The notes under the pieces are model-generated. The model was given only the letters and a program-made list of their open reading frames with translations, was not told the origin of the DNA and did no database searches. Made by a program: the position numbers and the translations under genes. From positions 1 through 64,000 of IMG/VR virus record IMGVR_UViG_2905984197_000003: 64,000 nt of DNA. The stretch is one strand, 5' to 3'. This DNA is from a virus. Lineage: Duplodnaviria > Caudoviricetes. Every line of letters starts with the position of its first letter. Within the stretch, counting starts at the first letter, position 1. Positions 1 through 64,000 of the stretch are shown here, piece after piece.

Positions 1-3000
1 CTACCAAACAAAGTCACACGGTTGTTGCCTTTCTGCAATTACTCTTAATGATTTCGTTACATACAATCTAAGGAAGCAACGTGCACTAAGATTGGCTATA
101 AGCTTGCCTTGTATTTTAACCGCCATCGTGCCTCCAGATTGATCGAAATTATAAATAACGATCTGTTGTTTAGGATAAATTCTTTTAAAATCAACAGTCA
201 TTTTAACCTGTTCCCCAACAATATGGATCAGTCTATTTCTATCGTCTACACCAAGGAAGCCCGAAGGATCGACATTATATTCGTGCGGATCTAATCTAAT
301 AGCATAATCAGATTCGTCATTAACTATTTCATCCCTTAAAGTAGCTAAGTTACCATTAGGAATAAATAGGGTATCAGGGTTTTCATCTTCTGATTTAAAG
401 TTTTTACTTGCCTTTACAGATCCATCTACGGTCAACTTATCATCCTTATTAGATTCTCTTCCCATTCCGAAGAGTTTTGTATCTAAATTGAAGTTTAACC
501 CATCAAAATTGCCGTAAAGTGAACCATATTTATAATATTCATTTTGTTTACCCGAAACAAATCTTTCAAAAGTATGATCCATTATCCCCGATTCATTTCC
601 GTAGAAGCCATCTGCAAGCATTAATCTTGAACCTGTATTGATGGAAAATTCTTCATTTAGTTTTAATCCATATTGATAAGCATAATTCCATTGCTGAATA
701 TTTATATTGGTAAAATCTGCATCTGTCCATAATTTAGACCATTTACCCCATTTTCCATCAATCCCTTTTCTAAGTTTCAGCATTGGAGCACCCGCACCAT
801 TGCTACCACTTTGATTTGCAAATGCTAACTGGTAAGAAGAATCACCTGTAGAAGCAGTTGTACCATCCCAAGGAGCAAAAGTCATTATACCTGCATAATT
901 TCCAGTAGCTCCTAAACCGGCACTTGTAGAATTAGCAAAATCAAATCTCACCCTTCGGGGAGTAGAGTTTGGTGCTATATCGTCTGGATTTCTTGATCCG
1001 TCTCTAGATGTTACAAAGTAATTGGTAAGATTTACAGAATTATTTCCGCTTATATATAATTGTTGTCCGCCTTCAGTTTCAGGATTAGTGCTTAATTCGA
1101 TTTGGCTTTTATTTACTGCATGTGCACCAAGGGTTCCATTTGGAATAACAGGGCTATGGGTAAATGTCTTAGTATCTGATATAGTCTCAACACCAGTGCT
1201 TTTTACAAATAAATTTAAAGACTCGTTTTTAGTGTAATAATTGAATAATGCAGAATTCGTAAGGTATCCTGCATTGGCATGATTCCCCCAATTAAATGCA
1301 GTTTCACCGTTATTAATTCTTGAATCGTTACCTTGTGCAACAGTATTTACAGTTGTTCCATATGTTGGAGTAAAATTCGTTCCTGTTAATGCAATGCCGT
1401 TACTGCTTGTATAGATTGTGTTATTATCTGTCCAAGGAACATTTACTATAGCTTGATTATTATTATTCAGTTGCACAGCATAAGAACGTCCTTTTATTTC
1501 TGTTACTGAATTTGGCGCCATACTATTTACAACATCAGAAAATAATCTTATTCCCCCTAATGAAGTTGATGTTGCTACTGTAAGTGAGTAGGAAGGTAAA
1601 GAACCTTTTGTAACTGTAATTCCATTAGCATTTTGAGCAACATCTGTGATATAATTACCCGAACCAGATATTGTAACAGGTAAACTAAATGCAGTTCCTG
1701 ATAATGTTAATCCATTTCCAGCGGTATAAGATGTATTTGTATCAACCCAAGGCACGTTTACAACAGCTTGACCTGCGGAGTTTAATTGAATACCATAGGT
1801 TCTGCTTGCTGTAGCTGTGACTGAATTTGATGCAACTGTTTGTACAGTATCACTAAATATTTCAACACCTCCTTTAACAGCACTTGTAGCCGTAGGCAAT
1901 GTGTAAATAGTATCAGTGAATAATGCACCTGCCGGTACATTTGTCAAAACCTGAGCATCATCTACTTTACCATCTAATGCACTTTGTAATCCTGTGACCC
2001 CAGCAATAGTATGTGTATGATTGACTGATGATGCACCAACATCTGAATATGTTAAATTAACAACACCTGTTTGACCGTTTACACTTTGAACGGCACCTGA
2101 TGAAATTTCAACAAAAACAGTTCCACTCCATCTATAAGACTTATTGGTATCTGTTGTGACATATATTTTACCAGTTTGCTTCTCATTTGCTGGTAATGCA
2201 TTGAGTACTGCTAAACTTGGAGCTTCTATAACATCATCTACATAACTTGGTAACTGAGTTGATGGAATTAAGCCTGATGCATCCAAAGTAGCGACACCGT
2301 TAGCTGAACCTTTTTGTGATAATGGAATATACGAACCTAACTGCGCAGTAGTAGCATACCCTACATTGGCATGATTTCCCCAATTAAAAGCAGTGTTCCA
2401 ATTGTTAATATCGGCTTGTGAAAAATCACTGGAAGTCCATAAATATTTTCCATTATTCCAGGCACCAGCATTATAACTTTGATAAAACAATCTATTATTA
2501 GAGTGAGAAAGTCTGAATGCAACAACGGAGTTTCCACTATCATCTCCATACGGAACGAATGTCATAGAAGCTGAGTAAGTACTTGTGTTAGGCGCAGTGA
2601 GACCTATTGCTGCTGAATTTTTAAAATCAAACCAAACGCCGCTCTTTAAATCAGTTGATGGTAAAGGATTTGTATTTCTTGTATCATTTGACCTAATTGA
2701 ATTTACATCACCTCCTAAAATCCCCTGCCTTGGAACATCAGTAATTCCATAACCTGTAGCTGTTGTTGGTTTAGCTGTTAATGAAGCAAATGGATGGGTA
2801 TGCGAACTTAGCGAATAAGTGTTAGAATCCACAGAACCATCTGCTTTTAAAAACTGAGTAGCATCTCCTCCAACTTTTGCAATAGATTGTGCAAGAAATT
2901 TACCCGCAGAATCAAGAACTGCTTGACCTGTTGTAGAAATATCTCCTTGCGGTCTAAAATAGATAACACCAGCAGAGCTACTACCTGATAAAATTAAACT

Positions 3001-4416
3001 ATCTCCAGATGTACCTCCAGCTCTAAACATTGTATTACCTCTACTTTTTATTGTAATATCTGTAGTAGGAGTATTGATACTTCCATTAAAATCTATATAA
3101 CCTGATGTAAACAGATTACCATTGACATCTAATTGATAGCCATTTCGTGGAACTGTTGCGCCCGTCAAACCAACACCAACTCTGCCATTCGCCCATCTTA
3201 AAGCATTTTGTGTATTATATGCTGTACCTCCTAGATAACCATAAATTAGTGAGGTTGTTCCTAAGGTAGTTGTATCAGTGTAATTCCCATAATGACCAAA
3301 TACATCAATAATTCCATTACTACCTAATAATTTAGTAAAATCTACTGCAAAATTACTTGTTCCTGATGTAGTTGAATAATCTCTAAGAATATTTGTCGTC
3401 AAATTACCTAGTCTTAAAGAACCAGTCAATGTATCTCCTGATTTCAGAAGATAATTTGATAGTTGTGGTATCGCATCAACACTGTTTAACATTGTTTTCC
3501 ATACCCCCCAAGAAGAACCGTTATAATTTCTTTTATAAGTTATATTATTGTTATAAGTAGTATATTCTTGTATTACACCATTGCTTGTAGTTCTATAAAC
3601 ATTTAAAGAGCCAGCATTAGCAATAGGATAATTTCTTGCTATGGTTGCATTAGCATCAGCAGTTTGATTATAAAAACCGGGAGTTGTGATCGTATTTAAA
3701 CTATTATCGCCTAACGCTGTTGGGGCTTTTGGAATAGAACCTATATTGTTTGCATCGGTCCAGCTTCTGGATGCCACTACTTCTGTAGCAACATTAGCAA
3801 TTGAAATATAGGAAGAAACGTCTGTTTCAATGGTTTGTAACCAACCTTTCGACCAATCAAAATTTGCACCAGAATGGAAAGATACTACCCTTTCAACTTC
3901 AACATTCAGGTAGGTATTCCATACTGTTGTTGCTTCACCTATATTGATACAAACCATTCCAGCAGCATCAATTCCTACATTAATTATATTCGTAGGGAAA
4001 TTATCTGAACACTCAATAATAGCCTTATGGCTTCCGTTAATCGCTACGCCGGTTATCTTATAGAATCCGATTCTTATTTTACCTAAAATTCTATTTTGCC
4101 AACCATATATTTTTAAAGTTACATCAAACATTGTTGCAGATGTGCTTGCTTGTGGAAACTTAAAGCTCAAAATCCCAACCTGATTAGCATTACTAAATCT
4201 TTGGTAAACTTTATTGAAAACCCGTGAGCTGTTTTCAAATTTTGATAGGCTTCCGGATGTGAAATTGAGATTTTTATCCCCCATATTAATTTCTGTATTC
4301 GCAGGAATATATGAAGTATTGTCTAAACTACCATCAGCCTTTAAAAAGTGGGCGGCTGTACCGCCCACCACTCTATACCCTTTAGAGGTGTTATAATATG
4401 AGTATTTAACATCCAT
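1..4416 (-). CDS. Long tail-fibre-like protein (cassette 1) with a pyocin-knob-like domain and internal repeats
   Basis: 1471 aa, G/S/T/N-rich. FLKADGS twice, knob-like LNTITTPGFY...WGVWK segment, duplicated VNVPWxD repeats. C-terminal domain is paralogous to 13910..19540. Confidence 0.8.
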   Translation of the reverse strand: MDVKYSYYNTSKGYRVVGGTAAHFLKADGSLDNTSYIPANTEINMGDKNLNFTSGSLSKFENSSRVFNKVYQRFSNANQVGILSFKFPQASTSATMFDVTLKIYGWQNRILGKIRIGFYKITGVAINGSHKAIIECSDNFPTNIINVGIDAAGMVCINIGEATTVWNTYLNVEVERVVSFHSGANFDWSKGWLQTIETDVSSYISIANVATEVVASRSWTDANNIGSIPKAPTALGDNSLNTITTPGFYNQTADANATIARNYPIANAGSLNVYRTTSNGVIQEYTTYNNNITYKRNYNGSSWGVWKTMLNSVDAIPQLSNYLLKSGDTLTGSLRLGNLTTNILRDYSTTSGTSNFAVDFTKLLGSNGIIDVFGHYGNYTDTTTLGTTSLIYGYLGGTAYNTQNALRWANGRVGVGLTGATVPRNGYQLDVNGNLFTSGYIDFNGSINTPTTDITIKSRGNTMFRAGGTSGDSLILSGSSSAGVIYFRPQGDISTTGQAVLDSAGKFLAQSIAKVGGDATQFLKADGSVDSNTYSLSSHTHPFASLTAKPTTATGYGITDVPRQGILGGDVNSIRSNDTRNTNPLPSTDLKSGVWFDFKNSAAIGLTAPNTSTYSASMTFVPYGDDSGNSVVAFRLSHSNNRLFYQSYNAGAWNNGKYLWTSSDFSQADINNWNTAFNWGNHANVGYATTAQLGSYIPLSQKGSANGVATLDASGLIPSTQLPSYVDDVIEAPSLAVLNALPANEKQTGKIYVTTDTNKSYRWSGTVFVEISSGAVQSVNGQTGVVNLTYSDVGASSVNHTHTIAGVTGLQSALDGKVDDAQVLTNVPAGALFTDTIYTLPTATSAVKGGVEIFSDTVQTVASNSVTATASRTYGIQLNSAGQAVVNVPWVDTNTSYTAGNGLTLSGTAFSLPVTISGSGNYITDVAQNANGITVTKGSLPSYSLTVATSTSLGGIRLFSDVVNSMAPNSVTEIKGRSYAVQLNNNNQAIVNVPWTDNNTIYTSSNGIALTGTNFTPTYGTTVNTVAQGNDSRINNGETAFNWGNHANAGYLTNSALFNYYTKNESLNLFVKSTGVETISDTKTFTHSPVIPNGTLGAHAVNKSQIELSTNPETEGGQQLYISGNNSVNLTNYFVTSRDGSRNPDDIAPNSTPRRVRFDFANSTSAGLGATGNYAGIMTFAPWDGTTASTGDSSYQLAFANQSGSNGAGAPMLKLRKGIDGKWGKWSKLWTDADFTNINIQQWNYAYQYGLKLNEEFSINTGSRLMLADGFYGNESGIMDHTFERFVSGKQNEYYKYGSLYGNFDGLNFNLDTKLFGMGRESNKDDKLTVDGSVKASKNFKSEDENPDTLFIPNGNLATLRDEIVNDESDYAIRLDPHEYNVDPSGFLGVDDRNRLIHIVGEQVKMTVDFKRIYPKQQIVIYNFDQSGGTMAVKIQGKLIANLSARCFLRLYVTKSLRVIAERQQPCDFVW

Positions 4417-4417
4417 T

Positions 4418-5836
4418 TTAAAGATCTTTACGGGTTACTGTGATTGATACAGTATTAGGTAAAGCAGAATCAAATTCAATATCTATTTTATTCGGATCGG
4501 TTAATTTTATTCTGCCTTCGATTTTGTAAAATGTTACAGTATCATACATAGCAACATCCACATTTCTAGTCCCTAAGTTGTGCGCTACACTTGCAGTTCC
4601 TACAATAGAAGTTGTGTAAGATTTTGCAATATTAGTTCCGGCAGTAACTCTACCTTTAGAATCTACTGTAACCTCATCATAAGTTCCGGCAGCTACTCCT
4701 GTTGCAGCTAATGTCAACGCTGAGGTAACATTTGCAGATCCGTCAAAAGTTGTTGCCCAAGTAGCGTCACCTGAAGCAGCAATTGTTCTCGGTGTTGTCA
4801 ATTTTGCAGCCGATCCGGTTGTATTGATTGCTGCAGTTCCTGTTAGTAATGTTGCAGGAACAGCCGTAATAGGGATTGTTACATTTCCAGTACCGTCAAT
4901 TGTTTGTACCGTTGCAGTAACTCCGGAAAGCGTAATCGTTCGCTGTGTCGTCCATTTTGTAGCAGAAAGAACACTTTTTGCTGCATCTGCCGTATTATCA
5001 ACATTACTTAATCCAACGTGAGATTTGTTTAAAACTACAACCCCCGTTAATCCGTTGACAGAATCTACCGCACCAGAGGTAATATAAACGAACGTTGTTC
5101 CAGTCCATCGATACGTTTTGTTGGTATCAAGAGATACATAAATTTTACCTGTCTCGCCAGCGATAAGGTTGGTATATGCCGCTTCTTTGTAAAACTTTCC
5201 GTCAGCAGCTTTATAATAGCCTTCCAAAACATCATCCACATAAGATGGCAATTGAGATGCAGGAACCTGTCCGGATGCATCCAATGACGCAACTCCATTC
5301 GCTGCCCCTTTTTGTGATAAAGGAACATAATTAGCCAAATCTGCCGCAGTAGGCATAGAACCTAGAGATACCGTAATTCCGTTGGCGGTCTGAGTGATTC
5401 CTGTAACCACATTCCCTGTACCTGAAGTAGTAACCGGTAAAGAAAATGAAGTTCCTGTCAATGTTAAACCATTCCCTGCATTGTACGTTGTATCTGTAGA
5501 AACTAATGTAATTGTACTGCCGGTTTGATTGATCGTCATATTGGCACCTGCCGCAAGGGTAACATCACCGGATACCAGAGTTCCAGATGCGCCACCTTTT
5601 AGACGGGTAATCGTGTCTGGCGTTGTAAATGCTCTGTTTGCTGACAAATCATAAGCGGTACCGTTAATGCTTAAAGTTCGTGTTTTTGGCACATAATCCA
5701 ACGGATTTAAATTTCCATCATGCCAAAAAGAATTGATTGGTCTTGTGCTTCCTCCAGCGGTTAAAATGTCATTGTCTGTTTTTCCTTCGATTTTGTAACC
5801 TACAGAGCTTCTGTAATAAGCGTATTTAATGTCCAT
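4418..5836 (-). CDS. Tail-fibre-like protein (cassette 1)
   Basis: 472 aa. KGAANGVASLDASG and QLPSYVDDV motifs, SAAKLTTPRTI and VTVDSKGRVT fibre motifs. C-terminal HNLGTRNVD is shared with 19540..20559. Confidence 0.8.
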   Translation of the reverse strand: MDIKYAYYRSSVGYKIEGKTDNDILTAGGSTRPINSFWHDGNLNPLDYVPKTRTLSINGTAYDLSANRAFTTPDTITRLKGGASGTLVSGDVTLAAGANMTINQTGSTITLVSTDTTYNAGNGLTLTGTSFSLPVTTSGTGNVVTGITQTANGITVSLGSMPTAADLANYVPLSQKGAANGVASLDASGQVPASQLPSYVDDVLEGYYKAADGKFYKEAAYTNLIAGETGKIYVSLDTNKTYRWTGTTFVYITSGAVDSVNGLTGVVVLNKSHVGLSNVDNTADAAKSVLSATKWTTQRTITLSGVTATVQTIDGTGNVTIPITAVPATLLTGTAAINTTGSAAKLTTPRTIAASGDATWATTFDGSANVTSALTLAATGVAAGTYDEVTVDSKGRVTAGTNIAKSYTTSIVGTASVAHNLGTRNVDVAMYDTVTFYKIEGRIKLTDPNKIDIEFDSALPNTVSITVTRKDL

Positions 5837-5838
5837 AA

Positions 5839-6690
5839 TTATATTTTTTTGATTGTTAACTGAATTATATTGGGTGGTACAGAATCAAATAGCACTTCAA
5901 TAGTATTGGTGTCTATTCTTCTCACCTTAAGGGGTACTGTAAACATTGTTACGGTGTCGTAAGCATCGATCACAAAACTTAATGTATCAAGATTATGCTT
6001 TATTGTAGAGTCACCCCGAACTCTCTCTTCATATTTATTTTTTTCGGGATTGGCTGCATCTTCGATATTTTTAATTTTATCATACACCACATCATTAAAC
6101 TGATTTTGATAAGTGATTGACCCCCAGTTTGAGTAAATTCCAACGAGGTTGGTTTTATCATCTGAACCATTTCTGCTAATAGCTTCTTTAAGCCATTCTA
6201 GCTGCTGCCTGTTTTCTTTGATATAACCTACGATTTCCTGAAGTTCATCAAGATCAACATCATTAGAATCTAGTATTTCGTTGATTTTGGCAATATGTTC
6301 AAGCATTTCATCATCTTTTGCCTGAAACAGATTCACAATTTCCCCGATTTGCTCTTTTGTGTAGACATTTCCAGTCTCTTCGTCTCCATCTATAGTAGCT
6401 CCTAATTTGATTTTTAACTTTTCTTTCCATTCTTCTACATTCGTAGCAGTAAGGTTGGATGCGTTAAGTTTTGCCAGTACTAAATGATGCGCGCTTTCAT
6501 CTTCAAGATGATTTGTAAAAGTTGTGGTAGATAGTTTGTTTTGAAAAGCTTCATTTAAGCCCATCACCTCCTCCATTTTGATTTTTTCATCTAAATGGCG
6601 GAATGAAGAAAAGACCTGCTGAAATTGATATTCTGTAGGAACATCACCTTTTTCAAACCAGCTGAAAATTATATTTAATGGTGTACTCAT
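5839..6690 (-). CDS. IFSWFExGD-family fibre-associated protein, copy 1
   Basis: 283 aa. N-terminus MSTPLNIIFSWFEKGDVPT and DLDELQEIV motif are shared with 12627..13379 and 20575..21186. Confidence 0.8.
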   Translation of the reverse strand: MSTPLNIIFSWFEKGDVPTEYQFQQVFSSFRHLDEKIKMEEVMGLNEAFQNKLSTTTFTNHLEDESAHHLVLAKLNASNLTATNVEEWKEKLKIKLGATIDGDEETGNVYTKEQIGEIVNLFQAKDDEMLEHIAKINEILDSNDVDLDELQEIVGYIKENRQQLEWLKEAISRNGSDDKTNLVGIYSNWGSITYQNQFNDVVYDKIKNIEDAANPEKNKYEERVRGDSTIKHNLDTLSFVIDAYDTVTMFTVPLKVRRIDTNTIEVLFDSVPPNIIQLTIKKI

Positions 6691-7032
6691 TTGATTATTA
6701 AAAATTAGTTTTGATACAATTGATAATTTGGGAAAAGGTCTCTATTGTTTATAGATGATTGCCCCTCAATGAAATTATAGATTATTTGAGCGACTCTTGA
6801 TTCCATCACTACTTTATCATACTTTTAACTGGTGAACTATTGATCTGGTTTTCGCCTTAGAAAAACATATATTTTATCAAAGTTTTTTGTAATTTTTATT
6901 ACATATCAACTCCATTCACTTATATTTTTTTTATACTGTTTTCTGATTACTCTTTTAGTATAATATTTTTTTGAATTCAATGATTATTCACATTCTTTAG
7001 AGCTCAAATTTCAAATTTTCCCGGCTCTTATA

Positions 7033-7068
7033 AAAGTTTTTTGACCTCTCTATTCTGTAGTTGCAATA
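7033..7068 (-). promoter_or_regulatory. 36-bp conserved leader motif, copy A
   Basis: + strand AAAGTTTTTTGACCTCTCTATTCTGTAGTTGCAATA, with near-identical copies at 7145 and 13707. Regulatory role is inferred. Confidence 0.6.
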
Positions 7069-7144
7069 CCTTTATTTTCTGAAATCTTATGATATTGCTT
7101 TGTAAATTTCAATGTTCAAAAATCATTTTTTTTTAGTTCTTATG

Positions 7145-7180
7145 AAAGTTTTTTGACCTCCCTATTCAGTAGTTGCAGTA
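7145..7180 (-). promoter_or_regulatory. 36-bp conserved leader motif, copy B
   Basis: + strand AAAGTTTTTTGACCTCCCTATTCAGTAGTTGCAGTA, 112 bp from copy A. Confidence 0.6.
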
Positions 7181-7288
7181 GACTTATAATTTCAATATTA
7201 TATGGAAGATTTACAATCAGATGATCAAACATTTTCTGAGAAATAATTATTTCATTCAAAAGGGATGTGATCTATCTTCCGGTAATAC

Positions 7289-7332
7289 AAAACCCACAAT
7301 CAGAAGACTGTTATCTTCTAACTATGGGCTTT
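7289..7332 (-). terminator. Intrinsic terminator-like hairpin in leader copy 1
   Basis: Minus strand GCCCATAGTTAGAAGA-TAACAG-TCTTCTGATTGTGGGT-TTTG; homologue at 13810..13853. Confidence 0.6.
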
Positions 7333-7469
7333 ATGATAAATTAAATTACAGAGAGTTATTCTTAATTTATTATAGTGAGTTTTTTACTTCTTAAATTAGA
7401 TTCATACTATCTTACTCCCAACCAAATGCACAACCAGTCTGTAATAAAAATGAAAACCTATAAAAACAA

Positions 7470-7501
7470 AAACCGGAGCAAAAAAGTTTCTGCTCCGGTT
7501 T
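7470..7501 (-). terminator. Intrinsic terminator closing cassette 2
   Basis: AAACCGGAGCA-N10-TGCTCCGGTTT inverted repeat followed by a T-rich tract on the minus strand. Confidence 0.75.
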
Positions 7502-7594
7502 AATTTATTTATTTTTGTCCTACGATCTTTATCATATTGTCAGGACTAGTCATAAATTTTCGTTTGGGAAATAGGTAATAAAATTTATCATCTT

Positions 7595-7795
7595 TTAATT
7601 AATTTCTTCTGTTTCTACCTCGATATCAATTTCTTCGAAATCATCAGGAGTTTCCTGAATCGGTTTTTCGAGCCGTATACCGTCGAGATAGTAAGTCGTT
7701 CCCAAATAGATCTCATCGCCGAAAATAACTCCATCTATTTTTCTTTTAAAGCATTTCCCAGGATCCGCTTTAATTATATTGTCTGTCTGTGTCAT
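7595..7795 (-). CDS. Small acidic tail-associated protein
   Basis: 66 aa, 6 nt after the 1607-aa gene. IKADPGK...GDEIYLG...DFEEI pattern resembles small proteins that follow phage fibre genes. Confidence 0.65.
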   Translation of the reverse strand: MTQTDNIIKADPGKCFKRKIDGVIFGDEIYLGTTYYLDGIRLEKPIQETPDDFEEIDIEVETEEIN

Positions 7796-7801
7796 GTATT
7801 T

Positions 7802-10800
7802 TTATGTTATTGGATAAATTCTTGTGGCAAAATAGCTCCAATTGGTTGCAGTTTTATAAGCAGAAACGCTTGCTGGGGGTACATGAATTTCTACTTTATC
7901 AATAATAATCCCGTCAGCAACTATGTTTGTTCCTACCAAAATAGGAGGTGTCGCTGCCAATACTTTAATTATAACTTTAGTAACGCCTGATTGTCCTACA
8001 CTTGCACTAATTGGTAAACAATAATTCTCTAGATAATTAATTGAAGCAGGAAGAATAATTGTCATTACATCTTCACCGGATCGCATCTTAATATAGAGTC
8101 CATATGAATCTATTCTTTCTAATCTTGTAGATCCCGAAAGGTCAACAAAATTGGTAACACCTTCCTCAACATTTGCATAATCTATATTATTACTCAGCAT
8201 GCCATTGAAAATTCTCGTGATATAAGGAAGAGTATATTTTCCAGCTTTTGGATACATATATCCGAATGAATTAACTGTATAAACTCTAACATTTCCAAAT
8301 AAATTAATATCTAAATATCGTCCTTGAAATGGAGAATCTCCTAACTCTTCAATTTTGTCAAAACTTCCAAATACAGCAGTGTTAGTATTGAAGTTGAAAA
8401 CATTTGAACCTATTTTTTTTATATTTGGAGGAAAAATAATACTTATATAAAATACATTTGAGCTGAAAGCCCTATCTTCTATTGCTTCTACATTTATAAA
8501 AAATCTAAATTCATTAAAGCTACCATCAAGAGATCTCGAAGGATGAACAGATTGGTCAAAAGTATCAACCCCGATAGTAGTAATGGCTCTAGCTTCTGTA
8601 AAACTTAATTCTTTATCACCATTGGTATCATAGACTGATAATAAAGTAGCTTTTCTAGTAGTATTAGAAATTTGAATAAAATTGGCAATATTGGAAAATG
8701 TAAATTTAAAGTCAGGCCAATTAGCTTCCATGAAATCTTTATCTTCTTGATATATGGTAGAAAATTTCCATTTTCCTTCAACGATAGAATGTGGGGTTGT
8801 ATTACCCGAATCATCAATTCCTTTAGCATTTATAAGTGGAAAAAAATTTTCACTAGAAGTACTACTTCCGTTTAAATTATTAATTCTCAATCTAGCCAAA
8901 TTTTTCAACGAAGTGGCAATATCATAAACATTCATTAAAGGACAATCCTTAATTACAAGAGTTGTTATAGAACTTGCCGTAAAAGTTAAATTAGAATTTT
9001 TAATAAATTTTTGATTATCCAAAATCAAAGTATTTGCTGTATTTGGCAAAATTAAAGAAAAGAGCAACCCGCCTTTAGGTAACAATACAGAGGTTATTCC
9101 TGTTCCTGCAGCGGAAATATTTTTAATACTTGTACAACCTGTTAAATCTATTGATTGTTTTAAATTTGGGCAATTTGAAATATCTAATTCTTCTAAAATC
9201 GTGTTATTGCCAATAAACAAATTTCTCAAATTTTGATTTGAATAACCGGAAATTTGACTTCCAATTCGAAGCCTCGACAAATTCATCGCTTTGGATACAT
9301 CTAAAGTACCAAGATACTTTCCTGACAAATCTCCAAGATCTTTAATTGCAGATGCACCATAAATAATAGTTTCTGTGTCGTTAAAAGTAATCGCTGGGGC
9401 TTGAACTAAGGAGGCAACACTTTTTCGCAATCGTGCTCTATTGATGTAAGAACCAAACTTAATTTTAGTGTATCCGTCTTTTTGAGCCGTTAGTAAAAAA
9501 TTAGCATTGGGAGCAACTACAGGTGTGCCCGAAGGTGTATAAAGTCTCATCGTGATATAATCCGAAGAGAAAGTAGACGTGTCATACTTTCCATCCATAT
9601 ATCTGAATCTATTTAATAACCAATAATTCCTGTGCGATTTTCTTGAGCCTTGTGCGGTGTATAAGTAACTTCCGTTCCCGGCTATCACCAAAGGATCAAT
9701 ATATTTATATTTCGCATCTTCATTGAAAATGCTTTCCGCCCATTTGTCAGATTCTAATGTGTTAAAATAAGTGTTGCACTTATCATAAGTCAGAATTCCT
9801 GAAGCTCTCATTTGCTGATACAAAGCCGTAATTTCAGTATCAAAAGCAACTTCAACCAATTTCCAAAGTTCAGACAAGGCTCCGTTCCAAACGAACCCGC
9901 TACCAACCTGATCGTGCGCCTCTACCCAGTAATCATACACATTGTGACCTTCGTTATTAAGACCTAAAACCGTGTCATTATCATAAAAAATAAGATACCA
10001 ACGATTGTTTCCTTCAGCGTCCGGATACATTGCAAACATCTGGTTTTTAGCGCGCTGATCGACCATTGCGAAAAATTCAGTGAATACATAATAAAACAAT
10101 AAAAATTGAATATTAAAATGATCTTTAGCTTCAGCTTTGAATTTTGCAGGATCATTTTTGCAACTCACGATCCATGTATGCAAAGCTTCAAGATTCGAAG
10201 TATCTTCATTATCTTCCGGATATCTTCCCTCAAAATCATTTTTCCACAACTTCTTTCCAGAACCATCCACACTATGAAAATCTGTAGCAATAAATAATGT
10301 ATTATCTGACGTATTGTTTAAAAATTCCCAGCATTCCTGACCACCTGTAAAACCCGTTGTTGCTTCATTCGACTTATCATTGTTAAAATTATATTTTCCT
10401 AAGAAAATACGCTCAGAATCTGGTGTTGCACGGTGAAAAATAAGCATGGGAAAACCGTCCATTGTGGTTCTAATATTAGGATCCACTAACTGAGGAGGCA
10501 CTAAGTAGCCTAACTGATTCAAAGAATCTTGTGCAAGTCTTGCCAAACCAATATTGTGAGAACCGGAAGACTCCATAAAATCAGCTTTGAAGGTAAATGT
10601 CTTTTCCGCCAATGAATTATCACGAAGCTTGTATTTTGAAGAATTTAATTCGCCATTTTTGAAACCTCCATTAAATTTGATTTTAAAGTTTTTTCGGGGA
10701 TAATACTGAGAAGATGTCCCCTGAACATCAACACTCGCATTTACATAAGAAAACGATTTTGCAGGTTCTTGAGCATTTTCATACTCTCCAACAATTGTTT

Positions 10801-12625
10801 TTTTATCGCCTTTATAAGTTGGCAAATCTCCAACAATGGTTAAGCATGGAATTGATTGTAAACATTTATCATAGGACAAATTTCCGAAGGCATCGTACAA
10901 TTTATTTCTCTCGTAAATGTTGACTTTTTCAACCAGGTTATCCATGTCAGCAATGAAGTTCGACAACATCTGATCGGCGTTTAGATTATTATTGTAAACC
11001 CTAATATTATATAGATTAATATTACAGTCACTGCTTCCAATGGTAATGTTTTGAGGAGCTTGCTGTAAAAAGCTGTCTAATGAATTATACTGATATAATG
11101 AAGATATAATTCCATTGATATACACAAACACCAATCTTTGGTCTGCAACCTTTGTAACGACTACACTTACACGGATCCTTTCTTCTTCTTTGAAAAAAAT
11201 TGAAGTTCCATCCTGCTCAGAACTGAACGAAAACGAATTTGAGGTAGCAACAAATCCGACATTTCCATTTTTGCAAGAAAAAATAGTACTGTCACTGTTT
11301 TTTATATCTGAAGTTGAAAATTCAAATTCTAATGTTTTACCACCTGTTTTAAAATCGTTATCAAAAATTTTGAAAGGAATCTCAACCCTCGCATTTCCGC
11401 TCACTTTAAGCGCCACAGACCCTTTTGGATCTTGAATCCAACCATTGGTGCTGAAATCAAAATCAGTAAGCGTACATGACAAGCTTTTGTACTTCCATTC
11501 GTTTTTGTTCGTTTCAGAATTACTTCGGTTTCGGCTTGATAAAAACAATTCTAAACCTAATGTTTCCGCTTCTACCTGAATATCGAAAGCAGTTACAACT
11601 ACTGAAGTATTTTTCGTGACATTGCCACATTTAAAAGTCACAGTGTGCGCACCTGAGTCCATAAATGTATAGGTGAACTTCTGCAAACTTCTATTCACCA
11701 ATAATTCAGAAACCTTCACTCCATCGATCAAAATCTCAACATCGCTATAATTTGACGATGGTGAATACACCAGATATTCAATTGAAGCTGGAGCATATTG
11801 ATTTGCCACAACGTTATTTGCTGACGAAACCAAAGGCGTTAAATTCCCTGCCACAACGCAGATAATATCCGTCAAAACATGATTACTTTCGATGACCTCA
11901 CCAGATAAATCAGCAGTCATATATGCTTCTAAAACATGAACTCCGTGCGATTGTGCAGGGACTTCATAAAGAAGCTCTTTGTTATTAATTGAAGTAACTA
12001 CTGGCGGAAGAGCTGATCCATTTAATTTGAAATGAATTGTCTTCTCGATATTACCCGTTGGGATATACCGGAAAATGATTGGTCCCGAATTAATAGTGGT
12101 CTTGCCGTATGTAGTACTTAAAGCAAGTGCTATTGTTTGAATATCATATTTTAATTTTCTGTTATTTCCATAACTGTCCGTTATACTGAGAGTAATGGTA
12201 TTATCTCCCGCCAAAATAGATGACGTGATATCTATCTCATTGACTCCCTGGTCAATGTTTTTATTAAATAGGATCGTGTTTCCTTTTAAAATACTCGCAG
12301 TTCCCCCGCCAGTCTCACTACCATCAACGCTGTCGATGGATGACCACGAAAAAACTATTTTAACTTCACTTCCAAATGATCTTACGAACGATGCAGGTAT
12401 TTCAGATTTTGCTCGGAAAACAATTCCATTGGCTCCTCCGCTTCCCCCACCACCAGTCCCATATTCACTTTCTGACTTTTCTCCTAAAGCTGAATATGCG
12501 ATCTGCTTAATGATCTTTCCGTCTTCATTCTTAATGAAAAACATGACGGGATAAGTGAAATTATCTGCAACTTCTTTATCTGATCTTTCATATTTTGTGA
12601 AATAAATTCTTCCTGTATATCTCAT
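7802..12625 (-). CDS. Large tail/receptor-binding-like protein with a CotH-kinase-like domain and C-terminal LRR/BspA-like repeats (cassette 2)
   Basis: 1607 aa. GTSSQYYPRKNFKIKF, VDQRAKN and FYDNDT motifs, LEELDISNCPNL-type LRRs, BspA-like end IHVPPASVSAYKTATNWS. Confidence 0.7.
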   Translation of the reverse strand: MRYTGRIYFTKYERSDKEVADNFTYPVMFFIKNEDGKIIKQIAYSALGEKSESEYGTGGGGSGGANGIVFRAKSEIPASFVRSFGSEVKIVFSWSSIDSVDGSETGGGTASILKGNTILFNKNIDQGVNEIDITSSILAGDNTITLSITDSYGNNRKLKYDIQTIALALSTTYGKTTINSGPIIFRYIPTGNIEKTIHFKLNGSALPPVVTSINNKELLYEVPAQSHGVHVLEAYMTADLSGEVIESNHVLTDIICVVAGNLTPLVSSANNVVANQYAPASIEYLVYSPSSNYSDVEILIDGVKVSELLVNRSLQKFTYTFMDSGAHTVTFKCGNVTKNTSVVVTAFDIQVEAETLGLELFLSSRNRSNSETNKNEWKYKSLSCTLTDFDFSTNGWIQDPKGSVALKVSGNARVEIPFKIFDNDFKTGGKTLEFEFSTSDIKNSDSTIFSCKNGNVGFVATSNSFSFSSEQDGTSIFFKEEERIRVSVVVTKVADQRLVFVYINGIISSLYQYNSLDSFLQQAPQNITIGSSDCNINLYNIRVYNNNLNADQMLSNFIADMDNLVEKVNIYERNKLYDAFGNLSYDKCLQSIPCLTIVGDLPTYKGDKKTIVGEYENAQEPAKSFSYVNASVDVQGTSSQYYPRKNFKIKFNGGFKNGELNSSKYKLRDNSLAEKTFTFKADFMESSGSHNIGLARLAQDSLNQLGYLVPPQLVDPNIRTTMDGFPMLIFHRATPDSERIFLGKYNFNNDKSNEATTGFTGGQECWEFLNNTSDNTLFIATDFHSVDGSGKKLWKNDFEGRYPEDNEDTSNLEALHTWIVSCKNDPAKFKAEAKDHFNIQFLLFYYVFTEFFAMVDQRAKNQMFAMYPDAEGNNRWYLIFYDNDTVLGLNNEGHNVYDYWVEAHDQVGSGFVWNGALSELWKLVEVAFDTEITALYQQMRASGILTYDKCNTYFNTLESDKWAESIFNEDAKYKYIDPLVIAGNGSYLYTAQGSRKSHRNYWLLNRFRYMDGKYDTSTFSSDYITMRLYTPSGTPVVAPNANFLLTAQKDGYTKIKFGSYINRARLRKSVASLVQAPAITFNDTETIIYGASAIKDLGDLSGKYLGTLDVSKAMNLSRLRIGSQISGYSNQNLRNLFIGNNTILEELDISNCPNLKQSIDLTGCTSIKNISAAGTGITSVLLPKGGLLFSLILPNTANTLILDNQKFIKNSNLTFTASSITTLVIKDCPLMNVYDIATSLKNLARLRINNLNGSSTSSENFFPLINAKGIDDSGNTTPHSIVEGKWKFSTIYQEDKDFMEANWPDFKFTFSNIANFIQISNTTRKATLLSVYDTNGDKELSFTEARAITTIGVDTFDQSVHPSRSLDGSFNEFRFFINVEAIEDRAFSSNVFYISIIFPPNIKKIGSNVFNFNTNTAVFGSFDKIEELGDSPFQGRYLDINLFGNVRVYTVNSFGYMYPKAGKYTLPYITRIFNGMLSNNIDYANVEEGVTNFVDLSGSTRLERIDSYGLYIKMRSGEDVMTIILPASINYLENYCLPISASVGQSGVTKVIIKVLAATPPILVGTNIVADGIIIDKVEIHVPPASVSAYKTATNWSYFATRIYPIT

Positions 12626-12626
12626 T

Positions 12627-13379
12627 TTAATCTTCTTGTGTTAAATCAATAAAACCATCTGCTCCACCTCCAGGCATATTAACCTCAAGAACAGACCAAA
12701 CAAAACCGTCAAAGGAAATTATCCCGAAATTTTCAATCGTAACTCCCGAAGCATTTTCGTAGACTCCACTCCCTGCCCAAAACCATTTTGCTGATCCCGG
12801 CTTAACAATAATATTATCAGTAGGCCTTAAAATTCCTCCAAAGGCAAAATTTGCTTCTGGACTAACTTCAGACTCTTTAAGCAATTCTATCTGCTTCCTG
12901 TTTTCTTTGATATAGTCTACGATTTCCTGAAGCTCATCAAGATTATCATCATTAGAATCTAGTATTTCGTTGATTTCTGCAATCAGCTCAAGCATTTCAT
13001 TATCTTTTGCCTGAAGTATATTTACAATTTCCTCAGTTTGCTCCTTTGTATAGACATTTCCGGTCTCTTCACCATCGTCTATAGTGGCGGCTAGTTTAAT
13101 TTTTAATTTTTCTTTCCATTCTTCTACATTCTTAGCAGTAAGATTGGATGCATTAAGTTTTGCGAGCACTACATAATGTGCGTTTTCATCTTGCAGATGA
13201 TTTGTAAAAGTTGTGCTGGATACCGTTTTTTGAAAAGTTTCATTTAAACCCGTTACCTCATCCATCTTGATATTTTCATCTAAATGACGGAATGAAGAAA
13301 AGGTCTGCTGAAACTGATGTTCTGTGGGCATATCACCCTTTTCAAACCAGCTAAATATTGTTTTTAATGGTACTTTCAT
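12627..13379 (-). CDS. IFSWFExGD-family fibre-associated protein, copy 2
   Basis: 250 aa. First ~165 aa are highly similar to 5839..6690; the C-terminus is unrelated. Confidence 0.8.
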   Translation of the reverse strand: MKVPLKTIFSWFEKGDMPTEHQFQQTFSSFRHLDENIKMDEVTGLNETFQKTVSSTTFTNHLQDENAHYVVLAKLNASNLTAKNVEEWKEKLKIKLAATIDDGEETGNVYTKEQTEEIVNILQAKDNEMLELIAEINEILDSNDDNLDELQEIVDYIKENRKQIELLKESEVSPEANFAFGGILRPTDNIIVKPGSAKWFWAGSGVYENASGVTIENFGIISFDGFVWSVLEVNMPGGGADGFIDLTQED

Positions 13380-13909
13380 TATTATTGAAAATTAGTTTTG
13401 ATACAATTGATCATTTGAGGGAAAGTCTATTCTTGATGGACTTATTATAGATAAATAGAATTCTATATTTTTTGAGCAATTATTGATTTCCGCCCTCTTT
13501 TATCGTACTATCAATTAGTGAATTGTTAATAGGGTTGACACCTCAGAAAACATATATTTTCGCAATGTTTTTTTTGTAATTTTATTTTAAATCAACTATA
13601 TTCTCTTACGTTTTTTTCTATAGTGTTTTCTTGGTATACTTTTTTTGACTCCAATGATTATTCACATTCTTTAGAGTTCAAATTTCCTGTTTTCAGGGCT
13701 TTTATAAAAGTTTTTTGACCTTGCTATGCTGTAGTTGCAGTAATAAGTATTTTCTGAGAAATAATTATTTCATTCAAAAAGGAGTAATTTATTCCATAGT
13801 ATAGCATACAAAACCCATAATCAGAAAATTGCTGTCTTCAAACTATGGGCCTTGTGATAAATTACAGAAAGTTGTTCTTAATTTATTATAGAGAGTTTTT
13901 GCTTCTTAA
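13380..13909 (-). repeat. Conserved non-coding cassette leader, copy 2
   Basis: Homologous to 6691..7405. Carries one 36-bp motif (13707..13742) and a terminator-like hairpin (13810..13853). Confidence 0.9.
13707..13742 (-). promoter_or_regulatory. 36-bp conserved leader motif, copy C
   Basis: + strand AAAGTTTTTTGACCTTGCTATGCTGTAGTTGCAGTA. Confidence 0.6.
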
Positions 13910-16900
13910 TTAGATGTCATATTGCTTTGTATCAACAGGTTTTACATCAAATTTGAATCCTTTATTAGCAGCTATACCTGTTACTTTACAAAAACCAGGA
14001 ATCTTAAACATTGTCCCTACATTATCATGAGTCACTTCTATATAGCTGTCGCTATCATTAAAGATTTCAATACGCTGCCCTAATATTGGTTTTTGTGGTA
14101 ATCTTACCATTTCTCTTGTTACAATATAAATATGAGCATTTCTAGAATGTCTTACATCTCCATCTGTGTTATACAGAGGATTAAGAATCAACTGCCTAGA
14201 ATTGTTATTAATGTCAATTGTATCTACTGATAGATCTCCGGCTAGCTGAACTTTATCTTCGTCATTACCGATCTCTCTTCCTATACCAAGTAATTTTGCA
14301 TCAAAATGAATATTTAATCCTTCAAATCCATTAACTGATGAACCATATTTCAGATATTCATTTATTCTACCAGCATAAAATCTATCATTACTTAAATCTA
14401 CTAATCCTACTTCTCCTCCAATAAAGTCTTCTCCCAACGCTAACAAACCATAACCTAAGCTATCCATTAGTCTAATACTTCCAAATTGTGGAGCTTGTCC
14501 TGTCCCTAAATATTGGTCAATATTATTTAGATAAGATAAATTGAAATGGGTATGTGAACTTCCTCCTCCTGTCCCGGCATTCCATGAATTAATATTAGCT
14601 TGGGTTATATTATATACAGGATGTGATGTAGGAATGAAATTAGTATTAACCCATGTTTGTGTTGCATAATTCCCGGCTGGAATTCCACCTAAATTATCAG
14701 CATTCCTTGCACTATCTACTCTAACCCCATAAGTTTCGGAGCCATTTCCGCCTACTAATGTTGGGTAACTAGGAGTCCATTTTTGTTCTGCATCTACATT
14801 TGATTTTGAAGCGCCCCAAGGAGTTGTACCACTTGAAATATCAAATATAGTATGCCCATTTCCATAATTATTCCAGGTCATTTCTCTTAGAACTCGTCTA
14901 TTAGTAATCGCTGGTTGACCTACATAGTTCCAATGATAAGGTGGTGCTACATCTAATAACTGATTTAAGTTTACTGCATGATTTCCTAATGTACCATTGG
15001 GAATTACGGGGCTTTGATTAAATGTATTGGTGTTGTTAAACGTCTGAACTCCATTCAATGTGGCATAACTTCCCAACTGAGTATTTAAAGCAGATTGTGT
15101 AACATACCCATTCAAATTAGCAGAGGTTAGAAATCCTTGATTGTTTACCCAACTCTGTGTTGATAATGTATAAACTGCTATCTTTACTTGTTTCGTTCCT
15201 ACTGGTTCAGCTGAGTTATCAATTGAAATTACACGATTAACAGTTGTTATACCACCGCCACCGGTCGCTATAACTTTTACTGAAAACCCTTGCCAATACC
15301 ATAATCTTGGAAACCAAAAACATAGGTTTCCGTTGATGTTCATTGCAATGATAGTGGTAAGATCCGCATAGGTTGAATATCCTGATTGGTTGATGATGGT
15401 ATCTGCATAGATGTAACCCTGAACTTTTGTATCCATAGGTATGCCACCTCCGTACATATTACCCTTAATTTCTAAAAGAAAAGAGTCACCTGCAGAGTGA
15501 GAATAGTCAATATTTGTTGTGATCAACGTACCATCTGGAAAATCTCTATGTGAATTTACATACGAATCATCCTTACTATATTTTGTAAGCTGACCGCCGC
15601 CTCCCATAAGGAAGTAATCATCGGATGAATTATTTTTAATAAAACCTTGGGCTGTCACATTATCATTAACTTGCATGTTTCCGTTAAAGTAATGGAAATA
15701 ATTAGGATTTGGTGTTGACCTATAACCATGATGTCCAGTGTTATAATCCATGAAAATTCCAGAAGAATTAGAACCCCCATTTACATCAGCTCCATAGTAG
15801 TATAGATTATTGAACCATCCTGCAATAATATGGTCATTGTTTTTATCATATAATCCTGTCTCGCCTCCAAAGTAATTATCAGATAAAAATATATTTCTAC
15901 CTAAACTGTTGTCGAATGGTATATTAGCTCTGACAAACTTATTCTCATTAACCCAATTTTGACTAGCAATATTTACTTCTGTTCCATTAGAATGTTTAAC
16001 ATAAGGTGTTACTGCTGTACCTCCAACAAAACCTAAAGCAAATGCGCCATTTTCTGCAATTATCCTACTACCTATAATATTTTGAACATAATTTGTTGTA
16101 GCTACTTCACTATTTCCATAAAACAATTCACCTCCATAAGGTTGCAGATTTAATCGGTATGCAGTTGGGGTACCGTTTGCTCTTTGCTGTTGAATATATC
16201 CTTGTCCTGTACCTTCAACCCAATGCACAGTACCATAATTTGCATTATCATTAGCTAAAAATAATTTATAATTTGTTGGTAAAACACCTAAATCATTAGA
16301 ACCTACAGCATCTAAAGTATCAATGACAAGCCCACCAGTCATGGTATCACCTGCTTTATTTACTTTATTGTCTGGATTGAAATTACCTTCATGATACATT
16401 TTTCTCCAAGGCGTAGAGTCTGTCCTAAAAGATATATTTTCACCTCCTTTTTGCACTACAATTTGTGAGAACTCAGGAGTACCCATGTAGCTCATGTGAA
16501 GCAAGTTTGCATAAGCAAACGGTACGTTACCTGATGTAATATTGGGGTAAATATTGTAAAATCCTGTTTCTTTTGGTGTATCAATATTTACATAGGCATT
16601 TGGTGAGTAGCTACCTAACCCATACAAGTGATAATCTTCCATTATCCCCTCATGCCAAACATTAAAACCTTTATACCTGATATAATCAGTAGCAACACTT
16701 AATGAATGTTCAGGTTGCCAAGGAGCCGACCCCCAACCCATATAAACTCCATGTAAAGTATCTCCTGTTGTTAAAGCTCCAATACCTGCCAATCTATCCG
16801 AATTAGCCAAGGTTTCCCAAAATAATCCAGTAGCATTAAAGGTATCTGCTTGTTGAATTGTAATAGTTCCTTGCGCACTAATTCTACCACCTTCTGTTAA

Positions 16901-19540
16901 AGTACCACCTGATAATGGTAGATAATTGTTTAACTGACTTTGACTTACTTTAGCATTCCAATCACTTGCAGCACCAAAAGCCGATGTAAGAATGTTACCA
17001 TCATATGTAAATAAAACTTTTTCATCATAAGTTGCACCGCCATTTGATGAAAACTGGAAAGCGTAACCTTCACTACCATCACTACCATCTCTTTTGCTAC
17101 CTACCTTCCATCTTGTATTATAAAAATGATAAACATGTCCTGAAACAACAGTATTAACACCTGATGAAGTCTTCCAAACATCTACTTGATTGTCTTCATT
17201 ACCTAGGAATGATACTTGTGATGTTGGCGCAAAAGTTTTATCAGCAATTATTGTTTGTGGTGTATGAATCGTAACTACATTACTTAAATCTGCTGATGTA
17301 GCAAAATCACTAACAGGTTTATGACTACCACCACCTAAAAGTAAATAATCATTACTTGAGCCTTCTTTAATAAATCCTGCTGTACGAACATAATCGAAAC
17401 CATTACCATTAATATTCATGAAGTAAAATTCATTATCTCTATAACTAACAGTTCCAGCATAAAACCCAGGTTGGTGGAATGCTAATGTTGGATAAATTGT
17501 ACTACCGTTACCGTTAATCATTATACCAGCACCATTATAATCATTTCCAGTAGCACCAACAAACTCTTTTTTACCAGTAATTTGCTGTGCTGTGTTTCTT
17601 GTTACTGGGTCTAAATTACCAGCATGCCATAAGCCATACCCATTATAAGTAGGGGTTGATGCATTTGGTGATATTCTTAATCTTTGGGCTACGCCAGATT
17701 CAACAATGTTGAATTCTCCACCCAAAGATTCCATATGCCATTTAAGTACTCCATTTTCAGAAAATTGTAAGTGATTGTTTGATGCATTTATGTCTAATGC
17801 ACCAGTCATGGTATCACCTGACTTACTAACGTAACCAGATAATTGACTTTGGTCAACTGGATTTTGTAGATTAACATTATCCCATCCCTTTCTCCAACCA
17901 ATATCCATATGTCCTGACAGTCCTCTTGTATATGATTGACCTGTAATAACATCAACAGCAATTTGTGTAAATTCGTTTGGGCTTTTTCTATGTGTCCAAA
18001 CTGAACCATAATCCAATCCAGCAGGTCTACTTGTAGTATTATCATTAATTCCTAAAATAGAAGTTTCAGCAATATCATTAAGGTTATAATTTGTAGCACC
18101 TTCTTGACTTCTACCTAAGCCATAATTTCTATAATCAGGTAAATTACCTGCATGCCACATAACATTTCCTTTATATTGAATAATATCGGAATTAACTGAA
18201 AATGATGTACTGACTTCCCAAGGTGTTGAACCCCAACCCATATACATATATTCAAAACCTCCATTAACTGTAAGTGTACCAATACCTGATATATTCTGAG
18301 TATCATCAATAGACTGCCAAAACATTCCTGTTGCAGAACCACCTACTTCACCTTGCTGTACATAAATATTACCTCTAGCATCAATTTTACCGCCACTTGT
18401 TAAAGTCCCTCCTGATAATGGTAGATAGTTTCCCATCTGGGAATTTAACTGTCCTAAGTTAACTGCATGGTCATTTTGAATAGCATTAGGTACTGATATG
18501 TTAGTCCTAAAGGTAGTTAACAAATCTTCTACAACAATTTTTTCAATAGAGTTTCTATAAAAAACAACATGATTATCATTTAAAGTTCCTGCTAAAAATC
18601 CACCAGATGCAGATTGAACAAATCCTCTTGCATTTGCAGGGTCACCATTAAGAATCCATTGTGTATATGCACCAGTAAAACCTTTTATTCCATCAATATT
18701 TTGGTCGCCTGTTGTTCTTACATAACCAGATAGTTGACTTTGGTCTACTTTGGCATTCCATAAATTAGCAGAACCAAAATTAGATGTTAGTATATTACCA
18801 TCAGGTTGAATTAAAACTTTTTCATCATAAGTTGCACCAGCATCATCAGATAACTGAAAACTTAATCCTAAACTATTATCGCTACCTCCTCTTTTATTAC
18901 CTACTAACCAATTGGTGTTGTAATGGACATATTCATGTCCAGAAACTACTCCTATATCTCCTGTGGTTTTTCTGAATACTTTTACGTGATTTAAATCACT
19001 CCCTAAAAACTCAACTGCTGAAATAGGTGAAAAATACTTATTGGCTATAATAACTTGATTTGTATTTAAAGTAACAAAATTAGCATTAACCCAGTTCATA
19101 GTTGCTCCTTGGGTTTGTGTCCAATTATAAGCAATTGCCCAATCTATTGCACTTCCATAATTTAAAGTGGCAATATTTCCTTTTGAGTAAATTCCGTTAG
19201 CTGGAATGTATTGTTGGTCTGAATATTCATCAGAAGTTAATAAACCTCCAGTATTTATTTTTTTAGCTGTAACACCACCATTTGTAAGAAATGAAAAATT
19301 TGCACCACTATCATCATCAATACCTCTATAACTACCATTATCATATTTTTGCCAATAGTTTCCTAATTGATTTGATGTTACTAAATTTAAGTCAGAAATA
19401 AGTTCTGTATGTGTTCTTCTACTAATTTTTTTTGTAGTAGGGTTCCAAACCAAAACAAAACCTGCATCGTTTGGAACGCTTTTCACGATAATTTCGCCTT
19501 CAACGGCGACGTGATTATTAAAATATTCAGGTGCGATCAT
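13910..19540 (-). CDS. Long tail-fibre-like protein (cassette 3) with duplicated modules
   Basis: 1876 aa. YLPLSGGTLT, KxGDTMTG and GATYDEKVL each occur twice, with WHAGN/YHEGN fibre joints. C-terminal domain is paralogous to 1..4416. Confidence 0.8.
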   Translation of the reverse strand: MIAPEYFNNHVAVEGEIIVKSVPNDAGFVLVWNPTTKKISRRTHTELISDLNLVTSNQLGNYWQKYDNGSYRGIDDDSGANFSFLTNGGVTAKKINTGGLLTSDEYSDQQYIPANGIYSKGNIATLNYGSAIDWAIAYNWTQTQGATMNWVNANFVTLNTNQVIIANKYFSPISAVEFLGSDLNHVKVFRKTTGDIGVVSGHEYVHYNTNWLVGNKRGGSDNSLGLSFQLSDDAGATYDEKVLIQPDGNILTSNFGSANLWNAKVDQSQLSGYVRTTGDQNIDGIKGFTGAYTQWILNGDPANARGFVQSASGGFLAGTLNDNHVVFYRNSIEKIVVEDLLTTFRTNISVPNAIQNDHAVNLGQLNSQMGNYLPLSGGTLTSGGKIDARGNIYVQQGEVGGSATGMFWQSIDDTQNISGIGTLTVNGGFEYMYMGWGSTPWEVSTSFSVNSDIIQYKGNVMWHAGNLPDYRNYGLGRSQEGATNYNLNDIAETSILGINDNTTSRPAGLDYGSVWTHRKSPNEFTQIAVDVITGQSYTRGLSGHMDIGWRKGWDNVNLQNPVDQSQLSGYVSKSGDTMTGALDINASNNHLQFSENGVLKWHMESLGGEFNIVESGVAQRLRISPNASTPTYNGYGLWHAGNLDPVTRNTAQQITGKKEFVGATGNDYNGAGIMINGNGSTIYPTLAFHQPGFYAGTVSYRDNEFYFMNINGNGFDYVRTAGFIKEGSSNDYLLLGGGSHKPVSDFATSADLSNVVTIHTPQTIIADKTFAPTSQVSFLGNEDNQVDVWKTSSGVNTVVSGHVYHFYNTRWKVGSKRDGSDGSEGYAFQFSSNGGATYDEKVLFTYDGNILTSAFGAASDWNAKVSQSQLNNYLPLSGGTLTEGGRISAQGTITIQQADTFNATGLFWETLANSDRLAGIGALTTGDTLHGVYMGWGSAPWQPEHSLSVATDYIRYKGFNVWHEGIMEDYHLYGLGSYSPNAYVNIDTPKETGFYNIYPNITSGNVPFAYANLLHMSYMGTPEFSQIVVQKGGENISFRTDSTPWRKMYHEGNFNPDNKVNKAGDTMTGGLVIDTLDAVGSNDLGVLPTNYKLFLANDNANYGTVHWVEGTGQGYIQQQRANGTPTAYRLNLQPYGGELFYGNSEVATTNYVQNIIGSRIIAENGAFALGFVGGTAVTPYVKHSNGTEVNIASQNWVNENKFVRANIPFDNSLGRNIFLSDNYFGGETGLYDKNNDHIIAGWFNNLYYYGADVNGGSNSSGIFMDYNTGHHGYRSTPNPNYFHYFNGNMQVNDNVTAQGFIKNNSSDDYFLMGGGGQLTKYSKDDSYVNSHRDFPDGTLITTNIDYSHSAGDSFLLEIKGNMYGGGIPMDTKVQGYIYADTIINQSGYSTYADLTTIIAMNINGNLCFWFPRLWYWQGFSVKVIATGGGGITTVNRVISIDNSAEPVGTKQVKIAVYTLSTQSWVNNQGFLTSANLNGYVTQSALNTQLGSYATLNGVQTFNNTNTFNQSPVIPNGTLGNHAVNLNQLLDVAPPYHWNYVGQPAITNRRVLREMTWNNYGNGHTIFDISSGTTPWGASKSNVDAEQKWTPSYPTLVGGNGSETYGVRVDSARNADNLGGIPAGNYATQTWVNTNFIPTSHPVYNITQANINSWNAGTGGGSSHTHFNLSYLNNIDQYLGTGQAPQFGSIRLMDSLGYGLLALGEDFIGGEVGLVDLSNDRFYAGRINEYLKYGSSVNGFEGLNIHFDAKLLGIGREIGNDEDKVQLAGDLSVDTIDINNNSRQLILNPLYNTDGDVRHSRNAHIYIVTREMVRLPQKPILGQRIEIFNDSDSYIEVTHDNVGTMFKIPGFCKVTGIAANKGFKFDVKPVDTKQYDI

Positions 19541-20559
19541 TAATCCAATCTTGCGGTTAAGGTTATTCTATATTCATTCGGTGTTAACGGTGCCAAAACA
19601 TCTATCTGTACATCATTTTCTGTAATTGGGACACAGCTTACATTTATTCTTCTGTTATCTGCATTTCGGTAGCAGGTATAATCAACATTCCTGGTATTCC
19701 AATTATGATTAATAGGAAAAGTAACGGAAGAGCCATCTCCGATCAGCACTGTTTTAGATTTGATTTTTGCATCCAAAACAACTTTTGTAGATCTTGGAGT
19801 CATTGCTTTAACAGCGTCAGTTCCCGCAATAGCTTCAACATCTGTGGCTATTTGAATAAGCCCTTTCACTGTATCGGTAGCATCTACAATGTCAGGAATA
19901 CCTTTTTCTATAATCTGATAATTGGTAGAAACATTCGAAGCGTTATCAATATTAGCAATAAGATGATCACCGATAGAAACAGGCTCATTGCCAACCCAGC
20001 CATTTGCCGTAATTACCCATACCATACCTGTTTTGATGGTCGCCGATGTCATTGGTGACGGAGCGGTCATTGAGCCTTTAGCAGTTGAAGGAATATAACC
20101 TCCGGGCTGATAAATCAATGCTCCTGTAAGGCTTTGTCCTATAAAGTTTTCGACATACGTTTTAATCTTATTGGATGACCATGTAAATGTATTTGACTGA
20201 GTAGCATCATTCAGGAAAATAGAAACAATATCTGCATTGGTAAGATTTCGGCCCGCTACTTTAATAACATGCCCTGAACTATTGGTCAGGATCTGACTCA
20301 GCAACAAAAGTCCGTTGGTCTGATCTGTCTGAAAAGGATTATTAGTCAACGGATAATCAGGATGTACGTAATTTTGAGCCAAGTCAATCCATTCGGTTCC
20401 GTTCCATTGGTGCAACTGACGTTTATAATCAATTATCCAACCTGCAGGTACATTATCCGTACTTGGAAATGTATCAAAATATTGAAAACGGGTGCGTTTC
20501 AGTTCTCCGAAAAAATTATCCTGATGTGCGTTATTACTTATTATTGCGTTATTATTCAT
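19540..20559 (-). CDS. Tail-fibre-like / structural protein (cassette 3)
   Basis: 339 aa. ATDTVKGLIQIAT...AMTP fibre repeat and C-terminal INHNWNTRNVD domain; stop overlaps the next start. Confidence 0.7.
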   Translation of the reverse strand: MNNNAIISNNAHQDNFFGELKRTRFQYFDTFPSTDNVPAGWIIDYKRQLHQWNGTEWIDLAQNYVHPDYPLTNNPFQTDQTNGLLLLSQILTNSSGHVIKVAGRNLTNADIVSIFLNDATQSNTFTWSSNKIKTYVENFIGQSLTGALIYQPGGYIPSTAKGSMTAPSPMTSATIKTGMVWVITANGWVGNEPVSIGDHLIANIDNASNVSTNYQIIEKGIPDIVDATDTVKGLIQIATDVEAIAGTDAVKAMTPRSTKVVLDAKIKSKTVLIGDGSSVTFPINHNWNTRNVDYTCYRNADNRRINVSCVPITENDVQIDVLAPLTPNEYRITLTARLD

Positions 20560-20574
20560 AGTTTTTTTATTTTT

Positions 20575-21186
20575 TTATGGTTTAACTTTTAAAATGAGAA
20601 TGTTAATTGGGTTAGGAAGATCTCCTAACATCTTAATCTCTATGGTTTGGTTGGTTGCGTAATCGTCAATATTTATTTTTTTACCCGTTACACTATCCCG
20701 TGCCTGAATGATCACGTTTTCCGTTTCAAGGGTATTGGGGAAAACTGTACTTCCCGTAATTTGTACCACTGCACTTGTAGGGGTCTGTGAAATGAGCAAA
20801 ACTTTATCATAGATTTGCTTATTAAATTCCTGTTGATTTTTGGGGCTCTGTAACCAATCGTAGTCAAGTAATAGCTTTACTTTATCTTCTCTTGATTCAC
20901 CGATCGGAATAGCTTTTAAAGCTTCAATATCCTCACGGCTTTTTTTAATGAAACCGACTATTTCCTGAAGCTCATCTAAAGACAGATCATCAGATAACAG
21001 TTTCTTTTTAATACCTTCTATCTCCAATTCAAATGATTGAAAAACTTCTTGAAGTCCTTCAATATTTTCCTTAGGGATTAAATATTCTTTGTGATAAAAA
21101 GATAAAAACGTTTCTTTAAACTGTGTTTGCGTCGGAAAATCTCCAGTTTCAAACCAACTGAAGATTGTATTTAATGGTGTACTCAT
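20575..21186 (-). CDS. IFSWFExGD-family fibre-associated protein, copy 3
   Basis: 203 aa. MSTPLNTIFSWFETGDFPT and LDELQEIV motifs; C-terminus resembles copy 1. Confidence 0.8.
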   Translation of the reverse strand: MSTPLNTIFSWFETGDFPTQTQFKETFLSFYHKEYLIPKENIEGLQEVFQSFELEIEGIKKKLLSDDLSLDELQEIVGFIKKSREDIEALKAIPIGESREDKVKLLLDYDWLQSPKNQQEFNKQIYDKVLLISQTPTSAVVQITGSTVFPNTLETENVIIQARDSVTGKKINIDDYATNQTIEIKMLGDLPNPINILILKVKP

Positions 21187-21335
21187 TTAATGATTAAAAA
21201 TTAGTTTTGATAAAATTGATAATTGGAGAAAGGCCTGTATCGTTCACAGGTTGATTGCTTGAATAGAATTCTATATTTCTTGAGCGATTATGGATTTTTC
21301 ACCCCTTTTTATCACCCTTATCAATTAATGAATTG
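21187..21335 (-). repeat. Truncated cassette leader, copy 3
   Basis: AAAATTAGTTTTGATAAAATTGAT (21197..21220) and AATAGAATTCTATATTT..TGAGC match copies 1 and 2; homology stops at about 21335. Confidence 0.75.
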
Positions 21336-21440
21336 CATGGTCATCATCAAGAAAACCATGCTTTAGTTGTATTGCTATCAAAGTCACCCATTCAAAATAA
21401 AATGACTTTAAATGCAATACGAATTACAGTTTTTAAAATT

Positions 21441-21881
21441 CTATTTTGCAAAAAACAAATCAGCTTCTGCTTTTCTACGTCTGATTAAACCATTCAAAAC
21501 TTTACCTCCCGCGGTAGTATATCTTGAAGAAAACCAATCTTTAATGGTTTCTGAATTTGCTTTTTTATTGATCAAAGAAAATAGAGTGTCCGATCCTCCT
21601 GTGTTGTAAGTATGCGATACAAGAGCGTCAAATTGATTTTGTGTAAGCGAGATTTTAATTTTATTCTTAACTATTTTTTCATACGTCGGCAAAACAGATG
21701 AAAATAATTCAGCTCCTTTTTCTTTGCTGATGGAAGGATCTTTCATGGTTACTTTTTTTCCGCCTGGGTAATACGTATTTCCGTAGCCAATTGTCGGGAT
21801 TCCTGCTGAATCCAGATAAGGTTTGGAACTGAATCCTTCAAATGATAAAATCAGATTGATTCCTTTTTGTGATGTTTTCAT
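21441..21881 (-). CDS. Endolysin, GH24 (T4/P21-type) lysozyme
   Basis: Catalytic E-x8-D-x5-T in FEGFSSKPYLDSAGIPTIGYG; LTQNQFDALVS and GLIRRRKAE motifs. Confidence 0.95.
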   Translation of the reverse strand: MKTSQKGINLILSFEGFSSKPYLDSAGIPTIGYGNTYYPGGKKVTMKDPSISKEKGAELFSSVLPTYEKIVKNKIKISLTQNQFDALVSHTYNTGGSDTLFSLINKKANSETIKDWFSSRYTTAGGKVLNGLIRRRKAEADLFFAK

Positions 21882-21892
21882 TATTTCTATTT

Positions 21893-22588
21893 TTAAAATC
21901 TTATTAAATTATATGATACTCCAATTCCGAAGGCTGGATAAAACTGATTTGCCGCGGGAACATAATAATAGCCTCCTTGAATACCAAAACCAAATCTTTT
22001 CGGCTTCACATCGATCCGTTTCTTGAAGTGTTCAACACCGTTAATCTTCATGTTTTTATCGGGTGAAGAAATATCAATGTACGTATTTTCTTTGCCGAGC
22101 AACCATTTCCTATCTTTGTATTTAACAATATCTACTACTGCGTTGTACTTGTAATCGACCGTACTATCTTGAATGTTTGATACTATTTGCATGTATTTAC
22201 TTTCGTAAAAAACACGTGCTTTTTTATTTGCATCCAATTCGGTCTTTGTTGCTTTCAATTGACCATCTAAATTAAAGTTTGCTCTGGTTAATTCATCTAT
22301 CTTTTCCTGTGCAATATTGAGAGCTGGCGCAAGCGTGTCACTTACGTAAGTCATGTAATTTTTGGTAACGTAGTTTTTTACTATTTCGCCTTCTTGTTCT
22401 TTAAATTTACCGTGAATAGTGCTGTCTTTTAGATTCATCCATTTATCAAGGTAAATTGTATCTAATGATTTAGTAGTTTCTGAGGCGATTCTATCGTTTT
22501 TACTTAAAGTAAACCATCCTGTGAAAAGGTTTGCAGTCAATCCGATAACCGCTATAACCAATATCGCTAAAAATGCATTCTTTTTCAT
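21893..22588 (-). CDS. Lysis-cassette membrane protein, putative spanin-like
   Basis: N-terminal TM helix, central coiled coil, C-terminal amphipathic beta strands ending in Phe; lies between the putative holin and the endolysin. Confidence 0.55.
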   Translation of the reverse strand: MKKNAFLAILVIAVIGLTANLFTGWFTLSKNDRIASETTKSLDTIYLDKWMNLKDSTIHGKFKEQEGEIVKNYVTKNYMTYVSDTLAPALNIAQEKIDELTRANFNLDGQLKATKTELDANKKARVFYESKYMQIVSNIQDSTVDYKYNAVVDIVKYKDRKWLLGKENTYIDISSPDKNMKINGVEHFKKRIDVKPKRFGFGIQGGYYYVPAANQFYPAFGIGVSYNLIRF

Positions 22589-22896
22589 TTTGATTGATTT
22601 AATAATGTTGTTGCTTGTTCCTGAGTTTTTTCACGAAGAGTACTATCTGCTTTTTTTATAGTCTCATCTTTTATGTATCCTGCTTTTATTAATAATTGTC
22701 TGTTTAATTCATCTACCTTTTTTCTTTCTTCATAGTAGAGTGTTTTGTAATCTTCTTTTGATTCTTTACTGCTATTCAGATTAATGAAGTAGGTAATCCA
22801 AAACATGAGAAAGAAAACCGCAGCGACAAACGCAAGAGGATTTTTTGAAATTAATTGCTGAAATTTTCCCAGCTCGTTTGGATTTGGATTTGCCAT
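22585..22896 (-). CDS. Putative holin / lysis membrane protein
   Basis: 103 aa with one TM segment (LAFVAAVFFLMFWITYFI) and a charged C-terminus; first gene of the lysis cassette. Confidence 0.5.
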   Translation of the reverse strand: MANPNPNELGKFQQLISKNPLAFVAAVFFLMFWITYFINLNSSKESKEDYKTLYYEERKKVDELNRQLLIKAGYIKDETIKKADSTLREKTQEQATTLLNQSK

Positions 22897-22929
22897 TTAT
22901 ACCTTTCATTTTTTTTATTGTTCGATTTT

Positions 22930-25704
22930 TTACCCGATTAGAAGTCCATATTGAAAATGACAAACTGTTCCACCTATCGTCTTTTGACCAGAAAAACCCT
23001 CTTGTAATGTTCCAACGAGATGAGGTACATATACTTTAAAGCCCTTAAAGCCATTTGAATCTGCGTTGTTTAAAAACATATATCCGGAACTTACTTCAAG
23101 AGCATTATTAACTCCGGAGGCTCCAGAGGCTAATAATCTTAATGCCGTATTATTAACATTTGAACCTGACGAGGATATTTCTGCACCTATATTGTTTATA
23201 TTGCCTTCATTTCTGTTACTGAATATTCTGAATCTATTTTTGAAGGTTGGATTTCCTGGAAAATTATCTGATGAAATAGAAATTCCACTTATTAATTCTC
23301 CAGATGAATTAAATTCGCCAAATAATAACTTACCAAGTGTACTCGTCAAAGTTGTTGCGGTGATCTTCCAGCCGTTAACACCACCGATATATCCTTCGGT
23401 TGCATTTATTTTTCCGATTATTTCAGCGTTTTCCGCAATCATTTTTCCGTTTTGTTGAACTCTGAATGGTGCTGTATTTCTATTTGCATAATTAGAACCA
23501 GATCCAAATCTTACACTCGTTCCGGTTGTGTCTCCATCATCTGTAAGGCTTGAAACAAAAGCGTTTCTTTCTGTATCTGTTCCAAGTTCTAAAACTTGTG
23601 TTACTAAAAGTCCATTGTCAACAGAAGTGAAACCATCTGATCCATCATTGAATTTTATTTTTCCTTTGATAACTCCGGTGTCAAGATTTATTGTCATTTG
23701 ACCGTCCAATGAGGCGACAATTCCAGTTCTAATAAGCCCTCCGTTGATTGTACTTGTGCCAATAGTGATTGATAAAACTCTTACATTATCAACAACGGTA
23801 TGAAGTATTCCAAGTAAGAAATAAAAGTCATTTACATCATCATCAAACTTGATTTTTTCTTGCGTAAATTCAATTACAGCATCAGTTCCGGTTTTCGAGC
23901 AAACTGCATATACATATCTAAACCCGTCATCCGGAAGTGTCACATTGTTTTCAGCAATATTCCATGTTTTATTAAAAGTCTGCGAGTAAATCACACCTGC
24001 ATTTGCTTTGACTTTGTTTTTATTTCCGTCGATCATCAACTCGAAAACTACTGAACAGCTTAATTGCTGAGATTGGCTTCCAACAGTCAGCATGTTTGTT
24101 TCAATCGAATTTGGCTTGATGTTTTCCGGCCAGAAATAACCATCTGTATCGAAAGCGAGGTTTTGAAGCTCTTGAGTAGTTTTTAATCCTAACTTTGAAT
24201 AGTTGATATTTCCAAGATTAGTAATGGATAAGACATTCTTAATTGTTTTTACGTCCAAAATTACTTGAGAAGCATAATTTATCTCATAAGAATCAGCAAT
24301 CACAACTTTATATTTGAAAGGATTGTAAACTCCATTTTCGATAAATGTTACCGTAGTAGAATTTATTCTAAGCATTTTATTAATTCCTAAAGGCTTGTCA
24401 ACCACCGTAACATAATCACCAATGTCAAAGTTTCCGATTCCTATTTTCTCCATGTAAGCTGGATCAATTTCCAGATCATAAGAAACTTTTGCGTTTTTAT
24501 GGAGCTCAAATTGCTCAAGACCTTTTACCAGTAATTCATTTTCAGCATTATCAATGTAGCTTTGAGGCATGACGATATCTAAAATTACATATTCATCACC
24601 TAAGGCAAATTGAAAAGCTTCAGAATCTATATCGGGAAACTTCTGCCCCGAATCATTAGTGAACGGAATTATTTCGAACGTTTTCGTTGTATGGCTATAA
24701 CCACCTTTTTTTATCTCAAATTCATAGCCGGCAAGATTACCAGTATTGAAATGAACCTTTGCCGATGTTCCTGCAATCAAATATTTAGTTGTCACATTAT
24801 CGGCCTCTTTTGCGTTCAAATCGAAATCCATCCCAGAATCAAGAAACTTGAATTTTGTATCTCCTAAAGAAGTTATCTTTCCTGTTCTTTTGGGGTAGAT
24901 ATCATCAAATGTAATTGATCCTTCTTTTAATCCAAATCCTGCAATTAAACTTGTATCTTCGACGAAATCAGAATTTGGCAGCATCAAATTTGTTGAAAAA
25001 TTTCTGTAACCATTCGGGATATTTTCAGTTCCGCCTAAAACGTAAAGTCTATTGATAATATCATTGTCATCAACATTTGAACGATTCAATCCGTACAAAC
25101 CCTTACCTTTTCCATGTTCGAAAGTAAGAGGTAATTTTCGCCCGAAATCTCCGGTATGGATTACGATTTTATCATTCTCAATTTTAACCCAGAAATCTAC
25201 TTTAAATTCATCGCAAATTTTCTGTAAGGCCGAAAGACAAGTATCATCACCGAAAGTGATTGTTTTGGTTTCAGCGTTCGTGAAGTTTCCGATTTCCCAA
25301 TCCAAAGAAAGCCTTTGCATATTGTTTTTAAGACAAATCAAAAAGGTTTCAATAGTTCCGATTAGCGGAAATTCTAAGTTGAATTTCTGCCCGGTTCCGT
25401 CCGCATTGAAATACTTGCAACGAAGCATATCATACATTAAACCTTGAGCGATAATATCGTACTCGTATTCAGCCTCACTAATTTTATTGACATTCGGTAA
25501 AGAATTCAATCTGTAGACAGAACCAAACAACACAAAGTAGTCATTGATTTTAATATCCAAAACAGAATTTGATTTCATTCGGATATTCAAAGTATCATCC
25601 GAAAGCAAAGCTTTACTTATTGCCGCCGATTCAACAGAACGCTTCCCCCTTTCAACTAAGTTGAAAAGTGGTGAGCTGTTTCTGTAAATGGTTATGTTGT
25701 TCAT
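22930..25704 (-). CDS. Tail tip / baseplate hub (Tal-like) protein
   Basis: 924 aa. EHGKGKGLYGL, RLYVLGGTENIP and FDDIYPKRTG motifs of Bacteroidota siphophage tail hubs; position after the TMP and Dit genes. Confidence 0.75.
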   Translation of the reverse strand: MNNITIYRNSSPLFNLVERGKRSVESAAISKALLSDDTLNIRMKSNSVLDIKINDYFVLFGSVYRLNSLPNVNKISEAEYEYDIIAQGLMYDMLRCKYFNADGTGQKFNLEFPLIGTIETFLICLKNNMQRLSLDWEIGNFTNAETKTITFGDDTCLSALQKICDEFKVDFWVKIENDKIVIHTGDFGRKLPLTFEHGKGKGLYGLNRSNVDDNDIINRLYVLGGTENIPNGYRNFSTNLMLPNSDFVEDTSLIAGFGLKEGSITFDDIYPKRTGKITSLGDTKFKFLDSGMDFDLNAKEADNVTTKYLIAGTSAKVHFNTGNLAGYEFEIKKGGYSHTTKTFEIIPFTNDSGQKFPDIDSEAFQFALGDEYVILDIVMPQSYIDNAENELLVKGLEQFELHKNAKVSYDLEIDPAYMEKIGIGNFDIGDYVTVVDKPLGINKMLRINSTTVTFIENGVYNPFKYKVVIADSYEINYASQVILDVKTIKNVLSITNLGNINYSKLGLKTTQELQNLAFDTDGYFWPENIKPNSIETNMLTVGSQSQQLSCSVVFELMIDGNKNKVKANAGVIYSQTFNKTWNIAENNVTLPDDGFRYVYAVCSKTGTDAVIEFTQEKIKFDDDVNDFYFLLGILHTVVDNVRVLSITIGTSTINGGLIRTGIVASLDGQMTINLDTGVIKGKIKFNDGSDGFTSVDNGLLVTQVLELGTDTERNAFVSSLTDDGDTTGTSVRFGSGSNYANRNTAPFRVQQNGKMIAENAEIIGKINATEGYIGGVNGWKITATTLTSTLGKLLFGEFNSSGELISGISISSDNFPGNPTFKNRFRIFSNRNEGNINNIGAEISSSGSNVNNTALRLLASGASGVNNALEVSSGYMFLNNADSNGFKGFKVYVPHLVGTLQEGFSGQKTIGGTVCHFQYGLLIG

Positions 25705-25740
25705 TATATTTTTTTTACTTTTACTAGCAAATTATTTCGT

Positions 25741-25989
25741 ATGTATATATATTTAATTGGAGTATTTTTAACTGAAAAGCAAGTTGATTCTATTATAAAA
25801 AAAAAGCATGAAGAATTAGATAGATGGCTCAAACGCGAACAAATAACCCTTAACGAAAAATCTAAACAAGAAATAAATGAAGAATATGAAAAAATAAAAA
25901 GATCAAAAAAACCAAAATGGAAAAAAATTCATTTAACAATTGTTCTTGATGATATTATTGCTCAAGTTTCACAAATTAATGTTTGGTAG
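25741..25989 (+). CDS. Hypothetical AT-rich opposite-strand ORF (possible moron)
   Basis: 82 aa filling an intergenic gap; stop abuts the stop of the SGNH gene. Confidence 0.4.
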   Translation: MYIYLIGVFLTEKQVDSIIKKKHEELDRWLKREQITLNEKSKQEINEEYEKIKRSKKPKWKKIHLTIVLDDIIAQVSQINVW

Positions 25990-26604
25990 TTAAAAAATCA
26001 TTGATCTAAATCCTTCTTTGATAATATCTGCTCCCGCTTGATTCTCGTGGATATTATCACCACAATTATACTGATCTGCTAAATTGTCACTACCGTCACT
26101 TAGGAGAGAAACGTGATAATTATTTCTTTTATCTACATTTGAAATCGTTGACATTATCGCGTTATTTAAAGTTACCCAATTAGCGTATGCTTGTGGTTTA
26201 CCTGCATCCAAATAAGCTTTTTTTGCAGGATTCATGCAGCTGATCCAAATCTCTGCATCAGGTCTTATATCTGATCTGATTTGATTTATGTAATTTTGAT
26301 AGTTTGTTAAAACTGTATTAATGTTTTGCTCCACATCGTTCAATCCGATTTGAACTAAAACGACATCAAAGAAATTTTTGTTCGATAAAGCGTTCCAAGC
26401 TGCCAGCTGTTGATTAATTGTGTGACCAGGTACAGCAATATTTTGCGCTGAAAACCCTTGACTAATCTCATTTTGCGTAAATAACTGAGATGCTATGGTT
26501 TGCCCCCTACAAGCATACGCTGCAATTGTTGAATCGCCTGAAATCAAAAACTTTTTTTTAGAGTTTTGATTTTCAATTCCGTCAATCGTCATATTTAACA
26601 TCAT
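25990..26604 (-). CDS. SGNH/GDSL-family hydrolase
   Basis: Blocks GDST, AVPG, QIGLND and DNIH. Confidence 0.85.
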   Translation of the reverse strand: MMLNMTIDGIENQNSKKKFLISGDSTIAAYACRGQTIASQLFTQNEISQGFSAQNIAVPGHTINQQLAAWNALSNKNFFDVVLVQIGLNDVEQNINTVLTNYQNYINQIRSDIRPDAEIWISCMNPAKKAYLDAGKPQAYANWVTLNNAIMSTISNVDKRNNYHVSLLSDGSDNLADQYNCGDNIHENQAGADIIKEGFRSMIF

Positions 26605-26606
26605 AA

Positions 26607-28244
26607 TTATAAGTTTAATAATTTGACATACTCAGTTGTTGCAGTGCCTCCAACAGGGTTAGACAATTTCAGCCAAAGTTCTCCGGATATTGCATTTGGG
26701 TAGGTGTACAAATCGGTGAAATTTGTCCCATCCGTTGATTTTAATAACTTGACTTGTGTCCCAATTCTACTAAATCTATATTTCAATATTCCAGATGGAC
26801 TTCCTTGTTGACTTTGTGTACCATTTCTGTAATTTACATAATTAGCACCTAGTCCATTTCCTACTATAACATGGCAATTCCAAACGAGAGGATTTCCATA
26901 AGCTCTTAAAGTCGACACATCATCTAAACCGAACATTATACTTCCGATAACATTTCCACCAAACTCAAAGTAACCATCACCTATCAATGTTTGATCTGAT
27001 ACTCCAACCTCGTTTTGAGTGGTTATACGATGCACGCCATCTGATAGAGTAGTAAATGATCCGTCATGTACTGAAAATGTCAAACTAATAGGTAAAGCCT
27101 GAGCGAGTGTTGTTGGATTTACAGTGTTACTAAAAACAGACACGTTGCCTGCTGCATCTTTAGATTTAACTTTAAATTCATAGCTTGTATTTAATAATAA
27201 ACTTGTTACTTGGTAATTGTTTGAATTCGTAGAAGTTAGAAAAACACCGTCTTTATAAATATCGTAACCAACTACTCCAATATTGTCTGTAGCACCCGTC
27301 ATAACTAAATTAACAGAATTATGCGTGATGTTTTCTGTTGTTAATGTTGGTTGGCTTGGATTTTGAGAATCAGGAATTGATACCGTTGTCTCAATTAAAT
27401 TTTTATTTATCGAAAACATCAGGTTGGTGCCGATTAAGATATACCCAATTAAACTTCTTTTATCCGGATTTAAATTTATATCTAGCGAGACTCCTTCAAC
27501 AGTTAAAGTTTTATTTCCTACTAAATCTTGTTTGACGACCAAATATCCTTGTGAAATATTCTTATTAATCGTTAAACTAGTGTTCGTTGTTATGTTAAAA
27601 TATTTATTCCCATCCCATATAGACCCAATTAATACACTGAATTCATTATCATCTGTACTTTCCGAGTTTCCTATTTGAATCCATTTTATAGACGTTCCAG
27701 GAATATCTGTACTTTGTGCAATTTGCCCTTCATCAACAATCCAATGAATATTATTCTTAATTATTTGATTACCTTCTGTTAAAGGAAAATCTATTGAACT
27801 TAAACTATCCCATAACCTTACATTTACAGAAGCTTGAGGCATTGCTTTTAAAATCTTTTCAGCAACTCCATTTTTAATCCAAATCTGAACTTCATTTAAT
27901 TGAATATCTGTTGGTGAAACTGTAATAATCTCATCATTTACATCAATAAAATTTGGAAAATTCCCGGATTGATTTACATCGTATTTTTCGTATAAATTAG
28001 TACCTGAAGTCCAAGGTGTAGGAATAGGATTAGTAACAGGATCATAAGGTAACCCTGGTTTTGCTACTCCTTTAATTCCAGATTGAGTTGTTGCTTCAAC
28101 GTCAGCTCTCCATTCGTTATCCTCTATAATACTATAAGTATTTCCCGGCATTCCATTTTTTGTAATAGTTGCGAAATTATCAGGTGGGATTATATCTGTG
28201 ACGTTTACGTTAATCTGATTGATGTTAAATGTTCCTATTGGCAT
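26607..28244 (-). CDS. Tail-associated protein with a fibronectin type III domain
   Basis: ATDNIGVVGYDIY...YEFKVKSKDAAGNVS FN3 signature; located in the tail module. Confidence 0.75.
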   Translation of the reverse strand: MPIGTFNINQINVNVTDIIPPDNFATITKNGMPGNTYSIIEDNEWRADVEATTQSGIKGVAKPGLPYDPVTNPIPTPWTSGTNLYEKYDVNQSGNFPNFIDVNDEIITVSPTDIQLNEVQIWIKNGVAEKILKAMPQASVNVRLWDSLSSIDFPLTEGNQIIKNNIHWIVDEGQIAQSTDIPGTSIKWIQIGNSESTDDNEFSVLIGSIWDGNKYFNITTNTSLTINKNISQGYLVVKQDLVGNKTLTVEGVSLDINLNPDKRSLIGYILIGTNLMFSINKNLIETTVSIPDSQNPSQPTLTTENITHNSVNLVMTGATDNIGVVGYDIYKDGVFLTSTNSNNYQVTSLLLNTSYEFKVKSKDAAGNVSVFSNTVNPTTLAQALPISLTFSVHDGSFTTLSDGVHRITTQNEVGVSDQTLIGDGYFEFGGNVIGSIMFGLDDVSTLRAYGNPLVWNCHVIVGNGLGANYVNYRNGTQSQQGSPSGILKYRFSRIGTQVKLLKSTDGTNFTDLYTYPNAISGELWLKLSNPVGGTATTEYVKLLNL

Positions 28245-28257
28245 TGTTTTTATTATT

Positions 28258-29277
28258 TTAGATTTTTTCCCAAAGAATTTCCACTTCGGTTTGTAAATTT
28301 TTAATTTCTTCTATGTTTCCAGCGATGATGATGATTTTCTCTTTTCCAATCATATCCTGCCATTCTCCTATTATTTCGGCTGTTTCTATTTTTGCATTTC
28401 CGTAAGTCAGATTGCTTATTTCGTTACCATCTGAATCCAAAACCTTGTAAATGAATTTTCCATAATCAGACATCTTTAATTCGGCAAAAGTCTCAAGAGA
28501 GTTATATCCCGTTTTTCCATTAGTTATTTCAGAAATTGCGACTGCTTGATAAGTGTTATCTAGCTTTCTGCCGATAACTACCAGAAACAAATCCTTCGGC
28601 GCCGTGATAACTACTTCAACCGAAAACCTGAAAGATGTTTCATTCGTGGGAATCGTATAAGCTTCATAGAAGTCTGCATTTACACCGCTAACTGAAATCA
28701 GATTGATTCCTGAGCTTTCATAAGAAGGTGATTCGTAATTCTTAGTGAAGTTTACATTTCCTCTAGCCGTCTGTTTTGTTCCATCTCCAAAGAATAATTC
28801 AGTTTCAGTTGTAGATTCGTAGGAAAGTTTGAACTTATCAAGAGATGTTTTTAGAATGGTTTTAATTGGATTAGGCTCGATAAGATTAATAGTAAAAATC
28901 CCAACCATTCCACCCTTTCTGAATGTTTTCTCCAAGGCAATATCTTCCTGCATGTAAACTTCGTAAGCCAAAGTTTTAAATTCGAAAGGAACAATATGAA
29001 GTCTTTGAGTTCCGGATCTTGCAAACTGATCCTTAAAAGCATGAAAATTGCTTAACATCACCTCCCAGTCCTCACCATCAACAAAACATTTTAATTGAAT
29101 TTTTCTTTCCTTGAATTTGACATTTCGTAAATTAGGAGAAGCTCCGTGATATTCCGCCCAATCATAAGACTGCACAGCTTTTCTTTCCAAAGAATCAGCT
29201 ATTCCGATAGAATCAGAAACATAAACTTTGAAATCACGAAAGTTTTTGTTGTTAATAAAATACCCTACCTCATTCAT
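28258..29277 (-). CDS. Distal tail (Dit-like) protein
   Basis: Position after the TMP; YDWAEYHG...FKERKIQLKC and LIEPNP motifs. Confidence 0.6.
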   Translation of the reverse strand: MNEVGYFINNKNFRDFKVYVSDSIGIADSLERKAVQSYDWAEYHGASPNLRNVKFKERKIQLKCFVDGEDWEVMLSNFHAFKDQFARSGTQRLHIVPFEFKTLAYEVYMQEDIALEKTFRKGGMVGIFTINLIEPNPIKTILKTSLDKFKLSYESTTETELFFGDGTKQTARGNVNFTKNYESPSYESSGINLISVSGVNADFYEAYTIPTNETSFRFSVEVVITAPKDLFLVVIGRKLDNTYQAVAISEITNGKTGYNSLETFAELKMSDYGKFIYKVLDSDGNEISNLTYGNAKIETAEIIGEWQDMIGKEKIIIIAGNIEEIKNLQTEVEILWEKI

Positions 29278-29765
29278 CTTTTAAAGGTTGATTTGTGAAC
29301 TTTTACATTTCCAGTGCTTTTCACTTGATTACTATCATATTGAAAAACAGTTACCGAAGCTTTTTCCATGCATTCGATTTCTACCTCAGCATTATCCAGA
29401 ATATTGATTATTAGAATTGCGTTTCCGGAAGCTTTTATTTTCGCCTTAGTATCATGTCTTAAAATCAGTTTTGATACTGAATAACTATTGTAACTTAATT
29501 CAATCTTACTTTCTCCGAAGTAAGCTGCTTCAAACTCACTTTTATTACTACCTATATAATCCGTATGAAGTCCATAGATATCAGATTTGCCTTTGAAAGC
29601 TCTTAAAGTTTCAATATCCGGGAAGTCGTTTTTCATACTCCAATCGTCACCTTCGAAATACATTTGGCAAAGATTTTCAAGTGAAGAATCGTTTTTCATT
29701 TTCTCCTGGTAATCTTTACACAGATTTTGCTTCTTTGCCAAGTTTAAAATATTGTTCGTTTTCAT
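29274..29765 (-). CDS. Hypothetical phage protein following the tape measure gene
   Basis: 163 aa, start and stop overlap both neighbours. Confidence 0.7.
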   Translation of the reverse strand: MKTNNILNLAKKQNLCKDYQEKMKNDSSLENLCQMYFEGDDWSMKNDFPDIETLRAFKGKSDIYGLHTDYIGSNKSEFEAAYFGESKIELSYNSYSVSKLILRHDTKAKIKASGNAILIINILDNAEVEIECMEKASVTVFQYDSNQVKSTGNVKVHKSTFKR

Positions 29766-32700
29766 TATGGTATACCGGCAGCGCCTTTTTTAACTTTTTG
29801 ATTTAATTCAGAAATTTCTTTTAAAATCGCCTTCAGTGGTCTAGTATTAATTTCGATTTGACTTTGAATCAATAATTGATTTTTAAATACATTTTGATTA
29901 GCCTGGTGAATTTTAAGAATTGCAACGATGTTTATTCGAACAGCATTAAACTGAGCTTCCAATGCTCCGGCAGTCTTTTCGGTAATTCCTTTGATATCGC
30001 CTTTCATGCCTTGAGCGTTTTCTGCAGCAGAACCGAATAAGTCCTCATATTGTTGGAGGGCTGCGGTATACTGTTGCATTGCCGTCAAGCCTAAAGCTTT
30101 TATCTTTTCACGCTCTTCTTCCGTAAGTCCATCAAAGGAACCTGAAACTGAGTTTGCTGCAATTTGTTGCTGAAGAATTTTAATTTTTTCCAGCAAATAA
30201 TTTTTAGTAGAATTCAAATTAGCAGCAACAGAACTATTTACTGTAGGTATTTTTTTTTCAATCTCTGCAATTTGATCTTGATAATTTTTAAGTGCCGCAG
30301 CTTGTTCGGCTGTGGCTCCAGCTTCCCCACCAAATCCCATTGATTGATATAATTTATCAACCATACTTTTTACAGCTGGCTCTAAAATTTTAATTTTTAA
30401 AGCATTCGCAACAGCGTTTCTCATAACGTCATCAACAACCTTATCAAATGCAGTTGCAGCATCTTCTCCTTTTCCAAAAGCATCAATTAATGCATCAGCT
30501 ATTTTTTGTGACCAATCTTTAAAATCTGTAGTTGTTATTGATTTTTGAAAATTGTCAATTACATCTTGGATTTGTACATTAATATCTTTAATCTGCTCTG
30601 TATATGCTGCAACTTTATCTTGGTCTACCTTTTTCTTATCAGATTCTTTAGACCTCATATCATAAAGGATTCTTTGTTGCTCCTTGAGATTAGCAATAAG
30701 ATCTCTTTGCATGGCTATTTGAGATTCGCCAGCTGTCTTCTCTATTGCTCTTTGAAGTTCTTCGTAAGCAAATTTTAGATCGTCAACAGCTCTTTTCCAT
30801 TCACGAATACCTTTTTCTTTCTTTCCATCACCAGCAGTTGAAAGCATTTTTACTATACCTACAACCATTTGCGCTATTCCGCCAACCATTTGCTGGATAT
30901 TTCCTGAGAAATATCCAACTAAAGCATTTACTAAACCTTCTAATGTTTGAGTAAGATCTTTTGCAAATTTTTCAAAAGGGCCACCCTTACCATCCATTCC
31001 AAGTGCTTCGGACAATTCTTTTGCAGAGTTTACAGCTAAATCTGTGTAAAATTTAGTTTCTTGGATGTGTTGATTTAAACGGTTAAAATCTTCTTGTGTA
31101 GCAGTTCCTTCGCGAATTCTTTTTCTTAATTCTTTAAAGCTTGCTATAAGTGATTTAAAGGGACTGTTTCCGGTTGTAAGTTTTTTTAAGTCTTCAATCT
31201 TTTTTCTGAAAACTTCAACTTCTGCAGTGGGAGCTCCCAAATTAATCAGATTCTCCATTTCTTTTTCAAGTTGTGGAATCAGTTGGGAAATCTCTTTTTT
31301 AGTTAAAGCGTCAATGTTTCCAAAAGCTTTCTCAAAAAGATCTGTCTTTTCAAAAACCGACATAAAAGCACTTCGGTACTCTTTTGCTTCATCTTTTCCT
31401 GCAGCATTTAATAATTTTAATCGCTCAGAATCAGAAACACTCATTAATCCTATTCTTCGACGGAAGTCATTATATTTTTCAGAAATTTGTATTTGTTTTT
31501 GCTCAAAAGTTTCTTGTTCCTTTATGAAGTTAGAGTAAATCTCTTTTTGCTGCTGGGAAATTTCCTTTTTTCTTTCTTGAAGGTATTTTCTTTGCTGAAG
31601 AAAGAAATCGGTATTACCGCCTGATTTTTGATAAGCCTCACTCTGTGTATTTTCAATCACATCCAATTGGTCCACAAATGATGGCAACGCTTTCAAAGCA
31701 TCATCAATTCCCCTTTTAAAGTTTTCAAAAGGTGTTTCTGTGCCATTTAGTTCAGTAATTTTTTGCTGAAGGAAAACAATATCTTTTTTATCCTTTTCTG
31801 TTAATAGTCCGGTAGTTTGCTTTGCTCTTAAGACCTGTTCTTGTTTTTCTAAGTATTCAAGATAGTTTTGAGCACCGTTAAACAATTCTTTATATTGAGC
31901 ATCAGCGGTTTCCTTACCATAAAATTCAGACATCTTATAGTAATTATTCCATTGGCGTTCTGACTCATCAATTCGCTCTTGGAAAGATTTGTATTGAAGG
32001 GATGTAATCTTGTTTTCAATAACCTCTCTACGTTTGTAAGCTTCTTCAAGACTTACACTTTCGCCTGTTAAATATGCATTACCTTTTTTATCCTTGTCTT
32101 TTCCAAATTTATCGAGTTTACGAAGTTTAACTTGACCATTAATCGCAACATCTATAGCATCAGAAATCAAAGAAGCTCTTTGTTGAAGTTCTTTAATTGA
32201 TCCTTTAGGAATAATTTCAGCAAGCTGATTTTCTTGCTTTTCTTTTTTCGGATTTAATAAATCATCAAGTTTTTTCTTTTGTGCTTCAAGTTTCCTGTAA
32301 GCTGCCTCAGTTGGCGCAGAATCCATTTGCGCTGAGATCTCATCGATCTGAGCTTTTATTTTCTGAGCCCAACCTTTTTTTGCAGGTGTTTTGTCTTCTG
32401 TAATTTCGGTTTCGGTAATATTTACACCTCTTTTTGCAAGATCATCTAACTTTTTCTGAATCTCTTCTTTCTCCGCCTCCTTATCCTTGACAATTCTATC
32501 TACACGCTCCTTTTTTCTTTCTTTTAGACTCCAGTTAAAACTACTATCGAAATCTGTGAAATCATCCCACATATCGCCAAGACCAAAATCTCCTCGAGTG
32601 TTTTTTAAATCTTCGGTATCTGTTTCTAACCTTCCTAATTCATTAACATATCTCTTTGCCTCGGCTTCAAGCTTCAACATTTCAATATATTTCTGAATCA

Positions 32701-34531
32701 TTCCTGTAGCTTTCCCAGTTTTTACAGCCTCTGCATCTAATTGATCAAGTCTTCCATTAGTTAGTAATGCAATTCTTTTATAGGCGGCAGCTTTCGTATC
32801 TTCTGATGAGGTTTGATCTTCAACAACTTTAATTAAAGCCTTTATTTTTGCTTCTTGTTCAGTAATTGTTGAAATCTGATTCTTAGCATCGTCATTCATT
32901 CTTTTCTGCGATTCTTCAGCAACCGTTAAGGCAGTATTATATTTATAAATAGCATATCCCAATGCTATAATCAAGGCCGTTGCTAAAGCATACGGATTAG
33001 AAAACAATGTTGCATTTAAGAATGATGCAGCTTTTGCCGCTGCCGTCATGGCAAGAGTTTGTGCTGTTTGAGCGAATGTTAATCTTTGAGTTGATAAAGT
33101 ATTAAGCGTTTTTGCTGCTGTTTGCTCAATCTCAGTAGCCGTCTCTACCGTATTAGTTACCGCTGATAAACTTGTAGCTGTATTTTTAAGTTGAGTTTGT
33201 GTTGTTTGGAATTCAGTCGCTGTAGTTAAAGCTCCCTTTCTAGCTATTGAAGCATTCTCTTGCGCTGCTTGCACAGTGTTTTGAGCTTTTTCAACATTTT
33301 TCGTAGCAATTAAAACCTCTCTAGCTGAACCATTTGCTTGAACAGATCTTAATTCTGCTTTAGCTAAAGCAAGTTGAACCTGAGCATTTCCTAAAGCTTG
33401 TGCTTTTTCGATAGCTAAAGCAATTGCTTTTTGCTTTTTCACAGCTAATGAAGAAACCTCAGCTTGAAGCGTTGCGTATTTAGTCGTTAAAGCAGCTCTT
33501 TCAGCTTGGGCTTCAGCAAGAGTTGCAGCAGTTTGTCTTTGCGTAACTATTGCACGGCCGAGTTTCATCCTTTGCGAAAAAGATAAATACCCTATTTCCG
33601 TTGCTAATGTTTTATTCGCTACTGATTGAGCAGCTGAAGTGACCATTATAGCTGCTTTATATGCTCCATACGACAATACAAGAGTTTTTATTATTTCGAA
33701 TAACTCTTGATAATGCTCAACTAAATGTGTTAATCCATCAATACCGTCGTAAAGAATACCTTCATTAGCTTGACCAATTTTGTTTAGCATTTGATCCCAT
33801 TGATCGCCAAGATTCGAAACTCTTCCAGACATTGAGGTAGACTGTTTTTCCATTAATTCGAAAAACATTCCTCCCTCGCTTGTCAGATTTTTGATTACCT
33901 GCTCAACATCTTTAAAACCTACCTTGCCAGCCTCAATCATACCTTTGATAGCTGTCTCATCAGTTTTTAGAACCTTGGCTAATTCAGCATACATTGGAAT
34001 ACCAGCTTCGGTGAACTGACGCATTTCCGTACCCATTAATCTTCCGGCAGCTTTTACCTGACCATATGCAAGAATAATTCTATCAATAGGAACTGAAACC
34101 CCTGCGGAAATGTTTCCGATCCTAGTTAAAGTATCTAAAAGGTCTTTCGCAGGAACCTGGAATGCAAGAAGTTGTTTCGCACCTACAGATACATCTTTTA
34201 AAGAAAACGGAGTTTTAGCAGCCAGATCAACCATTTGCCCCATCAATACCTTAGCCTTATCAGCACTTCCAAGCATTGTAGAAAATGCAATTTCCGTTTT
34301 CTGGAATTCACCTCTTACATTGATAAGCTCTTTTGTAAATGAGAATAGTGTTTGAGCGGAAAAGTAACCACCGATAGCGGTTCCTAGATTACGGAAAGCC
34401 GAATCCATTTCCTGAGCTTCTTTTTTTGCAACTCCTGAAGCTTCACGAATGCTATTTTTGATACGAGTTATACCGGCGTCAAAATTATTAACGGATAAAA
34501 GTGCATCGAAATGTAAAGCTCCCTGATTCAT
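29765..34531 (-). CDS. Tail tape measure protein
   Basis: 1588 aa, helical and Ala/Lys/Glu-rich. N-terminal tape-measure domain (AAKTPF...YGQVKAAGRLMGTEMRQFTEAGIP...LTSEGGMF). Confidence 0.95.
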   Translation of the reverse strand: MNQGALHFDALLSVNNFDAGITRIKNSIREASGVAKKEAQEMDSAFRNLGTAIGGYFSAQTLFSFTKELINVRGEFQKTEIAFSTMLGSADKAKVLMGQMVDLAAKTPFSLKDVSVGAKQLLAFQVPAKDLLDTLTRIGNISAGVSVPIDRIILAYGQVKAAGRLMGTEMRQFTEAGIPMYAELAKVLKTDETAIKGMIEAGKVGFKDVEQVIKNLTSEGGMFFELMEKQSTSMSGRVSNLGDQWDQMLNKIGQANEGILYDGIDGLTHLVEHYQELFEIIKTLVLSYGAYKAAIMVTSAAQSVANKTLATEIGYLSFSQRMKLGRAIVTQRQTAATLAEAQAERAALTTKYATLQAEVSSLAVKKQKAIALAIEKAQALGNAQVQLALAKAELRSVQANGSAREVLIATKNVEKAQNTVQAAQENASIARKGALTTATEFQTTQTQLKNTATSLSAVTNTVETATEIEQTAAKTLNTLSTQRLTFAQTAQTLAMTAAAKAASFLNATLFSNPYALATALIIALGYAIYKYNTALTVAEESQKRMNDDAKNQISTITEQEAKIKALIKVVEDQTSSEDTKAAAYKRIALLTNGRLDQLDAEAVKTGKATGMIQKYIEMLKLEAEAKRYVNELGRLETDTEDLKNTRGDFGLGDMWDDFTDFDSSFNWSLKERKKERVDRIVKDKEAEKEEIQKKLDDLAKRGVNITETEITEDKTPAKKGWAQKIKAQIDEISAQMDSAPTEAAYRKLEAQKKKLDDLLNPKKEKQENQLAEIIPKGSIKELQQRASLISDAIDVAINGQVKLRKLDKFGKDKDKKGNAYLTGESVSLEEAYKRREVIENKITSLQYKSFQERIDESERQWNNYYKMSEFYGKETADAQYKELFNGAQNYLEYLEKQEQVLRAKQTTGLLTEKDKKDIVFLQQKITELNGTETPFENFKRGIDDALKALPSFVDQLDVIENTQSEAYQKSGGNTDFFLQQRKYLQERKKEISQQQKEIYSNFIKEQETFEQKQIQISEKYNDFRRRIGLMSVSDSERLKLLNAAGKDEAKEYRSAFMSVFEKTDLFEKAFGNIDALTKKEISQLIPQLEKEMENLINLGAPTAEVEVFRKKIEDLKKLTTGNSPFKSLIASFKELRKRIREGTATQEDFNRLNQHIQETKFYTDLAVNSAKELSEALGMDGKGGPFEKFAKDLTQTLEGLVNALVGYFSGNIQQMVGGIAQMVVGIVKMLSTAGDGKKEKGIREWKRAVDDLKFAYEELQRAIEKTAGESQIAMQRDLIANLKEQQRILYDMRSKESDKKKVDQDKVAAYTEQIKDINVQIQDVIDNFQKSITTTDFKDWSQKIADALIDAFGKGEDAATAFDKVVDDVMRNAVANALKIKILEPAVKSMVDKLYQSMGFGGEAGATAEQAAALKNYQDQIAEIEKKIPTVNSSVAANLNSTKNYLLEKIKILQQQIAANSVSGSFDGLTEEEREKIKALGLTAMQQYTAALQQYEDLFGSAAENAQGMKGDIKGITEKTAGALEAQFNAVRINIVAILKIHQANQNVFKNQLLIQSQIEINTRPLKAILKEISELNQKVKKGAAGIP

Positions 34532-34740
34532 TATTTTATATTTCGCTTGTTAAGCTCTTGAATATGTTTAGCGAAGTCTGAAGCGTTTTGAGGTGTTAAT
34601 TCTTTCACTTCTTCTTTCGGCTTGCCTTCTGATTTATTGTCTACGTATTTTTGACTCGGTAAGTCAGATAACATTCGTAGAATGGTTCCCCACGGAATTC
34701 CCCACATTAATTCTTTGTAGGAAATGTTTAATGTTTTCAT
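34531..34740 (-). CDS. Tail assembly chaperone C-terminal partner (gpT-like)
   Basis: ATG overlaps the stop of the upstream chaperone (ATGA). The frame stays open upstream to 34926. LMWGIPWGTILRMLSDLP motif. Confidence 0.55.
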   Translation of the reverse strand: MKTLNISYKELMWGIPWGTILRMLSDLPSQKYVDNKSEGKPKEEVKELTPQNASDFAKHIQELNKRNIK

Positions 34741-35267
34741 TGCAAATCCTGCAGTTCCGTAGATAGATTTGAGACCGGTGTTTTCCCATCTACCAGACTC
34801 GTCTCCTTCGGACTCGTTATCGTCATCTGTCCTATTATTCTGATAGAGGTTATAAAATTTTTGATGTCGTACATCTGGAGTATCGCAATACTCATTTTCA
34901 ATGCTATTTGTGGATTCAACTTCCACTTAAGATACTTTGAAAGCAAACCAGTAAACAGTTTGACCTTCCAGTAATCATGAAGAATACTAACTGCTATAAA
35001 TCGCATAAGGGGATCTATGTTCTTCTCCATTTCTTTGAAAACAGATGAATTATCATCTGAAAGAAGATTAACCTTGAGCTTTACAGCGTATTTGTTGGCT
35101 TGAGTGATTGTTCCAAAATGCAAGGGTTTAATATGGAATTCACGTTTTCCGATATTGATCTTAAAACCATGTTCTATAAGCAGGTCCGCTTCCTTTTCTT
35201 CAGCTTCTATTGCAGAAGTATTTTCTGCAATAAATTCTTTGAATATTGAATCTTCAGGATTTTCCAT
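34737..35267 (-). CDS. Tail assembly chaperone (gpG-like)
   Basis: 176 aa between the tail tube and tape measure genes. Confidence 0.65.
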   Translation of the reverse strand: MENPEDSIFKEFIAENTSAIEAEEKEADLLIEHGFKINIGKREFHIKPLHFGTITQANKYAVKLKVNLLSDDNSSVFKEMEKNIDPLMRFIAVSILHDYWKVKLFTGLLSKYLKWKLNPQIALKMSIAILQMYDIKNFITSIRIIGQMTITSPKETSLVDGKTPVSNLSTELQDLQ

Positions 35268-35273
35268 ATTTTG

Positions 35274-35304
35274 AAAAAATCCGTCTACAGAATGCAGACG
35301 GATT
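35274..35304 (-). terminator. Intrinsic terminator after the major tail protein
   Basis: AATCCGTCT-N9-AGACGGATT stem with a T-tract on the minus strand. Confidence 0.7.
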
Positions 35305-35326
35305 GCATTTTAATTAGTTTTTAATA

Positions 35327-35827
35327 CTATTTTTCTCTGTATACTAGAGCATCTTCTCCATCTTTCTCTGGAGCCTGAACCGTCACAACAACCTTCATTG
35401 TTAAAACTCCTTCAGTTCCCACAGTTCCACCAAGTGGAGTTGCTACAACTTTTCCGTTTGTTACATCGATATCATATCCTACTTTTGTTTCAAGTGAGAA
35501 TGATTTCTCGATGATTTCTTTAACAGCAGGTGGAGCATAACTCTTCTTGCCTGTGGTCGTGATAACCTCACCCCCCATGTAGTAGGCTTGAGTTTCTAAA
35601 GAAGGATTTGCAACTTCGAAGGTTAAAGTAGTTTCAGCATCGTTTTGTCCGATAGCTATTCTTTTTCCTTTTTCTTCAGTTTCAACCCAGTTAATAGTTT
35701 CGTCGGTAGTTTCAAGAACTACCGTACCTTTCAAGTGTTCATCGTGCTCTGTAAGCACGATTCCCATACCTCCATCGACAGCTTTGTCGCCTGATAGGAT
35801 TCTTTTTACACCGAATGTCCAAGCCAT
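35327..35827 (-). CDS. Major tail tube protein
   Basis: 166 aa, beta-rich, upstream of the chaperone and TMP and followed by a terminator. Confidence 0.7.
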   Translation of the reverse strand: MAWTFGVKRILSGDKAVDGGMGIVLTEHDEHLKGTVVLETTDETINWVETEEKGKRIAIGQNDAETTLTFEVANPSLETQAYYMGGEVITTTGKKSYAPPAVKEIIEKSFSLETKVGYDIDVTNGKVVATPLGGTVGTEGVLTMKVVVTVQAPEKDGEDALVYREK

Positions 35828-35846
35828 TTTTATTTTTGATTAATTG

Positions 35847-36245
35847 TTATTGAATTGTTCTTGTTTTAAGTCTGATGACGGAAACCCATTCATTCTTTCC
35901 GTCGACTTTATAATCACGCTGAGACTCGATTTCGATGTATGTCTTTTTATTTGGTAAATAAATCTCATCGAAAAGAGGCATCAGTAGTTTAGTAGCATTA
36001 TTGAGCGTTGCTAAATCTGGTCTGTAAGATGTTCCGGATTTTAAATCGCTTGCGTAAATGTTTATCAGAATTGTAGAAGGATATAAAACCAGGTCAGGAA
36101 CAAGTAAAGCTCCGATAACAACATCATTTTTCGTAGAATCGAAAGGTCTCTGATCAATATAAACATCACCTGTCATGATTGTTTTAAATTGACTAGAAGC
36201 GATAATTCCGTAAGCGATAGATTTTAATTCAAAAGATGTTATCAT
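35847..36245 (-). CDS. Tail completion/terminator protein
   Basis: Position; GDVYIDQRP...NIYASD motif. Confidence 0.55.
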   Translation of the reverse strand: MITSFELKSIAYGIIASSQFKTIMTGDVYIDQRPFDSTKNDVVIGALLVPDLVLYPSTILINIYASDLKSGTSYRPDLATLNNATKLLMPLFDEIYLPNKKTYIEIESQRDYKVDGKNEWVSVIRLKTRTIQ

Positions 36246-36718
36246 TGTGCTTTTCTCATTGAATTGACAATACTTTGTGCGACTTGCTTAATTCTGACAT
36301 TTGCTAAGCTTTTTGCTGGTGCAATAACATCCAGATGTTTAACATCCTCGATATAACTTGCGTATTCCATTCCTGCAACAACTATAAGCGCATATCCAAC
36401 CTGAAAGTTTTTAGCAATTTCTTTAGCGAAATTTTCTCCCACTCTTTCTCCCGGAACTTCTTTCGAATCGAATTCAGGACCTCTTTGTCCTGCTTCAAAC
36501 TTTGACGAAATAACATTTCCGTGTTTTACAACTACATATCCGATCGAGTTTCTAAGATTTCCGGTTCTGTCAGTGTAAGTGTCAAGGCTTTTCGCCAAAT
36601 TCACACATTCCATACCGAGAAAATTGAGATTTCTAATCATCAACTCGTCTAGCATTTTAACCTTGCCTTGCAGATATGAGTTGATTTCAGACATTTTGAA
36701 ATTAGCTTCTATACCCAT
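36242..36718 (-). CDS. HK97 gp10-like neck protein
   Basis: DRTGNLRNSIGY and VAGMEYASYIE motifs. Confidence 0.75.
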   Translation of the reverse strand: MGIEANFKMSEINSYLQGKVKMLDELMIRNLNFLGMECVNLAKSLDTYTDRTGNLRNSIGYVVVKHGNVISSKFEAGQRGPEFDSKEVPGERVGENFAKEIAKNFQVGYALIVVAGMEYASYIEDVKHLDVIAPAKSLANVRIKQVAQSIVNSMRKAQ

Positions 36719-37032
36719 AATCTACAGTGTAATTGAGGAGCGTTTGAAAATCTTATTACATCACCTGAAAGAATTACCTCATCTCCATTTTTGATTAGAA
36801 TCTTAGTATTTGCTGAAATCTTTTCAGTTCCATTCGGCATCACCACTTTTGAAGAATAATTCACAACTTCACCAGATTCTTTTGCAATGATATTTCCTGG
36901 TCCCGCTGCTCTTTCTCTACATTTACAGTGAAAAACCTCCGTAGGTTCGGAAGGAATTGGAAAACCTGTTTCCGGATCAGTTCCGCCTTCAGTATTGCTT
37001 ACCACATACAAATCGTGGGGATATTGTGTCAT
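36709..37032 (-). CDS. Head closure/adaptor protein
   Basis: 107 aa in the neck gene cluster. Confidence 0.55.
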   Translation of the reverse strand: MTQYPHDLYVVSNTEGGTDPETGFPIPSEPTEVFHCKCRERAAGPGNIIAKESGEVVNYSSKVVMPNGTEKISANTKILIKNGDEVILSGDVIRFSNAPQLHCRLWV

Positions 37033-37355
37033 GCTAAATAGCTTATGTCCTTAACTTGAACTTTGCCTTTTTTCAAAAGATCTTCGATTCCTAATCTGAT
37101 ACATTCCATAGCATACCAGCTTTCTAAAGCTTTTCGGTCATATTTGACTGAATAATCATCTTCAGATATATCGGGAGTTATCAATAACTCAAGGATTATT
37201 TCCGTGAAAAGCTTATCCATATCATCGGGTTTTGTCAAATCAAAAGCACCGTCGATTTGCTTAGAAGCAAAAAAAACGTCCAGATCTGCATCACTCATAG
37301 TGATAGACAATCGTCTAAGCTTACTTTGGAAATATTCCTTGTTTGTTACTGACAT
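37029..37355 (-). CDS. Head-tail connector protein
   Basis: 108 aa directly after the capsid gene; PDISEDDYSV motif. Confidence 0.55.
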   Translation of the reverse strand: MSVTNKEYFQSKLRRLSITMSDADLDVFFASKQIDGAFDLTKPDDMDKLFTEIILELLITPDISEDDYSVKYDRKALESWYAMECIRLGIEDLLKKGKVQVKDISYLA

Positions 37356-37359
37356 ATTC

Positions 37360-38466
37360 TTAGAAATCTCCGGTTGTACTCAGTAAGTAGATATACTTGA
37401 TAGTGTCAACGACAGGGAATGCATTTAATTCTGCTTTTGTCCACTCACCCCAAGGCTCATTTGCTGACCATTTAGAAATAAGTGTTCTACCTTTTTTATT
37501 GTAGGTAACATGCTCAACAGGTTTCATTTCTTCCATCGCTAAAGCATTTTTGATTTCTCCCAAATTACCTTCAGGAATAAATGCGATATTCGCAGCTTTG
37601 AAAGGTTGTAGAATTGAGACGTTTCCATCTTTTTCAATTGGAACACGGATGTCAACAATTTCGAAAACAGGAAGCTTTGCAGCTGTCATATACTCGTTGA
37701 TTCTATCAGAGGTCAATGGAGCTGTTTGAGAATTTCTTGCTGCTGCCGAAAGTCCGAAAAATGTTCCTACTGTTTCTTTTACTTCTTTAGACTGCATGAA
37801 CTGAAGAAAAGCGGTATTATCAATCAACATTTTAGCAAATGTTTTACCTTTACTATAAGCACCATTTACCAAATTGGTGATATCTGTAATTGGTTTTGAA
37901 TTTACGGTATCGCTCCAATCAACAGATGCGTTGATTTTATTCTCAGTAGGCATTTCCAATTCAATAGTACCAACCACAATACCGTCGGGGTTATTGTCAG
38001 CGGTAATAGTAATCGTTCCTGTTGAAATAGCTTCGGCAACGGTGTAATCAAGTCTTTTATCAACCGCTTCGGTAACATACTTTAAGTCGTCCCAAATCAA
38101 TTTTAAAGCTTGATTCTTCTTTTCGTTGTCTTTGATGGCCTTCATATCCTGAAGAACCATATAGTTTCTATATTTCTCTTCATCCAAGTCTCTCATCACC
38201 TTAATTGGCGGGATTTTACCTGTCAAAGACTGTAAAGTCTCACGACTTCTCAATGGAGTTTCACCATCACGAGTCACGAAAGATGCAGCAGGAGTAATTG
38301 TTGAATTACCCAATACTGTTGTGTAGGTTAATGATATTTGCGGTAAGGCAAATGAGAAATATTTTGAATACCAAGGCTGATTGAATTTTTCAAGCCTTGT
38401 ATCGATCATGATTTGCGTTGTCTCTTGGTCAGCGACACTTCCAAAAACTGATGCTTCTTTAGCCAT
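37360..38466 (-). CDS. Major capsid protein (lambda gpE-like)
   Basis: 368 aa. GKIPPIK, AISTGTI and WSDTVNSKPITDI motifs; follows the decoration and scaffold genes. Confidence 0.85.
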   Translation of the reverse strand: MAKEASVFGSVADQETTQIMIDTRLEKFNQPWYSKYFSFALPQISLTYTTVLGNSTITPAASFVTRDGETPLRSRETLQSLTGKIPPIKVMRDLDEEKYRNYMVLQDMKAIKDNEKKNQALKLIWDDLKYVTEAVDKRLDYTVAEAISTGTITITADNNPDGIVVGTIELEMPTENKINASVDWSDTVNSKPITDITNLVNGAYSKGKTFAKMLIDNTAFLQFMQSKEVKETVGTFFGLSAAARNSQTAPLTSDRINEYMTAAKLPVFEIVDIRVPIEKDGNVSILQPFKAANIAFIPEGNLGEIKNALAMEEMKPVEHVTYNKKGRTLISKWSANEPWGEWTKAELNAFPVVDTIKYIYLLSTTGDF

Positions 38467-38486
38467 TTTGTTTAATTTTTAAGAGA

Positions 38487-38858
38487 TTATCGAGATTCAG
38501 AGAAAATAATTAGAGGTAAGACATCTCTATGAGCTTGGTCAATTGAAGGTGTAACTCTTCTTGCGTAAACCGTTCCTCTCAGAACGACATCCACCGGAGC
38601 AGCATCTTCAATGATTACATCATTTTTCAAAAGACCTTTAGCATCTGACACCTCATCAGGTTCATCGCCTGTTAGGGTTGCTTTCTTTGCTTTTCTAGTA
38701 GCTTCATCAAACGTCATAGGTGTACCAGCGGAAATTGTCTCACCAGCTGTTAACCCTGTCATGTCTAATGAAAAACCACCTCGTGCAGTTTCCAGAATCT
38801 TCTGGAAAATCGGAATCGTTCTCGTTCCTGTTTTTGAGGTAATATCTAAATATCCCAT
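38487..38858 (-). CDS. Head decoration protein
   Basis: 123 aa immediately upstream of the capsid gene; ISAGTP and GLLKNDV motifs. Confidence 0.65.
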   Translation of the reverse strand: MGYLDITSKTGTRTIPIFQKILETARGGFSLDMTGLTAGETISAGTPMTFDEATRKAKKATLTGDEPDEVSDAKGLLKNDVIIEDAAPVDVVLRGTVYARRVTPSIDQAHRDVLPLIIFSESR

Positions 38859-38887
38859 TTTGTTATTGTTAAGATTGATTAATGCTC

Positions 38888-39496
38888 TTAGAATGACTTA
38901 TTGAAAGCTTCAATGTCTGCCTTCTTTTGAGCTTCAGTCTGATTCCCAACCGAACTTGCGGGCTTATATCCGTCTCCGGCATCAGCTTCCGTTCTGTTTT
39001 GTAAAATTTCGGAGTAGAACTCCCCTTGTTTAGTAACAAACTCTTCAATTCCTTCGTCATTTTCGAAGCTTCTTCCGAGCATAACAGAATCGATTTCCTT
39101 ATCTGTCATTTTCAAAGCTTTAAGTCCTGCAACTACTTTTTGATTGTTTGTTTCGACTGCTTTTTCAGTTTTCAAACCCTGTACAGTCTCTGTAAGTTTT
39201 TGAATTGCCAAAAGCATAGGATCAGTTGTTTTACCTTCCTCTGGTTTAGGTTCATCTGCTGCCCCTTCACCAGAATTTCCACCTTGTTCTTTCTTCTTAG
39301 TTGCCGCTGTCACTCTCGCATCAATCTCTGATTGAAAAGTTTTAGCAAGCGGTTCGAAAACCACACATTGAGCAGTTATTTCTTCATCGGTTGCGTTTTC
39401 TCCAAGAGAACCCGTAATAGAATCAGATAATCCCTGTAATGCCTTTTCGGAAAGCCCATTTTTTAGGAAATGTTTTTTTACGATTGGGTTAATCAT
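38888..39496 (-). CDS. Capsid scaffolding protein
   Basis: 202 aa, charged and helical; FQSEIDARVT motif; position upstream of decoration and capsid genes. Confidence 0.65.
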   Translation of the reverse strand: MINPIVKKHFLKNGLSEKALQGLSDSITGSLGENATDEEITAQCVVFEPLAKTFQSEIDARVTAATKKKEQGGNSGEGAADEPKPEEGKTTDPMLLAIQKLTETVQGLKTEKAVETNNQKVVAGLKALKMTDKEIDSVMLGRSFENDEGIEEFVTKQGEFYSEILQNRTEADAGDGYKPASSVGNQTEAQKKADIEAFNKSF

Positions 39497-39517
39497 TTTG
39501 ATTTCATTTTAATGAAT

Positions 39518-39568
39518 CAAAAATAATACATTCAATTGTACTATGTACGTTGGAAATTTGTATATTTG
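39518..39568. promoter_or_regulatory. Back-to-back Bacteroidota-type promoters around an ATGTACGTTGGAA box
   Basis: Minus-strand TATTTTTG at 39518..39525 and plus-strand TATATTTG at 39561..39568 both match TAnnTTTG. Confidence 0.6.
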
Positions 39569-39667
39569 TCGTGTTAAAATATTGATATGTGTATTATTTC
39601 AATGGATTAAATAAATAAAAGACCGTGATTTTATCGGCTTTTTTATCAATAATTAAATAGTTATAGC

Positions 39668-39976
39668 ATGGATAAAACTCACGCAAAACAACTTTCCTTA
39701 AGATTGGATAATTACCACCTAAAACAAATGCTTGATAAAGCTAAAGAAGAAATAAAAGATTGGACTGTTGCTTCCAAAATTAACAAAGGACTTTCAAAAG
39801 GAACTGTTTGGAATATCCTCGCAAATAATTTTGAGGTGGATAAACACCTGAATAACATTGTTAAGTACAATTTGATTAGAGAGTATGGGGAATTTCTTCC
39901 GGAAAGTTTACAACCAAGAAAAAAGCAGTCCAAACCTGAAATTATACCGGTTCATCAGGATCCTATTTTTAAATAG
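39668..39976 (+). CDS. Hypothetical protein (small-gene island)
   Basis: 102 aa, ATG start, first gene after the plus-strand promoter. Confidence 0.7.
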   Translation: MDKTHAKQLSLRLDNYHLKQMLDKAKEEIKDWTVASKINKGLSKGTVWNILANNFEVDKHLNNIVKYNLIREYGEFLPESLQPRKKQSKPEIIPVHQDPIFK

Positions 39977-40001
39977 ATTACTAACAAACAAAAATTAAAT
40001 T

Positions 40002-40265
40002 ATGAAAACTGTAAAAGTAAAAATGACCAGAAAAGTTACTTACGAAGCCGTCTTAAAAGTAAGTGATGAAGATTTTGAATTAATAAAAGATATTGATAAT
40101 GAAGATGTCGAAATGTATGACCGATCAACAATTAAAGATGTTGGCAACGGAATAAAAACCATTTCTACTAATAAAGTCTATGAGATATTGGATGATTTAG
40201 ATGATCCTACTTTTGAAATAGATAAAGAAGAAACAATGTTCGATGTTTTTGTAACTCCTGCTTAA
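40002..40265 (+). CDS. Hypothetical acidic protein
   Basis: 87 aa, A-rich leader, tight packing. Confidence 0.7.
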   Translation: MKTVKVKMTRKVTYEAVLKVSDEDFELIKDIDNEDVEMYDRSTIKDVGNGIKTISTNKVYEILDDLDDPTFEIDKEETMFDVFVTPA

Positions 40266-40284
40266 CCCTTAAATAAAAACAAAG

Positions 40285-40551
40285 ATGAATACAATCTACA
40301 AATACGAATTGCAAACTATCGAACAACAAACTATATCAATGCCTGTTGGTAGTGAAATATTAAAACTTGATTTACAATTTGGCATCCCTTGTATTTGGGT
40401 TAAAGTTGATACTAATAGCGAATTAGGAGATAGAAATTTCTTCACAGTCGGAACAGGTAATTATCTGCATGATGGTGATTTAGATTTTATTGGAACATAT
40501 CAGTTGTTAGATGGGAATTTTGTCTATCACGTTTTTGAAATCAATTTTTAA
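40285..40551 (+). CDS. Small phage protein of unknown function
   Basis: 88 aa; IYKY...MP.GSEIL...CIWVKVD...GTG...FIGT...VYHVFE pattern, recalled as common in phages. Confidence 0.75.
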   Translation: MNTIYKYELQTIEQQTISMPVGSEILKLDLQFGIPCIWVKVDTNSELGDRNFFTVGTGNYLHDGDLDFIGTYQLLDGNFVYHVFEINF

Positions 40552-40571
40552 CTACCAAATAAAATACTATT

Positions 40572-41012
40572 ATGAAACAGATAGAATTAGAATTACAGAA
40601 AAGACTTCTTGTTGTTGAGTATGTAGACAAAAAAGAAGCTGAATTGGATTTATTAACTCATAAAGCTTTTCCCGAATCTTATAAAACAGTCATTTGTTTA
40701 GGTTCTGAATTAACGGAAGAGATAGCGAAAGGATTGGTTCATCAATCTATTCACACGGGTTTATTTGCTCACTATGTTAAAGATATTCCTGTAAATACAT
40801 ACTGCTATAAATCAGCTTTAGAATCTTTCTCAACAGGGATAAAAAACGAAGGTTATAACATTGGAGGAAATCCCGTTTCATTGGAAAGAGAAAAACATTA
40901 TAGGGATTTCGGAAATACTTTTGTTGCTGATGGAATCCTTAGGTCTTGGCAAGAAGCTGATCGCCGAACCTTCAACCCAGAGAAAACATTAATATTTGAA
41001 ATACTATTATGA
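40572..41012 (+). CDS. Hypothetical protein
   Basis: 146 aa, ATGA overlap with the next gene. Confidence 0.7.
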   Translation: MKQIELELQKRLLVVEYVDKKEAELDLLTHKAFPESYKTVICLGSELTEEIAKGLVHQSIHTGLFAHYVKDIPVNTYCYKSALESFSTGIKNEGYNIGGNPVSLEREKHYRDFGNTFVADGILRSWQEADRRTFNPEKTLIFEILL

Positions 41013-41374
41013 GCAGATTAGAAGAGATAAAAGACAAGTATGCTAAAACCAAACAATTCGACAATTGGACAGATTTCATAAATGATGAATCGCATTGGAT
41101 GGTTGAAAAACACATGGATAAAGTTTGCGAAATCTACGCAAAAGAATGTTCTCAGGCTTCTTTGGAGAAAGCGAAAAAAGACCTTTATAATTATTGGATA
41201 TTTTTTGAAGAAGGCAAAACCAATTCACCTGAATTCACAATTAAAGTAGAAGATCCTGCAAAAGTTTATAACACCGCTTATGAAGCTTATGGTCCACAAG
41301 TAGAAGATTTATTTTACAGCTGTGTATCTCATGAAGAATCAATCACCAACCCTGAAAACATTGTACTCCTTTAA
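41009..41374 (+). CDS. Hypothetical protein
   Basis: 121 aa, translationally coupled to the previous gene. Confidence 0.7.
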   Translation: MSRLEEIKDKYAKTKQFDNWTDFINDESHWMVEKHMDKVCEIYAKECSQASLEKAKKDLYNYWIFFEEGKTNSPEFTIKVEDPAKVYNTAYEAYGPQVEDLFYSCVSHEESITNPENIVLL

Positions 41375-41405
41375 TTTTTGACGAATTGGAACTAAAATAA
41401 ACGAT

Positions 41406-41833
41406 ATGGAAAATACAATTGAAAATGGCTTGAAAAAGAACTGCAGCCAAGAAGTATATCTCTTTGGGGATCTGTAGCTCAAACCGATTTTGTTCCTGAG
41501 TTATGTTCAGAGTTTGAAGGTGATGGTCAACAATTAATTTATTTTGGAACCGTAAACCAACGTCCTCGCTATTGGCTGATGAGAATTGATTCTAAGCATG
41601 ATATTGAAAGTGAAGAGTTCAGTGATAAAATTGAAGAAATAGTTATTGAACCATTGTGTGAGGAATTTGGAGAGACAAAATGGCTAAGTGAGGAAAACTT
41701 TACAATGGAAAAAAATAGAAAAGGATTCAGTGATTATGATGTAGAAGAATTTGACAATTACAATGAATGGATGGAAGAATATTCAGTGCTGAAAATGGTG
41801 ATTGTTTGGGTGAAAATTATCTTGGAAGTTTAA
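41406..41833 (+). pseudogene. Frameshifted hypothetical gene
   Basis: ATG at 41406 (MENTIE) joins the open frame KWLEKELQPR...MRIDSK if one A is added in GAAAATGG (about 41421..41428). Confidence 0.55.
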
Positions 41834-42024
41834 CAAATGCAAAACTTACTAAAGTGATTCTTACAATCGCTCATCTTGACCATGATAAAGAGAATTGGGA
41901 AGTGAAAGATGAAAGATTGAAGGCACTTTGCCAAAGATGTCATTTGGTTTTAGATAAAGACCATCACGCAGAAAATAGAAGAAACACAATTAGCAAAAAG
42001 AAAGGATTAGAACCACTTTTTTAA
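41767..42024 (+). CDS. HNH-like protein, probably a C-terminal fragment
   Basis: LTIAHLDHD...LKALCQRCHL HNH-type motif without the N-terminal CxxC. Confidence 0.55.
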   Translation: MDGRIFSAENGDCLGENYLGSLTNAKLTKVILTIAHLDHDKENWEVKDERLKALCQRCHLVLDKDHHAENRRNTISKKKGLEPLF

Positions 42025-42067
42025 GCTGACATCTTACTGTCTAAAAAACAATTTAAAAATAATTACA

Positions 42068-42364
42068 ATGGCAAGCAAAAATAAGCAAGAGTGCAAAGAA
42101 CAGTTTCTTGAACATTTTAAAATGACTGAAGAGGATTTGTCTGTAATATGGCGATGGTTCTTAGAATATGGCATGACTAGAGGTCAGAACGAAAACAAAC
42201 CACACCAATGTAGAGCAAATCATTACTTCTTACAGGAGATATCGGAACGCTTCACTGTAAATTGGAAAGAGTGGAATAAGAAATTATCTCCAGAACTAAA
42301 AATATTAGTAATAAACTTATACCCACAATTGATGGTTAAGAATTACGATTTTGAATGGTTGTAA
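42068..42364 (+). CDS. Hypothetical protein
   Basis: 98 aa, ATG start in the island operon. Confidence 0.7.
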   Translation: MASKNKQECKEQFLEHFKMTEEDLSVIWRWFLEYGMTRGQNENKPHQCRANHYFLQEISERFTVNWKEWNKKLSPELKILVINLYPQLMVKNYDFEWL

Positions 42365-42449
42365 AAATATTTAGTTTTCATGGTTTAGTTTTATCCTCGG
42401 CTACGGAAAACCACAATGAAAAACAATAACATCAACTTAATTTTATAGC

Positions 42450-42674
42450 ATGAAAGAATTTAAAATTGAAGGACAACCGAATTTAATCCTTGAAGTTGTC
42501 AGGGCTTTAAAGTACAATTCTTCAGGGATTGGTTTACGAAAGCTTTACGACATCAAAATAGAAAGAAAATCATATTTCAATAATAAAATAATATTCACGG
42601 CTAAAGAAGGAAGAGAAATCAATACTCAACACTTTTTTTACTTAGCACTAGACATCAACTTAACAATATCATGA
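42450..42674 (+). CDS. Hypothetical protein
   Basis: 74 aa, ATGA overlap with the next gene. Confidence 0.6.
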   Translation: MKEFKIEGQPNLILEVVRALKYNSSGIGLRKLYDIKIERKSYFNNKIIFTAKEGREINTQHFFYLALDINLTIS

Positions 42675-43060
42675 AAACTCTACTACTTTTACTTACATTA
42701 ATTTTCTTCACATCTTGCACTGATGAGAGAGAATCTGAACACTTCCAACCTCAGCACCAAATAATGGTGAATTTCGAGGCTAAAAAAGGTTCGGAAGGAG
42801 GAAATAATTTGCAATTAGCAAATGATAATGAAACTAATATTGTAGAGAAGATTATCAGGAATCAAGAATTGCCCGAAAATATTAATTATCAAACTGTTTG
42901 CTCCGGTTCTAATGACAAAGGTTTGCAATTCGCTTACATTGAGATCAAAGGTGAGCTAAAAGGATTATTTCTCGCTGTTTTTGATGAAAATAGATTGATG
43001 GTTTTCAGAATAGAAAGCTTTTCCGGAAATTGTCTGCTAAAATGGGTTAGCGAAGTTTAG
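42671..43060 (+). CDS. Putative lipoprotein
   Basis: MKTLLLLLTLIFFTS-C signal peptide II followed by acidic residues. Confidence 0.75.
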   Translation: MKTLLLLLTLIFFTSCTDERESEHFQPQHQIMVNFEAKKGSEGGNNLQLANDNETNIVEKIIRNQELPENINYQTVCSGSNDKGLQFAYIEIKGELKGLFLAVFDENRLMVFRIESFSGNCLLKWVSEV

Positions 43061-43102
43061 TATATTTACTGTTAAATAAATTTTTAATTAAACGAATTAC
43101 CA

Positions 43103-43393
43103 ATGAACGCACAAACAATTTTTAACAAATTAAGACCAAATACTTTAGAAGTAATTGTTACAGACCTACAAAAACAGTTAAAATCTTTAGATGACTTTCT
43201 GTCAACAAGCGATAAGCCTGATCCCAATGACAACGCTGAGAAATTTAAAGAAATTAGAGATTTAGAGCTTTTAGCTGTCAAAGCTTTTAATTTTGTTTCT
43301 GCAGAGAAACAATTAGAGCCATATAAATTATGTGAAAAAAGCGAATCTTATTTACAATTAGACAATGTCAAAAAAAATAATCTACCACGTTAA
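43103..43393 (+). CDS. Hypothetical protein
   Basis: 96 aa. Confidence 0.6.
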   Translation: MNAQTIFNKLRPNTLEVIVTDLQKQLKSLDDFLSTSDKPDPNDNAEKFKEIRDLELLAVKAFNFVSAEKQLEPYKLCEKSESYLQLDNVKKNNLPR

Positions 43394-43583
43394 ACTCCAC
43401 GAACCAATAGAAGGTAAAGCTGATTTCTTTTTCAGCTCTATTACTGCTATTTATAATACCTTCACTGTTGAACAAATAGGTGTGGCCAGACAGACATTAT
43501 ATCAGCAAAGTCTTAATCCTGGTGATGAGTATAGAACGAAGTTTTGTGTAGTGAAAAAAGAAGAGGTTTTGAATAATAAATAA
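43365..43583 (+). CDS. Hypothetical small protein
   Basis: 72 aa; FFSSITAIY...EQIGVA motif. Confidence 0.65.
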   Translation: MSKKIIYHVKLHEPIEGKADFFFSSITAIYNTFTVEQIGVARQTLYQQSLNPGDEYRTKFCVVKKEEVLNNK

Positions 43584-43589
43584 ATTTAA

Positions 43590-44036
43590 ATGGAAAATAT
43601 AGAATCAAGAATAAAAGATATAGCCATTGGGTTATCTGTTCCATCTGAGAAAATAAAATTAGTTTACGATAACGTAAAATCAAAAGGCATAATGCACGGT
43701 GATGACCTTCGTCAATTGACAGAAATAGGAATGCCTATGGTTAAAGAACTATGTGCTTTATACGGCAAAACCACAACCGAAATTCAGTTAATGGTTCAAA
43801 ATGGTGAAATTGATTTTAAGCATTTTGGAGCCGTTTTCCTATATCTTACTAATGAGGGTGGAATGTTTTATGAGCTAAAAAAGAAGCAATCGCAAATATG
43901 GGGATATCAATACAAGGAAGCTTTGAAACAGATTATTATGAAAGCATACAATGTCGGATGGTTTGATTCTGAAAATAAAGGTCTTGATGATTATTCAGCA
44001 GAAAAATATTATAAAGAAAATTTTGAAAAAATTTAA
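43590..44036 (+). CDS. Stand-alone tape-measure N-terminal-domain paralogue
   Basis: Residues 5-101 align without gaps to TMP residues 135-231 (42/97 identical by hand count). Confidence 0.85.
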   Translation: MENIESRIKDIAIGLSVPSEKIKLVYDNVKSKGIMHGDDLRQLTEIGMPMVKELCALYGKTTTEIQLMVQNGEIDFKHFGAVFLYLTNEGGMFYELKKKQSQIWGYQYKEALKQIIMKAYNVGWFDSENKGLDDYSAEKYYKENFEKI

Positions 44037-44039
44037 TCC

Positions 44040-44429
44040 ATGGATAGTAAAGAATTAAGAATAGGGAACTTCGTAAGCACTTCAATCGACGGAACTGATA
44101 TATATATAGTTGAAGAAATAAAAATGCACGGATTATTTCTTTCAAATCAAAAATCGATAACAGATACAGGCGAAGTTCAATATCATAATATATATCCAAT
44201 ACCATTAACAGCAGATTGGCTTCTGAAATTTGAATTTATTCATTTAGGAATTGGATTTGTATCTCCGGATGATCTTCTTTTCGTGTGTGCTGGAAATAAC
44301 GGGAAGTATGAAGTATTTTTATACAAAGAAGTTGAGGAAGATGTTTATTTAATTCATTGTGAGCAAGTCCACCAACTACAAAACTTATATTTCGCGCTTA
44401 CAGGAAAAGAGTTAAATTTGAATAATTAA
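44040..44429 (+). CDS. Hypothetical phage protein
   Basis: 129 aa; ELRIGN...PIPLT.DWLLKF...VHQLQNLYFALTGKEL pattern, recalled from Bacteroidota phages. Confidence 0.75.
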   Translation: MDSKELRIGNFVSTSIDGTDIYIVEEIKMHGLFLSNQKSITDTGEVQYHNIYPIPLTADWLLKFEFIHLGIGFVSPDDLLFVCAGNNGKYEVFLYKEVEEDVYLIHCEQVHQLQNLYFALTGKELNLNN

Positions 44430-44447
44430 TAACTAAAAATATATAAA

Positions 44448-44678
44448 ATGGAAGAAAAAATTATAACGTTTACGCACGCTGGTGGAGTTAAAAAAGCTTC
44501 ATTTGCAACTTCAGATATTCAAAGCTTCAAAACATCGATAGATAAATGTTTAAAAGGTGAACTTCACGCAATTACACTTACTGATGATGATGGAGTTGAT
44601 TCTATTTACCCGTCTCTTTATCTGCAAAATTGCCATATAGAAATAAAAGATAAACTTGTAAGACATCGAAATCTATAA
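44448..44678 (+). CDS. Hypothetical protein
   Basis: 76 aa, last gene before the terminator. Confidence 0.65.
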   Translation: MEEKIITFTHAGGVKKASFATSDIQSFKTSIDKCLKGELHAITLTDDDGVDSIYPSLYLQNCHIEIKDKLVRHRNL

Positions 44679-44680
44679 AC

Positions 44681-44702
44681 AAAGCCCCAATAAAGGGGCT
44701 TT
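44681..44702. terminator. Bidirectional intrinsic terminator
   Basis: AAAGCCCC-AATAAA-GGGGCTTT between convergent genes. Confidence 0.85.
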
Positions 44703-44706
44703 TATA

Positions 44707-44952
44707 TTATCCAATATCCAAAAGTTGATGAAACCTTTTCCAAAAAGTTTTTGACGTGTTAGGTATTTCTATACCTTCACCTTTTAAAATCATTTTTTCT
44801 CCTTCAATGATTATTACCAAATCATAAACTTTGAAAGTTTTAATTCCACCTTCAACATGTTGGGAAAATGTTTTTCCAGCATTATTCAATACAGATTGAA
44901 CCGTATATGCATTATCATTTTTTACAAATTCTTCTCTTTCTGATTGTTCCAT
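44707..44952 (-). CDS. Hypothetical protein with its own promoter
   Basis: 81 aa; minus-strand TATATTTG about 20 nt upstream of the start. Confidence 0.6.
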   Translation of the reverse strand: MEQSEREEFVKNDNAYTVQSVLNNAGKTFSQHVEGGIKTFKVYDLVIIIEGEKMILKGEGIEIPNTSKTFWKRFHQLLDIG

Positions 44953-45046
44953 GGTTTTAATTTTTCCACAAATATAACAAAAAAGGCACTACTCAAGTTT
45001 ACCAGCAAAACCCTGCTTGCATTAACTACTATACCTAAAAAATAAA

Positions 45047-45064
45047 GCCCCGATTAACCGGGGC
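45047..45064 (-). terminator. Intrinsic terminator
   Basis: GCCCCG-N6-CGGGGC followed by TTTATTTTT on the minus strand. Confidence 0.75.
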
Positions 45065-45084
45065 AGTTAAGAATTTTGAAAAAG

Positions 45085-45116
45085 TTTGCGTAATAACGAA
45101 ATTATATATAATTTTG
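45085..45116 (+). promoter_or_regulatory. Consensus Bacteroidota promoter with no downstream plus-strand ORF
   Basis: TTTG-N20-TAATTTTG. Confidence 0.6.
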
Positions 45117-45171
45117 TGTTACACAATAACGTAATTCTTATAGTTAGCGCTTAAAGAAATACGATAGAAGC

Positions 45172-45267
45172 TTAAAGAAGGAAATTAATCAAGTAAGCTA
45201 TTAGTTTTACCAGTTCGATAGTAATTTTGAGTTCTGGTGATTTTAAAAGTGATTTTAGTTTTTTCAT
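45172..45267 (-). CDS. 31-aa amphipathic/hydrophobic peptide (not in the ORF track)
   Basis: MKKLKSLLKSPELKITIELVKLIAYLINFLL, with an A-rich leader and a downstream terminator. Confidence 0.5.
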   Translation of the reverse strand: MKKLKSLLKSPELKITIELVKLIAYLINFLL

Positions 45268-45705
45268 AAGATTAGATTTTAGAAATTTTTTAATTGATTT
45301 TTGTACATACGTGTACATGTTGATAATGCTATTTATCATTTTATTAATTTTTAATTATTTAATTTATTTGATATAAGAACCCCTCTCATGGTGTTCCGAT
45401 ACACAGAGTTACTTTATCTAATTGCGGATTTGAATTTTTCTTTTACATAAGCTTTACATTTATTCGATTACAAAAAATATCCTTCTTGTCTATTCCCCAA
45501 TATTCCGAAGGGTATTTTTTTTACTTCCTGTCCCAACTGTCTATATTTTAATACTTTAAGTTATTTCTCCGTGAAACAGAGGATAGTGTTTCTATCAATA
45601 GCTACATACAAAGTTAATGTATTGAAGTTGATTTTCAAATGGGCTGCGAGTAATTAGTGAAATTAGTAGATAATAGCGTTTTCTTAATTTCAATCATTTC
45701 TAATG

Positions 45706-45736
45706 CAAATTTAAAGTTTAAATTTCGTAAGTCAAA
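45706..45736 (-). promoter_or_regulatory. Consensus Bacteroidota promoter
   Basis: Minus strand TTTG-N19-TAAATTTG. Confidence 0.6.
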
Positions 45737-45802
45737 AAATCTTAATTTTAAAATTAAGATTAGCCCTCAATGGTAATATACTAGAAAACACAAAAAAGCC
45801 AT

Positions 45803-46855
45803 CTACAAAAGATGGCTAACTTTTTCTTGATTATTCAATATGAAATATGGTTTTGATTTAGCGTTTTGAATCTTCTGCTTATTCTCGGTAACCCAAGAAG
45901 TAAACTGATTAGGAAGTTTAGTAATTGCATCTGCAGGTTCTAAAGGTTTTAATCCTGCGAATATTCTTTCATTATCCTTCTCCATTTCCGCCCAAGTCTT
46001 CAAGATGGTTATTACCGTACATCTGCATTGTGGATGCCAACCCCAAAATTTAAAGTCCTTTGGATATTCCCCCGCCATCGCTTCACAAAACGGGCAATGA
46101 TTAGGATTATTTGAAAGTTTTATTCTAATTCCCTTGACAAAATCAAACTGCTGCATCTTTTGAAAGTTCGCTTCGTGATAAGCAGTATTGTTTTCGGTCC
46201 TGGTTAAACGCTCAGCATTTTTGTAAGATGATCGATAAACACCTTGTCCAGGTTTATAAGCTTTTGCATTTTTAGACAGCACTAAATTACCATGTTTATC
46301 TCTTACTCTTCGAAAGAGTCGATCAGGATCCGTAAGGTTTGCTTTTAATTCTCTTGCAAGTTTGGCAGCAGACTTCCCCTCCCCGATTCCGATATCCAAA
46401 CCTAACTCAATTTCCTTTTTAAATTGCTCAGATAACTTCCAAACCTTATCGGATAACCTCAACCCGTCTATCTTACGATTTTGGAAGGCTTTTAAAGCTT
46501 CTTTATTCGGATTAAGGTATTCTTTCACCTTTTCTTTAGGAAGATTGATTTTTGAGGCTATTTCATTGACTAAAGCTGATTGTTTTTTCTCTCCATACTT
46601 CCAACTCTGTTCGAATTGGTTGAACATTTCCGCAGAAACGTTTTTCGTAAAGCCTTCGAAAAGTTTATCTACTTGTGGTTTTAGTTGTGGATAGTCTTTA
46701 AATGAAAATAGTTTTGTTGTATCTATTTGACCGAGGGAAATAAGCTTTACAATATCTTCGATGAGTTTTTGGTAGAAACTTTTTATCTTACGAACATTAT
46801 ACTCACCTCTTTCAAAGTGAGTATTATCAAAAATATCATCATGAAGATCTGCCAT
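45803..46855 (-). CDS. Head morphogenesis protein (MuF / SPP1 gp7-like)
   Basis: AERLTRTE, CPFC and WHPQCRC motifs; follows the portal gene. Confidence 0.85.
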   Translation of the reverse strand: MADLHDDIFDNTHFERGEYNVRKIKSFYQKLIEDIVKLISLGQIDTTKLFSFKDYPQLKPQVDKLFEGFTKNVSAEMFNQFEQSWKYGEKKQSALVNEIASKINLPKEKVKEYLNPNKEALKAFQNRKIDGLRLSDKVWKLSEQFKKEIELGLDIGIGEGKSAAKLARELKANLTDPDRLFRRVRDKHGNLVLSKNAKAYKPGQGVYRSSYKNAERLTRTENNTAYHEANFQKMQQFDFVKGIRIKLSNNPNHCPFCEAMAGEYPKDFKFWGWHPQCRCTVITILKTWAEMEKDNERIFAGLKPLEPADAITKLPNQFTSWVTENKQKIQNAKSKPYFILNNQEKVSHLL

Positions 46856-46859
46856 TATT

Positions 46860-48272
46860 TTACAACTCTACAGGATTATTAAACACACTCTCAGTTTTCG
46901 CTTTCTCCTGCTCAGCTTCAAGAATTAACCAATCTTCTTTCGGTGCCAATTGCGAAAGCTCAGCAGAATACTCCTGAGAAACTAAAGGCTTGTTTCCGTT
47001 CGCTGTCATGAGTGTTTCAACCCATTCTTTCGTATCTTGAATCATGTAAGGTTTAATCACCGGTTCAAGTTCCAGATTATTTGTAGCATCCGCTAATTTT
47101 AAGTTCAGCAAATTACCAACATAAGACTTTAGGATATTGAAACGTCTCTGGAAGTAATCCTCCCAAATTTCATTCTTCTCCATTACCTTCAAATGAGCAT
47201 CCATAAACAACATTTTAAGCATAATCCCCGACACTTGAGACATTCCTTTAACTTGTCTAAACAAATCAGGTGTTTTAGTGAATTTGTGAATGTTTTCGAG
47301 CCTTGTTTCAATTTCCAAACGAACTGATTCCGGAGCAGCTTCCCAAGAAATAACCTTCATATCAGAACCTAAATCACCCATAATAGCCTTATTCGCTTCT
47401 CCAGCTTGTGGTAAAGACGTAACTGTTCCAGTTATGAATGTTACTGGCGCTGCATGATAATCATTAATCTCAGCATGACGGGAAAATAATAGCTCCAAAC
47501 GTTCGATATCGTACTTCACGTCTTCATATTCGGTTTCTTCCTGAGAAGCATAAACAACAGGGATTTTTCCAATCACATTCTTACCCGCTCCTTCAATAAC
47601 CTCATCGATCCATCCCGCATCTGCTTTTTTAAATCTTCTTACTTCGGTATCTGTATAAGTTTCGAAATATTCGATTGTGTTTCTTTCTTTGTCAATCAAA
47701 GTGAAAGCCCGAGAGAACGCAACCATGTTGTCAAACCCATCAAACATCGGATAAAGAACATCATTCTTCCAAGGAACAAATAACTTTAGTTTAATCCTGA
47801 AGTTACACGGAAAACCATAATCTTCGTGAGTATCTACTTTCTGATAATACCAATACTCAGCGATCTCGGTTGATCGATAAAGTTCCCTTGCTATCTGTCT
47901 ATTCTTGATATTTGCTTTATTCTCAAACAGAATTCTTTCAATAGCTTTTTCGACAACCTCTTCCTGACTACCTTCCTCGGCATTACTTTTAATTGTAACA
48001 GGGTTACCAAAACCAAATGAAACAGCGCTGTTTACGATGTATTTCTGAACTGGAATTGCAATTCTGTTTACGAGTTTAGTTCTTTGAACCTCGCCTTTTT
48101 CGTTTTTAATCTCTTTATCCGGAAGGAAGGTTTTATCTTGAATAGTTCGGTGCTCCGAAACCTTCCATTCTTTTTTAAGATCTTCGATTTTCGGTTTTGC
48201 CGAGCGGTCAACCTTTAGAACTTCGATTTGTTCCGCTGGTGAAGCTTTTTCTGTAATTTCTGCTATGTTCAT
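46860..48272 (-). CDS. Portal protein (SPP1 gp6-like)
   Basis: 470 aa; NRIAIP...FGNPV, IGKIPVVY, TPD and VSGIMLK motifs. Confidence 0.9.
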   Translation of the reverse strand: MNIAEITEKASPAEQIEVLKVDRSAKPKIEDLKKEWKVSEHRTIQDKTFLPDKEIKNEKGEVQRTKLVNRIAIPVQKYIVNSAVSFGFGNPVTIKSNAEEGSQEEVVEKAIERILFENKANIKNRQIARELYRSTEIAEYWYYQKVDTHEDYGFPCNFRIKLKLFVPWKNDVLYPMFDGFDNMVAFSRAFTLIDKERNTIEYFETYTDTEVRRFKKADAGWIDEVIEGAGKNVIGKIPVVYASQEETEYEDVKYDIERLELLFSRHAEINDYHAAPVTFITGTVTSLPQAGEANKAIMGDLGSDMKVISWEAAPESVRLEIETRLENIHKFTKTPDLFRQVKGMSQVSGIMLKMLFMDAHLKVMEKNEIWEDYFQRRFNILKSYVGNLLNLKLADATNNLELEPVIKPYMIQDTKEWVETLMTANGNKPLVSQEYSAELSQLAPKEDWLILEAEQEKAKTESVFNNPVEL

Positions 48273-48277
48273 GAGGA

Positions 48278-48469
48278 TTATTTCTTTTCGTTAAAACACT
48301 TCGAGATAAATTCAGCGTGTTCTAATGCTTCGTTTTTCTCTTTTGTTTGTGTTATTTCATCTTCCGTTTGAATGTAAGGAACAACAGCAATTTTATATTT
48401 ACCACCTAATTCAGTTCCTATAACGTTCCAAGCTGATTTACTTTTCGAGTGTTTCACTATTGTCTTCAT
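48278..48469 (-). CDS. Hypothetical protein
   Basis: 63 aa between terL and portal. Confidence 0.6.
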   Translation of the reverse strand: MKTIVKHSKSKSAWNVIGTELGGKYKIAVVPYIQTEDEITQTKEKNEALEHAEFISKCFNEKK

Positions 48470-48591
48470 ACCTTATTTTTTCCTATTACCTTAGTTTTCG
48501 CAGCTTCCAATGAAGCAAACTTTATTTCCGGAGTATTGTAGATCAAATGATCTGTAGCTGTCCAGTTGGCTTTTATTTCTTATAAACTCAT
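48466..48591 (-). pseudogene. Small gene with a premature stop
   Basis: MSL*EIKANWTATDHLIYNTPEIKFASLEAAKTKVIGKNKV*, with ATGA overlaps at both ends and TAA at codon 4. Confidence 0.5.
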
Positions 48592-48998
48592 GATTTTAAT
48601 TTAATAAAACCACATTCAATTTGATCTTTAACTGATATACCATTCCACCAGTAAGCGTAACCAAGCTCACGAACCTTATCAATGATATTTGCCCATTCCC
48701 AACCTTTTACTGTTGTTATTTTAGATATACTTAAAAGAATTTCTTTTGTTTGAGCAATCATTGATGATTCGAGAATATTTCTTTGCCAAAGAAGCAATTC
48801 AGCAATTTTTAAAACATCTTCGTCTGTGATACTTTCAAGTGATTTTAACTTCAAATGACTTTCTTCAATCCTATACATATTCGATGCTTCAATCGGACAT
48901 AGAATGCGATCTCCACCATTTGTCAAATCCGATAAAACTCTCTGTCCCCAATATTGAGCAAAAAATTTTGCTTTGTTTTCAATCGAAATATTCATCAT
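48588..48998 (-). CDS. Hypothetical phage protein
   Basis: 136 aa; KAKFFAQYWGQ and LKSLESITDED motifs. Confidence 0.7.
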   Translation of the reverse strand: MMNISIENKAKFFAQYWGQRVLSDLTNGGDRILCPIEASNMYRIEESHLKLKSLESITDEDVLKIAELLLWQRNILESSMIAQTKEILLSISKITTVKGWEWANIIDKVRELGYAYWWNGISVKDQIECGFIKLKS

Positions 48999-49210
48999 CG
49001 TTTATTTATTTTAAATGAAACAGCCTTTCCAGCGATATCGTAAGTCATTCCAAAACGCAATTCACATTCACATTGAATGGTCGTACATCCCGATTTGTTT
49101 TTGTTGCATCTTTCAAGATAAATATCCTCTGAATCATCATAAGGTTTTTCACAATGAGGACATTTAAAGTTTGTTTTTGCGTATGAAATATGAATTATGG
49201 CATTTTTCAT
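48995..49210 (-). CDS. Small zinc-finger-like protein
   Basis: CPHC...CEC motifs. Confidence 0.65.
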   Translation of the reverse strand: MKNAIIHISYAKTNFKCPHCEKPYDDSEDIYLERCNKNKSGCTTIQCECELRFGMTYDIAGKAVSFKINKR

Positions 49211-49238
49211 CGTCTTTTATTTTTAGGTTTAATTTTAA

Positions 49239-64000: not shown

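What the first reader, a model, noticed from the sequence alone, without database searches (positions are those of the whole stretch)
43590..44036. Free-standing mini tape-measure domain: possible decoy or tail-assembly interference factor
Seen: residues 5-101 (ESRIKDIAIGLSVP...RQLTEIGMPM...LTNEGGMFYELKKKQS) align without gaps to this phage's own TMP residues 135-231 (about 33839-34129), 42/97 identical by hand. The ORF is intact, on the opposite strand, outside the tail operon, and has an unrelated ~45-aa tail. That divergence with an intact frame argues against a recent duplication remnant. Known: some superinfection-exclusion and defence proteins target tape measure proteins. Inference: a molecular mimic that either titrates TMP-sensing defences or poisons tail assembly or DNA injection of rival phages.
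Basis: partly seen in the sequence, partly recalled or inferred. Interest (0 to 1): 0.85.

Follow-up and report, generated by a model that had tools for sequence, protein, structure and literature searches.

The report
Free-standing tape-measure domain gene family
A Chryseobacterium prophage carries a small, separately encoded copy of the best-conserved folded module of phage tail tape-measure proteins; it belongs to an old family of such mini-genes whose function is untested but which most plausibly interferes with rival phages.

Summary
ORF 43590..44036 (+, 148 aa) matches the phage's own tape measure protein (TMP, 29765..34531, -) at 42/96 residues without gaps, E 6e-24. One point is wrong: the "unrelated tail" is a diverged, colinear continuation of the TMP, so the whole ORF is a slice of TMP residues ~131-278, ending just before the first hydrophobic segment.

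It is not a recent remnant. Synonymous sites against the own TMP are saturated. Eleven other full-length members (59-93% identity) exist in Chryseobacterium and Myroides sequences. Shorter sister families (91-110 aa) keep only the three-hairpin core. All minis fall on one side of a long branch away from 24 TMPs and share an MxNIE start. One sister family (9 of 240 Chryseobacterium genomes) shows purifying selection and also sits in non-phage chromosomal contexts.

The gene is an exchangeable cassette in a 5-kb opposite-strand accessory operon that splits the head genes of an integrated phage.

Function is untested. My best guess (0.35) is a competitive mimic of the TMP head-end module that disturbs tail assembly or DNA delivery of competing phages. 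The main rival (0.2) is a decoy for TMP-sensing receptors such as Avs18.

Earlier notes of this scan report free-standing TMP N-domain copies on other DNA.

The parts
43590..44036 (+). mini-TMP gene (mini-A family), 148 aa plus stop
   Evidence: ORF. TMP homology. Family of 11 other full-length members. AF2 model with pLDDT 86.6.
43605..43892 (+). Core module, residues 6-101: three helix-loop-helix hairpins. Equivalent to TMP residues 136-231.
   Evidence: BLASTP. Helices 4-15, 19-32, 37-45, 50-58, 62-70 and 76-87. G47 and P49 are invariant in all 39 aligned minis and TMP slices.
43893..44033 (+). Diverged continuation, residues 102-148: a long helix to ~126 and a short terminal helix. Equivalent to TMP ~232-278.
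   Evidence: hhalign reaches residue 121. tblastn reaches residue 148 in 5 of 25 TMPs. Colinear in MAFFT. Absent from the short sister families and from the 111-aa truncated allele.
29765..34531 (-). The phage's own tape measure protein gene (1588 aa)
   Evidence: Pfam TMP_3 at 94.8 bits. PHROG 9959 at 1.4e-185.
33674..34141 (-). TMP residues 131-286: the slice homologous to the mini, running into the first hydrophobic segment
   Evidence: In the AF2 model of TMP 1-300, the 10-residue blocks covering 111-230 have pLDDT 74-89 and the rest is low.
39668..44678 (+). Opposite-strand accessory operon of small genes. It lies between the head-morphogenesis gene (45803..46855, -) and the scaffold-position gene (38888..39496, -).
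   Evidence: ORFs. Portal, head-morphogenesis and major-head assignments. No Pfam, PHROG-function or PADLOC name for its genes. Content varies between related prophages.
39561..39568 (+). Bacteroidota-type -7-like motif (TAnnTTTG), 107 nt before the first island gene. A candidate promoter only.
   Evidence: Pattern scan. The consensus itself is recalled, not tested.
44681..44702 (+). Terminator-like hairpin directly after the last island gene
43365..43583 (+). 72-aa gene directly upstream (6-nt spacer). PHROG 10608, function unknown.
   Evidence: Co-conserved next to the mini in L003 and L005. Kept in G226, where the mini slot holds other genes.
44040..44429 (+). 129-aa gene directly downstream. 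PHROG 10066, a widespread phage protein of unknown function.
   Evidence: Homologues lie downstream of minis in L003 and L038.

Best explanation
The ORF is a functional member of an old family of free-standing genes. This family arose, probably once, by capture of the conserved head-proximal helical module of a siphophage tape measure protein (TIGR02675, the C-terminal half of Pfam TMP_3, plus the following helix). The product is a soluble, mildly acidic cytoplasmic protein with no signal peptide or membrane segment. It keeps the module's fold and its most conserved hairpin. It lacks everything that makes a TMP a ruler: the coiled coil, the hydrophobic segments and the C-terminal tip anchor. 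It is carried as an exchangeable accessory (moron-type) cassette in an opposite-strand operon inside the head genes of an integrated Chryseobacterium phage.

Most likely mechanism (inferred, not shown): it competes with the same module of TMPs for that module's partner. The partner could be another TMP chain, the tail terminator or head-tail connector, or a host factor used at DNA entry. The result would be disturbed tail completion or DNA delivery in related competing phages. The outcome would resemble the prophage tail-assembly blockers Tab and Tai, but would be achieved by a dominant-negative copy of the target rather than by an unrelated binder.

Shown here: homology, fold, family, age, cassette behaviour and context. 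Inferred: expression from the prophage, binding, the target and the phenotype.
For: (1) The ORF is a colinear copy of exactly the confidently folded TMP module. Foldseek against BFVD returns TMP N-terminal domains, 16 matches at E <= 0.001.

(2) The divergence is old. pS is 0.845 against the own TMP. All 21 minis lie on one side of a 1.1-substitution branch away from 24 TMPs, with support 99/73 and in 98% of 200 bootstrap trees. They share an MxNIE start that the TMPs lack.

(3) The family is conserved. There are 11 other full-length members at 59-93% identity with intact frames. In a search of 1.84 billion representatives, 8 of the top 150 were short proteins aligned from residue 1.

(4) The 99-106-aa sister family is related (hhalign to mini-A probability 93.9, E 1.6e-7). 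It occurs in 9 of 240 Chryseobacterium genomes. Its dN/dS is 0.12-0.50 for all pairs with dS >= 0.2. In at least one genome it sits among host-type genes (esterase, AraC and cNMP regulators, S41 peptidase). Clustering suggests the same for several other loci. Retention outside a phage fits a benefit to the host better than a phage-only role.

(5) It behaves as an accessory cassette. Close relatives G202 and G226, whose TMP slice is 97-98% identical, lack it. Public contigs replace it at its gene borders.

(6) Over the same ~96-100 residues, the mini is more like 15 of 25 other TMPs of the host family (48-56%) than like the own TMP type (44-45%).

(7) There is precedent. Prophage Tab targets the TMP and blocks tail assembly (PMC10884400, passages read). 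Tai systems block tail assembly (PMC11364771, abstract and sections 10 and 12). The N-terminal 154 residues of the TP901-1 TMP are essential and are proposed to contact the terminator or connector (PMC5099701, passages).
Against: No expression data, binding data or phenotype were obtained. Selection on the mini-A subfamily itself is not clearly purifying: pairwise dN/dS is 0.18-1.29 on 3-23 nonsynonymous and 1-11 synonymous differences. A 111-aa truncated allele circulates in 3 independent sources. The single clade of minis may owe something to long-branch attraction, since the stems are 3.8 and 6.5 for two subfamilies. The link of the 99-aa family to TMPs directly is weak (hhalign probability 32%). 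The 'self less similar than foreign' pattern fails in the phages with the truncated allele, whose own TMP is 53% identical. The partner of the TMP N-module is unknown, and no solved structure shows it: 0 PDB fold matches at E <= 0.001. There is no PADLOC hit. Orientation opposite to the late genes does not prove lysogenic expression.
Confidence: 0.35

Rival explanations
1. Counter-defence decoy. The mini binds a host immune receptor that senses the conserved TMP module (an Avs18-type STAND NTPase or a Tab-like blocker). It either fails to activate the receptor or soaks it up, protecting the phage's own TMP during lytic growth.
For: [quoted passage not shown] The mini is a 148-aa helical copy of the most conserved TMP module in this phage group. 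Anti-Tab and Ati counter-defence proteins that bind their blockers are encoded inside morphogenesis regions.
Against: By that report, a segment sufficient to activate the sensor should trigger it rather than block it. I could not see figures or supplements, so I cannot say that the Avs18 segment is this module. The sister minis persist under purifying selection in non-phage chromosomal contexts, where a phage-only counter-defence gives no benefit. The gene is not in the late operon, unlike anti-Tab. No such sensor was looked for in this genome.
Confidence: 0.2
2. Superinfection exclusion at DNA entry. The prophage-made mini occupies a host or envelope-associated factor that incoming TMPs need, or binds the head-end of the incoming TMP as it reaches the cytoplasm, and so stalls genome delivery.
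For: TMPs are known targets of exclusion proteins. Ltp is described in passages of PMC11480721 and listed under PMC3952083. HK97 gp15, PtsG and FkpA are cited in the reference list of PMC11364771 and in passages of PMC5099701. The same island carries a conserved lipoprotein (42671..43060), which is a typical exclusion-type gene.
Against: The mini has no signal peptide or membrane segment (sequence), so it cannot meet the TMP in the envelope. It copies the end of the TMP that leaves the tail last. No host partner is known.
Confidence: 0.1
3. A helper or component of the phage's own virion. It could be a cap or chaperone for the TMP head end, or a protein packaged and injected with the DNA, as earlier notes of this scan proposed for free-standing TMP N-domain copies in other phages.
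For: Earlier scan notes e1-5730544, e1-5986762 and e1-5730540 (unchecked) describe free-standing TMP N-domain genes with a shared leader. The gene sits within the morphogenesis region.
Against: It is absent from close relatives with 97-98% identical TMP slices. It is on the opposite strand from all structural genes. No N-terminal leader shared with the other island proteins is visible by eye in the ORF list. Sister genes occur without any phage around them.
Confidence: 0.1
4. A decaying fragment of a foreign TMP left by recombination, with no function.
For: dN/dS within mini-A is not clearly below 1 for some pairs: 1.18 and 1.29 for L003 against L036 and L037. A truncated allele exists. Phage islands are mosaic.
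Against: The frame is intact in 12 of 12 full-length members down to 59% identity, and the tail is conserved. There is a precise start at the module boundary and a shared derived N-terminus across subfamilies. The confident fold is retained. The sister family is under purifying selection.
Confidence: 0.05

Closest known systems
Tab / anti-Tab of Pseudomonas phage JBD26 (PMC10884400; abstract and passages read)
   Same: An accessory gene of a prophage, placed inside the packaging and morphogenesis region. The tape measure protein is the object of the conflict. Tab is a soluble protein. The proposed outcome here, tailless progeny of rivals, is the same.
   Different: Tab recognises the TMP C-terminus and is not described as a TMP homologue in the passages I read. 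This gene is a copy of the TMP N-terminal module. No cognate antidote has been identified here. No sequence comparison with Tab was made. Function here is untested.
Tai / Ati tail-assembly-inhibition systems (PMC11364771; abstract and sections 10 and 12 read)
   Same: Carried by mobile elements. Interference with tail assembly of other phages. The defence gene is paired with lytic-cycle counter-defence in some prophages.
   Different: Tai escape mutations map to the central tail fibre J or the tail needle, not to the TMP. Tai is not reported as a mimic: the words paralog, decoy and 'homolog of' have 0 occurrences in the text. No homology was tested.
Avs18 trigger segment of tape measure proteins (PMC13581612; abstract and passages)
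   Same: A helical, most-conserved TMP segment of about 130 residues acts as an autonomous unit recognised by another protein. The mini is such a unit as a separate gene.
   Different: That work concerns a host sensor and full TMPs of other phages, mostly coliphages according to a review passage. Whether the segment equals TIGR02675/TMP_3 could not be checked, because figures are not held and supplements are closed.
Full-length TMP_3-type tape measure proteins (PF20155, TIGR02675, PHROG 9959)
   Same: Sequence and predicted fold of the module.
   Different: 148 aa against 1200-1700 aa. No coiled-coil ruler, hydrophobic segments or tip anchor. Not located between the chaperone and distal-tail genes. 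Sits on a separate long branch.
Satellite-encoded copies of helper-phage structural proteins (SaPI CpmB scaffold mimic, Ccm capsid homologue). Recalled from memory; no call.
   Same: A diverged copy of a structural protein used to redirect or disturb another element's assembly.
   Different: Those act on capsids and are encoded by satellites. This one copies a tail-protein module and sits in a prophage and, for sister genes, in chromosomes.
Free-standing TMP N-domain genes noted earlier in this scan (e1-5730544, e1-5986762, e1-5730540; AI notes, unchecked)
   Same: A small separate gene that copies the folded head-end domain of the TMP.
   Different: Those carry a shared leader and were read as packaged, injected proteins of large uncultured phages. 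Here there is no such leader, the phage is temperate, the gene is in an opposite-strand island, and orphan relatives exist.

Membership tests
TIGR02675 tape_meas_nterm (domain model) | Score at or above NCBIfam's curated cut-off (21.35 bits) | tested here: met
   23.1 bits, E 7e-05, residues 30-79 matching profile positions 26-75 of 75. The three short sister proteins tested gave no hit.
Pfam PF20155 TMP_3 | Score at or above the gathering threshold (41 bits) and coverage of the 192-position domain | tested here: not met
   27.3 bits, covering only profile positions 99-176 of 192. The own TMP scores 94.8 bits over positions 1-191. The mini holds only the C-terminal part of the Pfam domain.
Functional tape measure protein | Very long helical protein whose length sets tail length, with hydrophobic segments and a C-terminal tip anchor, encoded between the tail assembly chaperone and distal tail genes | tested here: not met
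   148 aa, on the opposite strand, about 9 kb from the tail genes. It ends before the hydrophobic segment. The genome has a separate complete TMP.
Mini-TMP family (defined here) | Protein of 90-165 aa that starts at the module boundary with MxNIE or a similar start, holds the three-hairpin core with the invariant G-x-P hairpin, and groups with the minis rather than the TMPs | tested here: met
Tab (tail assembly blocker) | Constitutive expression from the prophage; blocks tail assembly of invading phages through their TMP; cognate anti-Tab | not testable with these tools
   No RNA holder was listed. Sequence relatedness to Tab was not tested.
Tai (tail assembly inhibition) | Homology to the 57 Tai representatives; release of tailless particles | not tested
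   No Tai sequence was compared. PADLOC-DB 2.0.0 (2023) gave no hit for the mini or 5 neighbouring or sister proteins.
Avs18-recognised TMP segment | Being the ~130-residue helical, most conserved TMP segment that activates SeAvs18 | tested here: inconclusive
   The description fits in size, helicity and conservation. The segment's coordinates and family are given in figures or supplements that I could not see.

The most novel reading that the evidence does not exclude
Flavobacterial phages and their hosts maintain a family of dominant-negative 'mini tape measures'. These are captured copies of the TMP head-end module. They act as a new class of anti-phage or inter-phage weapon by jamming tail completion or genome delivery of rivals. 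Some copies have been domesticated as single-gene defences in bacterial chromosomes.
Probability: 0.3. Interest if true: 0.8.

Novelty: new variant of a known kind. Interest (0 to 1): 0.58.

Why it matters
If the family works as proposed, it would show that phages and bacteria can make a defence simply by cutting out the conserved module of a rival's structural protein and expressing it alone. That is a cheap and evolvable route to assembly interference, distinct from the unrelated binders Tab and Tai. It would also give the first functional handle on the TMP N-terminal module, which is the most conserved part of many tape measure proteins. That module is essential in TP901-1, appears to be sensed by Avs18-type receptors, and is absent from solved tail structures. 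Even without a known function, the family marks this module as an autonomous folding and interaction unit. It also offers a small soluble protein for structural and binding work.

Tried and rejected
As that tool's message advised, I went on with the search for related loci, the genome search and the fetch from genomes. DNA of the distant mini-A members (P0004-P0013) therefore could not be obtained, and dN/dS for mini-A rests on 5 near relatives only.

Nothing replaced it.

Expression: no RNA holder listed. The four runs laid were contigs and say nothing about transcription.

Near-identical phage records: megablast of the island against 50,697 phage records found nothing.

Solved structures: a profile search gave only weak hits to three TMP chains (E 0.003-0.04). 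Foldseek against the PDB gave 0 of 10 matches at E <= 0.001.

Defence libraries: no PADLOC hit.

DNA-binding (helix-hairpin-helix) idea: rejected. All 12 minis checked are acidic to neutral (pI 5.0-6.0; mini-D 7.8). Pfam gave no such domain. The UniRef label 'DUF4332' on a sister protein was not reproduced: 0 families for P0064 at E <= 5.

Repressor and integrase: I read the + strand 162-aa ORF right of the window as repressor-like by eye, but Pfam gave nothing. No tyrosine or serine recombinase hit lies on contig C3. Integration is inferred from two things. ORFs left of the window look host-like, read by eye only. Syntenic elements lie inside large chromosomal contigs of relatives.

Sigma-70 promoter scan: 38 sites against 32.2 +/- 6.0 in shuffles, so uninformative.

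Orphan mini-D: found in only 1 of 239 other genus genomes, so vertical retention could not be tested.

ESM Atlas: scores of 0.89 or less for short TMP_3 clusters are leads only.

Literature: five full-text searches were run. They found no paper describing a free-standing TMP-domain gene. PF20155 and TIGR02675 each had 0 occurrences. Subscription journals and supplements were not searchable.

Full report
**Observation**

The window is G000:C3:53398-117397 of a 4.3-Mb, 158-contig bacterial assembly. ORF 43590..44036 (+) is intact and encodes 148 aa. BLASTP against the 1588-aa product of 29765..34531 (-) gives 42/96 identities and no gaps. It aligns residues 6-101 with residues 136-231 at E 6e-24; every other local alignment has E > 10.

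The large protein is the phage's tape measure protein (TMP). It scores 94.8 bits on Pfam TMP_3 and 1.4e-185 on PHROG 9959. The small protein hits PHROG 9959 at 3.1e-22 and TIGR02675 tape_meas_nterm at 23.1 bits, above the cut-off of 21.35. It hits Pfam TMP_3 at only 27.3 bits, below the cut-off of 41, over profile positions 99-176 of 192. The own genome holds just these two matches.

**Correction: the tail is not unrelated**

tblastn of the mini against 29 TMP loci of the same bacterial family hit 25 TMPs. In 5 of them the alignment ran to residue 148. Profile-profile comparison of 12 full-length minis with 26 TMP slices gave probability 99.9 and E 4.6e-34, and extended to mini residue 121. 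MAFFT aligns the remaining residues colinearly.

The whole ORF is therefore a slice of TMP residues ~131-278. It stops just before the first hydrophobic TMP segment.

**Fold**

AlphaFold2 on a 39-row alignment gives mean pLDDT 86.6. The model has six short helices forming three hairpins (residues 4-87), a long helix (92-126) and a short one (137-144). A model of TMP 1-300 is confident only over about residues 111-230, where 10-residue blocks have pLDDT 74-89. That is the same module.

Foldseek finds TMP N-terminal domains among viral models, with 16 matches at E <= 0.001. It finds nothing significant in the PDB: 0 of 10 matches at E <= 0.001. In the global search, the module begins at residues ~134-140 in most full-length hits.

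**Age**

Codon-aligned to its own TMP, nucleotide identity is 52.8%, third-position identity is 33% and pS is 0.845, which is saturated. This is not a recent duplication.

**Family**

A length-restricted search found 14 proteins among 18 candidates. Eleven of them, besides the window's own, are full-length relatives of 146-164 aa at 59-93% identity, with the tail conserved. Named members are Chryseobacterium and a Myroides MAG. GTDB representatives held one further copy (1 relative among 12 pattern matches). IMG/VR held two (2 of 27). JGI metagenomes held two (2 of 245).

Three of these sources (L005, L036, L037) carry the same 111-aa truncated allele, which keeps the core.

**Sister families**

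Searches with wider profiles revealed shorter families that keep only the core.
- A 99-106-aa family (mini-B) occurs in 9 of 240 genus genomes. Its hhalign match to mini-A has probability 93.9 and E 1.6e-7. Its direct match to TMP slices is weak, at probability 32%.
- A 98-aa protein lies in the syntenic island of the G339 prophage.
- A 94-aa protein in G087 lies between ORFs that I read by eye as frr and pyrH. It has a 62%-identical 91-aa relative.
- Further 110-aa and 118-aa forms exist.

In the exhaustive search of 1.84 billion representatives there were 10,168 hits at E <= 0.001. Eight of the best 150 are short proteins aligned from their first residue.

**Phylogeny**

A maximum-likelihood tree of 45 core sequences puts all 21 minis on one side of a branch of length 1.1, away from 24 TMPs. 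Support is 99/73, and the split appears in 98% of 200 bootstrap trees. The G087 form nests inside a mini-A subgroup (99/96). Long branches call for caution. The minis share an MxNIE-type start that the TMPs lack.

**Selection**

For mini-A, dN/dS between the window and L003 is 0.40 (7 synonymous, 12 nonsynonymous differences). Other pairs range from 0.18 to 1.29, on few changes. This is inconclusive.

For mini-B, 10 sequences give 45 pairs. All pairs with dS >= 0.2 have dN/dS of 0.12-0.50. The two pairs above 1 have 2 or fewer synonymous differences.

**Context**

The mini lies in a run of small + strand genes (39668..44678). This run sits between the head-morphogenesis gene (45803..46855) with the portal gene (46860..48272) on one side, and the scaffold-position gene (38888..39496) with the major head gene (37360..38466) on the other. 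All of those are on the - strand.

A terminator-like hairpin follows the last island gene, at 44681-44702. A TAnnTTTG motif lies 107 nt before the first island gene. None of the island genes has a named function. One is a lipoprotein by its N-terminus.

ORFs left of the window look host-like by eye. RecT and an SMC-like ATPase lie to the right. No recombinase hit is on the contig. Related elements lie inside large chromosomal contigs. I therefore treat the element as an integrated phage.

**Cassette behaviour**

G226 and G202 have TMP slices 97-98% identical to the window's but no mini. G226 keeps the 72-aa upstream gene and has 81-aa and 83-aa genes in the mini's slot. Public contigs either replace the gene or change its upstream neighbour at positions 43579-43590.

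The related phage L003 carries both mini-B and mini-A in the same island. Mini-B also stands alone among host-type genes in G475: an esterase, AraC and cNMP regulators and an S41 peptidase. Clustering suggests the same in several other loci.

**Self against foreign**

Over ~96-100 residues, the mini is 48-56% identical to 15 of 25 TMPs of the host family and 44-45% identical to the own TMP type. In the phages with the truncated allele, however, the own TMP is 53% identical.

**Interpretation**

The protein is soluble and mildly acidic. It retains the invariant G-x-P hairpin shared by all 39 aligned sequences. It lacks every ruler feature of a TMP.

Published work bears on the possible role.
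- Prophages target rivals' TMPs or tail tips to block assembly: Tab (PMC10884400) and Tai (PMC11364771).
- The TMP N-terminus is essential and is thought to meet the terminator or connector (PMC5099701).
- A ~130-residue helical, most-conserved TMP segment is sufficient to activate the sensor Avs18 (PMC13581612).

I therefore favour a competitive mimic that disturbs rivals' tail completion or genome delivery (0.35). The reason is that sister genes persist under selection outside phages. A decoy for TMP sensors comes second (0.2). Exclusion at DNA entry (0.1), a virion or assembly role (0.1) and a dead remnant (0.05) follow. The remaining probability is unassigned. None of these was tested functionally.

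**Novelty**

Five full-text searches found no description of such genes. Earlier AI notes of this scan report free-standing TMP N-domain copies in other phages, with a different reading. I rate this a new variant of a known kind: an accessory phage-conflict gene derived from a structural protein.

Noticed in passing
window 42671..43060 (+): A 129-aa protein with a lipoprotein-type N-terminus (hydrophobic stretch, then Cys), preceded by a 74-aa gene (42450..42674). Both are conserved in the islands of L003 and L005. It is a classic candidate for a surface exclusion protein in the same operon as the mini.
   Followed up: partly
L039 14853..15152; L063 8007..8306; L064 7970..8269; L068 7998..8297; L066 8015..8314; L003 9473..9790: The 99-106-aa 'mini-B' family is found in 9 of 240 Chryseobacterium genomes. 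It occurs at a prophage end next to the lysis genes (G387), inside the same island as mini-A (L003), and as a lone gene among host-type genes. By its cluster listing, one species carries two copies.
   Followed up: partly
L005 10001..10336 and 10353..11183; L036; L037: A truncated 111-aa allele of the mini shares the same altered C-terminus in three independent sources. In L005 it is followed by a 276-aa gene on the opposite strand.
   Followed up: partly
L040 9119..9403 (G087): A 94-aa mini stands between ORFs that I read by eye as frr and pyrH. It is next to two overlapping unknown ORFs (131 and 115 aa) and a 451-aa protein with a lipase-like GHSLAG motif (by eye). There was no NCBIfam or PADLOC hit.
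   Followed up: partly
window 53256..53326 (-): ARAGORN calls a tRNA-Tyr with the unusual anticodon ATA, upstream of the terminase genes.
   Followed up: no
window 1..21186 (-): Very large ORFs (1471, 1607 and 1876 aa) with repeated small genes between them lie at the left end of the element. They look like alternative fibre or receptor-binding cassettes. First-reader notes on this genome say the same.
   Followed up: no
window 45803..46855 (-): The head-morphogenesis (MuF-type) protein also matches PHROG 16625, annotated 'Bxa ADP-ribosyl transferase', at 2.2e-73 over residues 195-347. This probably reflects the shared MuF part of fusion proteins.
   Followed up: no
G000:C3 (whole contig): No tyrosine or serine recombinase family hit lies on the 127.8-kb contig that holds this apparently integrated phage. 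How it integrates is open.
   Followed up: partly
Search of protein representatives output: In most full-length TMP hits, the conserved module starts at residues 134-140. This is a strikingly fixed distance from the N-terminus across proteins of 800-1900 aa.
   Followed up: no
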